A DNA stretch of 46,844 bases from a virus (taxonomy: Duplodnaviria; Caudoviricetes): IMG/VR virus record IMGVR_UViG_3300020716_000012, positions 1 to 46,844 of that record. The stretch is one strand, 5' to 3'. Below are positions 1 to 46,844 of the stretch, piece by piece (the first letter of the stretch is position 1; every line of letters starts with the position of its first letter). The notes beneath the pieces were generated by a model. It was not told where the DNA came from and searched no databases. It worked only from the letters and a program-made list of their open reading frames with translations. The translations under genes were made by a program, and so were the position numbers.

Positions 1-525
1 TTTCCCCCCCCCCCCTATCTCATCGGAAAGTCTGAGGCCTCCACTGATAACTGTTCCAGCTTCTTTCGTCTGGATAGAAGCCATCCACTCAGATTGAATG
101 GCTTGTGAATATAGATCGATTGATTCGAGTACTGTACCAACTAATCCTTTTTCTATAAACCGAAGTGTTTTTGCCATAAATAACATGGATGCTCTAACAT
201 CTTCGTTTGTATAGGTCTTTCTGGATGGAATCATTGCTTCTATTGATACTTTGTCCAATTTCCACACATTTGGTAATTCTGCTGTGGATGCAATTATCTT
301 ATATCCATCATGGATTGTATCATTTGCCGAGTCAACCCGAAAAATATCCATTGTACCAGTAGTTAGACGCTCCATGAAATATTCTCCATTATTACGGGCC
401 ATATGATTATCTAATAAATAGTAATCATTTCCGAGCTTAACTAATTTGTGGTCCATGTCCATACGTGATCCCGTTAAGTATAAATAATCCTCTTCCGTGA
501 GGTCTTCTGAAATTTTATAGCTCAT
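1..525 (-). CDS. hypothetical phage protein, 3' end runs off the window
   Basis: Read manually, absent from the track: ATG at 525 overlaps the upstream stop (ATGA); frame MSYKISEDLTEEDYLYLTGSRMDMDHKLVKLGNDYY... is open to position 1. Confidence 0.75.
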   Translation of the reverse strand, partial: MSYKISEDLTEEDYLYLTGSRMDMDHKLVKLGNDYYLLDNHMARNNGEYFMERLTTGTMDIFRVDSANDTIHDGYKIIASTAELPNVWKLDKVSIEAMIPSRKTYTNEDVRASMLFMAKTLRFIEKGLVGTVLESIDLYSQAIQSEWMASIQTKEAGTVISGGLRLSDEIGGGGK

Positions 526-830
526 ATATTACCTTTTATTTCCTTTTTGTCTTCCTCTTCCTTTAATTTTCGATTTATAAACCTTTTCGACCTTAATTCA
601 AAAGGCCAACTATATTTAATAAAATCTACACCTTTTACTGGTGCACGATCAGTTAGCTCCGGCTGTTTGGTATAATCAGGAGTACCATCTTCCTTTAAAG
701 GCCTATCATAAACACCTCTAGTATGTTGACCACTAGTAAAACCAAAATGCTTACGTGGATTTTTATCAGTTTTCCTTTCCTTTTGTTGGCGATGCTTTTT
801 CCCTTTATATTCCCTTAACGTTCTGCTCAT
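522..830 (-). CDS. basic hypothetical protein
   Basis: 102 aa ORF overlapping neighbours in a minus-strand gene run. Confidence 0.65.
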   Translation of the reverse strand: MSRTLREYKGKKHRQQKERKTDKNPRKHFGFTSGQHTRGVYDRPLKEDGTPDYTKQPELTDRAPVKGVDFIKYSWPFELRSKRFINRKLKEEEDKKEIKGNI

Positions 831-1716
831 TTTGAATAGTTCTTAATGCTGTTAGTAATCCTGCAACTAAAGCAGAGTATTCAGTTTTAAAATCCTCATC
901 GCTTGTTCGAATACCATCCTCTGATATTTTATTTCCTATGTCGTCCAATGTAAAGATCCATCCATTGGCAGATTGCATAGTACTAAGATGTAATCGATGT
1001 TCCATCTTTAACCAGCGAATAACCTGCGACCATAAAGGAGCTTGTGTTATTTCAGGAGTAAAGAATGTTGTGTGGATATATTCCGGGTGGTCATCCATAC
1101 TTTCCTGCCCGAGCATATTGAATTGACCTGTTCTATTTTCATACCAAGCTAAACAAGGTAAATCAAAATTAGCATCCTTCAACATTTTTGCTAATTGCCA
1201 TGGAACAAATTCTTCGTGAATATCATAGAAGTCAGAAGGCTTATGATTTTTGAAGATTAGTTCTTCTATGTTTTTAAGGTCTTTTGGTTTTTCTTGATCT
1301 GGCCACCAACCATCCCAATTACCTCTATAACCCTTTTCGTACCATTCAATATGTAACATTGTCATCGGTTTTCCTTTGTCCTTTAATAGGACAGTAAGGA
1401 TGTTACCGATTAAACTACCCTCGTCAATAGAATCGCCAATCTTCAATTCAGGATTAGGTTCTAGCTCTCCATAAAGAATAACACCTGATTCTCCTTCGAC
1501 TGCTACACATTTTGTTTCTGCCCACCAAGGCATTCCAATAGATGCACCTGTGAATGGTGCGATGTCTGTGACTACACCATCCTCGAAAGCATATACAGGA
1601 GTTCCTGGATTGCAAAATAAATCCACCCCGGTATGAAAATCCCAGCGCCTCTTTGCCCCAAATCGATTGGCCCCTGGTATATCTTCTAATCTATAAAATT
1701 TCTTTATTGGAAACAT
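805..1716 (-). CDS. M23 family metallopeptidase fused to a C-terminal phage domain
   Basis: HTGVDL (HxxxD), GTPVYA..DGVV and MLHIE motifs; second domain begins HEEFVPWQLAKMLKDANFD. Confidence 0.8.
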   Translation of the reverse strand: MFPIKKFYRLEDIPGANRFGAKRRWDFHTGVDLFCNPGTPVYAFEDGVVTDIAPFTGASIGMPWWAETKCVAVEGESGVILYGELEPNPELKIGDSIDEGSLIGNILTVLLKDKGKPMTMLHIEWYEKGYRGNWDGWWPDQEKPKDLKNIEELIFKNHKPSDFYDIHEEFVPWQLAKMLKDANFDLPCLAWYENRTGQFNMLGQESMDDHPEYIHTTFFTPEITQAPLWSQVIRWLKMEHRLHLSTMQSANGWIFTLDDIGNKISEDGIRTSDEDFKTEYSALVAGLLTALRTIQNEQNVKGI

Positions 1717-1718
1717 AA

Positions 1719-2636
1719 TTATTTATTTTTAGTCCACCCTTTATTTATAAATTTCATTCTTCCTGATTTCCATCCCAATTCAATAAATGAAATAAGGTCC
1801 TCTTTCTTAATCCTTTTATTCTCAATACCATTATTAATAAATATTTTACCTATCCCTGAACTTTTTTCTCCTGTTCTTAACTTAGCTTTTTCTCTAAGCC
1901 TTTTTTTCATTTCATCACTAACACTTTTTCCGAGCATCCCTTTAATTCCAGTTCTTCCTTTATAAATACTTACTAATTCACCTGATAAATATCTAGGATC
2001 CTTATTACTAATCGTTTGTCTATTACCATCTATATCCCTTACTATAACCATTCCGGTCATATTAAAAACTAATTCACCAGATAAATATCGAGGGTCATCG
2101 GGATAAACACTAAAAAAATTATTATCTTTATCTTTTACTGTTATTCTATCTTTAAAATTACTCACCAATTCACCAGATAGATATTTAGGATCGTTTTTGT
2201 CAACTTGAAAAAAATTCCCTTCTTTATCCTTTACTGTTACCTTTCCTGTACAATTGAATTTTAATTCACCAGATAAATATCTAGGATCGTTTACGTCAAC
2301 CATAATTACTTTACCGTCTTCTTTTAAAACAGAAACCTTTCCTAAAAAAGACATACTTCCCCTAAGCCCTCCGACTATTCTATTATAGGTATCACTTCTA
2401 TAAATAAATTCTTTATTTACTATCTCTGCTTCTTTGTCCAACATTTCCTTTTCATTATCAAATATAAAAAGAGTTTCTTTTTTAAAATTAATCCTTCCTA
2501 ATTCCCTAATATCCTTCTTTAGCGATTTTGAACTTCCTAAATACTTATCATTTAAATCTGAGGTAATATGAAACCCAACATAAATCATTCCGGTTAATAA
2601 ATTAGTAGTTTGGTAAATAGTATAATATTTTTGCAT
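1719..2636 (-). CDS. GIY-YIG (Seg-like) homing endonuclease with four 32-aa repeats
   Basis: IYQTTNLLTGMIYVG..YLGS N-terminus; DPRYLSGEL repeats; C-terminal FINNG..KRIK..GWKSGR motif. Confidence 0.85.
   Translation of the reverse strand: MQKYYTIYQTTNLLTGMIYVGFHITSDLNDKYLGSSKSLKKDIRELGRINFKKETLFIFDNEKEMLDKEAEIVNKEFIYRSDTYNRIVGGLRGSMSFLGKVSVLKEDGKVIMVDVNDPRYLSGELKFNCTGKVTVKDKEGNFFQVDKNDPKYLSGELVSNFKDRITVKDKDNNFFSVYPDDPRYLSGELVFNMTGMVIVRDIDGNRQTISNKDPRYLSGELVSIYKGRTGIKGMLGKSVSDEMKKRLREKAKLRTGEKSSGIGKIFINNGIENKRIKKEDLISFIELGWKSGRMKFINKGWTKNK
1975..2288. repeat. four coding repeats with exact 96-bp period
   Basis: Core aattcaccagataaatatctaggatc variants start at 1975, 2071, 2167 and 2263. Confidence 0.9.
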
Positions 2637-2677
2637 ATACTATATATCCGTTAAATTCTACTATTCCAGTATGAAAA

Positions 2678-2920
2678 TCATATTATCAGAAACATCCTAT
2701 TTGGTTTTAATTTTTCTAATTCACACCAAGAACCATACTTATCTTTTGTTATTACTTTTAATAATTCTGGTATTTCTCCTTTTGGTCCATGTAAAACAAG
2801 ATCAATATTATCAGGTATATCAGATTTAAGATCTTTATTTATGAGATTACAAAATTGAGTATTCATAGCTTCATCTTTAATATCTGAATTTTCAATTATT
2901 GCTATTGTAACTATTACCAT
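2678..2920 (-). CDS. hypothetical protein
   Basis: 80 aa ORF in gene run. Confidence 0.6.
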   Translation of the reverse strand: MVIVTIAIIENSDIKDEAMNTQFCNLINKDLKSDIPDNIDLVLHGPKGEIPELLKVITKDKYGSWCELEKLKPNRMFLII

Positions 2921-2922
2921 AT

Positions 2923-3393
2923 TTACAGGTTTTTGTGAAATAAATTATTTATTGTTGTCCACCTTTCCTCGTGAGTATCGTCTCCGTACTTTTCATAGAG
3001 TTCTTTTAGATCATTCGATAAAAGTTCTATCCAGCTCCATTCATTTTTATCTACCAATGCTAGAAATTCATCCAATTGATCATGTGATCCATATAAATGG
3101 TAAATTCTTGACAAATCATCATGGCTATATCTTAGCCCGTCAATTTTTAATATGCCATATTGGCAATATTCTTGATCCTCTGGCCAAATAGCATAAGTGT
3201 AATTACCTTTCTTAAAATGAACTATACCAAATCCGTGGTTACCAACTTCATCATAACCACGTTTTATTAACTTGTCTTTAATAATTTCTACCTGCTTTTC
3301 CAGCCATGGTATTAACATTTCTTCATGAACTCTCTGAGGGACATCAAACATGTCCCTGGTGAAGTCAGAAAGAACTATTACATCATTTTCCAT
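2923..3393 (-). CDS. hypothetical protein
   Basis: Track gives 2923..3426; ATG at 3393 (MENDVIV) minimises overlap with the helicase. Confidence 0.65.
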   Translation of the reverse strand: MENDVIVLSDFTRDMFDVPQRVHEEMLIPWLEKQVEIIKDKLIKRGYDEVGNHGFGIVHFKKGNYTYAIWPEDQEYCQYGILKIDGLRYSHDDLSRIYHLYGSHDQLDEFLALVDKNEWSWIELLSNDLKELYEKYGDDTHEERWTTINNLFHKNL

Positions 3394-5308
3394 TCTCTGG
3401 TTGTTTAGCATATTGTGATAAGGCATAAGTACATCTGGATGATCTAGACATAGCTACGTACATTTCAGAATTTAGATTCTCTATTTGATTTGGATTATCC
3501 TTTAGCTTATTCCGCCAATAATGGTTCTTTCCTTCAATATTATCCAAATCAACAATAGTATTTTCATAGGTAGCACCCTGAGATTTATAGGCAGTAATCG
3601 CATAACCATAATCAATGGACTTCTCTTTGAATAGAGAAGCCTTCTTTTTGGTTATTTCTATAAATTCCATAACCTGTTCATAACTTAACATCCTATCAGC
3701 GAGTCTCATTTTCACGTTCCTTTCTATTTCGCCTTCACTGATTAATTTATCGTTATATCGGTAAATGTTTTCATTAGTTTGTAGGGTTACACTTAATAGT
3801 TTAAATGCACTTTCTATCGGAAGTATTTTCTCCCTCCAGAAATCTCTTCTTTTCTTATACTCGATTTTCTTTTGTTCCTTTTTAAGAACTTCAACCCTGT
3901 CATAAAGAAGATGGAATAAATTTCCAGTTTTATCAAATTCCTTAATATGGTCTGGGTCTTTCATATCAAAGATGTACATTACCATTTTTACTGGATCGAA
4001 TATGCTATCACTCTCGGTAATTTCAAGCGTGTATGGAATCAGTTCTAAGTCTTTTTTACCAAGTTCTGATAGTATCCGGGCAATTTGTTGTTTACCACTA
4101 TTCAATGTCCCCATAGTAAATTCATCTAAACCCACCTTTTGTCCATTTCTTATAGTTGTATCAACCATATTCATTAATCCAACTGGTGCAGTCTTAATAG
4201 AATTAACAATATACTCCTGAGAGTTATAAAATATTTCAACCGTTTGTGCATATCCCATTAAAGTATCACCAACACTATAAGAATATTCTCCAACATCAAG
4301 TCCAAGAATACCTCTTACCATTTTATTATATTGGGAAACCTTATTATTTGACTTTGCAACTATTTTTACAAACGACCTATTCTCTTTATATTTTGGGTCT
4401 GTATATAAATTGGTAATTACATCGCCGATAGTTTGTTTGTAAATGATCCCCTCCCCATCGGGACCTACCTTAGTAGTATATGATAAAGGTGATTGTACAC
4501 TGCGTATATTGTTGCGTAGCTCAGTTAATTCTGCTATTAAAGGATTATCTTTACCTGTGCGCATTACCTCCTTTAAAGCGACGCTATGTGTGACGTTCTG
4601 CGAACTAAACAAAGGGGATAGTTTCTGGGTACTGGGATTTCTTAATTGTGCAGGATCTCCCATTACAATAACTGGGATTGACCTAGAGTAGAATTTTACT
4701 TTTTCAATCTCATCTGGGTCTGAGATCATTGATACTTCATCAATGACCCAAAGAGAAACAACAGGCACACCACTTTTAATTAACTTACTATAACCGGCAG
4801 ACTCGTTCATATCTTTGGCATATTGCATACCTCCATGAGTATTCAATACCAATTGGGTTTGAAAGGCTGCCTGGGTAGTAAATGTTCTGGCTTTGAAAAA
4901 TTCACGAGCACTAACACTGGAAATATAATCTGCAGGCTTATGTGTAAATTTATTCAAAACCTGCATAGTCCGGATTGATTTGAATAGCTGTTTTCGTGCC
5001 TGGTGTGATGGTGCAGATATAGCAAAACCTTTCCCAATTTTCTTACTCTCTACCAGATATTGAAGGAAGAATTTAATAACAGAGGTTTTACCAACACCAG
5101 CAAATCCTTTTACTAAAAATATATTATCTTCTCCGGTTCTATTTTTACGAGTATCCCACCAGTGATATAATTCTTCTAATAGCTTACCCTGTTGACCAGA
5201 GAGACCATTAGGGAATGGAATGTTTATAATATGCCCATCCGGAAATTTATATTGATGCTTCTCCGGAACTATTTCTATTTCCTCTTCTTTTACGACTATT
5301 CCGTCCAT
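3383..5308 (-). CDS. dda: Dda-like SF1B DNA helicase
   Basis: Walker A GFAGVGKT, APSHQA, VIDEVSM, GDPAQL, YAITAYKSQG and YVAMSR helicase motifs. Confidence 0.88.
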   Translation of the reverse strand: MDGIVVKEEEIEIVPEKHQYKFPDGHIINIPFPNGLSGQQGKLLEELYHWWDTRKNRTGEDNIFLVKGFAGVGKTSVIKFFLQYLVESKKIGKGFAISAPSHQARKQLFKSIRTMQVLNKFTHKPADYISSVSAREFFKARTFTTQAAFQTQLVLNTHGGMQYAKDMNESAGYSKLIKSGVPVVSLWVIDEVSMISDPDEIEKVKFYSRSIPVIVMGDPAQLRNPSTQKLSPLFSSQNVTHSVALKEVMRTGKDNPLIAELTELRNNIRSVQSPLSYTTKVGPDGEGIIYKQTIGDVITNLYTDPKYKENRSFVKIVAKSNNKVSQYNKMVRGILGLDVGEYSYSVGDTLMGYAQTVEIFYNSQEYIVNSIKTAPVGLMNMVDTTIRNGQKVGLDEFTMGTLNSGKQQIARILSELGKKDLELIPYTLEITESDSIFDPVKMVMYIFDMKDPDHIKEFDKTGNLFHLLYDRVEVLKKEQKKIEYKKRRDFWREKILPIESAFKLLSVTLQTNENIYRYNDKLISEGEIERNVKMRLADRMLSYEQVMEFIEITKKKASLFKEKSIDYGYAITAYKSQGATYENTIVDLDNIEGKNHYWRNKLKDNPNQIENLNSEMYVAMSRSSRCTYALSQYAKQPENGK

Positions 5309-5928
5309 AATTTTAATTGGTTCTTACTTGGCGGAACTAATAATTGTCCTAGCCCATACATCATCTTATTTGTTTCGTCTCCACTAAATCCAAAGGATCC
5401 TTCGGATCCATCACAAAGTCTTTCTATTCTATTAATTAAAAACTCTCTAAGAAAGAGATTCTCTAAAAAATTAATATAGACCTTATGTATTCCAAGACCC
5501 CTATAAGAAAGATCTAATTCAATATGACCTTTTGAATTAGTTTTAATAAATGGGGTTCCTACCATATCAGTTGCCAAAATCCTTCTACAATTTTTCTCAT
5601 AATGATAACCTATGTGGTATTTTATTATATAGGAAATCTTTTTACCAAGATCTGGGGTTAACTCAATAAAAAGATCACCCTTTTCTTTTATACCCGGATA
5701 AGTTACGATAATTTTTGTAGATATTGATTTCATTTGTGAAGAACTATAGCTAAAATCCTTCATTTCAAAAATTGGTATAGGAACTTGAAATAAGTCTCTT
5801 GTTAAAATATCCAGTCCACCATGAGTTTCCTTTAACACATCATTAGTATGTAAGAGGATAATTCTTGTTGCCAATTCTGGACTCATTTTATCCAGATCGT
5901 TCATTTTAAACCTGGCCATAGTTATCAT
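5296..5928 (-). CDS. hypothetical protein
   Basis: 210 aa ORF coupled to metG by ATGA overlap. Confidence 0.7.
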   Translation of the reverse strand: MITMARFKMNDLDKMSPELATRIILLHTNDVLKETHGGLDILTRDLFQVPIPIFEMKDFSYSSSQMKSISTKIIVTYPGIKEKGDLFIELTPDLGKKISYIIKYHIGYHYEKNCRRILATDMVGTPFIKTNSKGHIELDLSYRGLGIHKVYINFLENLFLREFLINRIERLCDGSEGSFGFSGDETNKMMYGLGQLLVPPSKNQLKLWTE

Positions 5929-7361
5929 GGAATTCTTTCGAATAGTTTAACCTTTTTCCTTGCCCGAACTGCTTCGTCCAATAATATTGTTTTCTCTGGA
6001 AATACAGGAGAATAAAATCTTCCTGCTGTTCTAATAAGATGATAGCAATCGCTTATAACCGATTTAACCTTATCGGGATCTTTTTCATTCCAAGGAGCGT
6101 TATCATTGATATACTTATTACCAAAGGAAACGAGCTCTGCAGTTAGCATCAATCCTTCCCTTATATCCATATTATTCCAAGACCTAATAATTAGATTTTC
6201 ATATTCAACTAATTTTTGGAAAAAGGAAGGTGTTACAGAGGCATAATATTCACCCTCACATTTTGTATCTAATAAATGTAATACCCTGGAAACAAAATTA
6301 CCCCAAGAATTACAAATATCGGAATTATATTTTAACTTCAATTCTTTTTCATCCCAACTAGAATTTGAGCATGTAGATAATCCAGCTAAAGCATAATACC
6401 TTACGGCATCAAGACCATACTTATTTAATTGGTCTATTGGATCAATAACATTCCCTTCTGTCTTGGACATTTTTTTACCTGAGGCATCATTAATAGTTCC
6501 ATGTACTAAAAGCTTATCCGTATGTTTAAGACCTTCAGCTTCTAACATAGATTGGAAAATAATAGCCTGAAATCTTAAATTATCAGGTCCACATATTTGA
6601 ATTATTTCTGTATTATCATTCCAAATATTCTTATCTGTTAGATATCCTGCAGCAAAGAAATAATTACTGAGTGCCTCTAGCCAACAATATATAGTTTGTT
6701 CAGTGTCATTTGGTACAGGTATTGCCCATGAAACTTTTGATCTCAATCGAGAAACAGACATTTCAGAAGATTCAGCTATTAAATTTCTAAGCTCCTGAGA
6801 TTTTGAGTTAGGGATTAAGAATCCCGGAGAATTATCTAACCATTTATTTAGGGGCTCTTTATATTTACCTATATCAAAATGCCAATTTTCCTCCTCAATC
6901 ATTTTTAATTCTAATGATAGATGGTCCGGACATTTACCCTCTATTAATTCCTTAGTCTGTTTAAAAGACTCACACCCAGAACAATAAAGACCAGAATATT
7001 TTTTCTTATATAGATTCCCCCTTTCTAAAAAATGACTCCAAAGAATAAAAGTCTTTTCATAATGAAATTTATCAGAAGTTAGATAGAAATTATCATATTC
7101 TATATCAAATTTTTTACAAAAATCCTTCCATATAGGAACAACTGATTCTATATAACTTAATGGATCTAAACCAAGATCGTCTGCTTTTTCCTTTATTTTA
7201 GTTCCATGACAATCGAGCCCAGTATTAAGGAAAACATTATTACCCTGAAGTTTAAAAAACCTTGTTAGAGCATCACCAATAATAAATTCAAACATATGTC
7301 CTATGTGAGGTAAGCCAATATAAGGTAAAGTTGTAGTTATGAATAAATTTTTATTCTCCAT
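5925..7361 (-). CDS. metG: methionyl-tRNA synthetase (short, single zinc knuckle)
   Basis: FITTTLPY..PHIGH, GLDCHG, CSGC..CPDH knuckle, KMSKT, anticodon-domain GNKYINDNAPW. Confidence 0.93.
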   Translation of the reverse strand: MENKNLFITTTLPYIGLPHIGHMFEFIIGDALTRFFKLQGNNVFLNTGLDCHGTKIKEKADDLGLDPLSYIESVVPIWKDFCKKFDIEYDNFYLTSDKFHYEKTFILWSHFLERGNLYKKKYSGLYCSGCESFKQTKELIEGKCPDHLSLELKMIEEENWHFDIGKYKEPLNKWLDNSPGFLIPNSKSQELRNLIAESSEMSVSRLRSKVSWAIPVPNDTEQTIYCWLEALSNYFFAAGYLTDKNIWNDNTEIIQICGPDNLRFQAIIFQSMLEAEGLKHTDKLLVHGTINDASGKKMSKTEGNVIDPIDQLNKYGLDAVRYYALAGLSTCSNSSWDEKELKLKYNSDICNSWGNFVSRVLHLLDTKCEGEYYASVTPSFFQKLVEYENLIIRSWNNMDIREGLMLTAELVSFGNKYINDNAPWNEKDPDKVKSVISDCYHLIRTAGRFYSPVFPEKTILLDEAVRARKKVKLFERIP

Positions 7362-7986
7362 TTATATAATATTTAAAAACATATCCCTTAGTATTCTTAT
7401 TTTTACCTTTCAATACTAAATTTATGTTCGGTGATGTTAATTTTAATTCTTTAGAGGCTTCAATCAATGTATTGTAAATTTTATTATTATTCAAACAAAT
7501 TATCTTTTTACCTATTTTTCCCTCCTGAGTTAATTTTTCCCTAGCCTTTTTTATATTTTCTTTATGTGATAATGATTTTGGTCCTAATAATTTTTTTATT
7601 TGCTCGTCTGGCATTTTTTTACCCTTATTATAAGGAATTTTTCCCTTTGCATTTTGATTTCCTATATTTTTCCCTTTATTAGAAATAGATATTCTTTTAT
7701 TAACCTTCTTACCCAAATTACCTCCTTCTCCTCCTCCTATAGAAATATTATATCCTATTTTACGATCAGTTGAATTATAAAATTTAATCCAATAAATTTC
7801 TTTTTCTGTTAATTGATTTTTAGTATCACAATATTCAATAGTTTCTTTAATAAAATTTTCTTTGCCATATTTTCTAATAGCTTTTTTAATAGCAACACCG
7901 CTTCCTAAATAATTAGGATTATTATTAGTATCAAAACCTATATAAATTTTTCCATTTATTTTATTTGTTGTTTTATAAACAATCAT
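7351..7986 (-). CDS. GIY-YIG homing endonuclease with NUMOD-type C-terminus
   Basis: MIVYKTTNKINGKIYIG..YLGSG..KYGKENF; PYNKGK and IICLNN..YNTLIEASKEL motifs. Confidence 0.9.
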   Translation of the reverse strand: MIVYKTTNKINGKIYIGFDTNNNPNYLGSGVAIKKAIRKYGKENFIKETIEYCDTKNQLTEKEIYWIKFYNSTDRKIGYNISIGGGEGGNLGKKVNKRISISNKGKNIGNQNAKGKIPYNKGKKMPDEQIKKLLGPKSLSHKENIKKAREKLTQEGKIGKKIICLNNNKIYNTLIEASKELKLTSPNINLVLKGKNKNTKGYVFKYYINGE

Positions 7987-8014
7987 AGAATTTATTTTAT
8001 CTATATATTGATCA

Positions 8015-8185
8015 TTAAAATTCTGGATCGTACGTCCAATCCCGGGAGTTTATTATTTTAACAATCTCAAGTAATGATAATCCCAAAAAATTTACGAAAT
8101 GGATATTATGACCAACAAAGTCTTTTACATTTAACTTATTATTGATTATAAATTCTACATCTTGAAAACTGGTTATCTTTTTCAT
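8015..8185 (-). CDS. small hypothetical protein (56 aa)
   Basis: Read manually: MKKITSFQDVEFIINNKLNVKDFVGH...WTYDPEF*; ATGA overlap with upstream gene. Confidence 0.6.
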   Translation of the reverse strand: MKKITSFQDVEFIINNKLNVKDFVGHNIHFVNFLGLSLLEIVKIINSRDWTYDPEF

Positions 8186-8451
8186 ACTTTAGCTTTGATG
8201 GATTCGTCAATTTTGATTTGCTCTTCTTTCGTAGGCTTCCTAACCGTATGGTCGGTAAATACAATATAGATCTCATTTGAGGGAGTGGTAAACAATCCAA
8301 TTTCATGACCATTTGCTACTCCTTTAATAGAACGATTTTTTGTAAAAGTTCCCTCTATTAATAGATTTTTACTTTTTAGCCTGAAGTCATTATCCTCGTA
8401 CATGGCTAAACTTAAATTCTCGTCTCCGTATGTTGATACAATATATTTCAT
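8182..8451 (-). CDS. hypothetical protein
   Basis: 89 aa ORF, ATGA-coupled. Confidence 0.65.
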   Translation of the reverse strand: MKYIVSTYGDENLSLAMYEDNDFRLKSKNLLIEGTFTKNRSIKGVANGHEIGLFTTPSNEIYIVFTDHTVRKPTKEEQIKIDESIKAKV

Positions 8452-8759
8452 CCCCTGGTAAATAATTTATGCTCTTTTGATGGATCGTTAGTATCTTGAA
8501 CAAATTCCATGTCCTCATCCCTTGTTACCTTTATACTACATTTTTCTCCACCCCTGCTATCATTTGTCATCCAAGTAACTAAATAATATTCGGATGATGG
8601 TAGTTTGGTATAATGAAAATTATAAATATAATCCCTCCCACCAGATTGACTAAATCCTTTAGGATCGGTTTTCCTAGTTTTACTATTAACCCGATTTATT
8701 GCAACATCACCTCTGATGATTTCGGATAATTTAATATTTCTTGAGGATCTTCCAGCCAT
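8448..8759 (-). CDS. hypothetical protein, paralog of 8773..9072
   Basis: DEDMEFVQDTNDPSKEHKL aligns with DEEIDFVQQIGNPNKEYKI. Confidence 0.7.
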   Translation of the reverse strand: MAGRSSRNIKLSEIIRGDVAINRVNSKTRKTDPKGFSQSGGRDYIYNFHYTKLPSSEYYLVTWMTNDSRGGEKCSIKVTRDEDMEFVQDTNDPSKEHKLFTRG

Positions 8760-8772
8760 ATTAATAGTCTTC

Positions 8773-9072
8773 CTACCTTTTATAAAAAATTGTGACTATT
8801 TTATATTCCTTATTTGGATTCCCAATTTGTTGGACGAAATCAATTTCTTCATCTACTTCTATATGAATATGTCCATAGGAATTATTCAATCTAAACCTCA
8901 AACTATATTTATTTTTCTCATTTGGCAATCTTTCATATCTAATGTCTAATAGAGTCTGCCATTCCTCGGTACGACTTACTCCAGCATCGTCTGTATTTCG
9001 GGCTTTACCATAAAGATCACCTTGATGATTATGGTTCATAATATCCCTTAATGTTAATGTTTGAACTGGCAT
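8773..9072 (-). CDS. hypothetical protein, paralog of 8448..8759
   Basis: Shared C-terminal and YxxLP motifs. Confidence 0.7.
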   Translation of the reverse strand: MPVQTLTLRDIMNHNHQGDLYGKARNTDDAGVSRTEEWQTLLDIRYERLPNEKNKYSLRFRLNNSYGHIHIEVDEEIDFVQQIGNPNKEYKIVTIFYKR

Positions 9073-9073
9073 T

Positions 9074-9718
9074 CTATTTTTTGGTAAATATGTAAATAAT
9101 ATTTTGGTCCCTTTGCATACTTCTGGAAAGGATAGTTTTATGTTTAAATTTCCTTACAGGGAACATATTAAGTATTTCTTTACTTGCATGGGTTTTTTCA
9201 TTCCCAACAAAGATATACTTTTCCACTCCGTGGTCAAATATTAATGTCTCATCAACGCCAAGGGCATTTCCATCCTCCATTCCTTCTTTCCATTTTTGAG
9301 TTACCCAGCAGGCAACAACTACCTTTGGCTGATATTTTTTAATTGCCTCTAAACCATCAATATGCTCTACATCCTTACCATAAGTTATAACGGGCTGATT
9401 TAAAGTAGCATAATAGGCTTTGATCTCTGGTAATTCCTGCATTTTATTGTCGGTAGTGGGAATTCCCAATAAACGACCAATGCAACCATTTCCAGAACCT
9501 ATCTCAATCGCTGGTTCCCCTGCAATCTGGTCTTTTAGAAATTTTATCAGTTCCCAAGTGGGCAATTGATATATTGCGTGTTTATGGCAAAATAGGCTTA
9601 ATTGTTCCTGTGAAAAACGGTTTAATACTTCAAACGGAAGATTATTAATCTGCCCGTCCGTTAATAGTAAACTTTCTAACTCGCTAATATCGGAAATGTT
9701 TAAATATGTAGAATTCAT
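9074..9718 (-). CDS. class I SAM-dependent methyltransferase-like protein
   Basis: AIEIGSGNG motif I, later IDGLEAIKKY; ATG at 9718 preferred because the TTG at 9745 lies inside the promoter. Confidence 0.6.
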   Translation of the reverse strand: MNSTYLNISDISELESLLLTDGQINNLPFEVLNRFSQEQLSLFCHKHAIYQLPTWELIKFLKDQIAGEPAIEIGSGNGCIGRLLGIPTTDNKMQELPEIKAYYATLNQPVITYGKDVEHIDGLEAIKKYQPKVVVACWVTQKWKEGMEDGNALGVDETLIFDHGVEKYIFVGNEKTHASKEILNMFPVRKFKHKTILSRSMQRDQNIIYIFTKK

Positions 9719-9742
9719 TATAACGTAGAGAATTTCAATATA

Positions 9743-9798
9743 CAAAAGTAATAAAAATATTCCGAATAAAAAAATACCAAATGTTAAAGAAAATATAA
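9743..9798 (-). promoter_or_regulatory. conserved early-type promoter copy 1
   Basis: TACTTTTG (-7 box TAnnTTTG) at 9743-9750, T-tract, TTTAACA at fixed 39-bp offset. Confidence 0.75.
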
Positions 9799-9812
9799 AA
9801 TATATACATGGT

Positions 9813-10121
9813 ATGAAGAATCTACAAGTTTATGAGTCATTTGGAGAAAGATCTATAGTCCTGGAATCAAGAAGGAAATTAACTATCACCTTTGATGTAC
9901 AAGGAGGTAAAATTAAGAATATAGTTAATAATAGTGGTGTCAGATTCCCTTACCATGAAAACGAACACTATAATAGGAATATAGAAGTGTGGTGTTGCAA
10001 TAATCACTTTACTATGGATGGTGAAGATATGTGTCCAGAAGAAAAAGTTTTTGGTATGAAAAAAAGCCAAGTACCTAAAGGCCATGAATTAAGAACCTTA
10101 TTTCCTAATAAGTTTAGGTAA
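9813..10121 (+). CDS. hypothetical protein with capsid-targeting-like N-terminus
   Basis: MKNLQVYESFGE; AATATATA at 9799-9806 upstream. Confidence 0.75.
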   Translation: MKNLQVYESFGERSIVLESRRKLTITFDVQGGKIKNIVNNSGVRFPYHENEHYNRNIEVWCCNNHFTMDGEDMCPEEKVFGMKKSQVPKGHELRTLFPNKFR

Positions 10122-10370
10122 TCACGTATTATGGACCTTGATATAAGATCCAGTTCTTGTTAATCCATCCCAGCCTAGATCCTCATCAACTTCCAGTCCA
10201 TTATCCTTTCTGAATTTCCATCCAGCTTCTACTGTAGCTGGAACAAATCCATTCGGGCTTCCACAATAAACATGTTCGGGAGTTACTACACCAACTACTA
10301 CTTCCATAGGGTGCCCAGCTAATATTCGAATTACTGTATCCCCTTCTTTTAAATCTGCTAATATCAACAT
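10122..10370 (-). CDS. hypothetical protein
   Basis: 82 aa ORF. Confidence 0.65.
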   Translation of the reverse strand: MLILADLKEGDTVIRILAGHPMEVVVGVVTPEHVYCGSPNGFVPATVEAGWKFRKDNGLEVDEDLGWDGLTRTGSYIKVHNT

Positions 10371-10380
10371 ATAAATAGTT

Positions 10381-10941
10381 TTATTTTCTTCCTGTAAAGT
10401 ATCTTACTTTTTTAACTTGGTCTATTTTAATTTCCCAAGTAGTTGCCTGAACATAATGTAACTTAGAATCGAGGGGCTGAATAATTCCCTCCCACGGCAT
10501 TGCTACATTTTCACCCCTAACCTCCCACGGAAATTCAACTTCCTCGATGGGCATGAAGTCATTTTCCAAAACTGTACACTCGTTGGCTATAGATTCCTCG
10601 TCTCCTGTATTTAAAACTATATGCCAATCATCAAAATCCGTTAATAGAACTTGGGAAGAATCTATTTCTATTTTTAATAGAACACATTTCTTACCAGGCT
10701 GTACGTGATAGCATCTTAGGTCTGGTTTTCCTAGTATTTTCTTATAGCTATACCATGCCCAAATCGGGTGAATCACCCCCTCCGGAGGGGGACCTATCCT
10801 CTTTGTCATTTGTTTTTCTATCCAAGAATACGGTTGTATCCAGAAGGGTTCAATATACGAAGGGTCGGCACGAAGAACACCAGACTGTAAAGCCTGATGC
10901 CACATCTCCTCTGCCTGTATTGACCAGAGGGTTATTTTCAT
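10381..10941 (-). CDS. DUF3841-like protein
   Basis: LWSIQ..YSWIEKQM..PIWAW..KPDLR..VLLTDFDDWHIVLN pattern. Confidence 0.7.
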   Translation of the reverse strand: MKITLWSIQAEEMWHQALQSGVLRADPSYIEPFWIQPYSWIEKQMTKRIGPPPEGVIHPIWAWYSYKKILGKPDLRCYHVQPGKKCVLLKIEIDSSQVLLTDFDDWHIVLNTGDEESIANECTVLENDFMPIEEVEFPWEVRGENVAMPWEGIIQPLDSKLHYVQATTWEIKIDQVKKVRYFTGRK

Positions 10942-10942
10942 T

Positions 10943-11278
10943 TTATTTTAAGTCCTTTATTTTCTTACCGTCACCCAATACTTCTACAACATCCATTTCC
11001 CCATTATCACCAAATGCACCCTTAACTAATTCCCCTGTGTGATAAATCTCTTTGCTCCAAAAAATTCCCTCATCGTCCTTATTTATTATAGACCGATAAT
11101 TATAAACATATTCGGAAGGGGAATCAATTTTCTTTTCGATAACATAGATACTATCCCTTAACTTGGTTAAGCTATCTATATTTTTCGTAAGTGTTTTTGA
11201 GGGAGGAACATCTTTGTATAAAATATCACACGAAGTAAACAAAGATACTACTAATACTATAGGAAGTAAGCCTTTCAT
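10943..11278 (-). CDS. putative lipoprotein
   Basis: Signal peptide with lipobox-like LFTSC. Confidence 0.7.
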   Translation of the reverse strand: MKGLLPIVLVVSLFTSCDILYKDVPPSKTLTKNIDSLTKLRDSIYVIEKKIDSPSEYVYNYRSIINKDDEGIFWSKEIYHTGELVKGAFGDNGEMDVVEVLGDGKKIKDLK

Positions 11279-11280
11279 AT

Positions 11281-11640
11281 CTAATTTTTTATTGGCTCTG
11301 GATCTGTTAATATCCGAGTAACCTCAATTTCTTTATTTTTACCGATTGGTAATCGGGCAAGATCGTTTTTATGGTAAAGTATTGTTGTTATATACTCGAA
11401 GGTATCGGACTGTTTTAGTCCAGAACATTTGTAATAGAATTTCTTGCCCTCTTCGTAAGTAGGTTCTTTTACCGGTTCGGGTCTAATAGTATCATAAACT
11501 TTTATGTGTTCTATGATTGGCGCAGGCTTACTTAGAAGCTCTTTATTTAGCCTATGGTTAGTACACTGTTGTTCGGTTATAATAAATACTGCTAAAACCG
11601 TTATAGCAATTCTTCCAGCATTAGTGAATCTGAGATCCAT
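11281..11640 (-). CDS. membrane-anchored hypothetical protein
   Basis: N-terminal hydrophobic helix; C-terminus resembles 10943..11278. Confidence 0.65.
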   Translation of the reverse strand: MDLRFTNAGRIAITVLAVFIITEQQCTNHRLNKELLSKPAPIIEHIKVYDTIRPEPVKEPTYEEGKKFYYKCSGLKQSDTFEYITTILYHKNDLARLPIGKNKEIEVTRILTDPEPIKN

Positions 11641-11644
11641 AAAT

Positions 11645-11890
11645 TTATTTGTTATTCGTTGTTTTCCATAAACATAAACATGCCATTATACCAGTCCCGA
11701 GAATATAGGCAAATACAACTTTTAATGGATGGCCACACATAACAGAGGATAAATCTAATTGACTACACCCAATTATTCCGTTTCCAATTAAAAATCCCAG
11801 CATCAAAACTATAAGTACGTTAGCTAGTTTCCGGGATTGGACTTCGTTAAGTATTACTTTCTTTTTGGTTTCCTCTTTTGGATCTTCCAT
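11645..11890 (-). CDS. small membrane protein
   Basis: Two hydrophobic segments. Confidence 0.65.
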   Translation of the reverse strand: MEDPKEETKKKVILNEVQSRKLANVLIVLMLGFLIGNGIIGCSQLDLSSVMCGHPLKVVFAYILGTGIMACLCLWKTTNNK

Positions 11891-11909
11891 AATGAAAATA
11901 ATTATTTAA

Positions 11910-11965
11910 CAAAAGTAATAAATTGTTCTTGATAAAAAAAATACTAAATGTTAAAGATTTTATAA
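11910..11965 (-). promoter_or_regulatory. conserved early-type promoter copy 2
   Basis: TACTTTTG at 11910-11917; tgttaaa at 11949 (39-bp offset). Confidence 0.75.
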
Positions 11966-11967
11966 GA

Positions 11968-12258
11968 TTATAATACTTCTATTACCTTGCCGTAAACTTG
12001 TTTCGTCCATCCGTTTATGTGCCCGTGATTGTTTCCAATCTGTAAACCCTGTACATCATTCTTGGCCTTAACCAAATGAGTAAACATACGTCCATGTACT
12101 TTACAATACACTATATCGTCTACATTACAATCTTCCCACTTTTTAACTGGTGCTAATAAGTGTTTTTGTCCTGACTTAATCTTGGGAGTCATGGAATTCC
12201 CTTTCTCTGAGGTCTCAAAGGTCTCACCCTTTTGTAACTTTTCTATTTTCCACTTCAT
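11968..12258 (-). CDS. S24/S26 peptidase-like protein
   Basis: GNSMTPKIKSGQ..DDIVYCKV.GRMFTHLV. Confidence 0.6.
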   Translation of the reverse strand: MKWKIEKLQKGETFETSEKGNSMTPKIKSGQKHLLAPVKKWEDCNVDDIVYCKVHGRMFTHLVKAKNDVQGLQIGNNHGHINGWTKQVYGKVIEVL

Positions 12259-12428
12259 TGTTTGTTGTGTTGTTCATCAGCCTGTAAATAGGTAGCCAAA
12301 ACATACATACTTCGGTCTAATTTATCAAATTGATCCAATAGGGCTTTCATTTTTTCAGGCGCAATCTTAATTTTAGATAAAGCCTGTCCTATTGTCATAT
12401 TTTCTACCTTCGGTGCTGTTTGTTCCAT
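12255..12428 (-). CDS. small hypothetical protein (57 aa)
   Basis: Read manually: MEQTAPKVENMTIGQALSKIKIAPEKMK...; ATGA-coupled. Confidence 0.6.
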   Translation of the reverse strand: MEQTAPKVENMTIGQALSKIKIAPEKMKALLDQFDKLDRSMYVLATYLQADEQHNKQ

Positions 12429-12449
12429 TACAAGTTGATTAGTTGTGAA

Positions 12450-13274
12450 TTATTCTATTGTATGTAATTTTTTAATCTCATCGGAGATCATTTGTTTCAT
12501 TTTATCGTGGTCTAATTTATCAAATTCCTCTTGTGTAAATCCTTTAGACCAAATGGATTTCTTTTTGGAATTATCTCCATAACGTCCACCCTCGTAGATT
12601 ACTATTTTATATTTTATTTCCGAGAGTTGTCCTTCCATAAATCCAGGTTTAAGATGGATATTAAAATAGGCATTCTCGTATAGAAATGCAGTATAAGAAT
12701 AGTGGGTTTTATCAATTTTGACACTAATCTCAAAAATGTCACAATTATAGGAAATTTTAAATTTAGATTCCGCTATTTCTGTTGGCGATAGGGATTGAGG
12801 ATTTAAGACCACTGATTTTTTATCTTTGATGTGGTATCCATCTCTACCAAATGTCTCTCCCCAAACTTTTTCCCTCTGCTCGTATTTTTTTGGTGTAGTT
12901 TTTGACCAACCGTAGTCATTACTAGTAAGAACACTTACTCGTCTAATTGGAACAGGTGGTGCTTTTGGTGGATCCTTTATTAAGTCCCAGCTAATCCCAT
13001 CCAAATGTGTTAATTCTATATAACACTGTCCCATTTTTAATCCCTCCGGATAAATGGATAATTTAACATCTGGCCAATTTCCCCCAGAAACTCTAGCAGT
13101 AAATCCCTCTATTCTTACAATAGTACCCGGATCAATTAATAAACCATTACTACCGATTAAAATACCGGCCTGTTTTAGAGATGTACTATCTCCCAAGGAA
13201 CTTTTTACTACGCACGAGAGTTCTCTTGTTATCCTAATCTTTTGTTTGATTGGAGGTAAGCTTATTGTGCTCAT
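12450..13274 (-). CDS. hypothetical protein
   Basis: 274 aa ORF. Confidence 0.75.
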   Translation of the reverse strand: MSTISLPPIKQKIRITRELSCVVKSSLGDSTSLKQAGILIGSNGLLIDPGTIVRIEGFTARVSGGNWPDVKLSIYPEGLKMGQCYIELTHLDGISWDLIKDPPKAPPVPIRRVSVLTSNDYGWSKTTPKKYEQREKVWGETFGRDGYHIKDKKSVVLNPQSLSPTEIAESKFKISYNCDIFEISVKIDKTHYSYTAFLYENAYFNIHLKPGFMEGQLSEIKYKIVIYEGGRYGDNSKKKSIWSKGFTQEEFDKLDHDKMKQMISDEIKKLHTIE

Positions 13275-13566
13275 CTAAATGTCGTTTAGCGGTTTCCAAA
13301 AGAGAATCTACTGACTCCTCTTTTATAAAACCCATTCTATAAAATATGGTTGCTTGGTACTCTAATGCACCATAGCATGTTTTTTCGGTATTGTGGCAAA
13401 TATGAGAACTTTGTCCTGTTCCTAGATATGCTTGTATTTCTGCCATTCGCTGAGGGGAAAGTATTAATTGCTTGCCATCAGTTCTAAATATACAGGATTT
13501 ACATTTTTTAGTATTACAGTTCTCCCTCGCTAGGAAATTCTCCGTCACCGCTTTTTTCTTTGGCAT
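13234..13566 (-). CDS. Cys/His metal-binding hypothetical protein
   Basis: CKSCIFR..HICHNTEKTCYGA. Confidence 0.65.
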   Translation of the reverse strand: MPKKKAVTENFLARENCNTKKCKSCIFRTDGKQLILSPQRMAEIQAYLGTGQSSHICHNTEKTCYGALEYQATIFYRMGFIKEESVDSLLETAKRHLDEHNKLTSNQTKD

Positions 13567-13792
13567 CCTTTTCTTTTTTTGTCCTTCGGTGTCTTAGATA
13601 ACTATTAAACCAAAGAAACGCATTAAATAACCAAGCCCAGCAAAACATTTCTCCCTCATGAAAATAATGGTAGATAGCAAGCATTACGCACCAAAAGACT
13701 AATAGTATAGCCCATAATGGCTTGTTATGGTGGAAGAATAAAAAAATAATTGTTACCCAGAACATGCCGAGTAACGAATTTAATTCGCTCAT
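13514..13792 (-). CDS. membrane protein
   Basis: Three hydrophobic segments; ATG at 13792 overlaps the upstream TGA. Confidence 0.6.
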   Translation of the reverse strand: MSELNSLLGMFWVTIIFLFFHHNKPLWAILLVFWCVMLAIYHYFHEGEMFCWAWLFNAFLWFNSYLRHRRTKKEKDAKEKSGDGEFPSEGEL

Positions 13793-14082
13793 ATAAGTTT
13801 TGTTGCTTTCAATTCCCTTTTCATTATACCATCCCAAAATTCATTCCACCAATCTATTTCCCGGTAGTTATCTTCTTTGGAATTATAGGCAAATACCCCA
13901 GTTCTCCATTTTCCATCCTTCAAATGGAATATAGTAAAAACGGAATGATATTTTTCATCCACACCCTGGTCAGGATTATTAAATCTATCCAATCCCCAGA
14001 TCAGTTCTTCTGGATCTTGTTCTTTAACTATCCGAACAATAGCATCAAATGTTTCCTCTGGTGTTAAAAGAAATGATGCCAT
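13789..14082 (-). CDS. hypothetical protein (may be the 3' part of a frameshifted gene)
   Basis: 97 aa ORF; see finding at 13789-14222. Confidence 0.65.
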   Translation of the reverse strand: MASFLLTPEETFDAIVRIVKEQDPEELIWGLDRFNNPDQGVDEKYHSVFTIFHLKDGKWRTGVFAYNSKEDNYREIDWWNEFWDGIMKRELKATKLI

Positions 14083-14084
14083 AT

Positions 14085-14222
14085 TTAGTCCATCAGAACC
14101 TTTATTTTTGAATATACCAGGAGGGGATGTATACCTTTCTCGTCAATAGAGATCCGAAGATACTCTAAATATATTTGCTCTATCGTTTTTGTTTGTACTG
14201 GTGTTTCTACTGTGTTTTCCAT
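14085..14222 (-). CDS. 45 aa ORF, possibly the 5' part of 13789..14082
   Basis: Read manually: MENTVETPVQTKTIEQIYLEYLRISIDEKGIHPLLVYSKIKVLMD*. Confidence 0.5.
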   Translation of the reverse strand: MENTVETPVQTKTIEQIYLEYLRISIDEKGIHPLLVYSKIKVLMD

Positions 14223-14232
14223 TAATTATATT

Positions 14233-14472
14233 TTACTTAATGACTTCAAAATGTGCTACTCCGCAAACATAATCATTTCCACTATTATCCCTAATACATC
14301 CATCGGATAAATGTAAATGTCCACGAGCGTTAACAGTTATTGTTTCTGGATCTTTGGCAGGATAATAAACCTTAATGGTATATTCTGTTTTTTTAGGCTC
14401 CCACACAAATATAGTAATTATGGCAAAGGCCCAAACTAATAAAACAATGGTAATTAATATTTTCTTACCCAT
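14233..14472 (-). CDS. small membrane-anchored protein
   Basis: N-terminal TM helix; CIRD..YVC. Confidence 0.65.
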   Translation of the reverse strand: MGKKILITIVLLVWAFAIITIFVWEPKKTEYTIKVYYPAKDPETITVNARGHLHLSDGCIRDNSGNDYVCGVAHFEVIK

Positions 14473-14492
14473 GAGAACAATTATTTATTATA

Positions 14493-14530
14493 CAAATATA
14501 ATGAATTGTTTTTGAATAAAAAAATTTATT
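14493..14530 (-). promoter_or_regulatory. early-type promoter copy 3 (core only)
   Basis: TATATTTG at 14493-14500 plus T-tract/TATTC; no TTTAACA. Confidence 0.6.
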
Positions 14531-14541
14531 TTCACTATTTT

Positions 14542-15099
14542 TTAAAGGAAGATGGGAGTTGGAAGTTTTGGAACGTAGTGTGCTTCGCTTATAAGTGATT
14601 TGATACACTCTGGAATTTTGCCTATTTCTTGGATGGATTCTAACTGTAATGGATTTTTCGAGCCAAATTTATATTTTTGCTCGCCATAGGAAGTTGGAGA
14701 TGTAAAAATTCGCCCTTGGCATAATATATCAAAAGAAATACCATTATAATTATTCCTATACGTATTCTTTTTAAATTCCTCGTTCTGAAAATATATGTGT
14801 AAACCGCCATTCATTGTAGTTTCGTAGAAAAAATCAGAGATTTGTAGTCCGTTGGATTTTAAGAATTTATGAAAAAGGGAAATGGAATTTTTTGTATTTG
14901 CTATATCTAAACAAATTAGGTTACTTTCTGAAATAAAAAGAGCCAAACAATTGTAATCTGGGTCCTCTCCTTCTAATACATCATCATCTATATCCTCTAC
15001 TTTGGAAGCAAACTTAAGCCCACTATTAATCTGATGGAGGTACATCCCTATGACAGGAATACCCAAAGAATTCCATTTTCTTGCTAGTGTTAAGTTCAT
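14542..15099 (-). CDS. stand-alone Prim-Pol (bifunctional primase/polymerase N-terminal) domain protein
   Basis: LICLDI, ETTMNGGLHIYF, FDILCQGRIFTSPTS. Confidence 0.65.
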   Translation of the reverse strand: MNLTLARKWNSLGIPVIGMYLHQINSGLKFASKVEDIDDDVLEGEDPDYNCLALFISESNLICLDIANTKNSISLFHKFLKSNGLQISDFFYETTMNGGLHIYFQNEEFKKNTYRNNYNGISFDILCQGRIFTSPTSYGEQKYKFGSKNPLQLESIQEIGKIPECIKSLISEAHYVPKLPTPIFL

Positions 15100-15131
15100 T
15101 TATATTTTGTATTTTCGCTTCGATCTTATTG

Positions 15132-15174
15132 TATATATCGGATAGCACTAACAAAATTATAGGATATATAAATA
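15132..15174. promoter_or_regulatory. divergent pair of late-type promoter motifs
   Basis: GATATATA on minus (15132-15139) and plus (15163-15170); the plus copy overlaps a perfect T4 late consensus TATAAATA (15167-15174). Confidence 0.6.
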
Positions 15175-15177
15175 ATT

Positions 15178-15720
15178 ATGCGGTACCTCAAAAAATATAG
15201 TGAGTTATTTGAATTTCTTAATACACCTCAGCCAGTTGACTGGAAGCAAAAAGAAGAAGGTATAGTTGGGACATTTACATGTAATGATCATTTATACCAT
15301 ATTTATTTATGGGAACCATATAAAAATACTTATAAAGCTTATATGGAGCATCCTAATATTTGGGAAATAGCATTTTCTATAATAAAAAAAGAAGAGGATA
15401 AAGAGATTGATTCTTATACAACTACCCATTTTAATCAGGGTCGTATAGAAATCCTTTCTACTGTTATTGAGGCATTTGGATATCTTATTAAATTAAAAAA
15501 TCCAAATGCTATTATATTTACTGCCGAGGATTGGGACACCGGAAGATTAAAGACATACAAAGACCTAATGGTATTAGCTAGTAATAAATATGGATTTAAT
15601 CATTACGAAATAACAGGAATGAAAGGAATTGCATATATTTTGTATAAGGAAGAAACGGATAAAAGAAATGTAGCAGATCTAATAGGATTAGATTCCTCCT
15701 TTATTTTCAAAAAATTCTAA
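15178..15720 (+). CDS. hypothetical protein with capsid-targeting-like N-terminus
   Basis: MRYLKKYSELFE; late-type motif upstream. Confidence 0.75.
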   Translation: MRYLKKYSELFEFLNTPQPVDWKQKEEGIVGTFTCNDHLYHIYLWEPYKNTYKAYMEHPNIWEIAFSIIKKEEDKEIDSYTTTHFNQGRIEILSTVIEAFGYLIKLKNPNAIIFTAEDWDTGRLKTYKDLMVLASNKYGFNHYEITGMKGIAYILYKEETDKRNVADLIGLDSSFIFKKF

Positions 15721-15735
15721 CGATAAATATAGATA

Positions 15736-16428
15736 ATGAAAAACCTAAAGAAATTTTCCGATTTTATAAACGAAGCTACCCTCAATATTAAGGATGAAGA
15801 TATTGAGAAAAGTGCTAATATCCTTGCATCTACTTTACAAAAATATAAAAATGTAACAGAGTTACCAAAAGGCTCAAAAAAAGGACCGGAAGTTTCTAGT
15901 TGGTTAAGAGTTGCTGGTGCTGCCCCCGGTAATAATTGGTGTATGGCATTTGTTTATGGGATATTTGATGAAATATCCGGACATCTTGGAATGACTAATC
16001 CATTACCTAAAACTGCAGGTGTAATAGATCACTGGGATAAAGCAGAACCATCATTAAAGATTAATGTTTCCGATGTAAGAAAAAATCCAGATCTACTTCA
16101 GCCAGGAATGGTGTTTATTATGCATAGAGCTCAGGCACACGGACAAAAAAATCTGGGTCATACAGGTATAATAATATCTGTAGACCCAGTTAAAAAAAGT
16201 TTTACTTCGATCGAAGGAAATACCAATGATATGGCATCACATCAAGGGGGTAGAGTAGGTATTAACGCCAGGACACTAGATGATCCATTATTAGTTGGAT
16301 TTATAGACTATTTTAAAGATTCTAGAAATCCAGAATTTAACGAAGCCTTTAATAAGGAGTTAGGTAGTGCTCTTGGGGATGATATAGAAAGGTTAAAGTA
16401 TAAAAATCCAATCACCCATAAATCATAA
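15736..16428 (+). CDS. CHAP-domain peptidoglycan hydrolase with capsid-targeting-like N-terminus
   Basis: NWCMAFV, GHTGII, SIEGNT; N-terminus MKNLKKFSDFINE; GATAAATA at 15722. Confidence 0.85.
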   Translation: MKNLKKFSDFINEATLNIKDEDIEKSANILASTLQKYKNVTELPKGSKKGPEVSSWLRVAGAAPGNNWCMAFVYGIFDEISGHLGMTNPLPKTAGVIDHWDKAEPSLKINVSDVRKNPDLLQPGMVFIMHRAQAHGQKNLGHTGIIISVDPVKKSFTSIEGNTNDMASHQGGRVGINARTLDDPLLVGFIDYFKDSRNPEFNEAFNKELGSALGDDIERLKYKNPITHKS

Positions 16429-16599
16429 CTTTCTTCTTAAACCTGATCTTAGTGGCCTATTATAATTTGATTTCGATTCTAATATAGCAACTCTTTTTTC
16501 TAATTCCTTAATGTATTCCACAAGAAGAATAAATCCTTCTTGTGAGTGCTCCGGGTCTTCTATCAGACCTAATATATCCTTTTCTAATTCCTTATCCAT
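16423..16599 (-). CDS. small hypothetical protein (58 aa)
   Basis: Read manually: MDKELEKDILGLIEDPEHSQEGFILLVEYIKELEKR...; TAATG overlap with the VWA gene. Confidence 0.6.
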   Translation of the reverse strand: MDKELEKDILGLIEDPEHSQEGFILLVEYIKELEKRVAILESKSNYNRPLRSGLRRKL

Positions 16600-18038
16600 T
16601 ACTGAAATTCTGTTTTTACCACACTGTTTATAATATAACTTGTCTTTTTAACCATATCAGATCCTAAACTATTAACAATACAATTATAGTCATATAAATG
16701 ACCAGTATCATGCTGAATACCAACACCAATAGTTACAAATCCATCTCTCCTACATTTTTCTACAATCCTACGAAGATTTTGCCTATCCTTATTACCCCCA
16801 TAGCCGTCTCCACATGGCTCACCATCAGATAGTACAATAAAAATTATATTATCCTCCGTATATTGTCTAACCCTTTCATAGATACACTCTATAACTGGTC
16901 CATCATAATTTTCACCTTTGGCACTCATTTTTCCTATTGCACCATCAAAATTATCATGGTAAGGATCTTTATAAACATAAATTTCTGGATTATAGTTACC
17001 ACTGTGTCCGTAAATAGATAATTTATTTAGTGGAAGTATTTCACTAAATGCCAAATACATTGTCTTTACTACATCAATGGCACATTCAACATTTCTACTC
17101 ATACTACCAGACTCATCAACAAGAATAACTACGCTGAAAGGTTTTGTTGTTTGATTTGGCTCCACCATATAGTATATGTTTAGATTTCCGGCAGGAACCT
17201 CACCAACTTTTCTTGGGTCAAATTTACCAGCCCTTAAGGAATTTATCCTATCAATAGCAGGATCAAAATTAATATCAAGTAATCGTACTAGACTTTTTGC
17301 ATGTTGCTCTTGTTCTTTTGTAAAAAGATTTTTGCTAGAGACCCCTTTAGGGTATATCCATTTAGTACTCTTTTTAAGTTTACCTGTGATATTATCTGGT
17401 GTTATTTTTTCACGTTTTCTGGTTTCTTCTAAAAGCTTACCTAAAACCTCAGCAACTTGTTCCTTTGTAACCTCCTCATTTTGTGCTTTCTTTTCTCGTC
17501 TTTCTTTTCGAGTACAAGTACCACTCAATCCCTTTTCCCCTTCTTTCTCCCCTTCTGATTTTGGCCCCCTGATTTCTGGTGATTTGTCTTCCTTTTTCTT
17601 TTCGTCCTTACTCCCATCTCCTTTTTCGTCTTCATCGGGAAGTCTGGCCATAATATTAGTAGTAAGAATGGTTTCTGTATAGTGTAAGAAAAGAGATCTA
17701 TATTCCCTTTCCTTTTTTACTATTAATTCAAGAACTGTTTTCTGTGCGGTTTTATTACAAATCGCAAATTTCTTTTCCCCAAATTCCCAGAATCCTTTTC
17801 TGGTTTCAATATCAGGATTAGCAGAAAGTATTGAAATTAATCCAAACTCCTTTGCCTTCACCAAAAATATATCAATAAGCTTAGAACCCGAGTAGAAACT
17901 CAGGTCCTTATGCTTATGAATTTCATATTCCACGTCCCAGTCCGTATGGACTTCTGGATGGTCCATGATTAATCCTTTGTAACCCCCATAAAGAGAAGTC
18001 TCCCATTTGGAGGAACTATAAAAATCATTCTTTGACAT
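16599..18038 (-). CDS. VWA-domain (CobT/NorD-like) MoxR partner, copy B
   Basis: MIDAS DESGSM, ENYDG, LSDGEP; GKFDPRKV motif. Confidence 0.85.
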   Translation of the reverse strand: MSKNDFYSSSKWETSLYGGYKGLIMDHPEVHTDWDVEYEIHKHKDLSFYSGSKLIDIFLVKAKEFGLISILSANPDIETRKGFWEFGEKKFAICNKTAQKTVLELIVKKEREYRSLFLHYTETILTTNIMARLPDEDEKGDGSKDEKKKEDKSPEIRGPKSEGEKEGEKGLSGTCTRKERREKKAQNEEVTKEQVAEVLGKLLEETRKREKITPDNITGKLKKSTKWIYPKGVSSKNLFTKEQEQHAKSLVRLLDINFDPAIDRINSLRAGKFDPRKVGEVPAGNLNIYYMVEPNQTTKPFSVVILVDESGSMSRNVECAIDVVKTMYLAFSEILPLNKLSIYGHSGNYNPEIYVYKDPYHDNFDGAIGKMSAKGENYDGPVIECIYERVRQYTEDNIIFIVLSDGEPCGDGYGGNKDRQNLRRIVEKCRRDGFVTIGVGIQHDTGHLYDYNCIVNSLGSDMVKKTSYIINSVVKTEFQ

Positions 18039-18056
18039 TTTGTTTAGTTTTAGGGT

Positions 18057-19217
<1,161 letters not shown>

Positions 19218-19247
19218 AGAATAAATGTTTTATTTGTTTACAATATT

Positions 19248-20921
19248 TTATTGGAATTCGGTTTTAACAACCTTATTAATGATATGACTAGTTTTCTTAA
19301 TCATTTCATCTCCAAGGCTCTTAATAACGCAGGAGTAGTTATAAAGATTTGGATCGTTGAAGTGTAATATTCCCAATCCAACTGTTACGAATCCATCTCT
19401 CCTACATTTTTCTAAAACCTTCTTCATTGCTGTTGTTGCATTTTCTCCCCCATAGTTACTACCACAAGGTTGTCCGTCGGATAGTGTAATGAAAATGATA
19501 TTATCATCCGTCATACTTCTTACCTTATCATATACGGCTTCAATTGCAGGTCCATCATAATTCGAGTCTCTGGAATCAATACTTTCAATCCTTTCCTCGA
19601 ACTTTTGATTATATTTGTCTTGGTAAACAAATACTTCTGGTATATCATCTCCACTATGACCATAAACATAGATCTTATCCTGCGGAAGTATTTCAGAGAA
19701 TGCCAAGTAAAGAGTTTTTAATATACTCTTACTATAATCTATTTTATAGTGTTCACTCATACTACCAGATTCGTCCTGTAGAATAACAACACTAAAAGGC
19801 TTTGTTGTCTGGTTTTCTTCGTGTGTATAGTACACATTCATATTTCCAGGAACAATTTCTGCAACTTTACGAGGATCTAATTTACCCATCCTTAATGAAT
19901 TTACTCGATCCACCGCAGGGTCAAAGTTAATATCAAGGAGTTTTACGAGCCGGGAAGCAAAGGCATGCTCGTCATCACTAAACCTACATTTCATACTATC
20001 TTTTGGATGGATAAATTTAGTTTGTTTAACAAGGCTCCCATTTAAGTGGTAACTAACAATTTCCCTCTTTTTGATTTCTCCTAATAAAGCTCTTAAGTCA
20101 CCTCTTACCCTTTTGATGTCTTCGGTTCGGTTAGCAAGGGAGTTATCTAATTTTCCCGTTCCTCTTTCAGGGGTTCTGGTTCCATCATCTTTCCCTTTAT
20201 CATTTTTCTTTCCTGCATCGGCTGCCTTATCTCCTTTACCACTACTATTACTTCCTTTAGCCTTGCCCTCTTCTTCCTTTTCCTCCCCCGTTTTACCGGG
20301 TCCTTTTCCTTTACCTTCTGGAGCTCCATTAGATTCTTGGTTTCCACCTCCTCCAGAATTAGCTCCACCCTTTGGTGAATTTTGTTGTTGCTCTTCTTCC
20401 CCTTGTCCTTCTCCTTCTCCTTCTCCCTCGCCGTCTTGGTCTTCTTGTTCCTCATTCTCCTCGTCTCCACTGAAGCCAATAGCACCCATAGGTGGAGGAA
20501 TAGGTAAACTAATTTCACAGCTTTTTATTAACTTAGAATAGTTTTCAAAAAGAGCCTTATGCTCTGGAGAATTATCACAAACCCAGGCGAATACTTGAGC
20601 CAATGCTTCCGGTGTTACCATTAACACTTCTTTCTTTGCCCAGAAGTGGGTAACTTCTATAGCCTTTGCAGTATTTGCTAGATTACTAAAAAAATTGTGC
20701 TCCTTTACTTTTAATAAAAAGATCTTCATTAATTTATCAGCAGTCCACCAAGAAAGACCCATAGTGTCCTTAACTTTCATGTCAAATTTATAGGACATTT
20801 GTACCTCTGGGTGGTCTACAATCAGGTTATAGTAACCCCCGTAATAGGAATTTTCCCATTTGGAGCTACTATATCCCGTTGCGAGTGACCCAAAGAATTT
20901 TGTTACTTTGTTATTGGCCAT
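19248..20921 (-). CDS. VWA-domain (CobT/NorD-like) MoxR partner, copy A
   Basis: DESGSM, SNYDG, LSDGQP; long G/E/K low-complexity linker. Confidence 0.85.
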   Translation of the reverse strand: MANNKVTKFFGSLATGYSSSKWENSYYGGYYNLIVDHPEVQMSYKFDMKVKDTMGLSWWTADKLMKIFLLKVKEHNFFSNLANTAKAIEVTHFWAKKEVLMVTPEALAQVFAWVCDNSPEHKALFENYSKLIKSCEISLPIPPPMGAIGFSGDEENEEQEDQDGEGEGEGEGQGEEEQQQNSPKGGANSGGGGNQESNGAPEGKGKGPGKTGEEKEEEGKAKGSNSSGKGDKAADAGKKNDKGKDDGTRTPERGTGKLDNSLANRTEDIKRVRGDLRALLGEIKKREIVSYHLNGSLVKQTKFIHPKDSMKCRFSDDEHAFASRLVKLLDINFDPAVDRVNSLRMGKLDPRKVAEIVPGNMNVYYTHEENQTTKPFSVVILQDESGSMSEHYKIDYSKSILKTLYLAFSEILPQDKIYVYGHSGDDIPEVFVYQDKYNQKFEERIESIDSRDSNYDGPAIEAVYDKVRSMTDDNIIFITLSDGQPCGSNYGGENATTAMKKVLEKCRRDGFVTVGLGILHFNDPNLYNYSCVIKSLGDEMIKKTSHIINKVVKTEFQ

Positions 20922-20924
20922 TGT

Positions 20925-21953
20925 TTATTTTTTATGTGTAGAAAGTATTGATTCGATTGACTTTAAGCCCTCTTTTCCTGCGAGACCTTTACACAGTGTG
21001 TAATAAGCATCGTAAATAGTGAATCCATCTTCTACGAAGGAAGCTATTTCCCTTAAGTGACGGAATGATAACCCAAAGCTGATAGTGAAATCCTCATTGG
21101 ACTTATTTATTTTCTCGTAAATAGACACCATTGTAGAAATGTCATCATTACTTACACCTGGGTAAGTGTATTTGATAACTTCCTTGATTTGGCTAGTTGC
21201 AAGAGTATCCATTTCGATTAGGATGAAACGGTCTAATAATGCACGGTCCATTTTGTTTGTACCAGAATATTGACTACCGATATTCGCAGTAGCAAATATT
21301 ACGCATTCAGGATGTAGCTTGATTGGCTCTGCATCATTGAAAGCATACTCCATACTCAACTCACGCCTGAAGTCCAAACATGGGAAAAGTAAGTTGTTAG
21401 CTTGTAGGGATGCACGACTAAGCTCGTCCAAAAGAATAATACCTGGCCTTTGAATAGCTGCAGAGAAACGGGATTTAATGAACTTGGAAACAGTAACACC
21501 TGCTTCAACCTGGATTGTATTTGTACCAACAAGTCCCATGATAGGGTCTGTCATAGTACCCATATCAAAAATTGTTATTGGAACCCCAAGATGCTCGGCC
21601 ATATTATGCACCAATTCAGTTTTACCGTAACCAGTAGGTCCAAGGATTAAGGTATTCTTTTTCTTTTCGATGTTCCTACGAAGAATTTTGTAGGTTCCCT
21701 CGTGGACTTTAAAAAATCCATTTAAGGTTACGAATCCATTGGCATCTTTTCTTGGGATGGCAATAGCTTTAGCAACTTTAACTGATTCTACTACGGCAGC
21801 AATAGCTTCTACAGCTGGCGGTGCTGGTGGAACAAGCCTCGGAGCTGGTTTTGAAGGCGGAGGAGCTATCTGGAGATCCTCGTCAAGAAATAGTTCATCG
21901 GTTGGTTTCGTTGCTCCTAATGAAAGAGGAGTCGTTGTTGGTGTTGTTGACAT
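20925..21953 (-). CDS. MoxR-family AAA+ ATPase, copy A
   Basis: GPTGYGKT, LLDELSRA, DRALLDRF; Pro-rich N-terminal tail. Confidence 0.9.
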   Translation of the reverse strand: MSTTPTTTPLSLGATKPTDELFLDEDLQIAPPPSKPAPRLVPPAPPAVEAIAAVVESVKVAKAIAIPRKDANGFVTLNGFFKVHEGTYKILRRNIEKKKNTLILGPTGYGKTELVHNMAEHLGVPITIFDMGTMTDPIMGLVGTNTIQVEAGVTVSKFIKSRFSAAIQRPGIILLDELSRASLQANNLLFPCLDFRRELSMEYAFNDAEPIKLHPECVIFATANIGSQYSGTNKMDRALLDRFILIEMDTLATSQIKEVIKYTYPGVSNDDISTMVSIYEKINKSNEDFTISFGLSFRHLREIASFVEDGFTIYDAYYTLCKGLAGKEGLKSIESILSTHKK

Positions 21954-21994
21954 TGTTTAAACTTTTTGTTTATTTGTTATAAAATGTGTTTGTA

Positions 21995-22354
21995 TTAGGA
22001 ATTAATTATGTCTTGCGCTTCCGCAATAAGTTTGTTTTGTTCCATATAACGGCGGAGTTGAACGAGTTTTGCCTGGAGAATCCAACAATCCTCTTTCATT
22101 TGTTCAACTTGCTTTTCTTTCTCCTGCTCCTTCCGGGCTTTTTGCTGTGCCCTTTCTCTTTTGAATTCTTCTGGTGCCCTTTCGAGTACCATGGTCTCCA
22201 TCAGATCTGCCATAAATTCTCCTGCCTGTCCTTGATGTGGCAATGCTTCGAGTCCTTTGATGAGCATATCAAAATCCTCTTTCGTAAACTTAATGTCTTT
22301 CAAATCCATATGTTTGTTATTTAATTGGTTCAAATTTTGGTAAACTTCCGTCAT
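21995..22354 (-). CDS. hypothetical coiled-coil protein
   Basis: 119 aa ORF; true start may be the downstream MDLKDIK. Confidence 0.65.
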   Translation of the reverse strand: MTEVYQNLNQLNNKHMDLKDIKFTKEDFDMLIKGLEALPHQGQAGEFMADLMETMVLERAPEEFKRERAQQKARKEQEKEKQVEQMKEDCWILQAKLVQLRRYMEQNKLIAEAQDIINS

Positions 22355-22502
22355 CGTAAAGTATAGTCATAAAAAGACACGCTGGTGTTGTTAATGTTGC
22401 AGTCTTTATTTCGAATAATGGATTTTGGTCCTGCCATAATCTTATTTTGGTTACAAGATCTTCCGATGATATTGCCGATCTAAAAATCTCTACTCTAAGC
22501 AT
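22317..22502 (-). CDS. small hypothetical protein
   Basis: 61 aa ORF ending MTILYDDGSLPKFEPIK. Confidence 0.6.
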   Translation of the reverse strand: MLRVEIFRSAISSEDLVTKIRLWQDQNPLFEIKTATLTTPACLFMTILYDDGSLPKFEPIK

Positions 22503-22505
22503 AAT

Positions 22506-22670
22506 TATTTAATCGGTTCAAACTTTGGTAAAAGTCCATTGTCGTAAATAAGGGTCATATCAAAAGTCCAGAAGAAAGATCTAAAAGATCTAAATCCTTA
22601 AAAGGTCGTATTCCGTGGAATAAAGGAATAAAAAATTATAAAAATCTTACACAAATCGAGAAGATTTTAC
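22506..22670. pseudogene. fused remnants: 3' end of a paralog of 22317..22502 (minus) and a NUMOD3 endonuclease fragment (plus)
   Basis: Minus reads MTLIYDNGLLPKFEPIK*; plus reads KGHIKSPEERSKRSKSLKGRIPWNKGIK without its own N-terminus. Confidence 0.6.
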
Positions 22671-23576
22671 TTAAAAATTCCCATATTCAACCTGAAAAAC
22701 CTTAATTCCCAGTTCTCTCCAAGTTCTTACTACTTGGTCCCTATCATCATATACTGCAATTATATTATATTTACCAAAAAGCACATTTTCATAAATCTCC
22801 TTTTTTATCAAAGAATCCTTTCTATAATCATCCTTTGGCCTCATAAAAAGACCGTCATATTCTAATCCATAGAATTGTAACCATTCTTCCGTCTTTGTTC
22901 TTGCAGATTCATCTCTTCCGGAGACAAAAATAACTTTATCTCCATTCTTTTTATGTAATTTGATTTGTCGTGCTATTACGATATCAATATCATCCTTATC
23001 TACTTGAAGCCAATCAAAAGGACCTCTTTTATTTGACATATGGGCAGTAGTACCATCAATATCAAAAATATAGGCATCGGGTAATTTAGGATCGAATATG
23101 GGCTCTTTGTAGATTTTAGCTCTTTTACTTATATGGGTGAAATTAAATGAATCCAAAAGATTTTTGTAATCCTTGAACATTTTCTTTATAACAGCCTCAC
23201 CAACCTTTTTTTCCCTTGCATTATCCCTCTCAATAGCCTTATCTATTGATATGTCAAATATTTGATACTCAACATCTGCTACTTCCTCAACCATTTTAAC
23301 AAGTTGCATTATGTAGCGGGATTTCAAATTGGTACTATCGATTATTACGTTTTGTTTGTATCTTAATGCGGTCAACACAGCATCTCCTACCATCTCGGTT
23401 ATCATATCCTCGATCTTAGGTTCGCATACTGGTGCATCTTTCGTCATAAATCGAAAATCGTCTCTATTGATCCTTGTCCAATTAGAGTTATTCTTTACAT
23501 ACGCTTTTGCCCATGTCGTCTTTCCTGCCGCAGGTATCCCTATCAGGAATTTCACCTTCAAATCTTCCTTTTTCAT
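22671..23576 (-). CDS. pseT: polynucleotide 5'-kinase/3'-phosphatase
   Basis: GIPAAGKTT, RDDFR; HAD domain DIDGT, SGR, YDDR. Confidence 0.92.
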   Translation of the reverse strand: MKKEDLKVKFLIGIPAAGKTTWAKAYVKNNSNWTRINRDDFRFMTKDAPVCEPKIEDMITEMVGDAVLTALRYKQNVIIDSTNLKSRYIMQLVKMVEEVADVEYQIFDISIDKAIERDNAREKKVGEAVIKKMFKDYKNLLDSFNFTHISKRAKIYKEPIFDPKLPDAYIFDIDGTTAHMSNKRGPFDWLQVDKDDIDIVIARQIKLHKKNGDKVIFVSGRDESARTKTEEWLQFYGLEYDGLFMRPKDDYRKDSLIKKEIYENVLFGKYNIIAVYDDRDQVVRTWRELGIKVFQVEYGNF

Positions 23577-23603
23577 TTTAGTTGGGCTTTACTCCTTGAT
23601 TAA

Positions 23604-23945
23604 TTATACCAATCTATTCTTCCAGTTTGTCTCTTCGGCGTGGATGATTGTAACAATAGAATTGGTGCCGTACTCACCCTTTGGTACGAGCGTTTTGAAA
23701 AAATTAAAATCATCCCTTGTGATAACCTTGTCGATCACATCCTCATATTGTTCGTTGAGGGATTTGGTAGAATCTAGACCGGTCATCCAATTATCATTTT
23801 TGCCTTTCTTCTTGATGATCTCAATCATCTTATCTACAACTTTCCTTTGGTCGGAGATAGCATGAGTTGCAGTTTTCTCAAGAAGGGTGGATTTTTCAGC
23901 CATGTCACCACCATGTTTTGTTTCGATTTTAATTACGTAACCCAT
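23604..23945 (-). CDS. hypothetical protein
   Basis: 113 aa ORF. Confidence 0.65.
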   Translation of the reverse strand: MGYVIKIETKHGGDMAEKSTLLEKTATHAISDQRKVVDKMIEIIKKKGKNDNWMTGLDSTKSLNEQYEDVIDKVITRDDFNFFKTLVPKGEYGTNSIVTIIHAEETNWKNRLV

Positions 23946-23965
23946 TGTTAATTCGTTTATATTGT

Positions 23966-24265
23966 TTAAAATTTGTTTCTCTTTTTTGACCGGAAGTATT
24001 CTTGGTACTCCAGTAGTTGATCGTATGTTTCAATGGAGTCGTCTAATAGCTCCTCCATATCATCTTGGTTTGCTACTTTAAGTTTTAAGTTTTCTTCAAA
24101 CCTTAAAATCTCTCCACAATACATACAAAGGCTAAAGTCACCTTTCTTTAGTTCCCTTGGTGAATCATCTGCCGAGGTTGCTGCGTCCAGTTCATGTTTA
24201 CATGATGGACAATATTGTAAATCATACCTAATTGAGTTGCTCTCTGGCTGGGCGCTATCTTCCAT
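23966..24265 (-). CDS. zinc-ribbon protein
   Basis: CPSC..CMYC. Confidence 0.65.
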   Translation of the reverse strand: MEDSAQPESNSIRYDLQYCPSCKHELDAATSADDSPRELKKGDFSLCMYCGEILRFEENLKLKVANQDDMEELLDDSIETYDQLLEYQEYFRSKKRNKF

Positions 24266-24302
24266 CTTATGTAGTTTGACTCTTCAAAAAATTTTGTTGT
24301 TT

Positions 24303-24512
24303 TTAGAAATCCTGAAAACTTTCTTTGTACAGGCTTTCTGATCCCTGGTCAACGAAAGTAAATTTGCCATCCTGTACTACTAGCATTTTTACTTCTTCCA
24401 ATTTCTTAATGATCTCCTCTTTTTCGTTTAGGATTTTTTCGGGGAGTTCTACTGTTTGGGCAGCGGCATCTATATAAGCTAATCGGGTTATATTATAATT
24501 TTGGTCGCTCAT
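24303..24512 (-). CDS. hypothetical protein
   Basis: ATG at 24512, just downstream of promoter copy 4. Confidence 0.6.
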   Translation of the reverse strand: MSDQNYNITRLAYIDAAAQTVELPEKILNEKEEIIKKLEEVKMLVVQDGKFTFVDQGSESLYKESFQDF

Positions 24513-24544
24513 AATATTATTATTACTCAATAAATTAATTTATG

Positions 24545-24600
24545 TAAAAGTAATGAAAAATTTCAAAATAAAACAAACTAAATTGTTAAAAAAGCGTTAA
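24545..24600 (-). promoter_or_regulatory. conserved early-type promoter copy 4
   Basis: TACTTTTA at 24545-24552; tgttaaa at 24584; TTAAC direct repeat with 11-bp period. Confidence 0.7.
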
Positions 24601-24660
24601 AGAGTTCTTTTGGATTATTTTAACTCCTATATTAGATATATAGATCATATAACAAATATT

Positions 24661-25515
24661 ATGCAAATATACAAAACAATAAATTTAATAAACAATAAAT
24701 TTTATATCGGTCAGGATAGTAAGGATAATCCTAGTTATTTAGGTAGTGGAGTTAGAATAAAATATGCTATAAGGAAATATGGCCGAGATAACTTTAAAAA
24801 AGAAATTATAGAATCTAATATAGATAACTTAGAAACATTAAATGAAAGAGAACTATATTGGATAAATCTTTATTGGGAAACATCTTCTAATATGATGTAT
24901 AATATTGCTAAACATCGTTTTGGCGGAACAAGTATGAAATTTAGAACTGAAGAGCATTATCAAAAAATAGTGGAAACTAGAAGAAAAAATGGTACTTATA
25001 TTGGCGCTCCTGGAAAGAGATCTCAAGAGACGAAAGATAAAATTAGTATTGGAAATAAGGGAAAGAAAAGATCTGAAGAAGATAATGAAAAGAATAGAAT
25101 AGGACATTTAGGTAAAAAACATACAGAGGAAACTAAAAAAATTATAGGAGATATTCATAAAGGAAATAGTTATTGTAAGGGGAAAACAGTTCCTTTAGAA
25201 ATTAGAAATAAAATTTCAGAAGGATTAAAGGGAAGACCAGTTAGTAAAAAAACTAGGGATAAACTTGCTAAAACAAATACTGGGAAAATTATGTCAGAAG
25301 AAGGACGTAAAAAAATTTCAGAAGCAGGAAAGGGGAGGAAATATACAGAAGAAACTAAAAAATTATGGAGTGAACAAAGAAAGGGAAGAAAACAATCGGA
25401 AGAATGGAAAAATAAAATAGCAAATAGTAACAAGGGGCAAAAAAGAAGTGAAGAAAGTAAACAAAAAATGAGAGATTCTAGAAAAAGGTATATTGAAAAT
25501 AAGAAAACCAGTTAG
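24661..25515 (+). CDS. GIY-YIG homing endonuclease with multiple NUMOD3 repeats
   Basis: MQIYKTINLINNKFYIG..YLGSG; many KGKKxSEETKxKIS units; GATATATA at 24635 supports the ATG at 24661. Confidence 0.9.
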   Translation: MQIYKTINLINNKFYIGQDSKDNPSYLGSGVRIKYAIRKYGRDNFKKEIIESNIDNLETLNERELYWINLYWETSSNMMYNIAKHRFGGTSMKFRTEEHYQKIVETRRKNGTYIGAPGKRSQETKDKISIGNKGKKRSEEDNEKNRIGHLGKKHTEETKKIIGDIHKGNSYCKGKTVPLEIRNKISEGLKGRPVSKKTRDKLAKTNTGKIMSEEGRKKISEAGKGRKYTEETKKLWSEQRKGRKQSEEWKNKIANSNKGQKRSEESKQKMRDSRKRYIENKKTS

Positions 25516-25532
25516 AAACTGGTTTTCTTATT
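25498..25532. terminator. bidirectional intrinsic terminator
   Basis: aataagaaaaccagtt-aga-aactggttttcttatt perfect inverted repeat between convergent genes. Confidence 0.8.
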
Positions 25533-25546
25533 ATACTTTCTGATTT

Positions 25547-26665
25547 TTATTTCTTTTCTAATTCAAATAAGAAGGAGGTCCCTGCATCAAGTACCCTTGT
25601 GTAGCTATTTGACTGAACGAAAATCTTGTACTTGTTCATAATATCCGGCAGGCTCAGTGGTGATACACCGCCTTTAGTTCCGAATGGAACACCGAGTTGT
25701 TCGCGGCACCAATTGGTATCTGCGTTTGCTTCACCGGTTACCTTATCAACAAATATTACTTCCTTATTGGCCTGGATAATTTCGCGATTGGCCTTGCCAT
25801 CTGCGGTTCTTTCAATCAACTGATAGAATCCTCTGCCTTTCTTGTAAGTGGCGCCGGAGTCTTCTACAAATTGTTTAATTACCGTTGCCTCCGCTACCGT
25901 CATTACCTGAAACTTTGAAAGAAGCTCTATTTTCTCGTCTGATAGTGTTCCAGCGCCGGTTGTTAAACCGCGAAGCTTGTTGAACATCGCCCGAAGTGCC
26001 AAATTACCGGTGAATGATGGATCTGATTTCTGGTAGTCCTCCAGTTGTCCGGCCTGCGAGTAAACAATAGCATTGATATAGGTAACAATATGCTGGAACT
26101 GAGAAAGATCCAATTTAATGCCGCCTGTCATTTTAGAAATGCCATCGTAGAAATAATTACTGCCGCGATTACCGAGTGCCTGGACGCCATATATGGCAAC
26201 ACCCATTTCTCCAAGGGCTTTTGCTTCTTCCTTCCAATCATGGATACATGTCTGAAGGCCGCCACCTCTGCGGGAGTGTACCTGGTATCCTTTCATGTGC
26301 GGCGTCTCGTCCCCGATCATTATCAAAGCCTTCTTATCAGCTTTCCATGAAAGGTTCCTGGCCGAATGAAGTGCCAGTTCGTAGCACTCGGGTGAATCTC
26401 CACCACCGCGGGGTGAATCCTGGTCAATAAACGTTTTTACCTTTTTCATGTCCGTTGTAAAGTCCAGGATCTTCATATGATCTGGTGCATCACAATAGTC
26501 GTTCATGATAATGATGGCAAAGCGAATGCCCGGGATGTCCTTTGATAACTTATCTACGGTTTCTTTGGCTTTTGCCCGAACCTGCATGCGGACTGAATAC
26601 ATGCTACCCGTATCATCGAAGGAGATTACTACATCAAGTCCATTTATTATTACTTTTGGTTCCAT
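25547..26665 (-). CDS. VWA-domain protein with a beta-rich C-terminal domain
   Basis: DVVISFDDTGSM, GGGDSPECYELAL, IGDETPH. Confidence 0.82.
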   Translation of the reverse strand: MEPKVIINGLDVVISFDDTGSMYSVRMQVRAKAKETVDKLSKDIPGIRFAIIIMNDYCDAPDHMKILDFTTDMKKVKTFIDQDSPRGGGDSPECYELALHSARNLSWKADKKALIMIGDETPHMKGYQVHSRRGGGLQTCIHDWKEEAKALGEMGVAIYGVQALGNRGSNYFYDGISKMTGGIKLDLSQFQHIVTYINAIVYSQAGQLEDYQKSDPSFTGNLALRAMFNKLRGLTTGAGTLSDEKIELLSKFQVMTVAEATVIKQFVEDSGATYKKGRGFYQLIERTADGKANREIIQANKEVIFVDKVTGEANADTNWCREQLGVPFGTKGGVSPLSLPDIMNKYKIFVQSNSYTRVLDAGTSFLFELEKK

Positions 26666-26680
26666 AGTCTGACCCTCCTA

Positions 26681-27118
26681 TTACTTTTTAGCAGTGGCCT
26701 TTTTGGCTGCTTTCTTAGGGGCGACGGCTGCGTGAACAACCGCTACTGGGGTTTCGGTTTTGGTTGATGTCATGGAATCGCCGCGACTAACCAGCTCATT
26801 GAGCAGGTCCTGGGCAACGTGGTCTTCCAGTAGGCCGGCATACTTCTTCAGGAATTCGGTGTTTGTCTCCTTGTTGGCATAGACATTAGTCATATAGTCT
26901 TTTGTATGCTTAATCAACGCCCGGCGGATGTGGTGCGAATGCATGTCCTGGATTTTTACCAGCCCGTCAGTTTTGGAATTGTAATAGCCACGTGGAGTGA
27001 GATCCAGGCCAGTTATAGGAAGTCCCAATGCTTTGGCGACCTTCTGTAACTCTTCAAATGTACCGGTAAATTCACGGCCAGTTGAAAACTTGTGCGTTAA
27101 AACCTTTGTTGTGTCCAT
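26681..27118 (-). CDS. hypothetical protein with Ala/Lys-rich tail
   Basis: Ends APKKAAKKATAKK. Confidence 0.75.
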   Translation of the reverse strand: MDTTKVLTHKFSTGREFTGTFEELQKVAKALGLPITGLDLTPRGYYNSKTDGLVKIQDMHSHHIRRALIKHTKDYMTNVYANKETNTEFLKKYAGLLEDHVAQDLLNELVSRGDSMTSTKTETPVAVVHAAVAPKKAAKKATAKK

Positions 27119-27144
27119 AAATAATTAATTGATTTTTATGAATA

Positions 27145-27200
27145 CAAATATAAATAAAAGTTTCAGAATAAAAAAATACTAATTGTTAAAGAAAATATAA
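27145..27200 (-). promoter_or_regulatory. conserved early-type promoter copy 5
   Basis: TATATTTG at 27145-27152; tgttaaa at 27184. Confidence 0.75.
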
Positions 27201-27208
27201 AGTTATTA

Positions 27209-27724
27209 TTAACTAATAACTCCACCCCCATTTCCACTTCTAGGTTTGATAATGGTAGAGGATTCAGGATTGTCATAAACAACAGAGGTTTGGTCATTTT
27301 TATAATTAGCAATTCCTTTATCAATTAAATGAACCTCTGCAAAATAATATAGATCCGATATTGGCGTATCCAATACCTTTCTTGCACCGATGGAATTTTC
27401 TATAAAAGATATAGTTTCTTCAGGAGCACTTTCCATATCATTAAAAATGACCAAGGTTTTCTCTATAGGTTCTTCTTGGAGAAATTTGGCAAAGCTCTTC
27501 CCTTTGTCGGTGATTGTTTCTGCACTAATAACTATTACATGTAGCCCCAATTTCTTGGCAATCATTTTCATGTGAGAAACAGTTCCCAATGCTAGTTGTT
27601 TTTCAACATATAATGGATCACCCGGTTTTTGTCTTATTGCATCCTTTAGCATAGTTTCAAAAGTACCTGGATCAAATAGTGTATTTTCAACTATAAAACG
27701 ACCGAAATTTTTAAGAGGTTTCAT
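27209..27724 (-). CDS. hypothetical protein with capsid-targeting-like N-terminus; possible degenerate AAA fold
   Basis: MKPLKNFGRFIVE; IAKKLGLHVIVISA..LVIFNDMESA; GATATATA at 27730-27737. Confidence 0.7.
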   Translation of the reverse strand: MKPLKNFGRFIVENTLFDPGTFETMLKDAIRQKPGDPLYVEKQLALGTVSHMKMIAKKLGLHVIVISAETITDKGKSFAKFLQEEPIEKTLVIFNDMESAPEETISFIENSIGARKVLDTPISDLYYFAEVHLIDKGIANYKNDQTSVVYDNPESSTIIKPRSGNGGGVIS

Positions 27725-27738
27725 TAGTTTATATATCC

Positions 27739-28800
27739 CTATAGGAGCCCAATATAATTGGCATATTCTATAGTGCCTGCCAGGTCTTCAGAGATGCCTG
27801 CTTCTTGCATAACTATCTTTCTATAATTAGATGGAATCTTTTCGAGCATTGTTGGATTTTCCAAAACAAAATCTGCCATTCCCTTTGCCCAATGATTAGT
27901 TGGTTCCTCTGCTCCACTAAATAAAGATACCATTAATTTTGCAATTAGATTATCCTCATAATTCCGTTCTAGTATGAATTGAGATCCTTTTATAATTTTA
28001 ACAATGGTTTCAATGACCTTCTTCTCCATCTCTTCTTTGGTTTTTGCACCAACTAAGATTTCATAGGATCCATTGCTAGGTTCCCATGTTAATTTACCCA
28101 TTTTTGGGGAGGATTTAACAATAATGTGGATATTTTGTCTAATCATTCCAAATCTTAATTGAGTTTTATCATTACCAAAATAAGGTAATAGTAGTTTTTC
28201 CCAAAAACCAAAATTTGGTGCTTTCTCATCCCATGGTAATAAAAGGCCTAGACTTAATGTTGGTCTAAATAATCCATCATTACTAATCTTTTTCTCTGTT
28301 CCAATAAAATTAAAAATTTCTTTCCATTTTGGATCGTCAAATATAGAGTCCGCATTTTTAATATAGTAACCTTCCCCAAGGGATTCTAGATACATTATTG
28401 TTATATCCTGTATTTTCAATTCCTTCCCACGAGCGGGACAATTCGGATCTTGTAGCCATTTTCTAAAATCTGCTTGTTTTACATCATGTGGAGCTCTTTT
28501 AACAACCCCTTTAATCCAAACATCCTTTAGCATTTCTTCCATTGTATTATAATACATTTGGGAAAAAGGTCGCCCATCACTCAATGCAGTATAATACCAT
28601 CGCCCATCTGGTAATTTTCTTAAATACGTTTTACTCCCGAGGTCTATATAAAACCTATCTGTGCTTTTTAAAAGATAGCCTTCCGGTAATTTTCTTTTAT
28701 AGAGGATTGCCATGAGGTCTCGACCATCTTTGGTTGTGTTCAAACTTTCTCTTAGTTCCTTGTATACAGGGAACGTTTCGTAAGGATCTTTTATTGCCAT
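27739..28800 (-). CDS. hypothetical protein
   Basis: 353 aa ORF, TAATG-coupled to the HNH gene. Confidence 0.8.
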   Translation of the reverse strand: MAIKDPYETFPVYKELRESLNTTKDGRDLMAILYKRKLPEGYLLKSTDRFYIDLGSKTYLRKLPDGRWYYTALSDGRPFSQMYYNTMEEMLKDVWIKGVVKRAPHDVKQADFRKWLQDPNCPARGKELKIQDITIMYLESLGEGYYIKNADSIFDDPKWKEIFNFIGTEKKISNDGLFRPTLSLGLLLPWDEKAPNFGFWEKLLLPYFGNDKTQLRFGMIRQNIHIIVKSSPKMGKLTWEPSNGSYEILVGAKTKEEMEKKVIETIVKIIKGSQFILERNYEDNLIAKLMVSLFSGAEEPTNHWAKGMADFVLENPTMLEKIPSNYRKIVMQEAGISEDLAGTIEYANYIGLL

Positions 28801-29114
28801 TATTGTAAATTTTCTGAATCGAAATAGGCCTTCTCATAAGAAGACCCGATTTTTGTATAAAGTTCTTCTGGACTAAATCCAGGAAGTGATATTCCCGTTA
28901 TATGGAATTGCTCTGCGTTCCAGTGATGCTCAGAACACACGGTAATGCCATTAGAAGGTGCAAAACCGCCATTTGGCATCTCATGCCTATCTGTAATATG
29001 ATGTACGTCTAAACTCTCTGTAACGTGACAGAAAACACACTTATTGCCATCCCTATTGAGGCAATCCTGATTGAATATCTTTTTCCACCGTTTCTGGTCC
29101 TGCTTGGTCGACAT
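28800..29114 (-). CDS. HNH endonuclease
   Basis: RDGNKCVFC..LDVHHI..NGITVCSEHH. Confidence 0.85.
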   Translation of the reverse strand: MSTKQDQKRWKKIFNQDCLNRDGNKCVFCHVTESLDVHHITDRHEMPNGGFAPSNGITVCSEHHWNAEQFHITGISLPGFSPEELYTKIGSSYEKAYFDSENLQ

Positions 29115-30039
29115 TGACTGTTTGTTTTACTGGTTCAGTATGATTGTGATGGTGTTTATATCTTTCTTCAAACTTATCTATAGAAGTTGATAGTTCTACA
29201 CAAAGTTCATATATTGTTAATAACAATGCTATATGACCTATAAATTCTATTACAATAGCAACAAAAGGGATTGTAAAGAATTCGATAACCTTAGCAATTC
29301 CCATTGTGATTATACCTTCTACACCATGCTCAAGATATAATCCAACGATCGAGGCGATAACAGGTAATACAAATTCTGGACCCCCTAGTTTATTAGTTAC
29401 ATAGGAAAGGCCTTGTATTAATTTACCTGTTCCCTTAGTTGACAACTCATGAATATCAGTTAACCAAAGAAATGGTGGTTTTTCAGTAATAGTTAATACA
29501 ACTTTATCAACAACATCAACATTCAATTTTTCATTAATCAAAGATTCTGTAACTTTCTTACTCAAGAAATGGTTACGTAATGAATGTATAATTTTACTAA
29601 TAAATGGTGCAAAAAAGTCATCAGTATAAAAATTGAAAACATTTTTACAAGTTCTCAAATCATTTAAAAAAGCTACTCTATCCGCACTAATTTTTTCCTT
29701 TATTATCTTTTCTAACTTTGGGTTTTTAAATACCTTTTCCTTCAAATGAGTCCTTGCTGCACTAAAATAATTTACCAAATGAGTACTAAGTTGACTTTTA
29801 ATTTTGGATAAGAAATCAGTAATATTCTTAGATATACTAATAATCCTATCTAAAACTTTTTTACCCCTAGATTGAATGGAGTCTAAAAAGCTCTCATTTA
29901 TTTGGTACTCTGTTAAATCACTTAATGATAAGTATTCCTTATCTTCTAATGGTAATGCTATATACAAAGCCTCCATTAACTTATTTTCAAAATCGTCGCC
30001 CTCATTAAGGTATTCGCTAAAGTATTTGATCCTTTCCAT
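29053..30039 (-). CDS. putative virion-packaged membrane protein
   Basis: MERIKYFSEYLNE; internal INES and LINEK; C-terminal hydrophobic helices; AATATATA at 30060-30067. Confidence 0.7.
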   Translation of the reverse strand: MERIKYFSEYLNEGDDFENKLMEALYIALPLEDKEYLSLSDLTEYQINESFLDSIQSRGKKVLDRIISISKNITDFLSKIKSQLSTHLVNYFSAARTHLKEKVFKNPKLEKIIKEKISADRVAFLNDLRTCKNVFNFYTDDFFAPFISKIIHSLRNHFLSKKVTESLINEKLNVDVVDKVVLTITEKPPFLWLTDIHELSTKGTGKLIQGLSYVTNKLGGPEFVLPVIASIVGLYLEHGVEGIITMGIAKVIEFFTIPFVAIVIEFIGHIALLLTIYELCVELSTSIDKFEERYKHHHNHTEPVKQTVNVDQAGPETVEKDIQSGLPQ

Positions 30040-30077
30040 TTGATTAATATCCTTTTCCTTATATATTCAAATGGCAA

Positions 30078-30362
30078 TTACTTAATTCTTTCAAAAACCG
30101 GAAGTTCCTCGAGTCTTTTTACTAATTGATAATAATCCCAATAAATTCGATGTTTAGCTCCGGGGTTCCACAAATTAACTACCCACCCATCTCCCCCGCC
30201 AGAAGAACCAACCTGGAGATAAAATCCATTACTACCTTCGTATAGATCCGTATCGGGATCAATACGATTAAACCCCTCTTTTATAAGAAGATGATATAAT
30301 CTTTCAAACTTGTCCTTGCCATTTTCGGACATCGGACATTTAAAACTTTTGGGGCTAAACAT
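30078..30362 (-). CDS. FERIK-family paralog 3
   Basis: Ends LVKRLEELPVFERIK; ATG at 30362 follows TAAT. Confidence 0.7.
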   Translation of the reverse strand: MFSPKSFKCPMSENGKDKFERLYHLLIKEGFNRIDPDTDLYEGSNGFYLQVGSSGGGDGWVVNLWNPGAKHRIYWDYYQLVKRLEELPVFERIK

Positions 30363-30363
30363 A

Positions 30364-30633
30364 TTACTTAATCCTTTCAAATTCTGGTTCTTCTTCTAGT
30401 TTTCTTATCAAATCTATGCGTTTGAAATAATTTATGCCATCACTTGGCTTATCTTTTTTCCAGAAATAAACACTATACCTGTTCCGATAACTGAAAATAC
30501 TTGAATTCACGGGGGTATTTTCTAATACCTTTGCATAGTATTCAGTAATCGGATTATAGTAAACTTTATTCTTTAAAGGAACATAAGTAAACCCATATTC
30601 CTTTAATATTATTCCTGGTTCTTCTGATTGCAT
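30364..30633 (-). CDS. FERIK-family paralog 2
   Basis: Ends LIRKLEEEPEFERIK. Confidence 0.7.
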   Translation of the reverse strand: MQSEEPGIILKEYGFTYVPLKNKVYYNPITEYYAKVLENTPVNSSIFSYRNRYSVYFWKKDKPSDGINYFKRIDLIRKLEEEPEFERIK

Positions 30634-30634
30634 A

Positions 30635-30886
30635 TTACTTAATTCTTTCGAATGGAGGCCACATTTCTAATCTTTTTAGAAGATCTTCATAACGATAATA
30701 ACTTATACCATTATATTCACCTTTTGTCCAAATATAAACACTCCATTTTTGTTCCTGAATTGGAATTTTTGGTACTCCAATAATTGCGAAATGACCACTG
30801 TTAAAATTTACGAATGTATATGGGTTCTCTATACTGTGATACCATCCATATTTCTTAAAGATTTGCTCAATCTCCCATTTTCTCAT
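30635..30886 (-). CDS. FERIK-family paralog 1
   Basis: Ends LLKRLEMWPPFERIK; ATG at 30886 right after the ligase stop. Confidence 0.7.
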   Translation of the reverse strand: MRKWEIEQIFKKYGWYHSIENPYTFVNFNSGHFAIIGVPKIPIQEQKWSVYIWTKGEYNGISYYRYEDLLKRLEMWPPFERIK

Positions 30887-30887
30887 T

Positions 30888-31535
30888 TCACTCACCATCG
30901 AAATACAATTTAGCCCGTTTCCAATTTCGGGTCCAATGCTCATCAGTTTGAACATGTCCTTCTCTTACCCATTTTAACACACATTCACCAAAATCAGTAT
31001 CCGGAAAACCTGCTTCTGTTCTAAATACCACACCTTCTCTTTTTCCTCCTAATGCAGATGGTTCCTTAGCTAATTTTTCTACCAATTCCTTTAATTCTTT
31101 CTCAGTATTAACTACTCCTCTAAATAAAACGGGAACAGTTATTAAATCGAATAAGAAAGCGTATTCTTCCACTTCTGGCCAGGAAAGCCAATTCATTTCT
31201 TCCCTAATCCCAAACATATAGAAGTAAGACCGTAATCTTTCATATTCAATACTATGAATACCCTCCATGTTTTCTCCAAAAATATGAACACCCTCTGGAA
31301 TTTGATGTCCTATCCTCGCATGTAAATCCCTTACTGCCCGAGACCAAGGAGATATGGTAAATGCTGCATGACTACGAGCATACACACCCAAAGTCATTTC
31401 ATCCGTATTCTCACCATCCAATTTCTCTGTACCAATTATCGGTACACCAATTAATCTACTCACAGAAGGAGCTATCCTGTCATCACTAGTAGCGCCAGGG
31501 GAAAATGGAAAATGATATGTTCTATTATATTTCAT
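30888..31535 (-). CDS. ATP-dependent RNA ligase (nucleotidyltransferase domain)
   Basis: TEKLDGEN (motif I), FGEN, FYMFGI, EGVVFR, KWVR. Confidence 0.85.
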   Translation of the reverse strand: MKYNRTYHFPFSPGATSDDRIAPSVSRLIGVPIIGTEKLDGENTDEMTLGVYARSHAAFTISPWSRAVRDLHARIGHQIPEGVHIFGENMEGIHSIEYERLRSYFYMFGIREEMNWLSWPEVEEYAFLFDLITVPVLFRGVVNTEKELKELVEKLAKEPSALGGKREGVVFRTEAGFPDTDFGECVLKWVREGHVQTDEHWTRNWKRAKLYFDGE

Positions 31536-31543
31536 ACACAAAG

Positions 31544-31580
31544 CAAATATAATAAAAAGTTTCTGTATTAAAAAATATAT
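31544..31580 (-). promoter_or_regulatory. early-type promoter copy 6 (core only)
   Basis: TATATTTG at 31544-31551 with upstream T-tract. Confidence 0.55.
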
Positions 31581-31635
31581 TTTTGATATATATGAAACAT
31601 TCTATATTTTTTCCTGTATAAGAAAAAAAATAATC

Positions 31636-32043
31636 ATGTATCCATCACAAAAATTAGAACCATATTACCTTAATCAATTTGAGATGAACTTCTGTGACGG
31701 TGGTATTACTTATATTGGTTTAACTGAGTATGTAATATCCTATAAAATAGAAGATCGAATTCTTTGGGTTGATATGGAAGTTAGCCAAGGAAAATTTATA
31801 GAAAACTTTGAGTGTCTAAAGGCATCCAAAGAAATTAGAATAAGGCATTTTGACAAAAGTGGAAATGTTTACTTCCAATTAGAAGGAGAAACCGAGTTTA
31901 TTAGTACTACCGGATTTGCCGGCGATTATGAAGGAGAAGGATGTATGAGAATCAAGGTTTCTTACGTATTTAAAAACTTAGATATTACGGAGGATGGAAG
32001 ATATGGAAGTATTGGACACCCCGAAACAATAAAATTATTTTAA
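31636..32043 (+). CDS. hypothetical protein, possibly gp19 tail-tube-like fold
   Basis: KEIRIRHFDKSGNVYFQLE..GDYE..MRIKVSYVF resembles the C-terminal half of T4-type tube proteins; GATATATA at 31585. Confidence 0.45.
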   Translation: MYPSQKLEPYYLNQFEMNFCDGGITYIGLTEYVISYKIEDRILWVDMEVSQGKFIENFECLKASKEIRIRHFDKSGNVYFQLEGETEFISTTGFAGDYEGEGCMRIKVSYVFKNLDITEDGRYGSIGHPETIKLF

Positions 32044-32044
32044 T

Positions 32045-33139
32045 ATGATCCACAGTACCAAAATAATAGACTTTATCAAAAACGATTTAGGTAATGATAC
32101 AAGTCTATTTAACGAAACACCTTTTTATCAAAATGACATCGAACTAAAGAAAGGTAATCTACTATTTGATCTAACGGTGGAAGAATTAGAATCTATTGCA
32201 AAAGTAAAGGAAGATATTATTCATCTTGCCAATTCCTTTTGTAAAGTGAACACTTATGAAGGAATTAAACAAATCCAACTACACAAGTATCAGGAAGAAT
32301 ATTTAACAGCCCAAAAGAAATATAGGTTTATTGTTACAATGGCAGCTAGGCAAACGGGTAAAACCATTATGGAAGCTATCTATTGTATGAGTAAAATTTT
32401 AGAAGGAAAAAAGATATTATTAGTTAATAATAATAGGGATAGTGGAGTAGAGGTTCTTGACAAAATTAAAACTATTTATAGAAACTTACCATTCTATATG
32501 AAGCCTGGAGTTCAGGCTTGGAATCAAACCTCTGTTGTATTTGATAATGGGGCTAGGGTAATAGCAAAAGGATCATCAAAAGGACCTGCATTAGGTTATA
32601 CTTTTGATCTTGTCTATATTGATGAAGCTGCTCATATACCATATAATAGTTTTAATGATGTCTATATGATGGCATTTGGACAAATGTTAGCAAGTAGTGA
32701 TGGACAATTAATAGTACAATCTACACCAAATGGACGTAATAAGTTCTGGGAAATTTATAATGATGCTATAAATGGAAAAAATGTATTCTATCCACATAGA
32801 ATAGACTGGTGGTTAGTCCCGGGGAGAGATGAAGCGTGGAAAAAGGCAGAAACGATGAATCTTGGATCACAAGAATTATTTGATAGGGAATACGGCCTTT
32901 CTTTTGGTAATGCTCCAGAGGAAAAAAAGGAGGAGCCAGAAAAGAAAGAAGATAATCCAGCAAAGACAACAACAGGAAATACGCTAGAGCTAATAACAGA
33001 AAGGCTTGCTCGTGTCGAAAAAATGTTAGAGATCCAGACTGGAGAAGGCGCCCCGTTTTTTAACAGAGAATTTATACTCACTAAGTTTATGGGATTAACC
33101 CCGGACGATATACAGAAATTGGGATTATCACCGCTTTAA
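32045..33139 (+). CDS. T4 gp17-like terminase large-subunit ATPase domain lacking the nuclease domain
   Basis: LHKYQ, ARQTGKT, YIDEAAHI, QSTPNG, WWLVPGRDEAW..FDREY; then a linker and short tail with no RNase H-like domain. Confidence 0.85.
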   Translation: MIHSTKIIDFIKNDLGNDTSLFNETPFYQNDIELKKGNLLFDLTVEELESIAKVKEDIIHLANSFCKVNTYEGIKQIQLHKYQEEYLTAQKKYRFIVTMAARQTGKTIMEAIYCMSKILEGKKILLVNNNRDSGVEVLDKIKTIYRNLPFYMKPGVQAWNQTSVVFDNGARVIAKGSSKGPALGYTFDLVYIDEAAHIPYNSFNDVYMMAFGQMLASSDGQLIVQSTPNGRNKFWEIYNDAINGKNVFYPHRIDWWLVPGRDEAWKKAETMNLGSQELFDREYGLSFGNAPEEKKEEPEKKEDNPAKTTTGNTLELITERLARVEKMLEIQTGEGAPFFNREFILTKFMGLTPDDIQKLGLSPL

Positions 33140-34048
33140 GTTTATAAAATCACTATATTTAGGAATTTTAGATTCTTTTACAGAATTGAAAGGATCCTTG
33201 AAATTAATTTCACCAGATGCTAAGGTCTTTTCCCAGTTGGGGGCATATTCCGTTTGTGGCATTAGTCCTCTATCTGGGGATCCTTTGGCAGGCTGGGATA
33301 TTTTTTGCATTGTGTGAATATTTTTCCAGAAATACCTAGCTGCTGTTTGATTAGCCATATTATGTTCTTCGTGTGGAAGAATTTTTTTAAATTCTACTAA
33401 TTTGTCATAGGTTAATTTACAAATATGTTTTTTTACATATTTGTAAATATCATACTTTCTACAATCGTACATATTTTTTCCCTCAACATGTTCGACAGGA
33501 ACAGACCCAACTTCGGCAGCTATTGCCATTTGGACGGTTTTTAATGCTTCTATCGGACTTATATCAAAATTTATATTTACACAAGACATATTAGCTTGGG
33601 GATTCATAGCATAAATTTGAGACCATCTATGGTGTCCATCAATAATATATTTGGAATTTAAAGTTACTATTGGACCCCTCACTTCAACAGATTTACCATC
33701 TAAAATCATATCTATTTGATCCGGATACTGTGCGGTTAATTGTACTTTTAAGGATTTATCTAGATCTATTTCTCTTTGGGTTGGTCTTAAATCACTCACT
33801 TTTATAATCTCCTTAGTAAATTTCATTTTCTCATCGTCTGGCTTACCATCTTTTAATCCAGCCTTTAACAAATGATCTATACGAGGATTCTTAACGTCAT
33901 TACTCAAGACGTTAATAAAATCCTTATAATCCAAATTAATTATATCCTTATAGACCTCTGCCGGTGAATCTTTTGGAGTATCGCCAGCAGGTAAGATAGG
34001 AACGTTAGTATCTTCTAATAATTTAGTATATTCTAGATAACTCTTCAT
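33128..34048 (-). CDS. ParB/sulfiredoxin-fold protein with capsid-targeting-like N-terminus
   Basis: LRPTQ, YIIDGHHRW; MKSYLEYTKLLE; GATATATA at 34053-34060. Confidence 0.75.
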   Translation of the reverse strand: MKSYLEYTKLLEDTNVPILPAGDTPKDSPAEVYKDIINLDYKDFINVLSNDVKNPRIDHLLKAGLKDGKPDDEKMKFTKEIIKVSDLRPTQREIDLDKSLKVQLTAQYPDQIDMILDGKSVEVRGPIVTLNSKYIIDGHHRWSQIYAMNPQANMSCVNINFDISPIEALKTVQMAIAAEVGSVPVEHVEGKNMYDCRKYDIYKYVKKHICKLTYDKLVEFKKILPHEEHNMANQTAARYFWKNIHTMQKISQPAKGSPDRGLMPQTEYAPNWEKTLASGEINFKDPFNSVKESKIPKYSDFINLKR

Positions 34049-34065
34049 CCATTATATATCAACCG

Positions 34066-34506
34066 TTACGGTTTCAATATCTGGATAATTGCTTCTACCC
34101 CTTCATCTAAATTTGGAGCGATAATATTACCAAATTCTAGCATACCATGTGAATGGATATTATCCTTTTCCATTACTAAAACGACTGGAATTTGGTATGC
34201 CCTACCCCATGCTATTTCCATAACTGTACCAATTGATACCCTTTTGGCACCTAATAAATTCACCAAAATGGCATCTGCAGTCTTACAATCATTAAAATCG
34301 CGGACATTGATACCAGTAATAGAGCTCATAGTGTAATCACTATAGGAATCCTGTATCATATCTTCCTTACTTAGATAATTCTTACCCCTCATTGGAGAGT
34401 ATCCATGAAGACCGTGGTCCTTTAAATGTTCTACAACTCCTTCTCTCCAATTGTTAACGGTTCCATAATCATAGCCCGTAATTGGACCTGCTAAATAAAC
34501 TTTCAT
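34066..34506 (-). CDS. nucleoside 2-deoxyribosyltransferase/N-glycosidase-like protein
   Basis: MKVYLAGPI..RDFND..ADAILVNL..SIGTVMEIAW. Confidence 0.8.
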   Translation of the reverse strand: MKVYLAGPITGYDYGTVNNWREGVVEHLKDHGLHGYSPMRGKNYLSKEDMIQDSYSDYTMSSITGINVRDFNDCKTADAILVNLLGAKRVSIGTVMEIAWGRAYQIPVVLVMEKDNIHSHGMLEFGNIIAPNLDEGVEAIIQILKP

Positions 34507-34516
34507 ATGTTTTGGT

Positions 34517-34864
34517 TTAATTAATTATTTTAATACGATTTGCTAAATAAACATAAGACTTACTCTTTTCTTTTCTTCTAAGCCCTTCTGCGTGACATTC
34601 GACAATTACCCGATCCGTTCTTTTAAATCTCTTCAGATATTCTTCTGCATTTTCTTTACCTTCTATAATATGAATTCCAGAGGTGTATTTAGTTCCATGT
34701 CCATCCATGACATTTTCTCTAATTTCACCTTCTATCCAAGTATCAATAGGTAGTTTTCTTGTTCCCCCAATCCCGTGGAATAATGTATATAGGTTGGAGT
34801 TCTTTTTTTCTACTATCTTATAGTAGACTGGAGGATTTACATTCCTCCGGTTTTCGAGTTGCAT
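34517..34864 (-). CDS. hypothetical protein
   Basis: 115 aa ORF; YTLFHG..YTSGIH. Confidence 0.7.
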   Translation of the reverse strand: MQLENRRNVNPPVYYKIVEKKNSNLYTLFHGIGGTRKLPIDTWIEGEIRENVMDGHGTKYTSGIHIIEGKENAEEYLKRFKRTDRVIVECHAEGLRRKEKSKSYVYLANRIKIIN

Positions 34865-35040
34865 ATAGCTGCGTGTTTGAATTTATAAATACGATACCTT
34901 CCTGTGTAATATTCTGCCCTATCTTTGGTCATAATAGCTCCATGTACTGATTCGTCACTATTAATATACCAAAAATTGGAACCTTCATAGAGGGGTTTAC
35001 CATCTAATGTCATTGCGAGTACTTCCTTATTACTTTCCAT
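34837..35040 (-). CDS. hypothetical protein
   Basis: 67 aa ORF. Confidence 0.55.
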   Translation of the reverse strand: MESNKEVLAMTLDGKPLYEGSNFWYINSDESVHGAIMTKDRAEYYTGRYRIYKFKHAAICNSKTGGM

Positions 35041-35092
35041 TTCTTAGTTTTACTATTTTAAACTTCAAAGACGTAATCGAATGAAATTTAAT

Positions 35093-35116
35093 TTGGTCGA
35101 AGCATACGCCGACCAA
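35093..35116. terminator. hairpin downstream of the WYL gene, weak terminator candidate
   Basis: ttggtcg..cgaccaa stem; poor U-tract. Confidence 0.35.
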
Positions 35117-35117
35117 C

Positions 35118-35345
35118 CTATATTATTGGACTTAGTTCCGAATCATTGTTCCACATCATAACATCCTTCATTGCAAAATTCCTTTCTTCTCCTTTTTCTA
35201 TATCAATTGCATGAAGGAACCATTGTAATTCCTGGTGGAATTCTGTTCCACCATACCATATTTTAATAGGATGTACTCTTCTATGTCCAATAACTCCTTT
35301 CCAATTCTTATAGGTTATGTAAACTGGATTTCCTAATAATTCCAT
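35118..35345 (-). CDS. stand-alone WYL-domain protein
   Basis: ITYKNWKG..RRVHPIKI..WFLHAIDIEKGEERNFAMKDV. Confidence 0.8.
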   Translation of the reverse strand: MELLGNPVYITYKNWKGVIGHRRVHPIKIWYGGTEFHQELQWFLHAIDIEKGEERNFAMKDVMMWNNDSELSPII

Positions 35346-35363
35346 TTAAGTTATATTTAAAAA

Positions 35364-35549
35364 TTATTGAATAATGTCATCCGTGAACTTTTGTAAATTT
35401 ATTTCTATTTTACTTAATGCGGCTTCGTGTTTTTTCTTCTCTTGGAGTAATCTGTGTAATTCTACCTTGTCGTGATGATTAAGACCATCTTCGTGTTCCA
35501 GGATATACTCTATTTCTTTCTGGATACGCTCTAACAAATTCCTTTCCAT
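35364..35549 (-). CDS. small coiled-coil protein
   Basis: 61 aa ORF; GATAAATA at 35582-35589 upstream. Confidence 0.55.
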   Translation of the reverse strand: MERNLLERIQKEIEYILEHEDGLNHHDKVELHRLLQEKKKHEAALSKIEINLQKFTDDIIQ

Positions 35550-35791
35550 TTTTGTTGTTATTTTGAATTTTTTGTATCCTATATTTATCTATAGGTCAAA
35601 GAGTTTTCCAGCCCTCGGGGATTAGTGCATTTAGTTAATTTTCCTCAAAATTTGATTAAAATAATCGCCTTGGAAGTGCATTTTGGTCGATTTTAAGCTT
35701 GAAATTTTAAATCCAAAATTATTTTTAATATAAATCATTAGGGGCAAGAAATAGGCTCAAATTTTTGAACTTTTTTAAATATCCCGTCATT

Positions 35792-36091
35792 TTATAGATC
35801 TACCTTTTTATAGTATTCGGCTTTGGGCTCTTTGACAACTATTTCAAGTAGATATTTGAGTTGGGACATTTCTGCGTAATCAATATATCCCTTAGCCAAA
35901 TCATAATCGGTATAGTTCATATCAAATCCATTCCCATCATCTACTAGCCAACATGCTTTTTGCCCGCGAACTTTATCCTCCCAAATAGGATTATTGGAGT
36001 AATGGAGTGTATGGATTTCTTTTCCATCTTTTTCCTCCTTGGTATAAGTGTATTCGTGATTTCCTTCCAGGAATAATTCTATCTGTTCCAT
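35792..36091 (-). CDS. hypothetical protein
   Basis: 99 aa ORF overlapping the tail of the upstream ORF. Confidence 0.65.
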   Translation of the reverse strand: MEQIELFLEGNHEYTYTKEEKDGKEIHTLHYSNNPIWEDKVRGQKACWLVDDGNGFDMNYTDYDLAKGYIDYAEMSQLKYLLEIVVKEPKAEYYKKVDL

Positions 36092-36728
36092 TTTTCTTTT
36101 TTATAAATCGAATGTTCTTTTTTCTTCTTGGTCTTCTAGGTGTTTGCCTATTTGAGTATTCATACTTTAATCCAGGATAGGTATAATCCAAATACATCAA
36201 TGACATTTTAGGTCCAGACATCGGTGTTACTGCAACCAAATCCATACCAATTGTTTTGGCTGCTACCCTGGCTGCTATTGGCATTATATTACCAACTCCT
36301 CCTTCTTCATCTTGGAGAATCTCTATAGTCTTTTTTACCTCTTCCTCAGACATATCTACCGGAAGATAGATTGTAGATTGATTACTTGCCCAAGTGAAAT
36401 GAGTCTTAAATTCTGTCCAAAGACCAGAAGAATCTGGAACAAAAAATCTATTTCTATAGACCGGCCATTTACTCTCTCCTTGGCTATCAAAAGAATCCCA
36501 ATTAGTTTTATAATAAGGTTCTTCTTTTTCTTTGGTATAGACTCTTTGAAAAATACCATCTCTCATAGAGCAATACGTAATTCTACCTGGAGCCTCTTCA
36601 TCTATTTGTCCTATGTAGAAAAGAGGATCTCCTTCAATGGGACACTTCAAACCAGTATCCCTTAATTCCTCTAAAGGAAATTCCTTAATTCTCCGCTTAA
36701 AATCCGCGATTGTTGCTGGATCATACAT
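35991..36728 (-). CDS. hypothetical protein containing a gp23 major-capsid-like peptide
   Basis: IMPIAARVAAKTIGMDLVAVTPMSGPKMSLMYLDYTY at 36177-36287. Confidence 0.65.
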   Translation of the reverse strand: MYDPATIADFKRRIKEFPLEELRDTGLKCPIEGDPLFYIGQIDEEAPGRITYCSMRDGIFQRVYTKEKEEPYYKTNWDSFDSQGESKWPVYRNRFFVPDSSGLWTEFKTHFTWASNQSTIYLPVDMSEEEVKKTIEILQDEEGGVGNIMPIAARVAAKTIGMDLVAVTPMSGPKMSLMYLDYTYPGLKYEYSNRQTPRRPRRKKNIRFIKKKNGTDRIIPGRKSRIHLYQGGKRWKRNPYTPLLQ

Positions 36729-36730
36729 AC

Positions 36731-37027
36731 CTATGCTAATTTGGCTTTTAGTTCCTCTAATTTACGGGTTGGAGGTTTGTGTTGTGGATAATAAATCAAA
36801 TATAGATATACTGCTCCAAATACTTTAATTCTCTCACAACCAAAAACAAACTGTTTAATAGTCTCTTTTGTAGTCGGAGCTCTATTACCAATAGAGTCTT
36901 TAAAATACCATTTTCCATTTTCCTCCTCGATTGATAGGACAGGTAAGGTATAGAGTTCTTCTGCATCCTTTGCAGGATCTTCGGTATAAGAGTTTATTAA
37001 TGATATACTATAATTATTTTGAACCAT
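36731..37027 (-). CDS. hypothetical protein
   Basis: 98 aa ORF. Confidence 0.6.
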   Translation of the reverse strand: MVQNNYSISLINSYTEDPAKDAEELYTLPVLSIEEENGKWYFKDSIGNRAPTTKETIKQFVFGCERIKVFGAVYLYLIYYPQHKPPTRKLEELKAKLA

Positions 37028-37388
37028 TTTCTTTATTTTTCCTGTCTATCGATTGAATCCATTCTATGGCTACTGCGGCCACTTGTATAAGCTCTGCTCT
37101 TCGGGTTTTGTCGTCAAATGCAGAAATAGTTTCAGAAAGCTCTTCCACTAAAATATGGCTCCAAGTGAGCACATTTTTACCAGCCGCATTATCGCATAGA
37201 AACTTTGCTCTGTGTTCTGTAGGAATCTCGTATTCCTGACAGAGCCTATCTGGCGTTGCACCTCCATTTCTCCCCGTCAAAATGGGGTCAACAGAAGGGT
37301 GATCCTGTTGACCCCATTTCATCTCTTGCCTTTGTCTCTCCGCGAGAATTTCAAAATAAATCGGGTCGTCAATTACTGTTGCGTTCAT
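37014..37388 (-). CDS. MazG-like all-alpha NTP pyrophosphohydrolase
   Basis: ERQRQEMKWG..ILVEELSE..RAELIQVAAVAIEWI; ATG at 37388. Confidence 0.65.
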   Translation of the reverse strand: MNATVIDDPIYFEILAERQRQEMKWGQQDHPSVDPILTGRNGGATPDRLCQEYEIPTEHRAKFLCDNAAGKNVLTWSHILVEELSETISAFDDKTRRAELIQVAAVAIEWIQSIDRKNKENGSK

Positions 37389-37467
37389 TTCAAGTTTTGT
37401 TATAATTATTATATCAAAACCTGTAATCAAAGTTTCTCGAGAGAAACGCAAGAGTTTTTAACACCAC

Positions 37468-37501
37468 AAAAAACCCTGACCTTGGATGGTCAGGGTTTTT
37501 T
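37468..37501. terminator. intrinsic terminator closing the envelope locus
   Basis: aaaaaaccctgacc-ttggat-ggtcagggtttttt. Confidence 0.85.
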
Positions 37502-37524
37502 ATATAGATCGATAATTGTTACTA

Positions 37525-38877
37525 TTAGTTTTCAACCCAAACTTCCACCCTCCTATTCTCTGCTCTTCCTTCTTCCGTTCCATTATCACGTAGTGGAATT
37601 GCTGATCCGAGGCCAAGTGTTCTGGATATTTTGGCTCCATGTAATTTAAGAGCGTCCCGTAGTGTATTAGCCCTATTTAAAGAAAGTCCTATATTTCCGG
37701 CAGGATTTCCTTGATTATCTGTAAAGCCAACAAGTACCAGGGATTTTCTTTTGTTCTCATCCTTCGAAAGGAATTTAATAACCCTTTCAATATCGTCATT
37801 TGCCCGGCTATCCAATGTTGAACCTCCATACTCGAAACGGAATTCGGTAGAAATCATTTTACCGTTTGCGGCTAATTTTTTATACTCTGGGGGATCAGTA
37901 TCATTTACTTCGGGATTTTTAGTATCATCAATAAATTCCACATCAAAATTAACAAAACCTGTTTTTTCAACAATATCCTGGCCTTCGTCCTCTTCGATCC
38001 AATCGAGGAATTTTTGTATATGAGGATTATCAGGCTTCTCGGAAGAATACATATAAATACGCATAGCCAAAGGATATTCCTCGCTTTGTATAGTTAAGTC
38101 ATTAGGAAGTATTGGAGAAGAAGTAGCTGTTTCTTTAATTGGTACAACTCTTATTCCTGTATTTTTAAGGAACTCATAGTCTACAAATCCAATGCCATTT
38201 GGATCTTTTGCTACCGCATCTAGCAATTCCTTCTCGTCAGAAAATCCTTTTGCGGTAGCGCTAATCCTCTTCTTTTCCATTATCTCCTGGTCGAAGAATT
38301 CGTAATACTCATTTGTTTTATCCAATACATAAAGGTTCATTTTTGTGGAAGAAGTTCCCTCAAATATATCTGCTATTTCTGCGACGGATAGGGCAGTAAC
38401 ATTCTTATTATCTTTGGAGACTATAATACCGACTGCATCCATACCGACCTCCTTTTCTTCGTCATTGTTGTTAGCCGGTGCTTCGAGAAGAGAGATAGCT
38501 ATGTCTGCTTTCTTTTCGCTTATGGCTGTCATTCCTGCGGAATTTCCAACTGGCTGGATTAGGATACTTTCCTTTTTGCCTTTTAGAGTTCCAGTTACTT
38601 CGGATCCAGCCGCTCCACGATTGTTAATGGTTACATTTTCATAACCGTTCTCTTCCATATATCCTTGTGCCAGTTCCGGTGCAAGGTCTTCCGACATAAC
38701 GGTTGAACCTGCAATTGTTAGGATAATGTTATCGGAAGAACTTGGTGTTAATAAGCTCCCTGGGGAGTCTCCGGAAATGCCCTTGTAATTCCGGTACATT
38801 TGAAAGCTTACTACTCCTGCTGCAATGAACAGTACTAATGTAATAATCTTTCCTGCGGGCTTCATACGAATTGCCAT
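37525..38877 (-). CDS. membrane-anchored PstS-like binding protein/OmpA fusion (degenerate ligand site)
   Basis: N-terminal TM; LTIAGST, GMDAVGIIV, YPLAMRIYMY; OmpA GFTDNQG..LSLNRA..NRRVEV. Confidence 0.85.
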   Translation of the reverse strand: MAIRMKPAGKIITLVLFIAAGVVSFQMYRNYKGISGDSPGSLLTPSSSDNIILTIAGSTVMSEDLAPELAQGYMEENGYENVTINNRGAAGSEVTGTLKGKKESILIQPVGNSAGMTAISEKKADIAISLLEAPANNNDEEKEVGMDAVGIIVSKDNKNVTALSVAEIADIFEGTSSTKMNLYVLDKTNEYYEFFDQEIMEKKRISATAKGFSDEKELLDAVAKDPNGIGFVDYEFLKNTGIRVVPIKETATSSPILPNDLTIQSEEYPLAMRIYMYSSEKPDNPHIQKFLDWIEEDEGQDIVEKTGFVNFDVEFIDDTKNPEVNDTDPPEYKKLAANGKMISTEFRFEYGGSTLDSRANDDIERVIKFLSKDENKRKSLVLVGFTDNQGNPAGNIGLSLNRANTLRDALKLHGAKISRTLGLGSAIPLRDNGTEEGRAENRRVEVWVEN

Positions 38878-38940
38878 GATTGAAATTTGTTGATTTTGTT
38901 AATTGATGATTGTTAAAATATGAATAAAAGGTTTAGTTGA

Positions 38941-40302
38941 CTAGTTAGTCAACCAAACCTCCACTCTCCTATTGTTTGCCTGATCTTCCGGTGTAGCATT
39001 TCCTCTTACCGGACGTAATGGCCCAAATCCGAGTACTTGTTTTACATCTGCTCCCCTTGCTGTCAGTACACTCTTTACCGTATTTGCCCTGGTGAGCGAT
39101 AGTGCAGTGTTTTTGTTTACATCACCTACGTTATCAGTAAAGCCTACGAGTATTAATTTCTTACCCCTATTCTCGGATTGGGAAAGGAAAGATATTACCC
39201 TACTTACGTCTGCCAGTGCCCTACTATCCAGTGTTGTTCCCCCAAATTCGAACCGGAACTCTGTAGTTATCTTCTTACCAGTATTAATCAAGTTAGTATA
39301 AGCTGGTGGATCTCCTGGCATACCTATTGGATTATCGTTATTATTATTAACATTGACCGTTAGATTGATAAAGCCGCTGTTTTGTACGACCGCTTGTCCA
39401 TTGGCAGATTCTACATAATTTAGGAAAGATCCTGCTGTTTGGTCTGCTTGTTTCGGAGTATACATATACAGCCTTCTGCAGAGAGGGTATTTTTCCGACT
39501 GGATGGTCAAAGCGTTTGGAATTATACCAGGCATACCAGGGCTAATACTGATTGGTACTGCTCTTATCCCCGAGGTTGAAAGGAAAGTGTAGCTGGCAAA
39601 GCCAACACCATTTGCATCGCTACTTATAGCAGTTGCTAACTCAGCTCCAGATGCGAACTTTTTTGCATTGCCATTAATTTCGCGGCCAGCCATTGCAACC
39701 TCTTTAAAAACTTTGTAGGTTCCACTATTATCGTCCATTCTGTATATGGAATTACCACTACTAAAAGTGTTTTGTAAATCCGGCATACTTAATGTGTTGA
39801 TAGAACTACTGTTACTGACGATAACTGCTATACCGTCCAGGCCAATAACGTGTTCATTATAATTACCGGTGTTGTCTTTGGAAGAAGCCATACAAATACT
39901 GGCACCGCCATTAGAGATGGATGAAAAGCCGGTACTTGTTCCATGGGCTGAAATATCCACACGGTCTGTTTTTCCATTCTTCGTTCCAACTACTGCCTTT
40001 TCATCCTTACCGGTATTAAGTATCTGGACGTTGGAATAACCAGTGCTTTCCATCCAGCCTTTACAAAGTGCTGGTGCCAGTACGTCGCCAATTGTATTAG
40101 AACCGGCAATTTTCAGAATAGAAGTGCTCTGTGGGACTTCTGCTGTCTGTTGTGTAGCTCCTGATGAGGATGTTACCTGATCATTACCCGAGCTCGTTGG
40201 GTGGGGGTGGGATGTGTAGTATTTGTAATATCCTCCTCCTGCTATTGCAAGGATTAATACGAGGAAAAATACTTTACCGCCGGTCTTCATTTTGAGTGCC
40301 AT
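38941..40302 (-). CDS. membrane-anchored PstS-like binding protein/OmpA fusion
   Basis: IAGSNTIG, HGTSTG, GLDGIAVIV, RMDDNSGT, YPLCRRLYMY; OmpA GFTDNVG..NRRVEV. Confidence 0.88.
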   Translation of the reverse strand: MALKMKTGGKVFFLVLILAIAGGGYYKYYTSHPHPTSSGNDQVTSSSGATQQTAEVPQSTSILKIAGSNTIGDVLAPALCKGWMESTGYSNVQILNTGKDEKAVVGTKNGKTDRVDISAHGTSTGFSSISNGGASICMASSKDNTGNYNEHVIGLDGIAVIVSNSSSINTLSMPDLQNTFSSGNSIYRMDDNSGTYKVFKEVAMAGREINGNAKKFASGAELATAISSDANGVGFASYTFLSTSGIRAVPISISPGMPGIIPNALTIQSEKYPLCRRLYMYTPKQADQTAGSFLNYVESANGQAVVQNSGFINLTVNVNNNNDNPIGMPGDPPAYTNLINTGKKITTEFRFEFGGTTLDSRALADVSRVISFLSQSENRGKKLILVGFTDNVGDVNKNTALSLTRANTVKSVLTARGADVKQVLGFGPLRPVRGNATPEDQANNRRVEVWLTN

Positions 40303-40344
40303 AACGCTTTTGTTTTTTGATTGTTAATAATTAATTTAATACAG

Positions 40345-40400
40345 CAAATATACAATTTGTATTCTGAATAAAAAAATTATAGTTGTTAAAGATTTTATAA
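40345..40400 (-). promoter_or_regulatory. conserved early-type promoter copy 7
   Basis: TATATTTG at 40345-40352; tgttaaa at 40384. Confidence 0.75.
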
Positions 40401-40418
40401 AATAATTATAAAGGGGTT

Positions 40419-41189
40419 TTAACGGATGGTTGTTACCCTTATTCCATATCCAAGCCCGTCATAGTTACTACCAAAGGAGATGTATTCTGCGTATGCCCCT
40501 ATTTGGAAATACGTTCTGCCTGTTTTAAGTCCTACTCCTCCGGAGAACGAACCTTTGATAGCATACGAAAGATTCTGTTTTACTAGTTGATTACAATACC
40601 TAACACCCTGTGATACCTCAACCGAGAAATAGAGTCCGCTGGGTTTTCCCAATTCAACTAAATTGAGGGTTATTGGAATTCCAAGATAACTAATACGATA
40701 CAATGTATTCCCAGACTTTTCCTTCACCGTAGAAGTATCTGTTTGAGAGGAAAAATACATAAATTCCCCGCCAATACTAAGATTAACGTTATTAGTCATC
40801 TGGTAACCAAATTGATGTTCCAAACCGCCGCTTACGCCACCCTTCCATTTGTCTACAGAAGTGTTACTAAGGATTATACCCCCACCGCCATTAAAGGTCC
40901 AGCTTTTAGTATGTCTTCCGAAAGAATCTACCCTAGCTTTTTCTGTTTTTTCCTGGTCAAATGTTTGTGTAGTACCATTTGCATATTTAATTGAGATTAT
41001 ATCAGAAACGGGTACTACATATACCCTTTGTGTTTTACTCCCCCAATCATAATACCGAACGTTCTTTTTTGCAACCTCTACTACTTGTACCTTCATTGTA
41101 TTCCCACTTCGGAGAACCAAGATATCCTGGGCGTGGACTGCTGTCGAGGCGAGGATAATTAAAACGAGCATTGATAAAAAATGTTTCAT
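40419..41189 (-). CDS. exported protein, probable outer-membrane beta-barrel
   Basis: Signal peptide (AVHA-Q); QDILVLRSG..VVEV..VRY N-domain; alternating Gly/aromatic beta strands, SYLGIPITL. Confidence 0.7.
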   Translation of the reverse strand: MKHFLSMLVLIILASTAVHAQDILVLRSGNTMKVQVVEVAKKNVRYYDWGSKTQRVYVVPVSDIISIKYANGTTQTFDQEKTEKARVDSFGRHTKSWTFNGGGGIILSNTSVDKWKGGVSGGLEHQFGYQMTNNVNLSIGGEFMYFSSQTDTSTVKEKSGNTLYRISYLGIPITLNLVELGKPSGLYFSVEVSQGVRYCNQLVKQNLSYAIKGSFSGGVGLKTGRTYFQIGAYAEYISFGSNYDGLGYGIRVTTIR

Positions 41190-41212
41190 TGTTTTGTTTA
41201 ATTGTTTAATTG

Positions 41213-42043
41213 TTATTGGATAGTGTGTACTAAAGAATTGGACATCAAGGTTTTTATTTCACCTATTATTTGTCGAAACCTCGGCATTTCACGTATCTCA
41301 GAATGATATGCAAGGTCCTCTTCTAAAAAGTCATAAGTTTTAAGTATTGTTGATCCTGGATTTACTCCATCAGATCCAAGTACGAAAACATGGTCGGCAA
41401 TTGCACATGCGGATTCTATATCATGGGAAACTATGATAATAGTGTTTTCCTCTGTAATGTCAGCAGCCTTTATTAGGAGTTCGGTAACTTTGTCCTTTAC
41501 TACAAAATCCAGGCCTGAATAAGGCTCGTCCGCAAGGAGTATTTGATTACCTGCAAGAATTTGTTGGAGTATTGCTGCCCGTTGTCTTTGTCCCCCTGAT
41601 AATTCGCTTGGGTACTTTTGCAGCTGGTCAAAGAGGTCAAAATAATTACTATACTCACTTATCACGCTGTCCTTATTATTATTACCCTTTAAGGCAATAT
41701 GGAAATTTTCATAAATGGTTCGGTGATTAAGCAATGGATAATTTTGTGGAATCACTCCAACCTCTCCCATTTGTACAAGGTGTTGATCTACTCCTACTCT
41801 TACAAAGCCACTGCATCCATTTTCTTCTGTCAATTCTAAAAATCCAGAGAGTGCCTTGAAAAGGGTGGATTTTCCACAACCGCTAGGTCCAATGATTGCT
41901 ATTATTTGACCCTTAGCCTTTCCAGTTTCAGGAAGTACTATATCTTTGATTTGGAAATTGATGTTGTGTAGAGCAACTTTATCACCGTAGGATACATTGA
42001 GATTTTCGACCGAGATTAATACTTCTTTAAGTTGATAGTTCAT
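41213..42043 (-). CDS. ABC transporter ATPase (NitT/TauT-like)
   Basis: GPSGCGKST, PQNY, LSGGQRQR, LLADEPYSGLD, VSHD. Confidence 0.92.
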   Translation of the reverse strand: MNYQLKEVLISVENLNVSYGDKVALHNINFQIKDIVLPETGKAKGQIIAIIGPSGCGKSTLFKALSGFLELTEENGCSGFVRVGVDQHLVQMGEVGVIPQNYPLLNHRTIYENFHIALKGNNNKDSVISEYSNYFDLFDQLQKYPSELSGGQRQRAAILQQILAGNQILLADEPYSGLDFVVKDKVTELLIKAADITEENTIIIVSHDIESACAIADHVFVLGSDGVNPGSTILKTYDFLEEDLAYHSEIREMPRFRQIIGEIKTLMSNSLVHTIQ

Positions 42044-42909
42044 TTGGAAGTTTTTTTAGCAAGCTTAGGAAATATTTTTCTAGTCCGGAATAATTGGAAT
42101 AATTGATTTATCCAAAGTTTTCTTGCCCTATCGGGATTAGTATATGGAAATATCCAAACTCCGATTACTTTAAATAGGTAATCAAATATCCACGCTACAC
42201 CTAGTATAATGGCAAGAATAGCAAATACTCTACCCATTCTAAAGTGTCGATTTTCTGTGGTTAATAATGTACCTAATCCTCCCTTAGACCAACATAGTAT
42301 TTCAAGACTGCTTATCATCATCCACCCAATAGCAAAATTTTGGCGAACAACTTCAAGCGCAAGATGTAGTTTTCCACGGATTATTGTTTCATAAAGAACT
42401 TCCCATCTTTTCATTTTTAAGGTGTAGCACAATTGATATTCCTCATCAGGAATGTCGTCAATATATGCGAGAAGAGAAGTAACAAAGTAAGGGACTATAC
42501 CACATACTAAAACCCAGAATTTAATTGCTCCGTTATCATGGAGCATCATGGTTAATACAAATACAAAACCTGCGTAAGTAAGGTATCTTAATTTTGATAC
42601 CAATACGCTGAAACCCCTAAAGGCATCAATTTTATAAATGTAACAAAAGAATAGTGAAATTAGTGTTGCTGTTCCCATCCCCCGAAGGAGGAAGAATACT
42701 GTTATCCAGAAATTTTGCATAAAGTCTGGAGCTCCAACGACAACAAGACCCTCTGGAACAACATCAGAGGGTCTTGGTATCAAGTCGTTGCTTTGGAACT
42801 GAAGAAAAAGAAGCACTACCAAAATTTGAACGATTGTTATTATCATTCTGGATTGTTTTGATCTCTTCAGTATAAAATTTGGTGCGAATATACTTCTTGA
42901 TTTTTCCAT
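42040..42909 (-). CDS. ABC transporter permease (NitT/TauT-like)
   Basis: About 6 TM helices; IPRPSDV; EAA-like loop IPDEEYQLCYTL; GGLGTLL; ATGA-coupled to the ATPase. Confidence 0.82.
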   Translation of the reverse strand: MEKSRSIFAPNFILKRSKQSRMIITIVQILVVLLFLQFQSNDLIPRPSDVVPEGLVVVGAPDFMQNFWITVFFLLRGMGTATLISLFFCYIYKIDAFRGFSVLVSKLRYLTYAGFVFVLTMMLHDNGAIKFWVLVCGIVPYFVTSLLAYIDDIPDEEYQLCYTLKMKRWEVLYETIIRGKLHLALEVVRQNFAIGWMMISSLEILCWSKGGLGTLLTTENRHFRMGRVFAILAIILGVAWIFDYLFKVIGVWIFPYTNPDRARKLWINQLFQLFRTRKIFPKLAKKTSK

Positions 42910-42929
42910 TTGGATTTTTTTAATTGGCT

Positions 42930-43124
42930 TTATGCCTCGACTCGATTATTGATTTGGTTTAACAATACGTCGATATAAGGAGTCGGCGGGTTGTTCTTGT
43001 ACCTGAACTTAGTATCTGTTACCTTTTCTATTTTAATTTTTTGGCCATTGTTAGAAATTGTAAAGCTTCTATTCCCAGTTTTTTCAACCTCAAAGCCAGC
43101 GTCTTTTAATCCTTTTATTGTCAT
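42930..43124 (-). CDS. small hypothetical protein
   Basis: 64 aa ORF within the locus. Confidence 0.55.
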   Translation of the reverse strand: MTIKGLKDAGFEVEKTGNRSFTISNNGQKIKIEKVTDTKFRYKNNPPTPYIDVLLNQINNRVEA

Positions 43125-43146
43125 AACGATTAAAATTAAGGATTTG

Positions 43147-43176
43147 AAAAAACCAGCGAGACCGAAGCCTCGCTGG
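43147..43176 (-). terminator. intrinsic terminator with C(UUCG)G tetraloop
   Basis: Minus strand CCAGCGAGGC-TTCG-GTCTCGCTGG-TTTTTT. Confidence 0.88.
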
Positions 43177-43185
43177 GGGAACCAA

Positions 43186-45009
43186 TTATTTTGTCAGGAG
43201 CGAGATTTGAACCCTGCGGTTTTGCCTACGTCCTTCTTCTGTGGTGTTAGGTGCTATCGCATCCCTTGATCCACGTCCTTCAGTAGGGAAGAAACGATTT
43301 TCTTCTAAACCTCTATCGGTCAGGCGTTTTTTAACAGAAGCTGCCCTGGCTGCGGATAATGGGGTATTTACAGCATCACTACCGCTATTGTCGGTGTAAC
43401 CAATTAACAATGCCTTGGCCTCAGGCGTTGTGTTCAATTCCTGATAAATGGCTTCAATATCTGCATCTGAGGAAGCTGCTACTTCTGCGGAATTGAGGTC
43501 AAATTCAATATGCCATGCTTTATTACCTATTCTATTAGTCATCTTACCTTCCATCGATGGCAAATTAGCCTTGCCCTTTAACAATTCGGGGTGTTTTTGT
43601 GTAACGTTGAATAAGACCGCTTTATTATAGCCCTTATCATAGGTAGGATATGTTGGAAGATCGTCAGGAAAATATTTATGTTGCAACGCACCGAAGGTAT
43701 TATAGACAGAACCATAAATATCATTGTTATCAGTCATACCTTTAATCATAATGCCTACCATATTTGCCATGTCCGCCAGATTATATACACGAGATCCTCC
43801 AAGGTGATTTGTAGAATCTGGTAATCCATCTTTACCTGGTACTGGTAGTTTTACGCCATTGAAATATTTGTACCAATATTCCTCGGTTTCCTCCTTATAG
43901 ATTTTTGCATTAATGCCACATGCGAACTTTTTAACATCTTCGAATGAACGTATTTGGTCTCCGGCGATAGCAGTACCGATAATTAAGTTTTCTGCAACTT
44001 CCTCATGATCTTGTATCCATTTGGCACATGTGATAGTTACGGCTGGCATAATCGAAGCATATTCATATGTAGATGCAATAGTTACGGTTACCGATCCTCT
44101 TGGCCCATTATGGACAGTAACATCGCCCGGTGTCCAGGTAGCAACAAGGTCTATTCCTACTAAGGTATCTCTCTTTTGGTCAACACCGTCTATAAATAGC
44201 CTGCGACTTTCTTTTACGTTTGCATTATAATCAGTGGCAGCTATTGTATAGTCTGTGACAAAGCGAAGATTAAGTGCATGTAGTTCATAAACTTTGTCGT
44301 TCGAATTAACAGGCTGGCCAAATGCACCTGCATATTTGAAACCGCAGTCTTCGTCGCCATCAAGTTTTACGCATATCATAACTGCACCTTTGAGGTTGTT
44401 GGGGTCATCTTTATATTTCCTTGCTCCCATAACCTGGTCTTCTCCGTGGGATGATCCTGGCATCATAAAACCTTGTGGCCAGTATTCTTCTGGCACATTA
44501 GCAGCTTTAAGAGCGACGTCTATATTATATAACGCTCCCATAACCCCAGTTCCCATATACGTCGCCATATAAAATGGTGTATTAGGGTTCTTTTGGTAAT
44601 CCTTACAGAATTGAATTACCTTTGCCTGGGATTGATTGCAATCTTTCTGACGTTCAATAGTCATACTAAATCCCATTTGGCCGAATATGGAGCCTTTTGT
44701 CGTCTGCGGTCCTCCATTTGCATAGTTAAACCCAGTACTTGCTTGCCATCCCATATCTGCAACTGTACCATGTATTGTGCCGGCTGTTACATCAGCACTT
44801 GGAAATGGTATTTTTTTCGCATCCATCGGCGGTAAAGATGCTTCAGGAGCATCTGGTGTTGCTACTTCGCCCTGAGATACTATTACGGCGGGTGCAACCT
44901 TCATCGGTTTGTGTTTGCTCCAAAAGTAGTAGCCTCCGCCTAAAAGTCCTACTATTAACAGAAGTATAAGTCCCTTACCTCCTGGTGTCATTCTTAATTG
45001 TGTACTCAT
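43186..45009 (-). CDS. membrane-anchored substrate-binding protein/OmpA fusion
   Basis: N-terminal TM; SSHGED, ATWTPGD; OmpA FDLNSA..GYTDNSG..LSAARA..NRRVQI. Confidence 0.82.
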   Translation of the reverse strand: MSTQLRMTPGGKGLILLLIVGLLGGGYYFWSKHKPMKVAPAVIVSQGEVATPDAPEASLPPMDAKKIPFPSADVTAGTIHGTVADMGWQASTGFNYANGGPQTTKGSIFGQMGFSMTIERQKDCNQSQAKVIQFCKDYQKNPNTPFYMATYMGTGVMGALYNIDVALKAANVPEEYWPQGFMMPGSSHGEDQVMGARKYKDDPNNLKGAVMICVKLDGDEDCGFKYAGAFGQPVNSNDKVYELHALNLRFVTDYTIAATDYNANVKESRRLFIDGVDQKRDTLVGIDLVATWTPGDVTVHNGPRGSVTVTIASTYEYASIMPAVTITCAKWIQDHEEVAENLIIGTAIAGDQIRSFEDVKKFACGINAKIYKEETEEYWYKYFNGVKLPVPGKDGLPDSTNHLGGSRVYNLADMANMVGIMIKGMTDNNDIYGSVYNTFGALQHKYFPDDLPTYPTYDKGYNKAVLFNVTQKHPELLKGKANLPSMEGKMTNRIGNKAWHIEFDLNSAEVAASSDADIEAIYQELNTTPEAKALLIGYTDNSGSDAVNTPLSAARAASVKKRLTDRGLEENRFFPTEGRGSRDAIAPNTTEEGRRQNRRVQISLLTK

Positions 45010-45081
45010 GATCGTTTTTTGTTTACGTTGTTTAGTTAATAATTGTTAATTGATTAATTGATTAATTGATTAAATGGCTGA

Positions 45082-46068
45082 TTACTTCAGCAGGTCGTTG
45101 TACTTTGTAATTGGCTTGGTTGAATTGGCATTCATTTCGACAATAGCAGCAGGAGCTTCGCCTTCCTTATATGCGAAAAGTTCTGGCCTGTATTCCTGCA
45201 GCATTTTCAAGCCTTCTGTTTCCATTGTGGCGTTTGTAAGATCAATGGTCTTCATAACAGTAGAGGATTGCTTGATGGCATATTTCATATTGGCCAGTTT
45301 GCCGGCTATATCCTCTTTCAGATATTCCATTGAACTTTCCATTAGCATCCTCTTGTCCGGATTTCCCTTCATAGTAGCCAATGCAGATTTGAGTGCATTA
45401 TTACCTTTGGTAACGGCTTTGTACTGGGCTTTCTTAATGTTGAGAGCATTTTCCATATCCTGCAGCATGTAACCTGAATTGGTGTGTACTGCTTCAAGAT
45501 AAGTTTCAATTTTCTGGAGGTTGTCCGCAATTGGCTGCAAATCATTGGCAAAGTCTTCCAACCTTTTTGCTTGTGCACTAGCAATACCCATGTCTTGTGT
45601 CATTCCCTTTTTGAGTGCGGCAGCAGCAATATTTATCTGATTTTTCATTTCCTTTTTCTGCTCCTCAATGGTTGCAATTGTTTCTTCTTTCTGGCTACTT
45701 ACATTTTTAATTTGTGTTTCCAGATTTTCCCTTTCTTTCCTGATGTCGTTAATGTAATCTTCCGCAATCAGGAAAGGATCTAAACGGAATACAAGGCCGA
45801 ACACATTTTTAATAAACCAGTCATACATGTACTTGAACGCCAGATAAATTCTACGATCTATGACCAGAATGTAGAGTAGCGCGGCTGCAATTCCCAGAGT
45901 AACTGCAAAATGAATCCAGTTTTCCAGGATTGTTGTTAAATACGGAATTACCTTCCATCCTATGAAGCCAAAAAGGAGGAGGCCAAAGATTGTCCCGATT
46001 TTTCCCTCGGGTTTACCCCAGTACGATTTTCCGCCGCCGGATGTTTGTGGGAATACGTTTGTGTCCAT
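45082..46068 (-). CDS. two-TM long coiled-coil protein, PspA-like
   Basis: Two N-terminal TM helices, then DPFLIAEDYINDIRKE and a long heptad-rich helical region. Confidence 0.6.
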   Translation of the reverse strand: MDTNVFPQTSGGGKSYWGKPEGKIGTIFGLLLFGFIGWKVIPYLTTILENWIHFAVTLGIAAALLYILVIDRRIYLAFKYMYDWFIKNVFGLVFRLDPFLIAEDYINDIRKERENLETQIKNVSSQKEETIATIEEQKKEMKNQINIAAAALKKGMTQDMGIASAQAKRLEDFANDLQPIADNLQKIETYLEAVHTNSGYMLQDMENALNIKKAQYKAVTKGNNALKSALATMKGNPDKRMLMESSMEYLKEDIAGKLANMKYAIKQSSTVMKTIDLTNATMETEGLKMLQEYRPELFAYKEGEAPAAIVEMNANSTKPITKYNDLLK

Positions 46069-46135
46069 GTTTACGTTTTCTTTTTTTTGGTTAATTGATA
46101 ATTGTTAATTGATTGTTTTGTATTTGATTTTACTT

Positions 46136-46843
46136 TTACTGCTTTTCTGGAATAAGCATTTGAATTTTCTGGATGTCGGAAGCTATCATAGCTTTATAAT
46201 CGTCGCAGGCTTCTTTGAATGCGTCTATGCGGGAATTAATTTTACTTGCTGCTTCCTCCAGTGGTGCAATTTTTGCCTTGTTGTCGTCAATTTCTTTTTG
46301 TAGCTGCCTGAGCTTAATATCCCGAGCCTGCTCCAATTGTTGAATTTGTTGGGCAACTTCATTTTTTACCTTTTCCATTGCAATGTTGTTACTTGCTACC
46401 AAGTTATTTACCCCCTGGATTTGGTCCTGGCTTTCCTTTTGGGATCCTAATGCCTCCGCCTTGAATGCAGAGTTATCTTGGTCCAATAAAGTTATATAGG
46501 CATTGGCACTATTTAATAGGGCTTGCTTTGAAAGCCCCTGTGCACGTAATGCTCCAAACGCACCTTTGTATTTTGGTGCATCTGGTAATTCTTCTCCCAT
46601 TTCTGCCAGCATCTGGGAAAATGTAAAATAATTTGGCGTTGGTGCTCCTGCATTAGCCAACACCTGGTCAAAGTGATCATGGAATTTACTTTTGTCAATT
46701 CCAGAGGCAGGAGCTTTCTTTGTGACAGAGGGTAACAAGCTATTTAAGGTGTCATTAAACGAGGCAGTGGGAGAAGCTGCTGCCTTATTATCACTTAAGC
46801 TTGGTAACCTCCTCGAGAATGTGATGTTGCCTCCAGCTCCTCC
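46136..46843 (-). CDS. coiled-coil hypothetical protein, 5' end outside the window
   Basis: Frame remains open upstream of the track's TTG start to the window end. Confidence 0.75.
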   Translation of the reverse strand, partial: GGAGGNITFSRRLPSLSDNKAAASPTASFNDTLNSLLPSVTKKAPASGIDKSKFHDHFDQVLANAGAPTPNYFTFSQMLAEMGEELPDAPKYKGAFGALRAQGLSKQALLNSANAYITLLDQDNSAFKAEALGSQKESQDQIQGVNNLVASNNIAMEKVKNEVAQQIQQLEQARDIKLRQLQKEIDDNKAKIAPLEEAASKINSRIDAFKEACDDYKAMIASDIQKIQMLIPEKQ

Positions 46844-46844
46844 C

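What the first reader, a model, noticed from the sequence alone, without database searches (positions are those of the whole stretch)
31585..36728. Orphan fragments of terminase, portal, tail tube and capsid: candidate immune-decoy set
Seen: within 5 kb of accessory genes, with no structural module nearby, lie a terminase ATPase without nuclease, a portal-like tail on that ATPase, a tail-tube-like ORF and a capsid-like peptide. Established: these classes are triggers of bacterial pattern-recognition defences (Avs ATPases sense terminase and portal, DSR2 senses tail tube protein, Lit and CapRel sense major capsid protein). Inference: the phage may keep non-assembling mimics that bind sensors without activating them, or that poison co-infecting phages. 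Assembly regulators or decaying duplicates are alternatives.
Basis: partly seen in the sequence, partly recalled or inferred. Interest (0 to 1): 0.78.

Follow-up and report, generated by a model that had tools for sequence, protein, structure and literature searches.

The report
Megaphage keeps disabled virion-protein copies
A giant freshwater phage keeps, far from its normal virion genes and under purifying selection, a shortened tail-tube protein, a DNA-packaging ATPase that has lost its cutting half and gained a portal piece, and a protein carrying a capsid peptide; they likely act as look-alikes that distract host sensors or interfere with virion assembly, but this is untested.

Summary
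All four resemblances are real. The 364-aa ORF is a T4-gp17-type ATPase without nuclease, with intact Walker motifs and a portal-crown tail. The 135-aa ORF has the tail-tube/Hcp fold and lacks the segments predicted to stack rings. The 245-aa ORF carries a 41-residue capsid motif matching T4 gp23 about 93-134 (Gol region). Intact terminase and tube genes lie elsewhere in what is probably the same ~474-kb phage. All three ORFs are under purifying selection, and the ATPase is an old paralog, not a fresh duplicate.

It is not one set. The tube and ATPase genes form a conserved two-gene unit; the capsid-motif gene is separate, on the other strand. In four related megaphage genomes, orphan fragments came from 6 of 11 virion genes but only 3 of 37 other core genes, mostly in one genome.

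The decoy reading is only partly supported. Published work shows that ATPase-only terminases activate Avs2 and Upx, monomeric tube activates DSR2, and Gol activates Lit. Decoy action stays plausible for sensors needing the missing parts (Avs3, Avs16). Assembly interference is a close rival. No function was shown.

The parts
31585..31592 (+). GATATATA motif about 45 nt upstream of the tube-like ORF; possible phage late-type promoter (tentative)
   Evidence: One of 7 copies in the window, kept in sibling G008; upstream of 20 of 43 genes with the clade's shared N-terminal motif versus 41 of 510 others in G003, but of only 2 of 11 virion core genes in G001 and in G003
31636..32043 (+). 135-aa tail-tube paralog; lacks the N-terminal arm, about 28 residues around the hairpin tip and an 18-residue post-helix loop, has a C-terminal extension; predicted unable to stack
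   Evidence: same deletions in 5 of 5 orthologues; dN/dS 0.13, dS near saturation
32045..33139 (+). 364-aa nuclease-less large-terminase paralog (mini-TerL); starts 1 nt after the tube-paralog stop
   Evidence: 10 orthologues of 326-403 aa at 48-64% identity; dN/dS 0.16, dS near saturation
32045..32908 (+). ATPase domain, residues 1-288: Walker A at 32345-32365, Walker B at 32609-32626, coupling motif intact
32978..33115 (+). Portal crown-derived tail, residues 312-357, after a low-conservation charged linker
   Evidence: present in 8 of 11 orthologues, absent in sibling G008; two helices in the AF2 model at pLDDT about 65
35991..36728 (-). 245-aa ORF: N-terminal domain of unknown family (1-140), capsid motif, variable linker, last 33 codons overlapping the next gene
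   Evidence: dN/dS 0.20
36171..36293 (-). 41-residue major-capsid motif (residues 146-186), equivalent to T4 gp23 about 93-134, which spans the Gol region
   Evidence: 35 of 41 identical to distant orthologue P0284 versus 59 of 132 in the N-terminal domain; dN 0.049, dS 0.383 versus sibling

Best explanation
This megaphage keeps a two-gene unit (a shortened tail-tube protein and a nuclease-less terminase ATPase with a portal-crown tail) and, separately, a protein carrying a capsid motif, all under purifying selection, and these likely work as assembly-incompetent look-alikes that occupy host phage sensors which need a second contact the copies lack. Shown: homology, the missing parts, selection, an old paralog lineage, and intact parent genes elsewhere. 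Inferred: the ATPase would fill the ATPase pocket of a two-site sensor (Avs3/Avs1 type) without the nuclease contact; the tube core would bind a tube sensor without the stacking hairpin (Avs16 type); the capsid motif would compete at a motif-reading system (Lit/EF-Tu type); the crown tail likely serves as an optional oligomerisation tag. The GATATATA motif hints at late co-expression with the real virion proteins. The same proteins are predicted to trigger Avs2, Upx and DSR2, so any benefit would depend on the host's sensor set.
For: Each copy keeps the fold core and loses the productive part. Purifying selection and motif-focused constraint in the capsid ORF. Far diverged from the phage's own proteins (45% to TerL P0017; 28% to the tube; grouping with own TerL rejected, p-AU 3.6e-78), which would limit self-poisoning while keeping a shape for fold-reading sensors. 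Walker A lysine kept in 19 of 41 short forms versus 197 of 199 full-length, so catalysis is dispensable across many short forms. Orphan fragments from 6 of 11 virion genes versus 3 of 37 other core genes, Fisher p 0.0023; capsid, portal, terminase, tube and prohead protease are all reported immune triggers (PMC13581612, PMC13601566, PMC13728456). SeAvs3 needs both domains (bioRxiv 10.64898/2026.08.25.746987); Avs16 is modelled on the tube hairpin (PMC13581612).
Against: ATPase-only terminases and T4 vs.8 activate EcAvs2, and the ATPase alone activates Upx (PMC13601566); this copy keeps Walker A and B (11 of 11 in its subfamily). Monomeric tube activates DSR2 (PMC10981675). Gol activates Lit (PMC3014915). 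Avs7, 8 and 10 bind the capsid A-domain (PMC13581612), not this N-terminal motif. Replication proteins are sensed too (Avs19-21) yet gave 1 fragment in 7 genes. The enrichment rests mostly on one genome (W04 18, W02 8, G003 2, G001 0; W02 alone p 0.12), and the two genomes closest to this phage have the fewest. The host and its defences are unknown.
Confidence: 0.36

Rival explanations
1. The copies are assembly modulators or dominant-negative poisons: the ATPase competes for portal or small terminase, the tube core caps or terminates tubes, the capsid motif interferes with head assembly, aimed at co-infecting relatives or at timing the phage's own assembly.
For: Fragments are enriched in multi-subunit assembly genes and nearly absent from enzymes, as expected for poisons of polymers. 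A 24-residue portal clip peptide binds gp17 and inhibits packaging (PMC4493910), and clip-region fragments occur in W01 and W04. Possible late-type promoter. The gp17 ATPase is the part docked on the portal (PMC4493910).
Against: Low identity to the phage's own partners makes specific co-assembly doubtful. The crown lies inside the head and the terminase outside (PMC4493910), so the fusion cannot take both places at one vertex. No mechanism for sparing the phage's own assembly is visible.
Confidence: 0.27
2. The three ORFs have unrelated roles and lie together by chance in an accessory region. Virion genes are simply the commonest source of raw material (abundant late transcripts, conserved and easily detected motifs); for example the capsid motif could be an EF-Tu-binding tag on a carrier domain.
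For: Opposite strands and separate units; the capsid ORF was not found for the 401,578-bp contig that has the pair; crown tail optional; Gol binds EF-Tu by itself (PMC3014915); homology search favours conserved segments.
Against: Portal and terminase, low-copy proteins, also yield fragments while sheath yields 1; tube and ATPase stay adjacent in 3 of 3 loci read; virion-fragment ORFs also cluster in W01 and W02.
Confidence: 0.17
3. The two-gene unit is a repurposed machine: an active ring ATPase, held together by the crown tail, working with a single non-stacking tube ring in some nucleic-acid or protein translocation task unrelated to virions.
For: All catalytic motifs kept in 11 of 11 subfamily members; 1-nt gap and conserved pairing; Hcp-like fold.
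Against: 20 of the 32 short forms that cluster in the quick tree lack the Walker A lysine; the crown is lost in 3 of 11; more distant short forms (L148, L149) have no tube neighbour.
Confidence: 0.15
4. Decaying duplicates or recombination debris with no function.
For: Large megaphage genomes hold many fragments, several of them tiny, and those were not tested for selection.
Against: dN/dS 0.13, 0.16 and 0.20, in the range of neighbouring genes, while overlapping shadow frames gave 0.86-4.7; open frames at 48-64% identity in 10 orthologues; not derived from the phage's present TerL.
Confidence: 0.05

Closest known systems
T4 gp17 large terminase, N-terminal ATPase domain (PDB 3ezk, 2o0h; Pfam Terminase_6N)
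   Same: Walker A, Walker B and coupling motif; E 1.5e-33 over residues 28-261.
   Different: No nuclease half; a portal-crown tail instead; the phage has a separate 605-aa TerL.
T4 vs.8 (terminase-ATPase-like accessory protein that activates EcAvs2; PMC13601566)
   Same: Accessory ATPase related to the terminase ATPase domain, in a phage with an intact TerL; function unknown.
   Different: Only weakly similar in sequence (pairwise E 0.0015); 219 aa, no crown tail; the window protein is far closer to true TerL.
T4 gp20 portal crown domain (residues 451-524; PMC4493910)
   Same: About 45 residues match crown positions 458-499.
   Different: No wing, stem or clip; fused behind an ATPase.
T4 gp19 tail tube / T6SS Hcp fold
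   Different: Lacks the arm, most of the hairpin and the post-helix loop; lies outside the tail module.
Gol region of T4 gp23 in the Gol/EF-Tu/Lit system (PMC3014915)
   Same: Covers the equivalent segment (gp23 about 93-134; Gol as residues 94-122 is recalled, the review gives only 29 residues in the first quarter).
   Different: Carried on an unrelated 245-aa protein; EF-Tu binding untested; Gol activates rather than blocks Lit.
DSAD1 (phage inhibitor of tube-sensing DSR2; PMC10981675)
   Same: Functional precedent: a phage protein that binds a structural-protein sensor and prevents activation.
   Different: DSAD1 is described as an allosteric inhibitor; homology to the window proteins was not tested; here the candidate is a tube paralog itself.

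Membership tests
Large terminase (TerL, T4 gp17 type) | N-terminal ASCE ATPase with Walker A/B and coupling motif | tested here: met
Large terminase (TerL, T4 gp17 type) | C-terminal RNase H-like nuclease domain | tested here: not met
   No hit to a nuclease-half profile built from 60 full-length relatives; Pfam shows none in 11 of 11 members
Large terminase (TerL, T4 gp17 type) | Located in the packaging/structural module and is the phage's packaging motor | tested here: not met
   Accessory region; a 605-aa TerL sits beside sheath and tube genes in L232
Portal protein (T4 gp20 type) | Wing, stem and clip domains | tested here: not met
   Only profile positions 452-497 of 555 match
Portal protein (T4 gp20 type) | Crown helices | tested here: met
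   E 3.7e-8; 8 of 11 orthologues
Tail tube (gp19/Hcp fold) | Beta-sandwich with one helix | tested here: met
Tail tube (gp19/Hcp fold) | Full-length ring-stacking hairpin and N-terminal arm | tested here: not met
   Deleted in 5 of 5 orthologues by alignment to own tube and T4 gp19; assignment of the deleted part to the stacking hairpin is inferred from the alignment and PMC13581612
Major capsid protein (gp23, HK97 fold) | Whole HK97 fold | tested here: not met
   Only a segment near profile positions 85-149 of 581 matches; residues 1-145 match nothing
Gol/EF-Tu/Lit system | Sequence equivalent to the Gol region | tested here: met
   exact Gol limits recalled
Gol/EF-Tu/Lit system | Binds EF-Tu and changes Lit activity | not tested
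Anti-defence decoy (DSAD1-like) | Binds a sensor and suppresses its activation by the true trigger | not testable with these tools
   Needs co-expression or in vitro assay
T4 vs.8 family | Sequence orthology to vs.8 | tested here: inconclusive
   Pairwise E 0.0015, about the same as gp17 versus vs.8; probably an independent derivation

The most novel reading that the evidence does not exclude
These megaphages maintain a decoy proteome: pieces of their own capsid, portal, protease, terminase and tube genes, trimmed of exactly the contact that a given host sensor needs to fire, are kept to saturate pattern-recognition immunity. The tube-ATPase-crown unit would be one cassette covering three virion signatures, and loss of the Walker A lysine in many relatives would be an adaptation to avoid tripping ATP-reading sensors such as Avs2.
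Probability: 0.28. Interest if true: 0.86.

Novelty: new variant of a known kind. Interest (0 to 1): 0.62.

Why it matters
Bacterial sensors read folds that phages cannot change, and how phages with conserved virion proteins cope is open; the Avs2 paper itself calls the role of terminase-like accessory proteins such as vs.8 an open question. This locus offers natural, selected truncations that drop the very elements that structures or models show some sensors need (terminase nuclease, tube hairpin), so existing co-expression screens can test them directly. If they block sensors, they define anti-defence by self-mimicry. If they block assembly, they are phage-encoded inhibitors of packaging and tail growth. 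The terminase-portal-crown fusion and the bias of orphan fragments towards virion genes appeared in none of my eight literature searches.

Full report
Context. The window is the whole held record (46,844 bp), an AT-rich run of accessory genes mostly on the minus strand. Two of its proteins, the 135-aa and 245-aa ORFs, are recorded letter for letter on four contigs, the longest 473,921 bp. A 605-aa terminase, P0017, has the same longest contig. A record with the same dataset number as the one carrying the short terminase (L232 and L002) holds P0017 followed by a 1099-aa sheath-like gene and two tube genes. The sibling pair L003 and L233 shows the same pattern, with a portal in G006. So this is probably a fragment of a ~474-kb T4-like megaphage with intact virion genes elsewhere. 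That is inferred from matching lengths and ids; I could not read the long contig, and the phage's own capsid and portal genes were not retrieved. The best-scoring runs holding the DNA are freshwater metagenomes.

The terminase piece. 32045-33139 (+) encodes 364 aa matching Terminase_6N (E 5e-13) and T4 gp17 (E 1.5e-33, residues 28-261). Walker A, Walker B and the coupling motif are intact, and there is no nuclease half. Ten orthologues of 326-403 aa align end to end at 48-64%. A profile of 11 megaphage portals hits residues 312-357 at E 3.7e-8; of 17 test proteins it hit T4 gp20, this protein, 7 orthologues in the alignment and P0209, and missed 7, including the full-length TerL. The match covers gp20 about 458-499, within the crown (451-524; PMC4493910, passages). 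Three of 11 subfamily members lack it, among them the nearest sibling. Where present it is 32-51% identical to the window's, above the linker and below the ATPase. In a careful tree of 36 rows (19 of 41 short and 17 full-length forms) the window's subclade of 10 short forms has support 95/96, and grouping it with the phage's own TerL is rejected (p-AU 3.6e-78): an old paralog, not a fresh duplicate. Across 41 short and 199 full-length homologues, the Walker A lysine is present in 19 versus 197. Nine of the short forms fall among full-length ones and may be truncated or intein-split (not checked); of the other 32, 20 lack the lysine. Whether those 32 share one origin is unresolved.

The capsid piece. 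Residues 146-186 of 35991-36728 (-) match the clade capsid profile (E 7.6e-16; Pfam Gp23 E 1.7e-4, under its cut-off) and align with T4 gp23 about 93-134, the Gol region (limits 94-122 recalled). The motif is 35 of 41 identical to the distant orthologue P0284, against 59 of 132 in the N-terminal domain and 9 of 23 in the following linker. The gene is on the other strand, 2.85 kb from the pair, and was found for three contigs but not for the 401,578-bp one (3 hits among 5 candidates).

Selection. Against sibling G008 (Nei-Gojobori), dN/dS is 0.13 for the tube paralog, 0.16 for mini-TerL and 0.20 for the capsid ORF (0.049/0.383 in the motif). Synonymous sites are near saturation for the first two, so those ratios are rough. 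Neighbouring genes give 0-0.5; overlapping shadow frames give 0.86-4.7. Neutral decay is rejected for these ORFs.

Is it a general habit? Four of five complete megaphage records carry a second copy of the capsid motif in an unrelated ORF; W04 has a 390-aa nuclease-less terminase, and W04 and W05 have stand-alone crown peptides. For a control I took 48 genes shared by at least three of four genomes (G001, G003, W02, W04), annotated them with PHROGs and counted shorter ORFs matching under 60% of each profile. Fragments: capsid 13, protease/scaffold 6, portal 4, terminase 2, tube 2, sheath 1, that is 28 from 6 of 11 virion or packaging genes, against 4 from 3 of 37 others (Fisher p 0.0023); reversed sequences gave none. 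Three of the 28 lie within 15 kb of the parent, one probably an intron-split half. The signal is uneven: W04 18, W02 8, G003 2, G001 0; W04 alone is significant (p 3e-4), W02 is not (p 0.12). Six of the 37 others are unannotated and could be structural. These fragments were not tested for selection.

What the literature says about the decoy idea. Read in parts 1-3 of 7 of PMC13601566: the ATPase domain alone strongly activated EcAvs2 for all five terminases tested and all three Upx homologues; T4 vs.8, homologous to the terminase ATPase, was toxic with EcAvs2; the authors leave the role of such proteins open and mention anti-defence as one possibility. Passages of bioRxiv 10.64898/2026.08.25.746987: the ATPase alone activates Avs2-trypsin, while SeAvs3 needs both domains. 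Abstract of PMC10981675: monomeric tube activates DSR2. Passages and Discussion of PMC13581612: Avs16 is modelled on the tube hairpin; Avs7, 8 and 10 bind the capsid A-domain; Lit and CapRel read short motifs; Avs19-21 sense replication proteins. Passage of PMC3014915: Gol binds EF-Tu and activates Lit. Passages of PMC13728456: prohead protease is a CBASS trigger. Passages of PMC11564622 added nothing on decoys.

Mechanism. I put 0.36 on look-alikes that compete at two-contact sensors, 0.27 on assembly interference (a portal clip peptide is known to block T4 packaging, PMC4493910), 0.17 on unrelated roles with a source bias, 0.15 on a repurposed ATPase-ring device and 0.05 on debris. Homology, deletions, selection, age and pairing are shown; every binding partner and the timing are inferred.

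Novelty. Earlier notes of this scan describe nuclease-less terminase copies and capsid-fragment genes in other phages (unchecked leads), which lowers the surprise of those parts. What I found described nowhere (eight searches) is the terminase-crown fusion paired with a hairpin-less tube, and a counted bias of orphan fragments towards virion genes. Verdict: real, selected, function unproven; a new variant of a known kind; interest 0.62.

Noticed in passing
window 37525-46843 (-): Run of genes resembling a periplasmic binding/transport set: a PBP-like protein with a C-terminal OmpA domain (Pfam), a similar neighbour, an ABC ATPase-like and permease-like pair, a 607-aa protein with an OmpA-like end and a coiled-coil membrane protein (read by eye).
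   Followed up: no
window 16599-21953 (-): Tandem duplicated AAA ATPase plus VWA-like partner pairs (MoxR/CobS-CobT-like, by eye; ATPases hit core profile 44); a further VWA-like gene at 25547-26665.
   Followed up: no
window 31544-31591 and 35636-35729: Intergenic elements repeated elsewhere in the phage's contigs (other contigs align over 45-50 bases); a partial copy of the first at 27145-27178. Possibly promoters; a Bacteroidota-type pattern was not enriched.
   Followed up: partly
window 35991-36091: The last 33 codons of the capsid-motif ORF overlap the next gene in another frame; overlap and stop position are kept in 3 of 3 orthologues, with dS 0.
   Followed up: partly
G001-G004 (L313-L320): Four relatives each carry two full-length portal genes in tandem; G006 shows a second, cut-off copy. 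The clade also has two tandem tube genes.
   Followed up: no
L187 (W01) 1333-2870 and L188 (W02) 1339-2063: Clusters of small ORFs: a capsid N-terminus plus Gol-region ORF next to portal-clip-like pieces and, in W01, a sheath-N-terminus-like peptide (portal piece of W01 confirmed, the rest by eye).
   Followed up: partly
L190 (W04) 1219-2589: 456-aa ORF that appears to join a DNA-polymerase-like part, a sheath-N-terminus-like motif and the capsid motif (only the capsid motif was scored).
   Followed up: no
P0135: 612-aa protein made of two nuclease-less terminase ATPase units in tandem, both without the Walker A lysine.
   Followed up: no
window 30888-31541 (-) and L084 3-227: An RNA ligase gene lies divergently upstream of the tube-ATPase pair in the window and in distant L084; in L003 two genes, one homing-endonuclease-like, are inserted between.
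   Followed up: no
window 1719-2636, 7351-7986, 24610-25515, 28800-29114: Several homing-endonuclease-like ORFs (GIY-YIG-like by eye; HNH by Pfam/PHROG).
   Followed up: no
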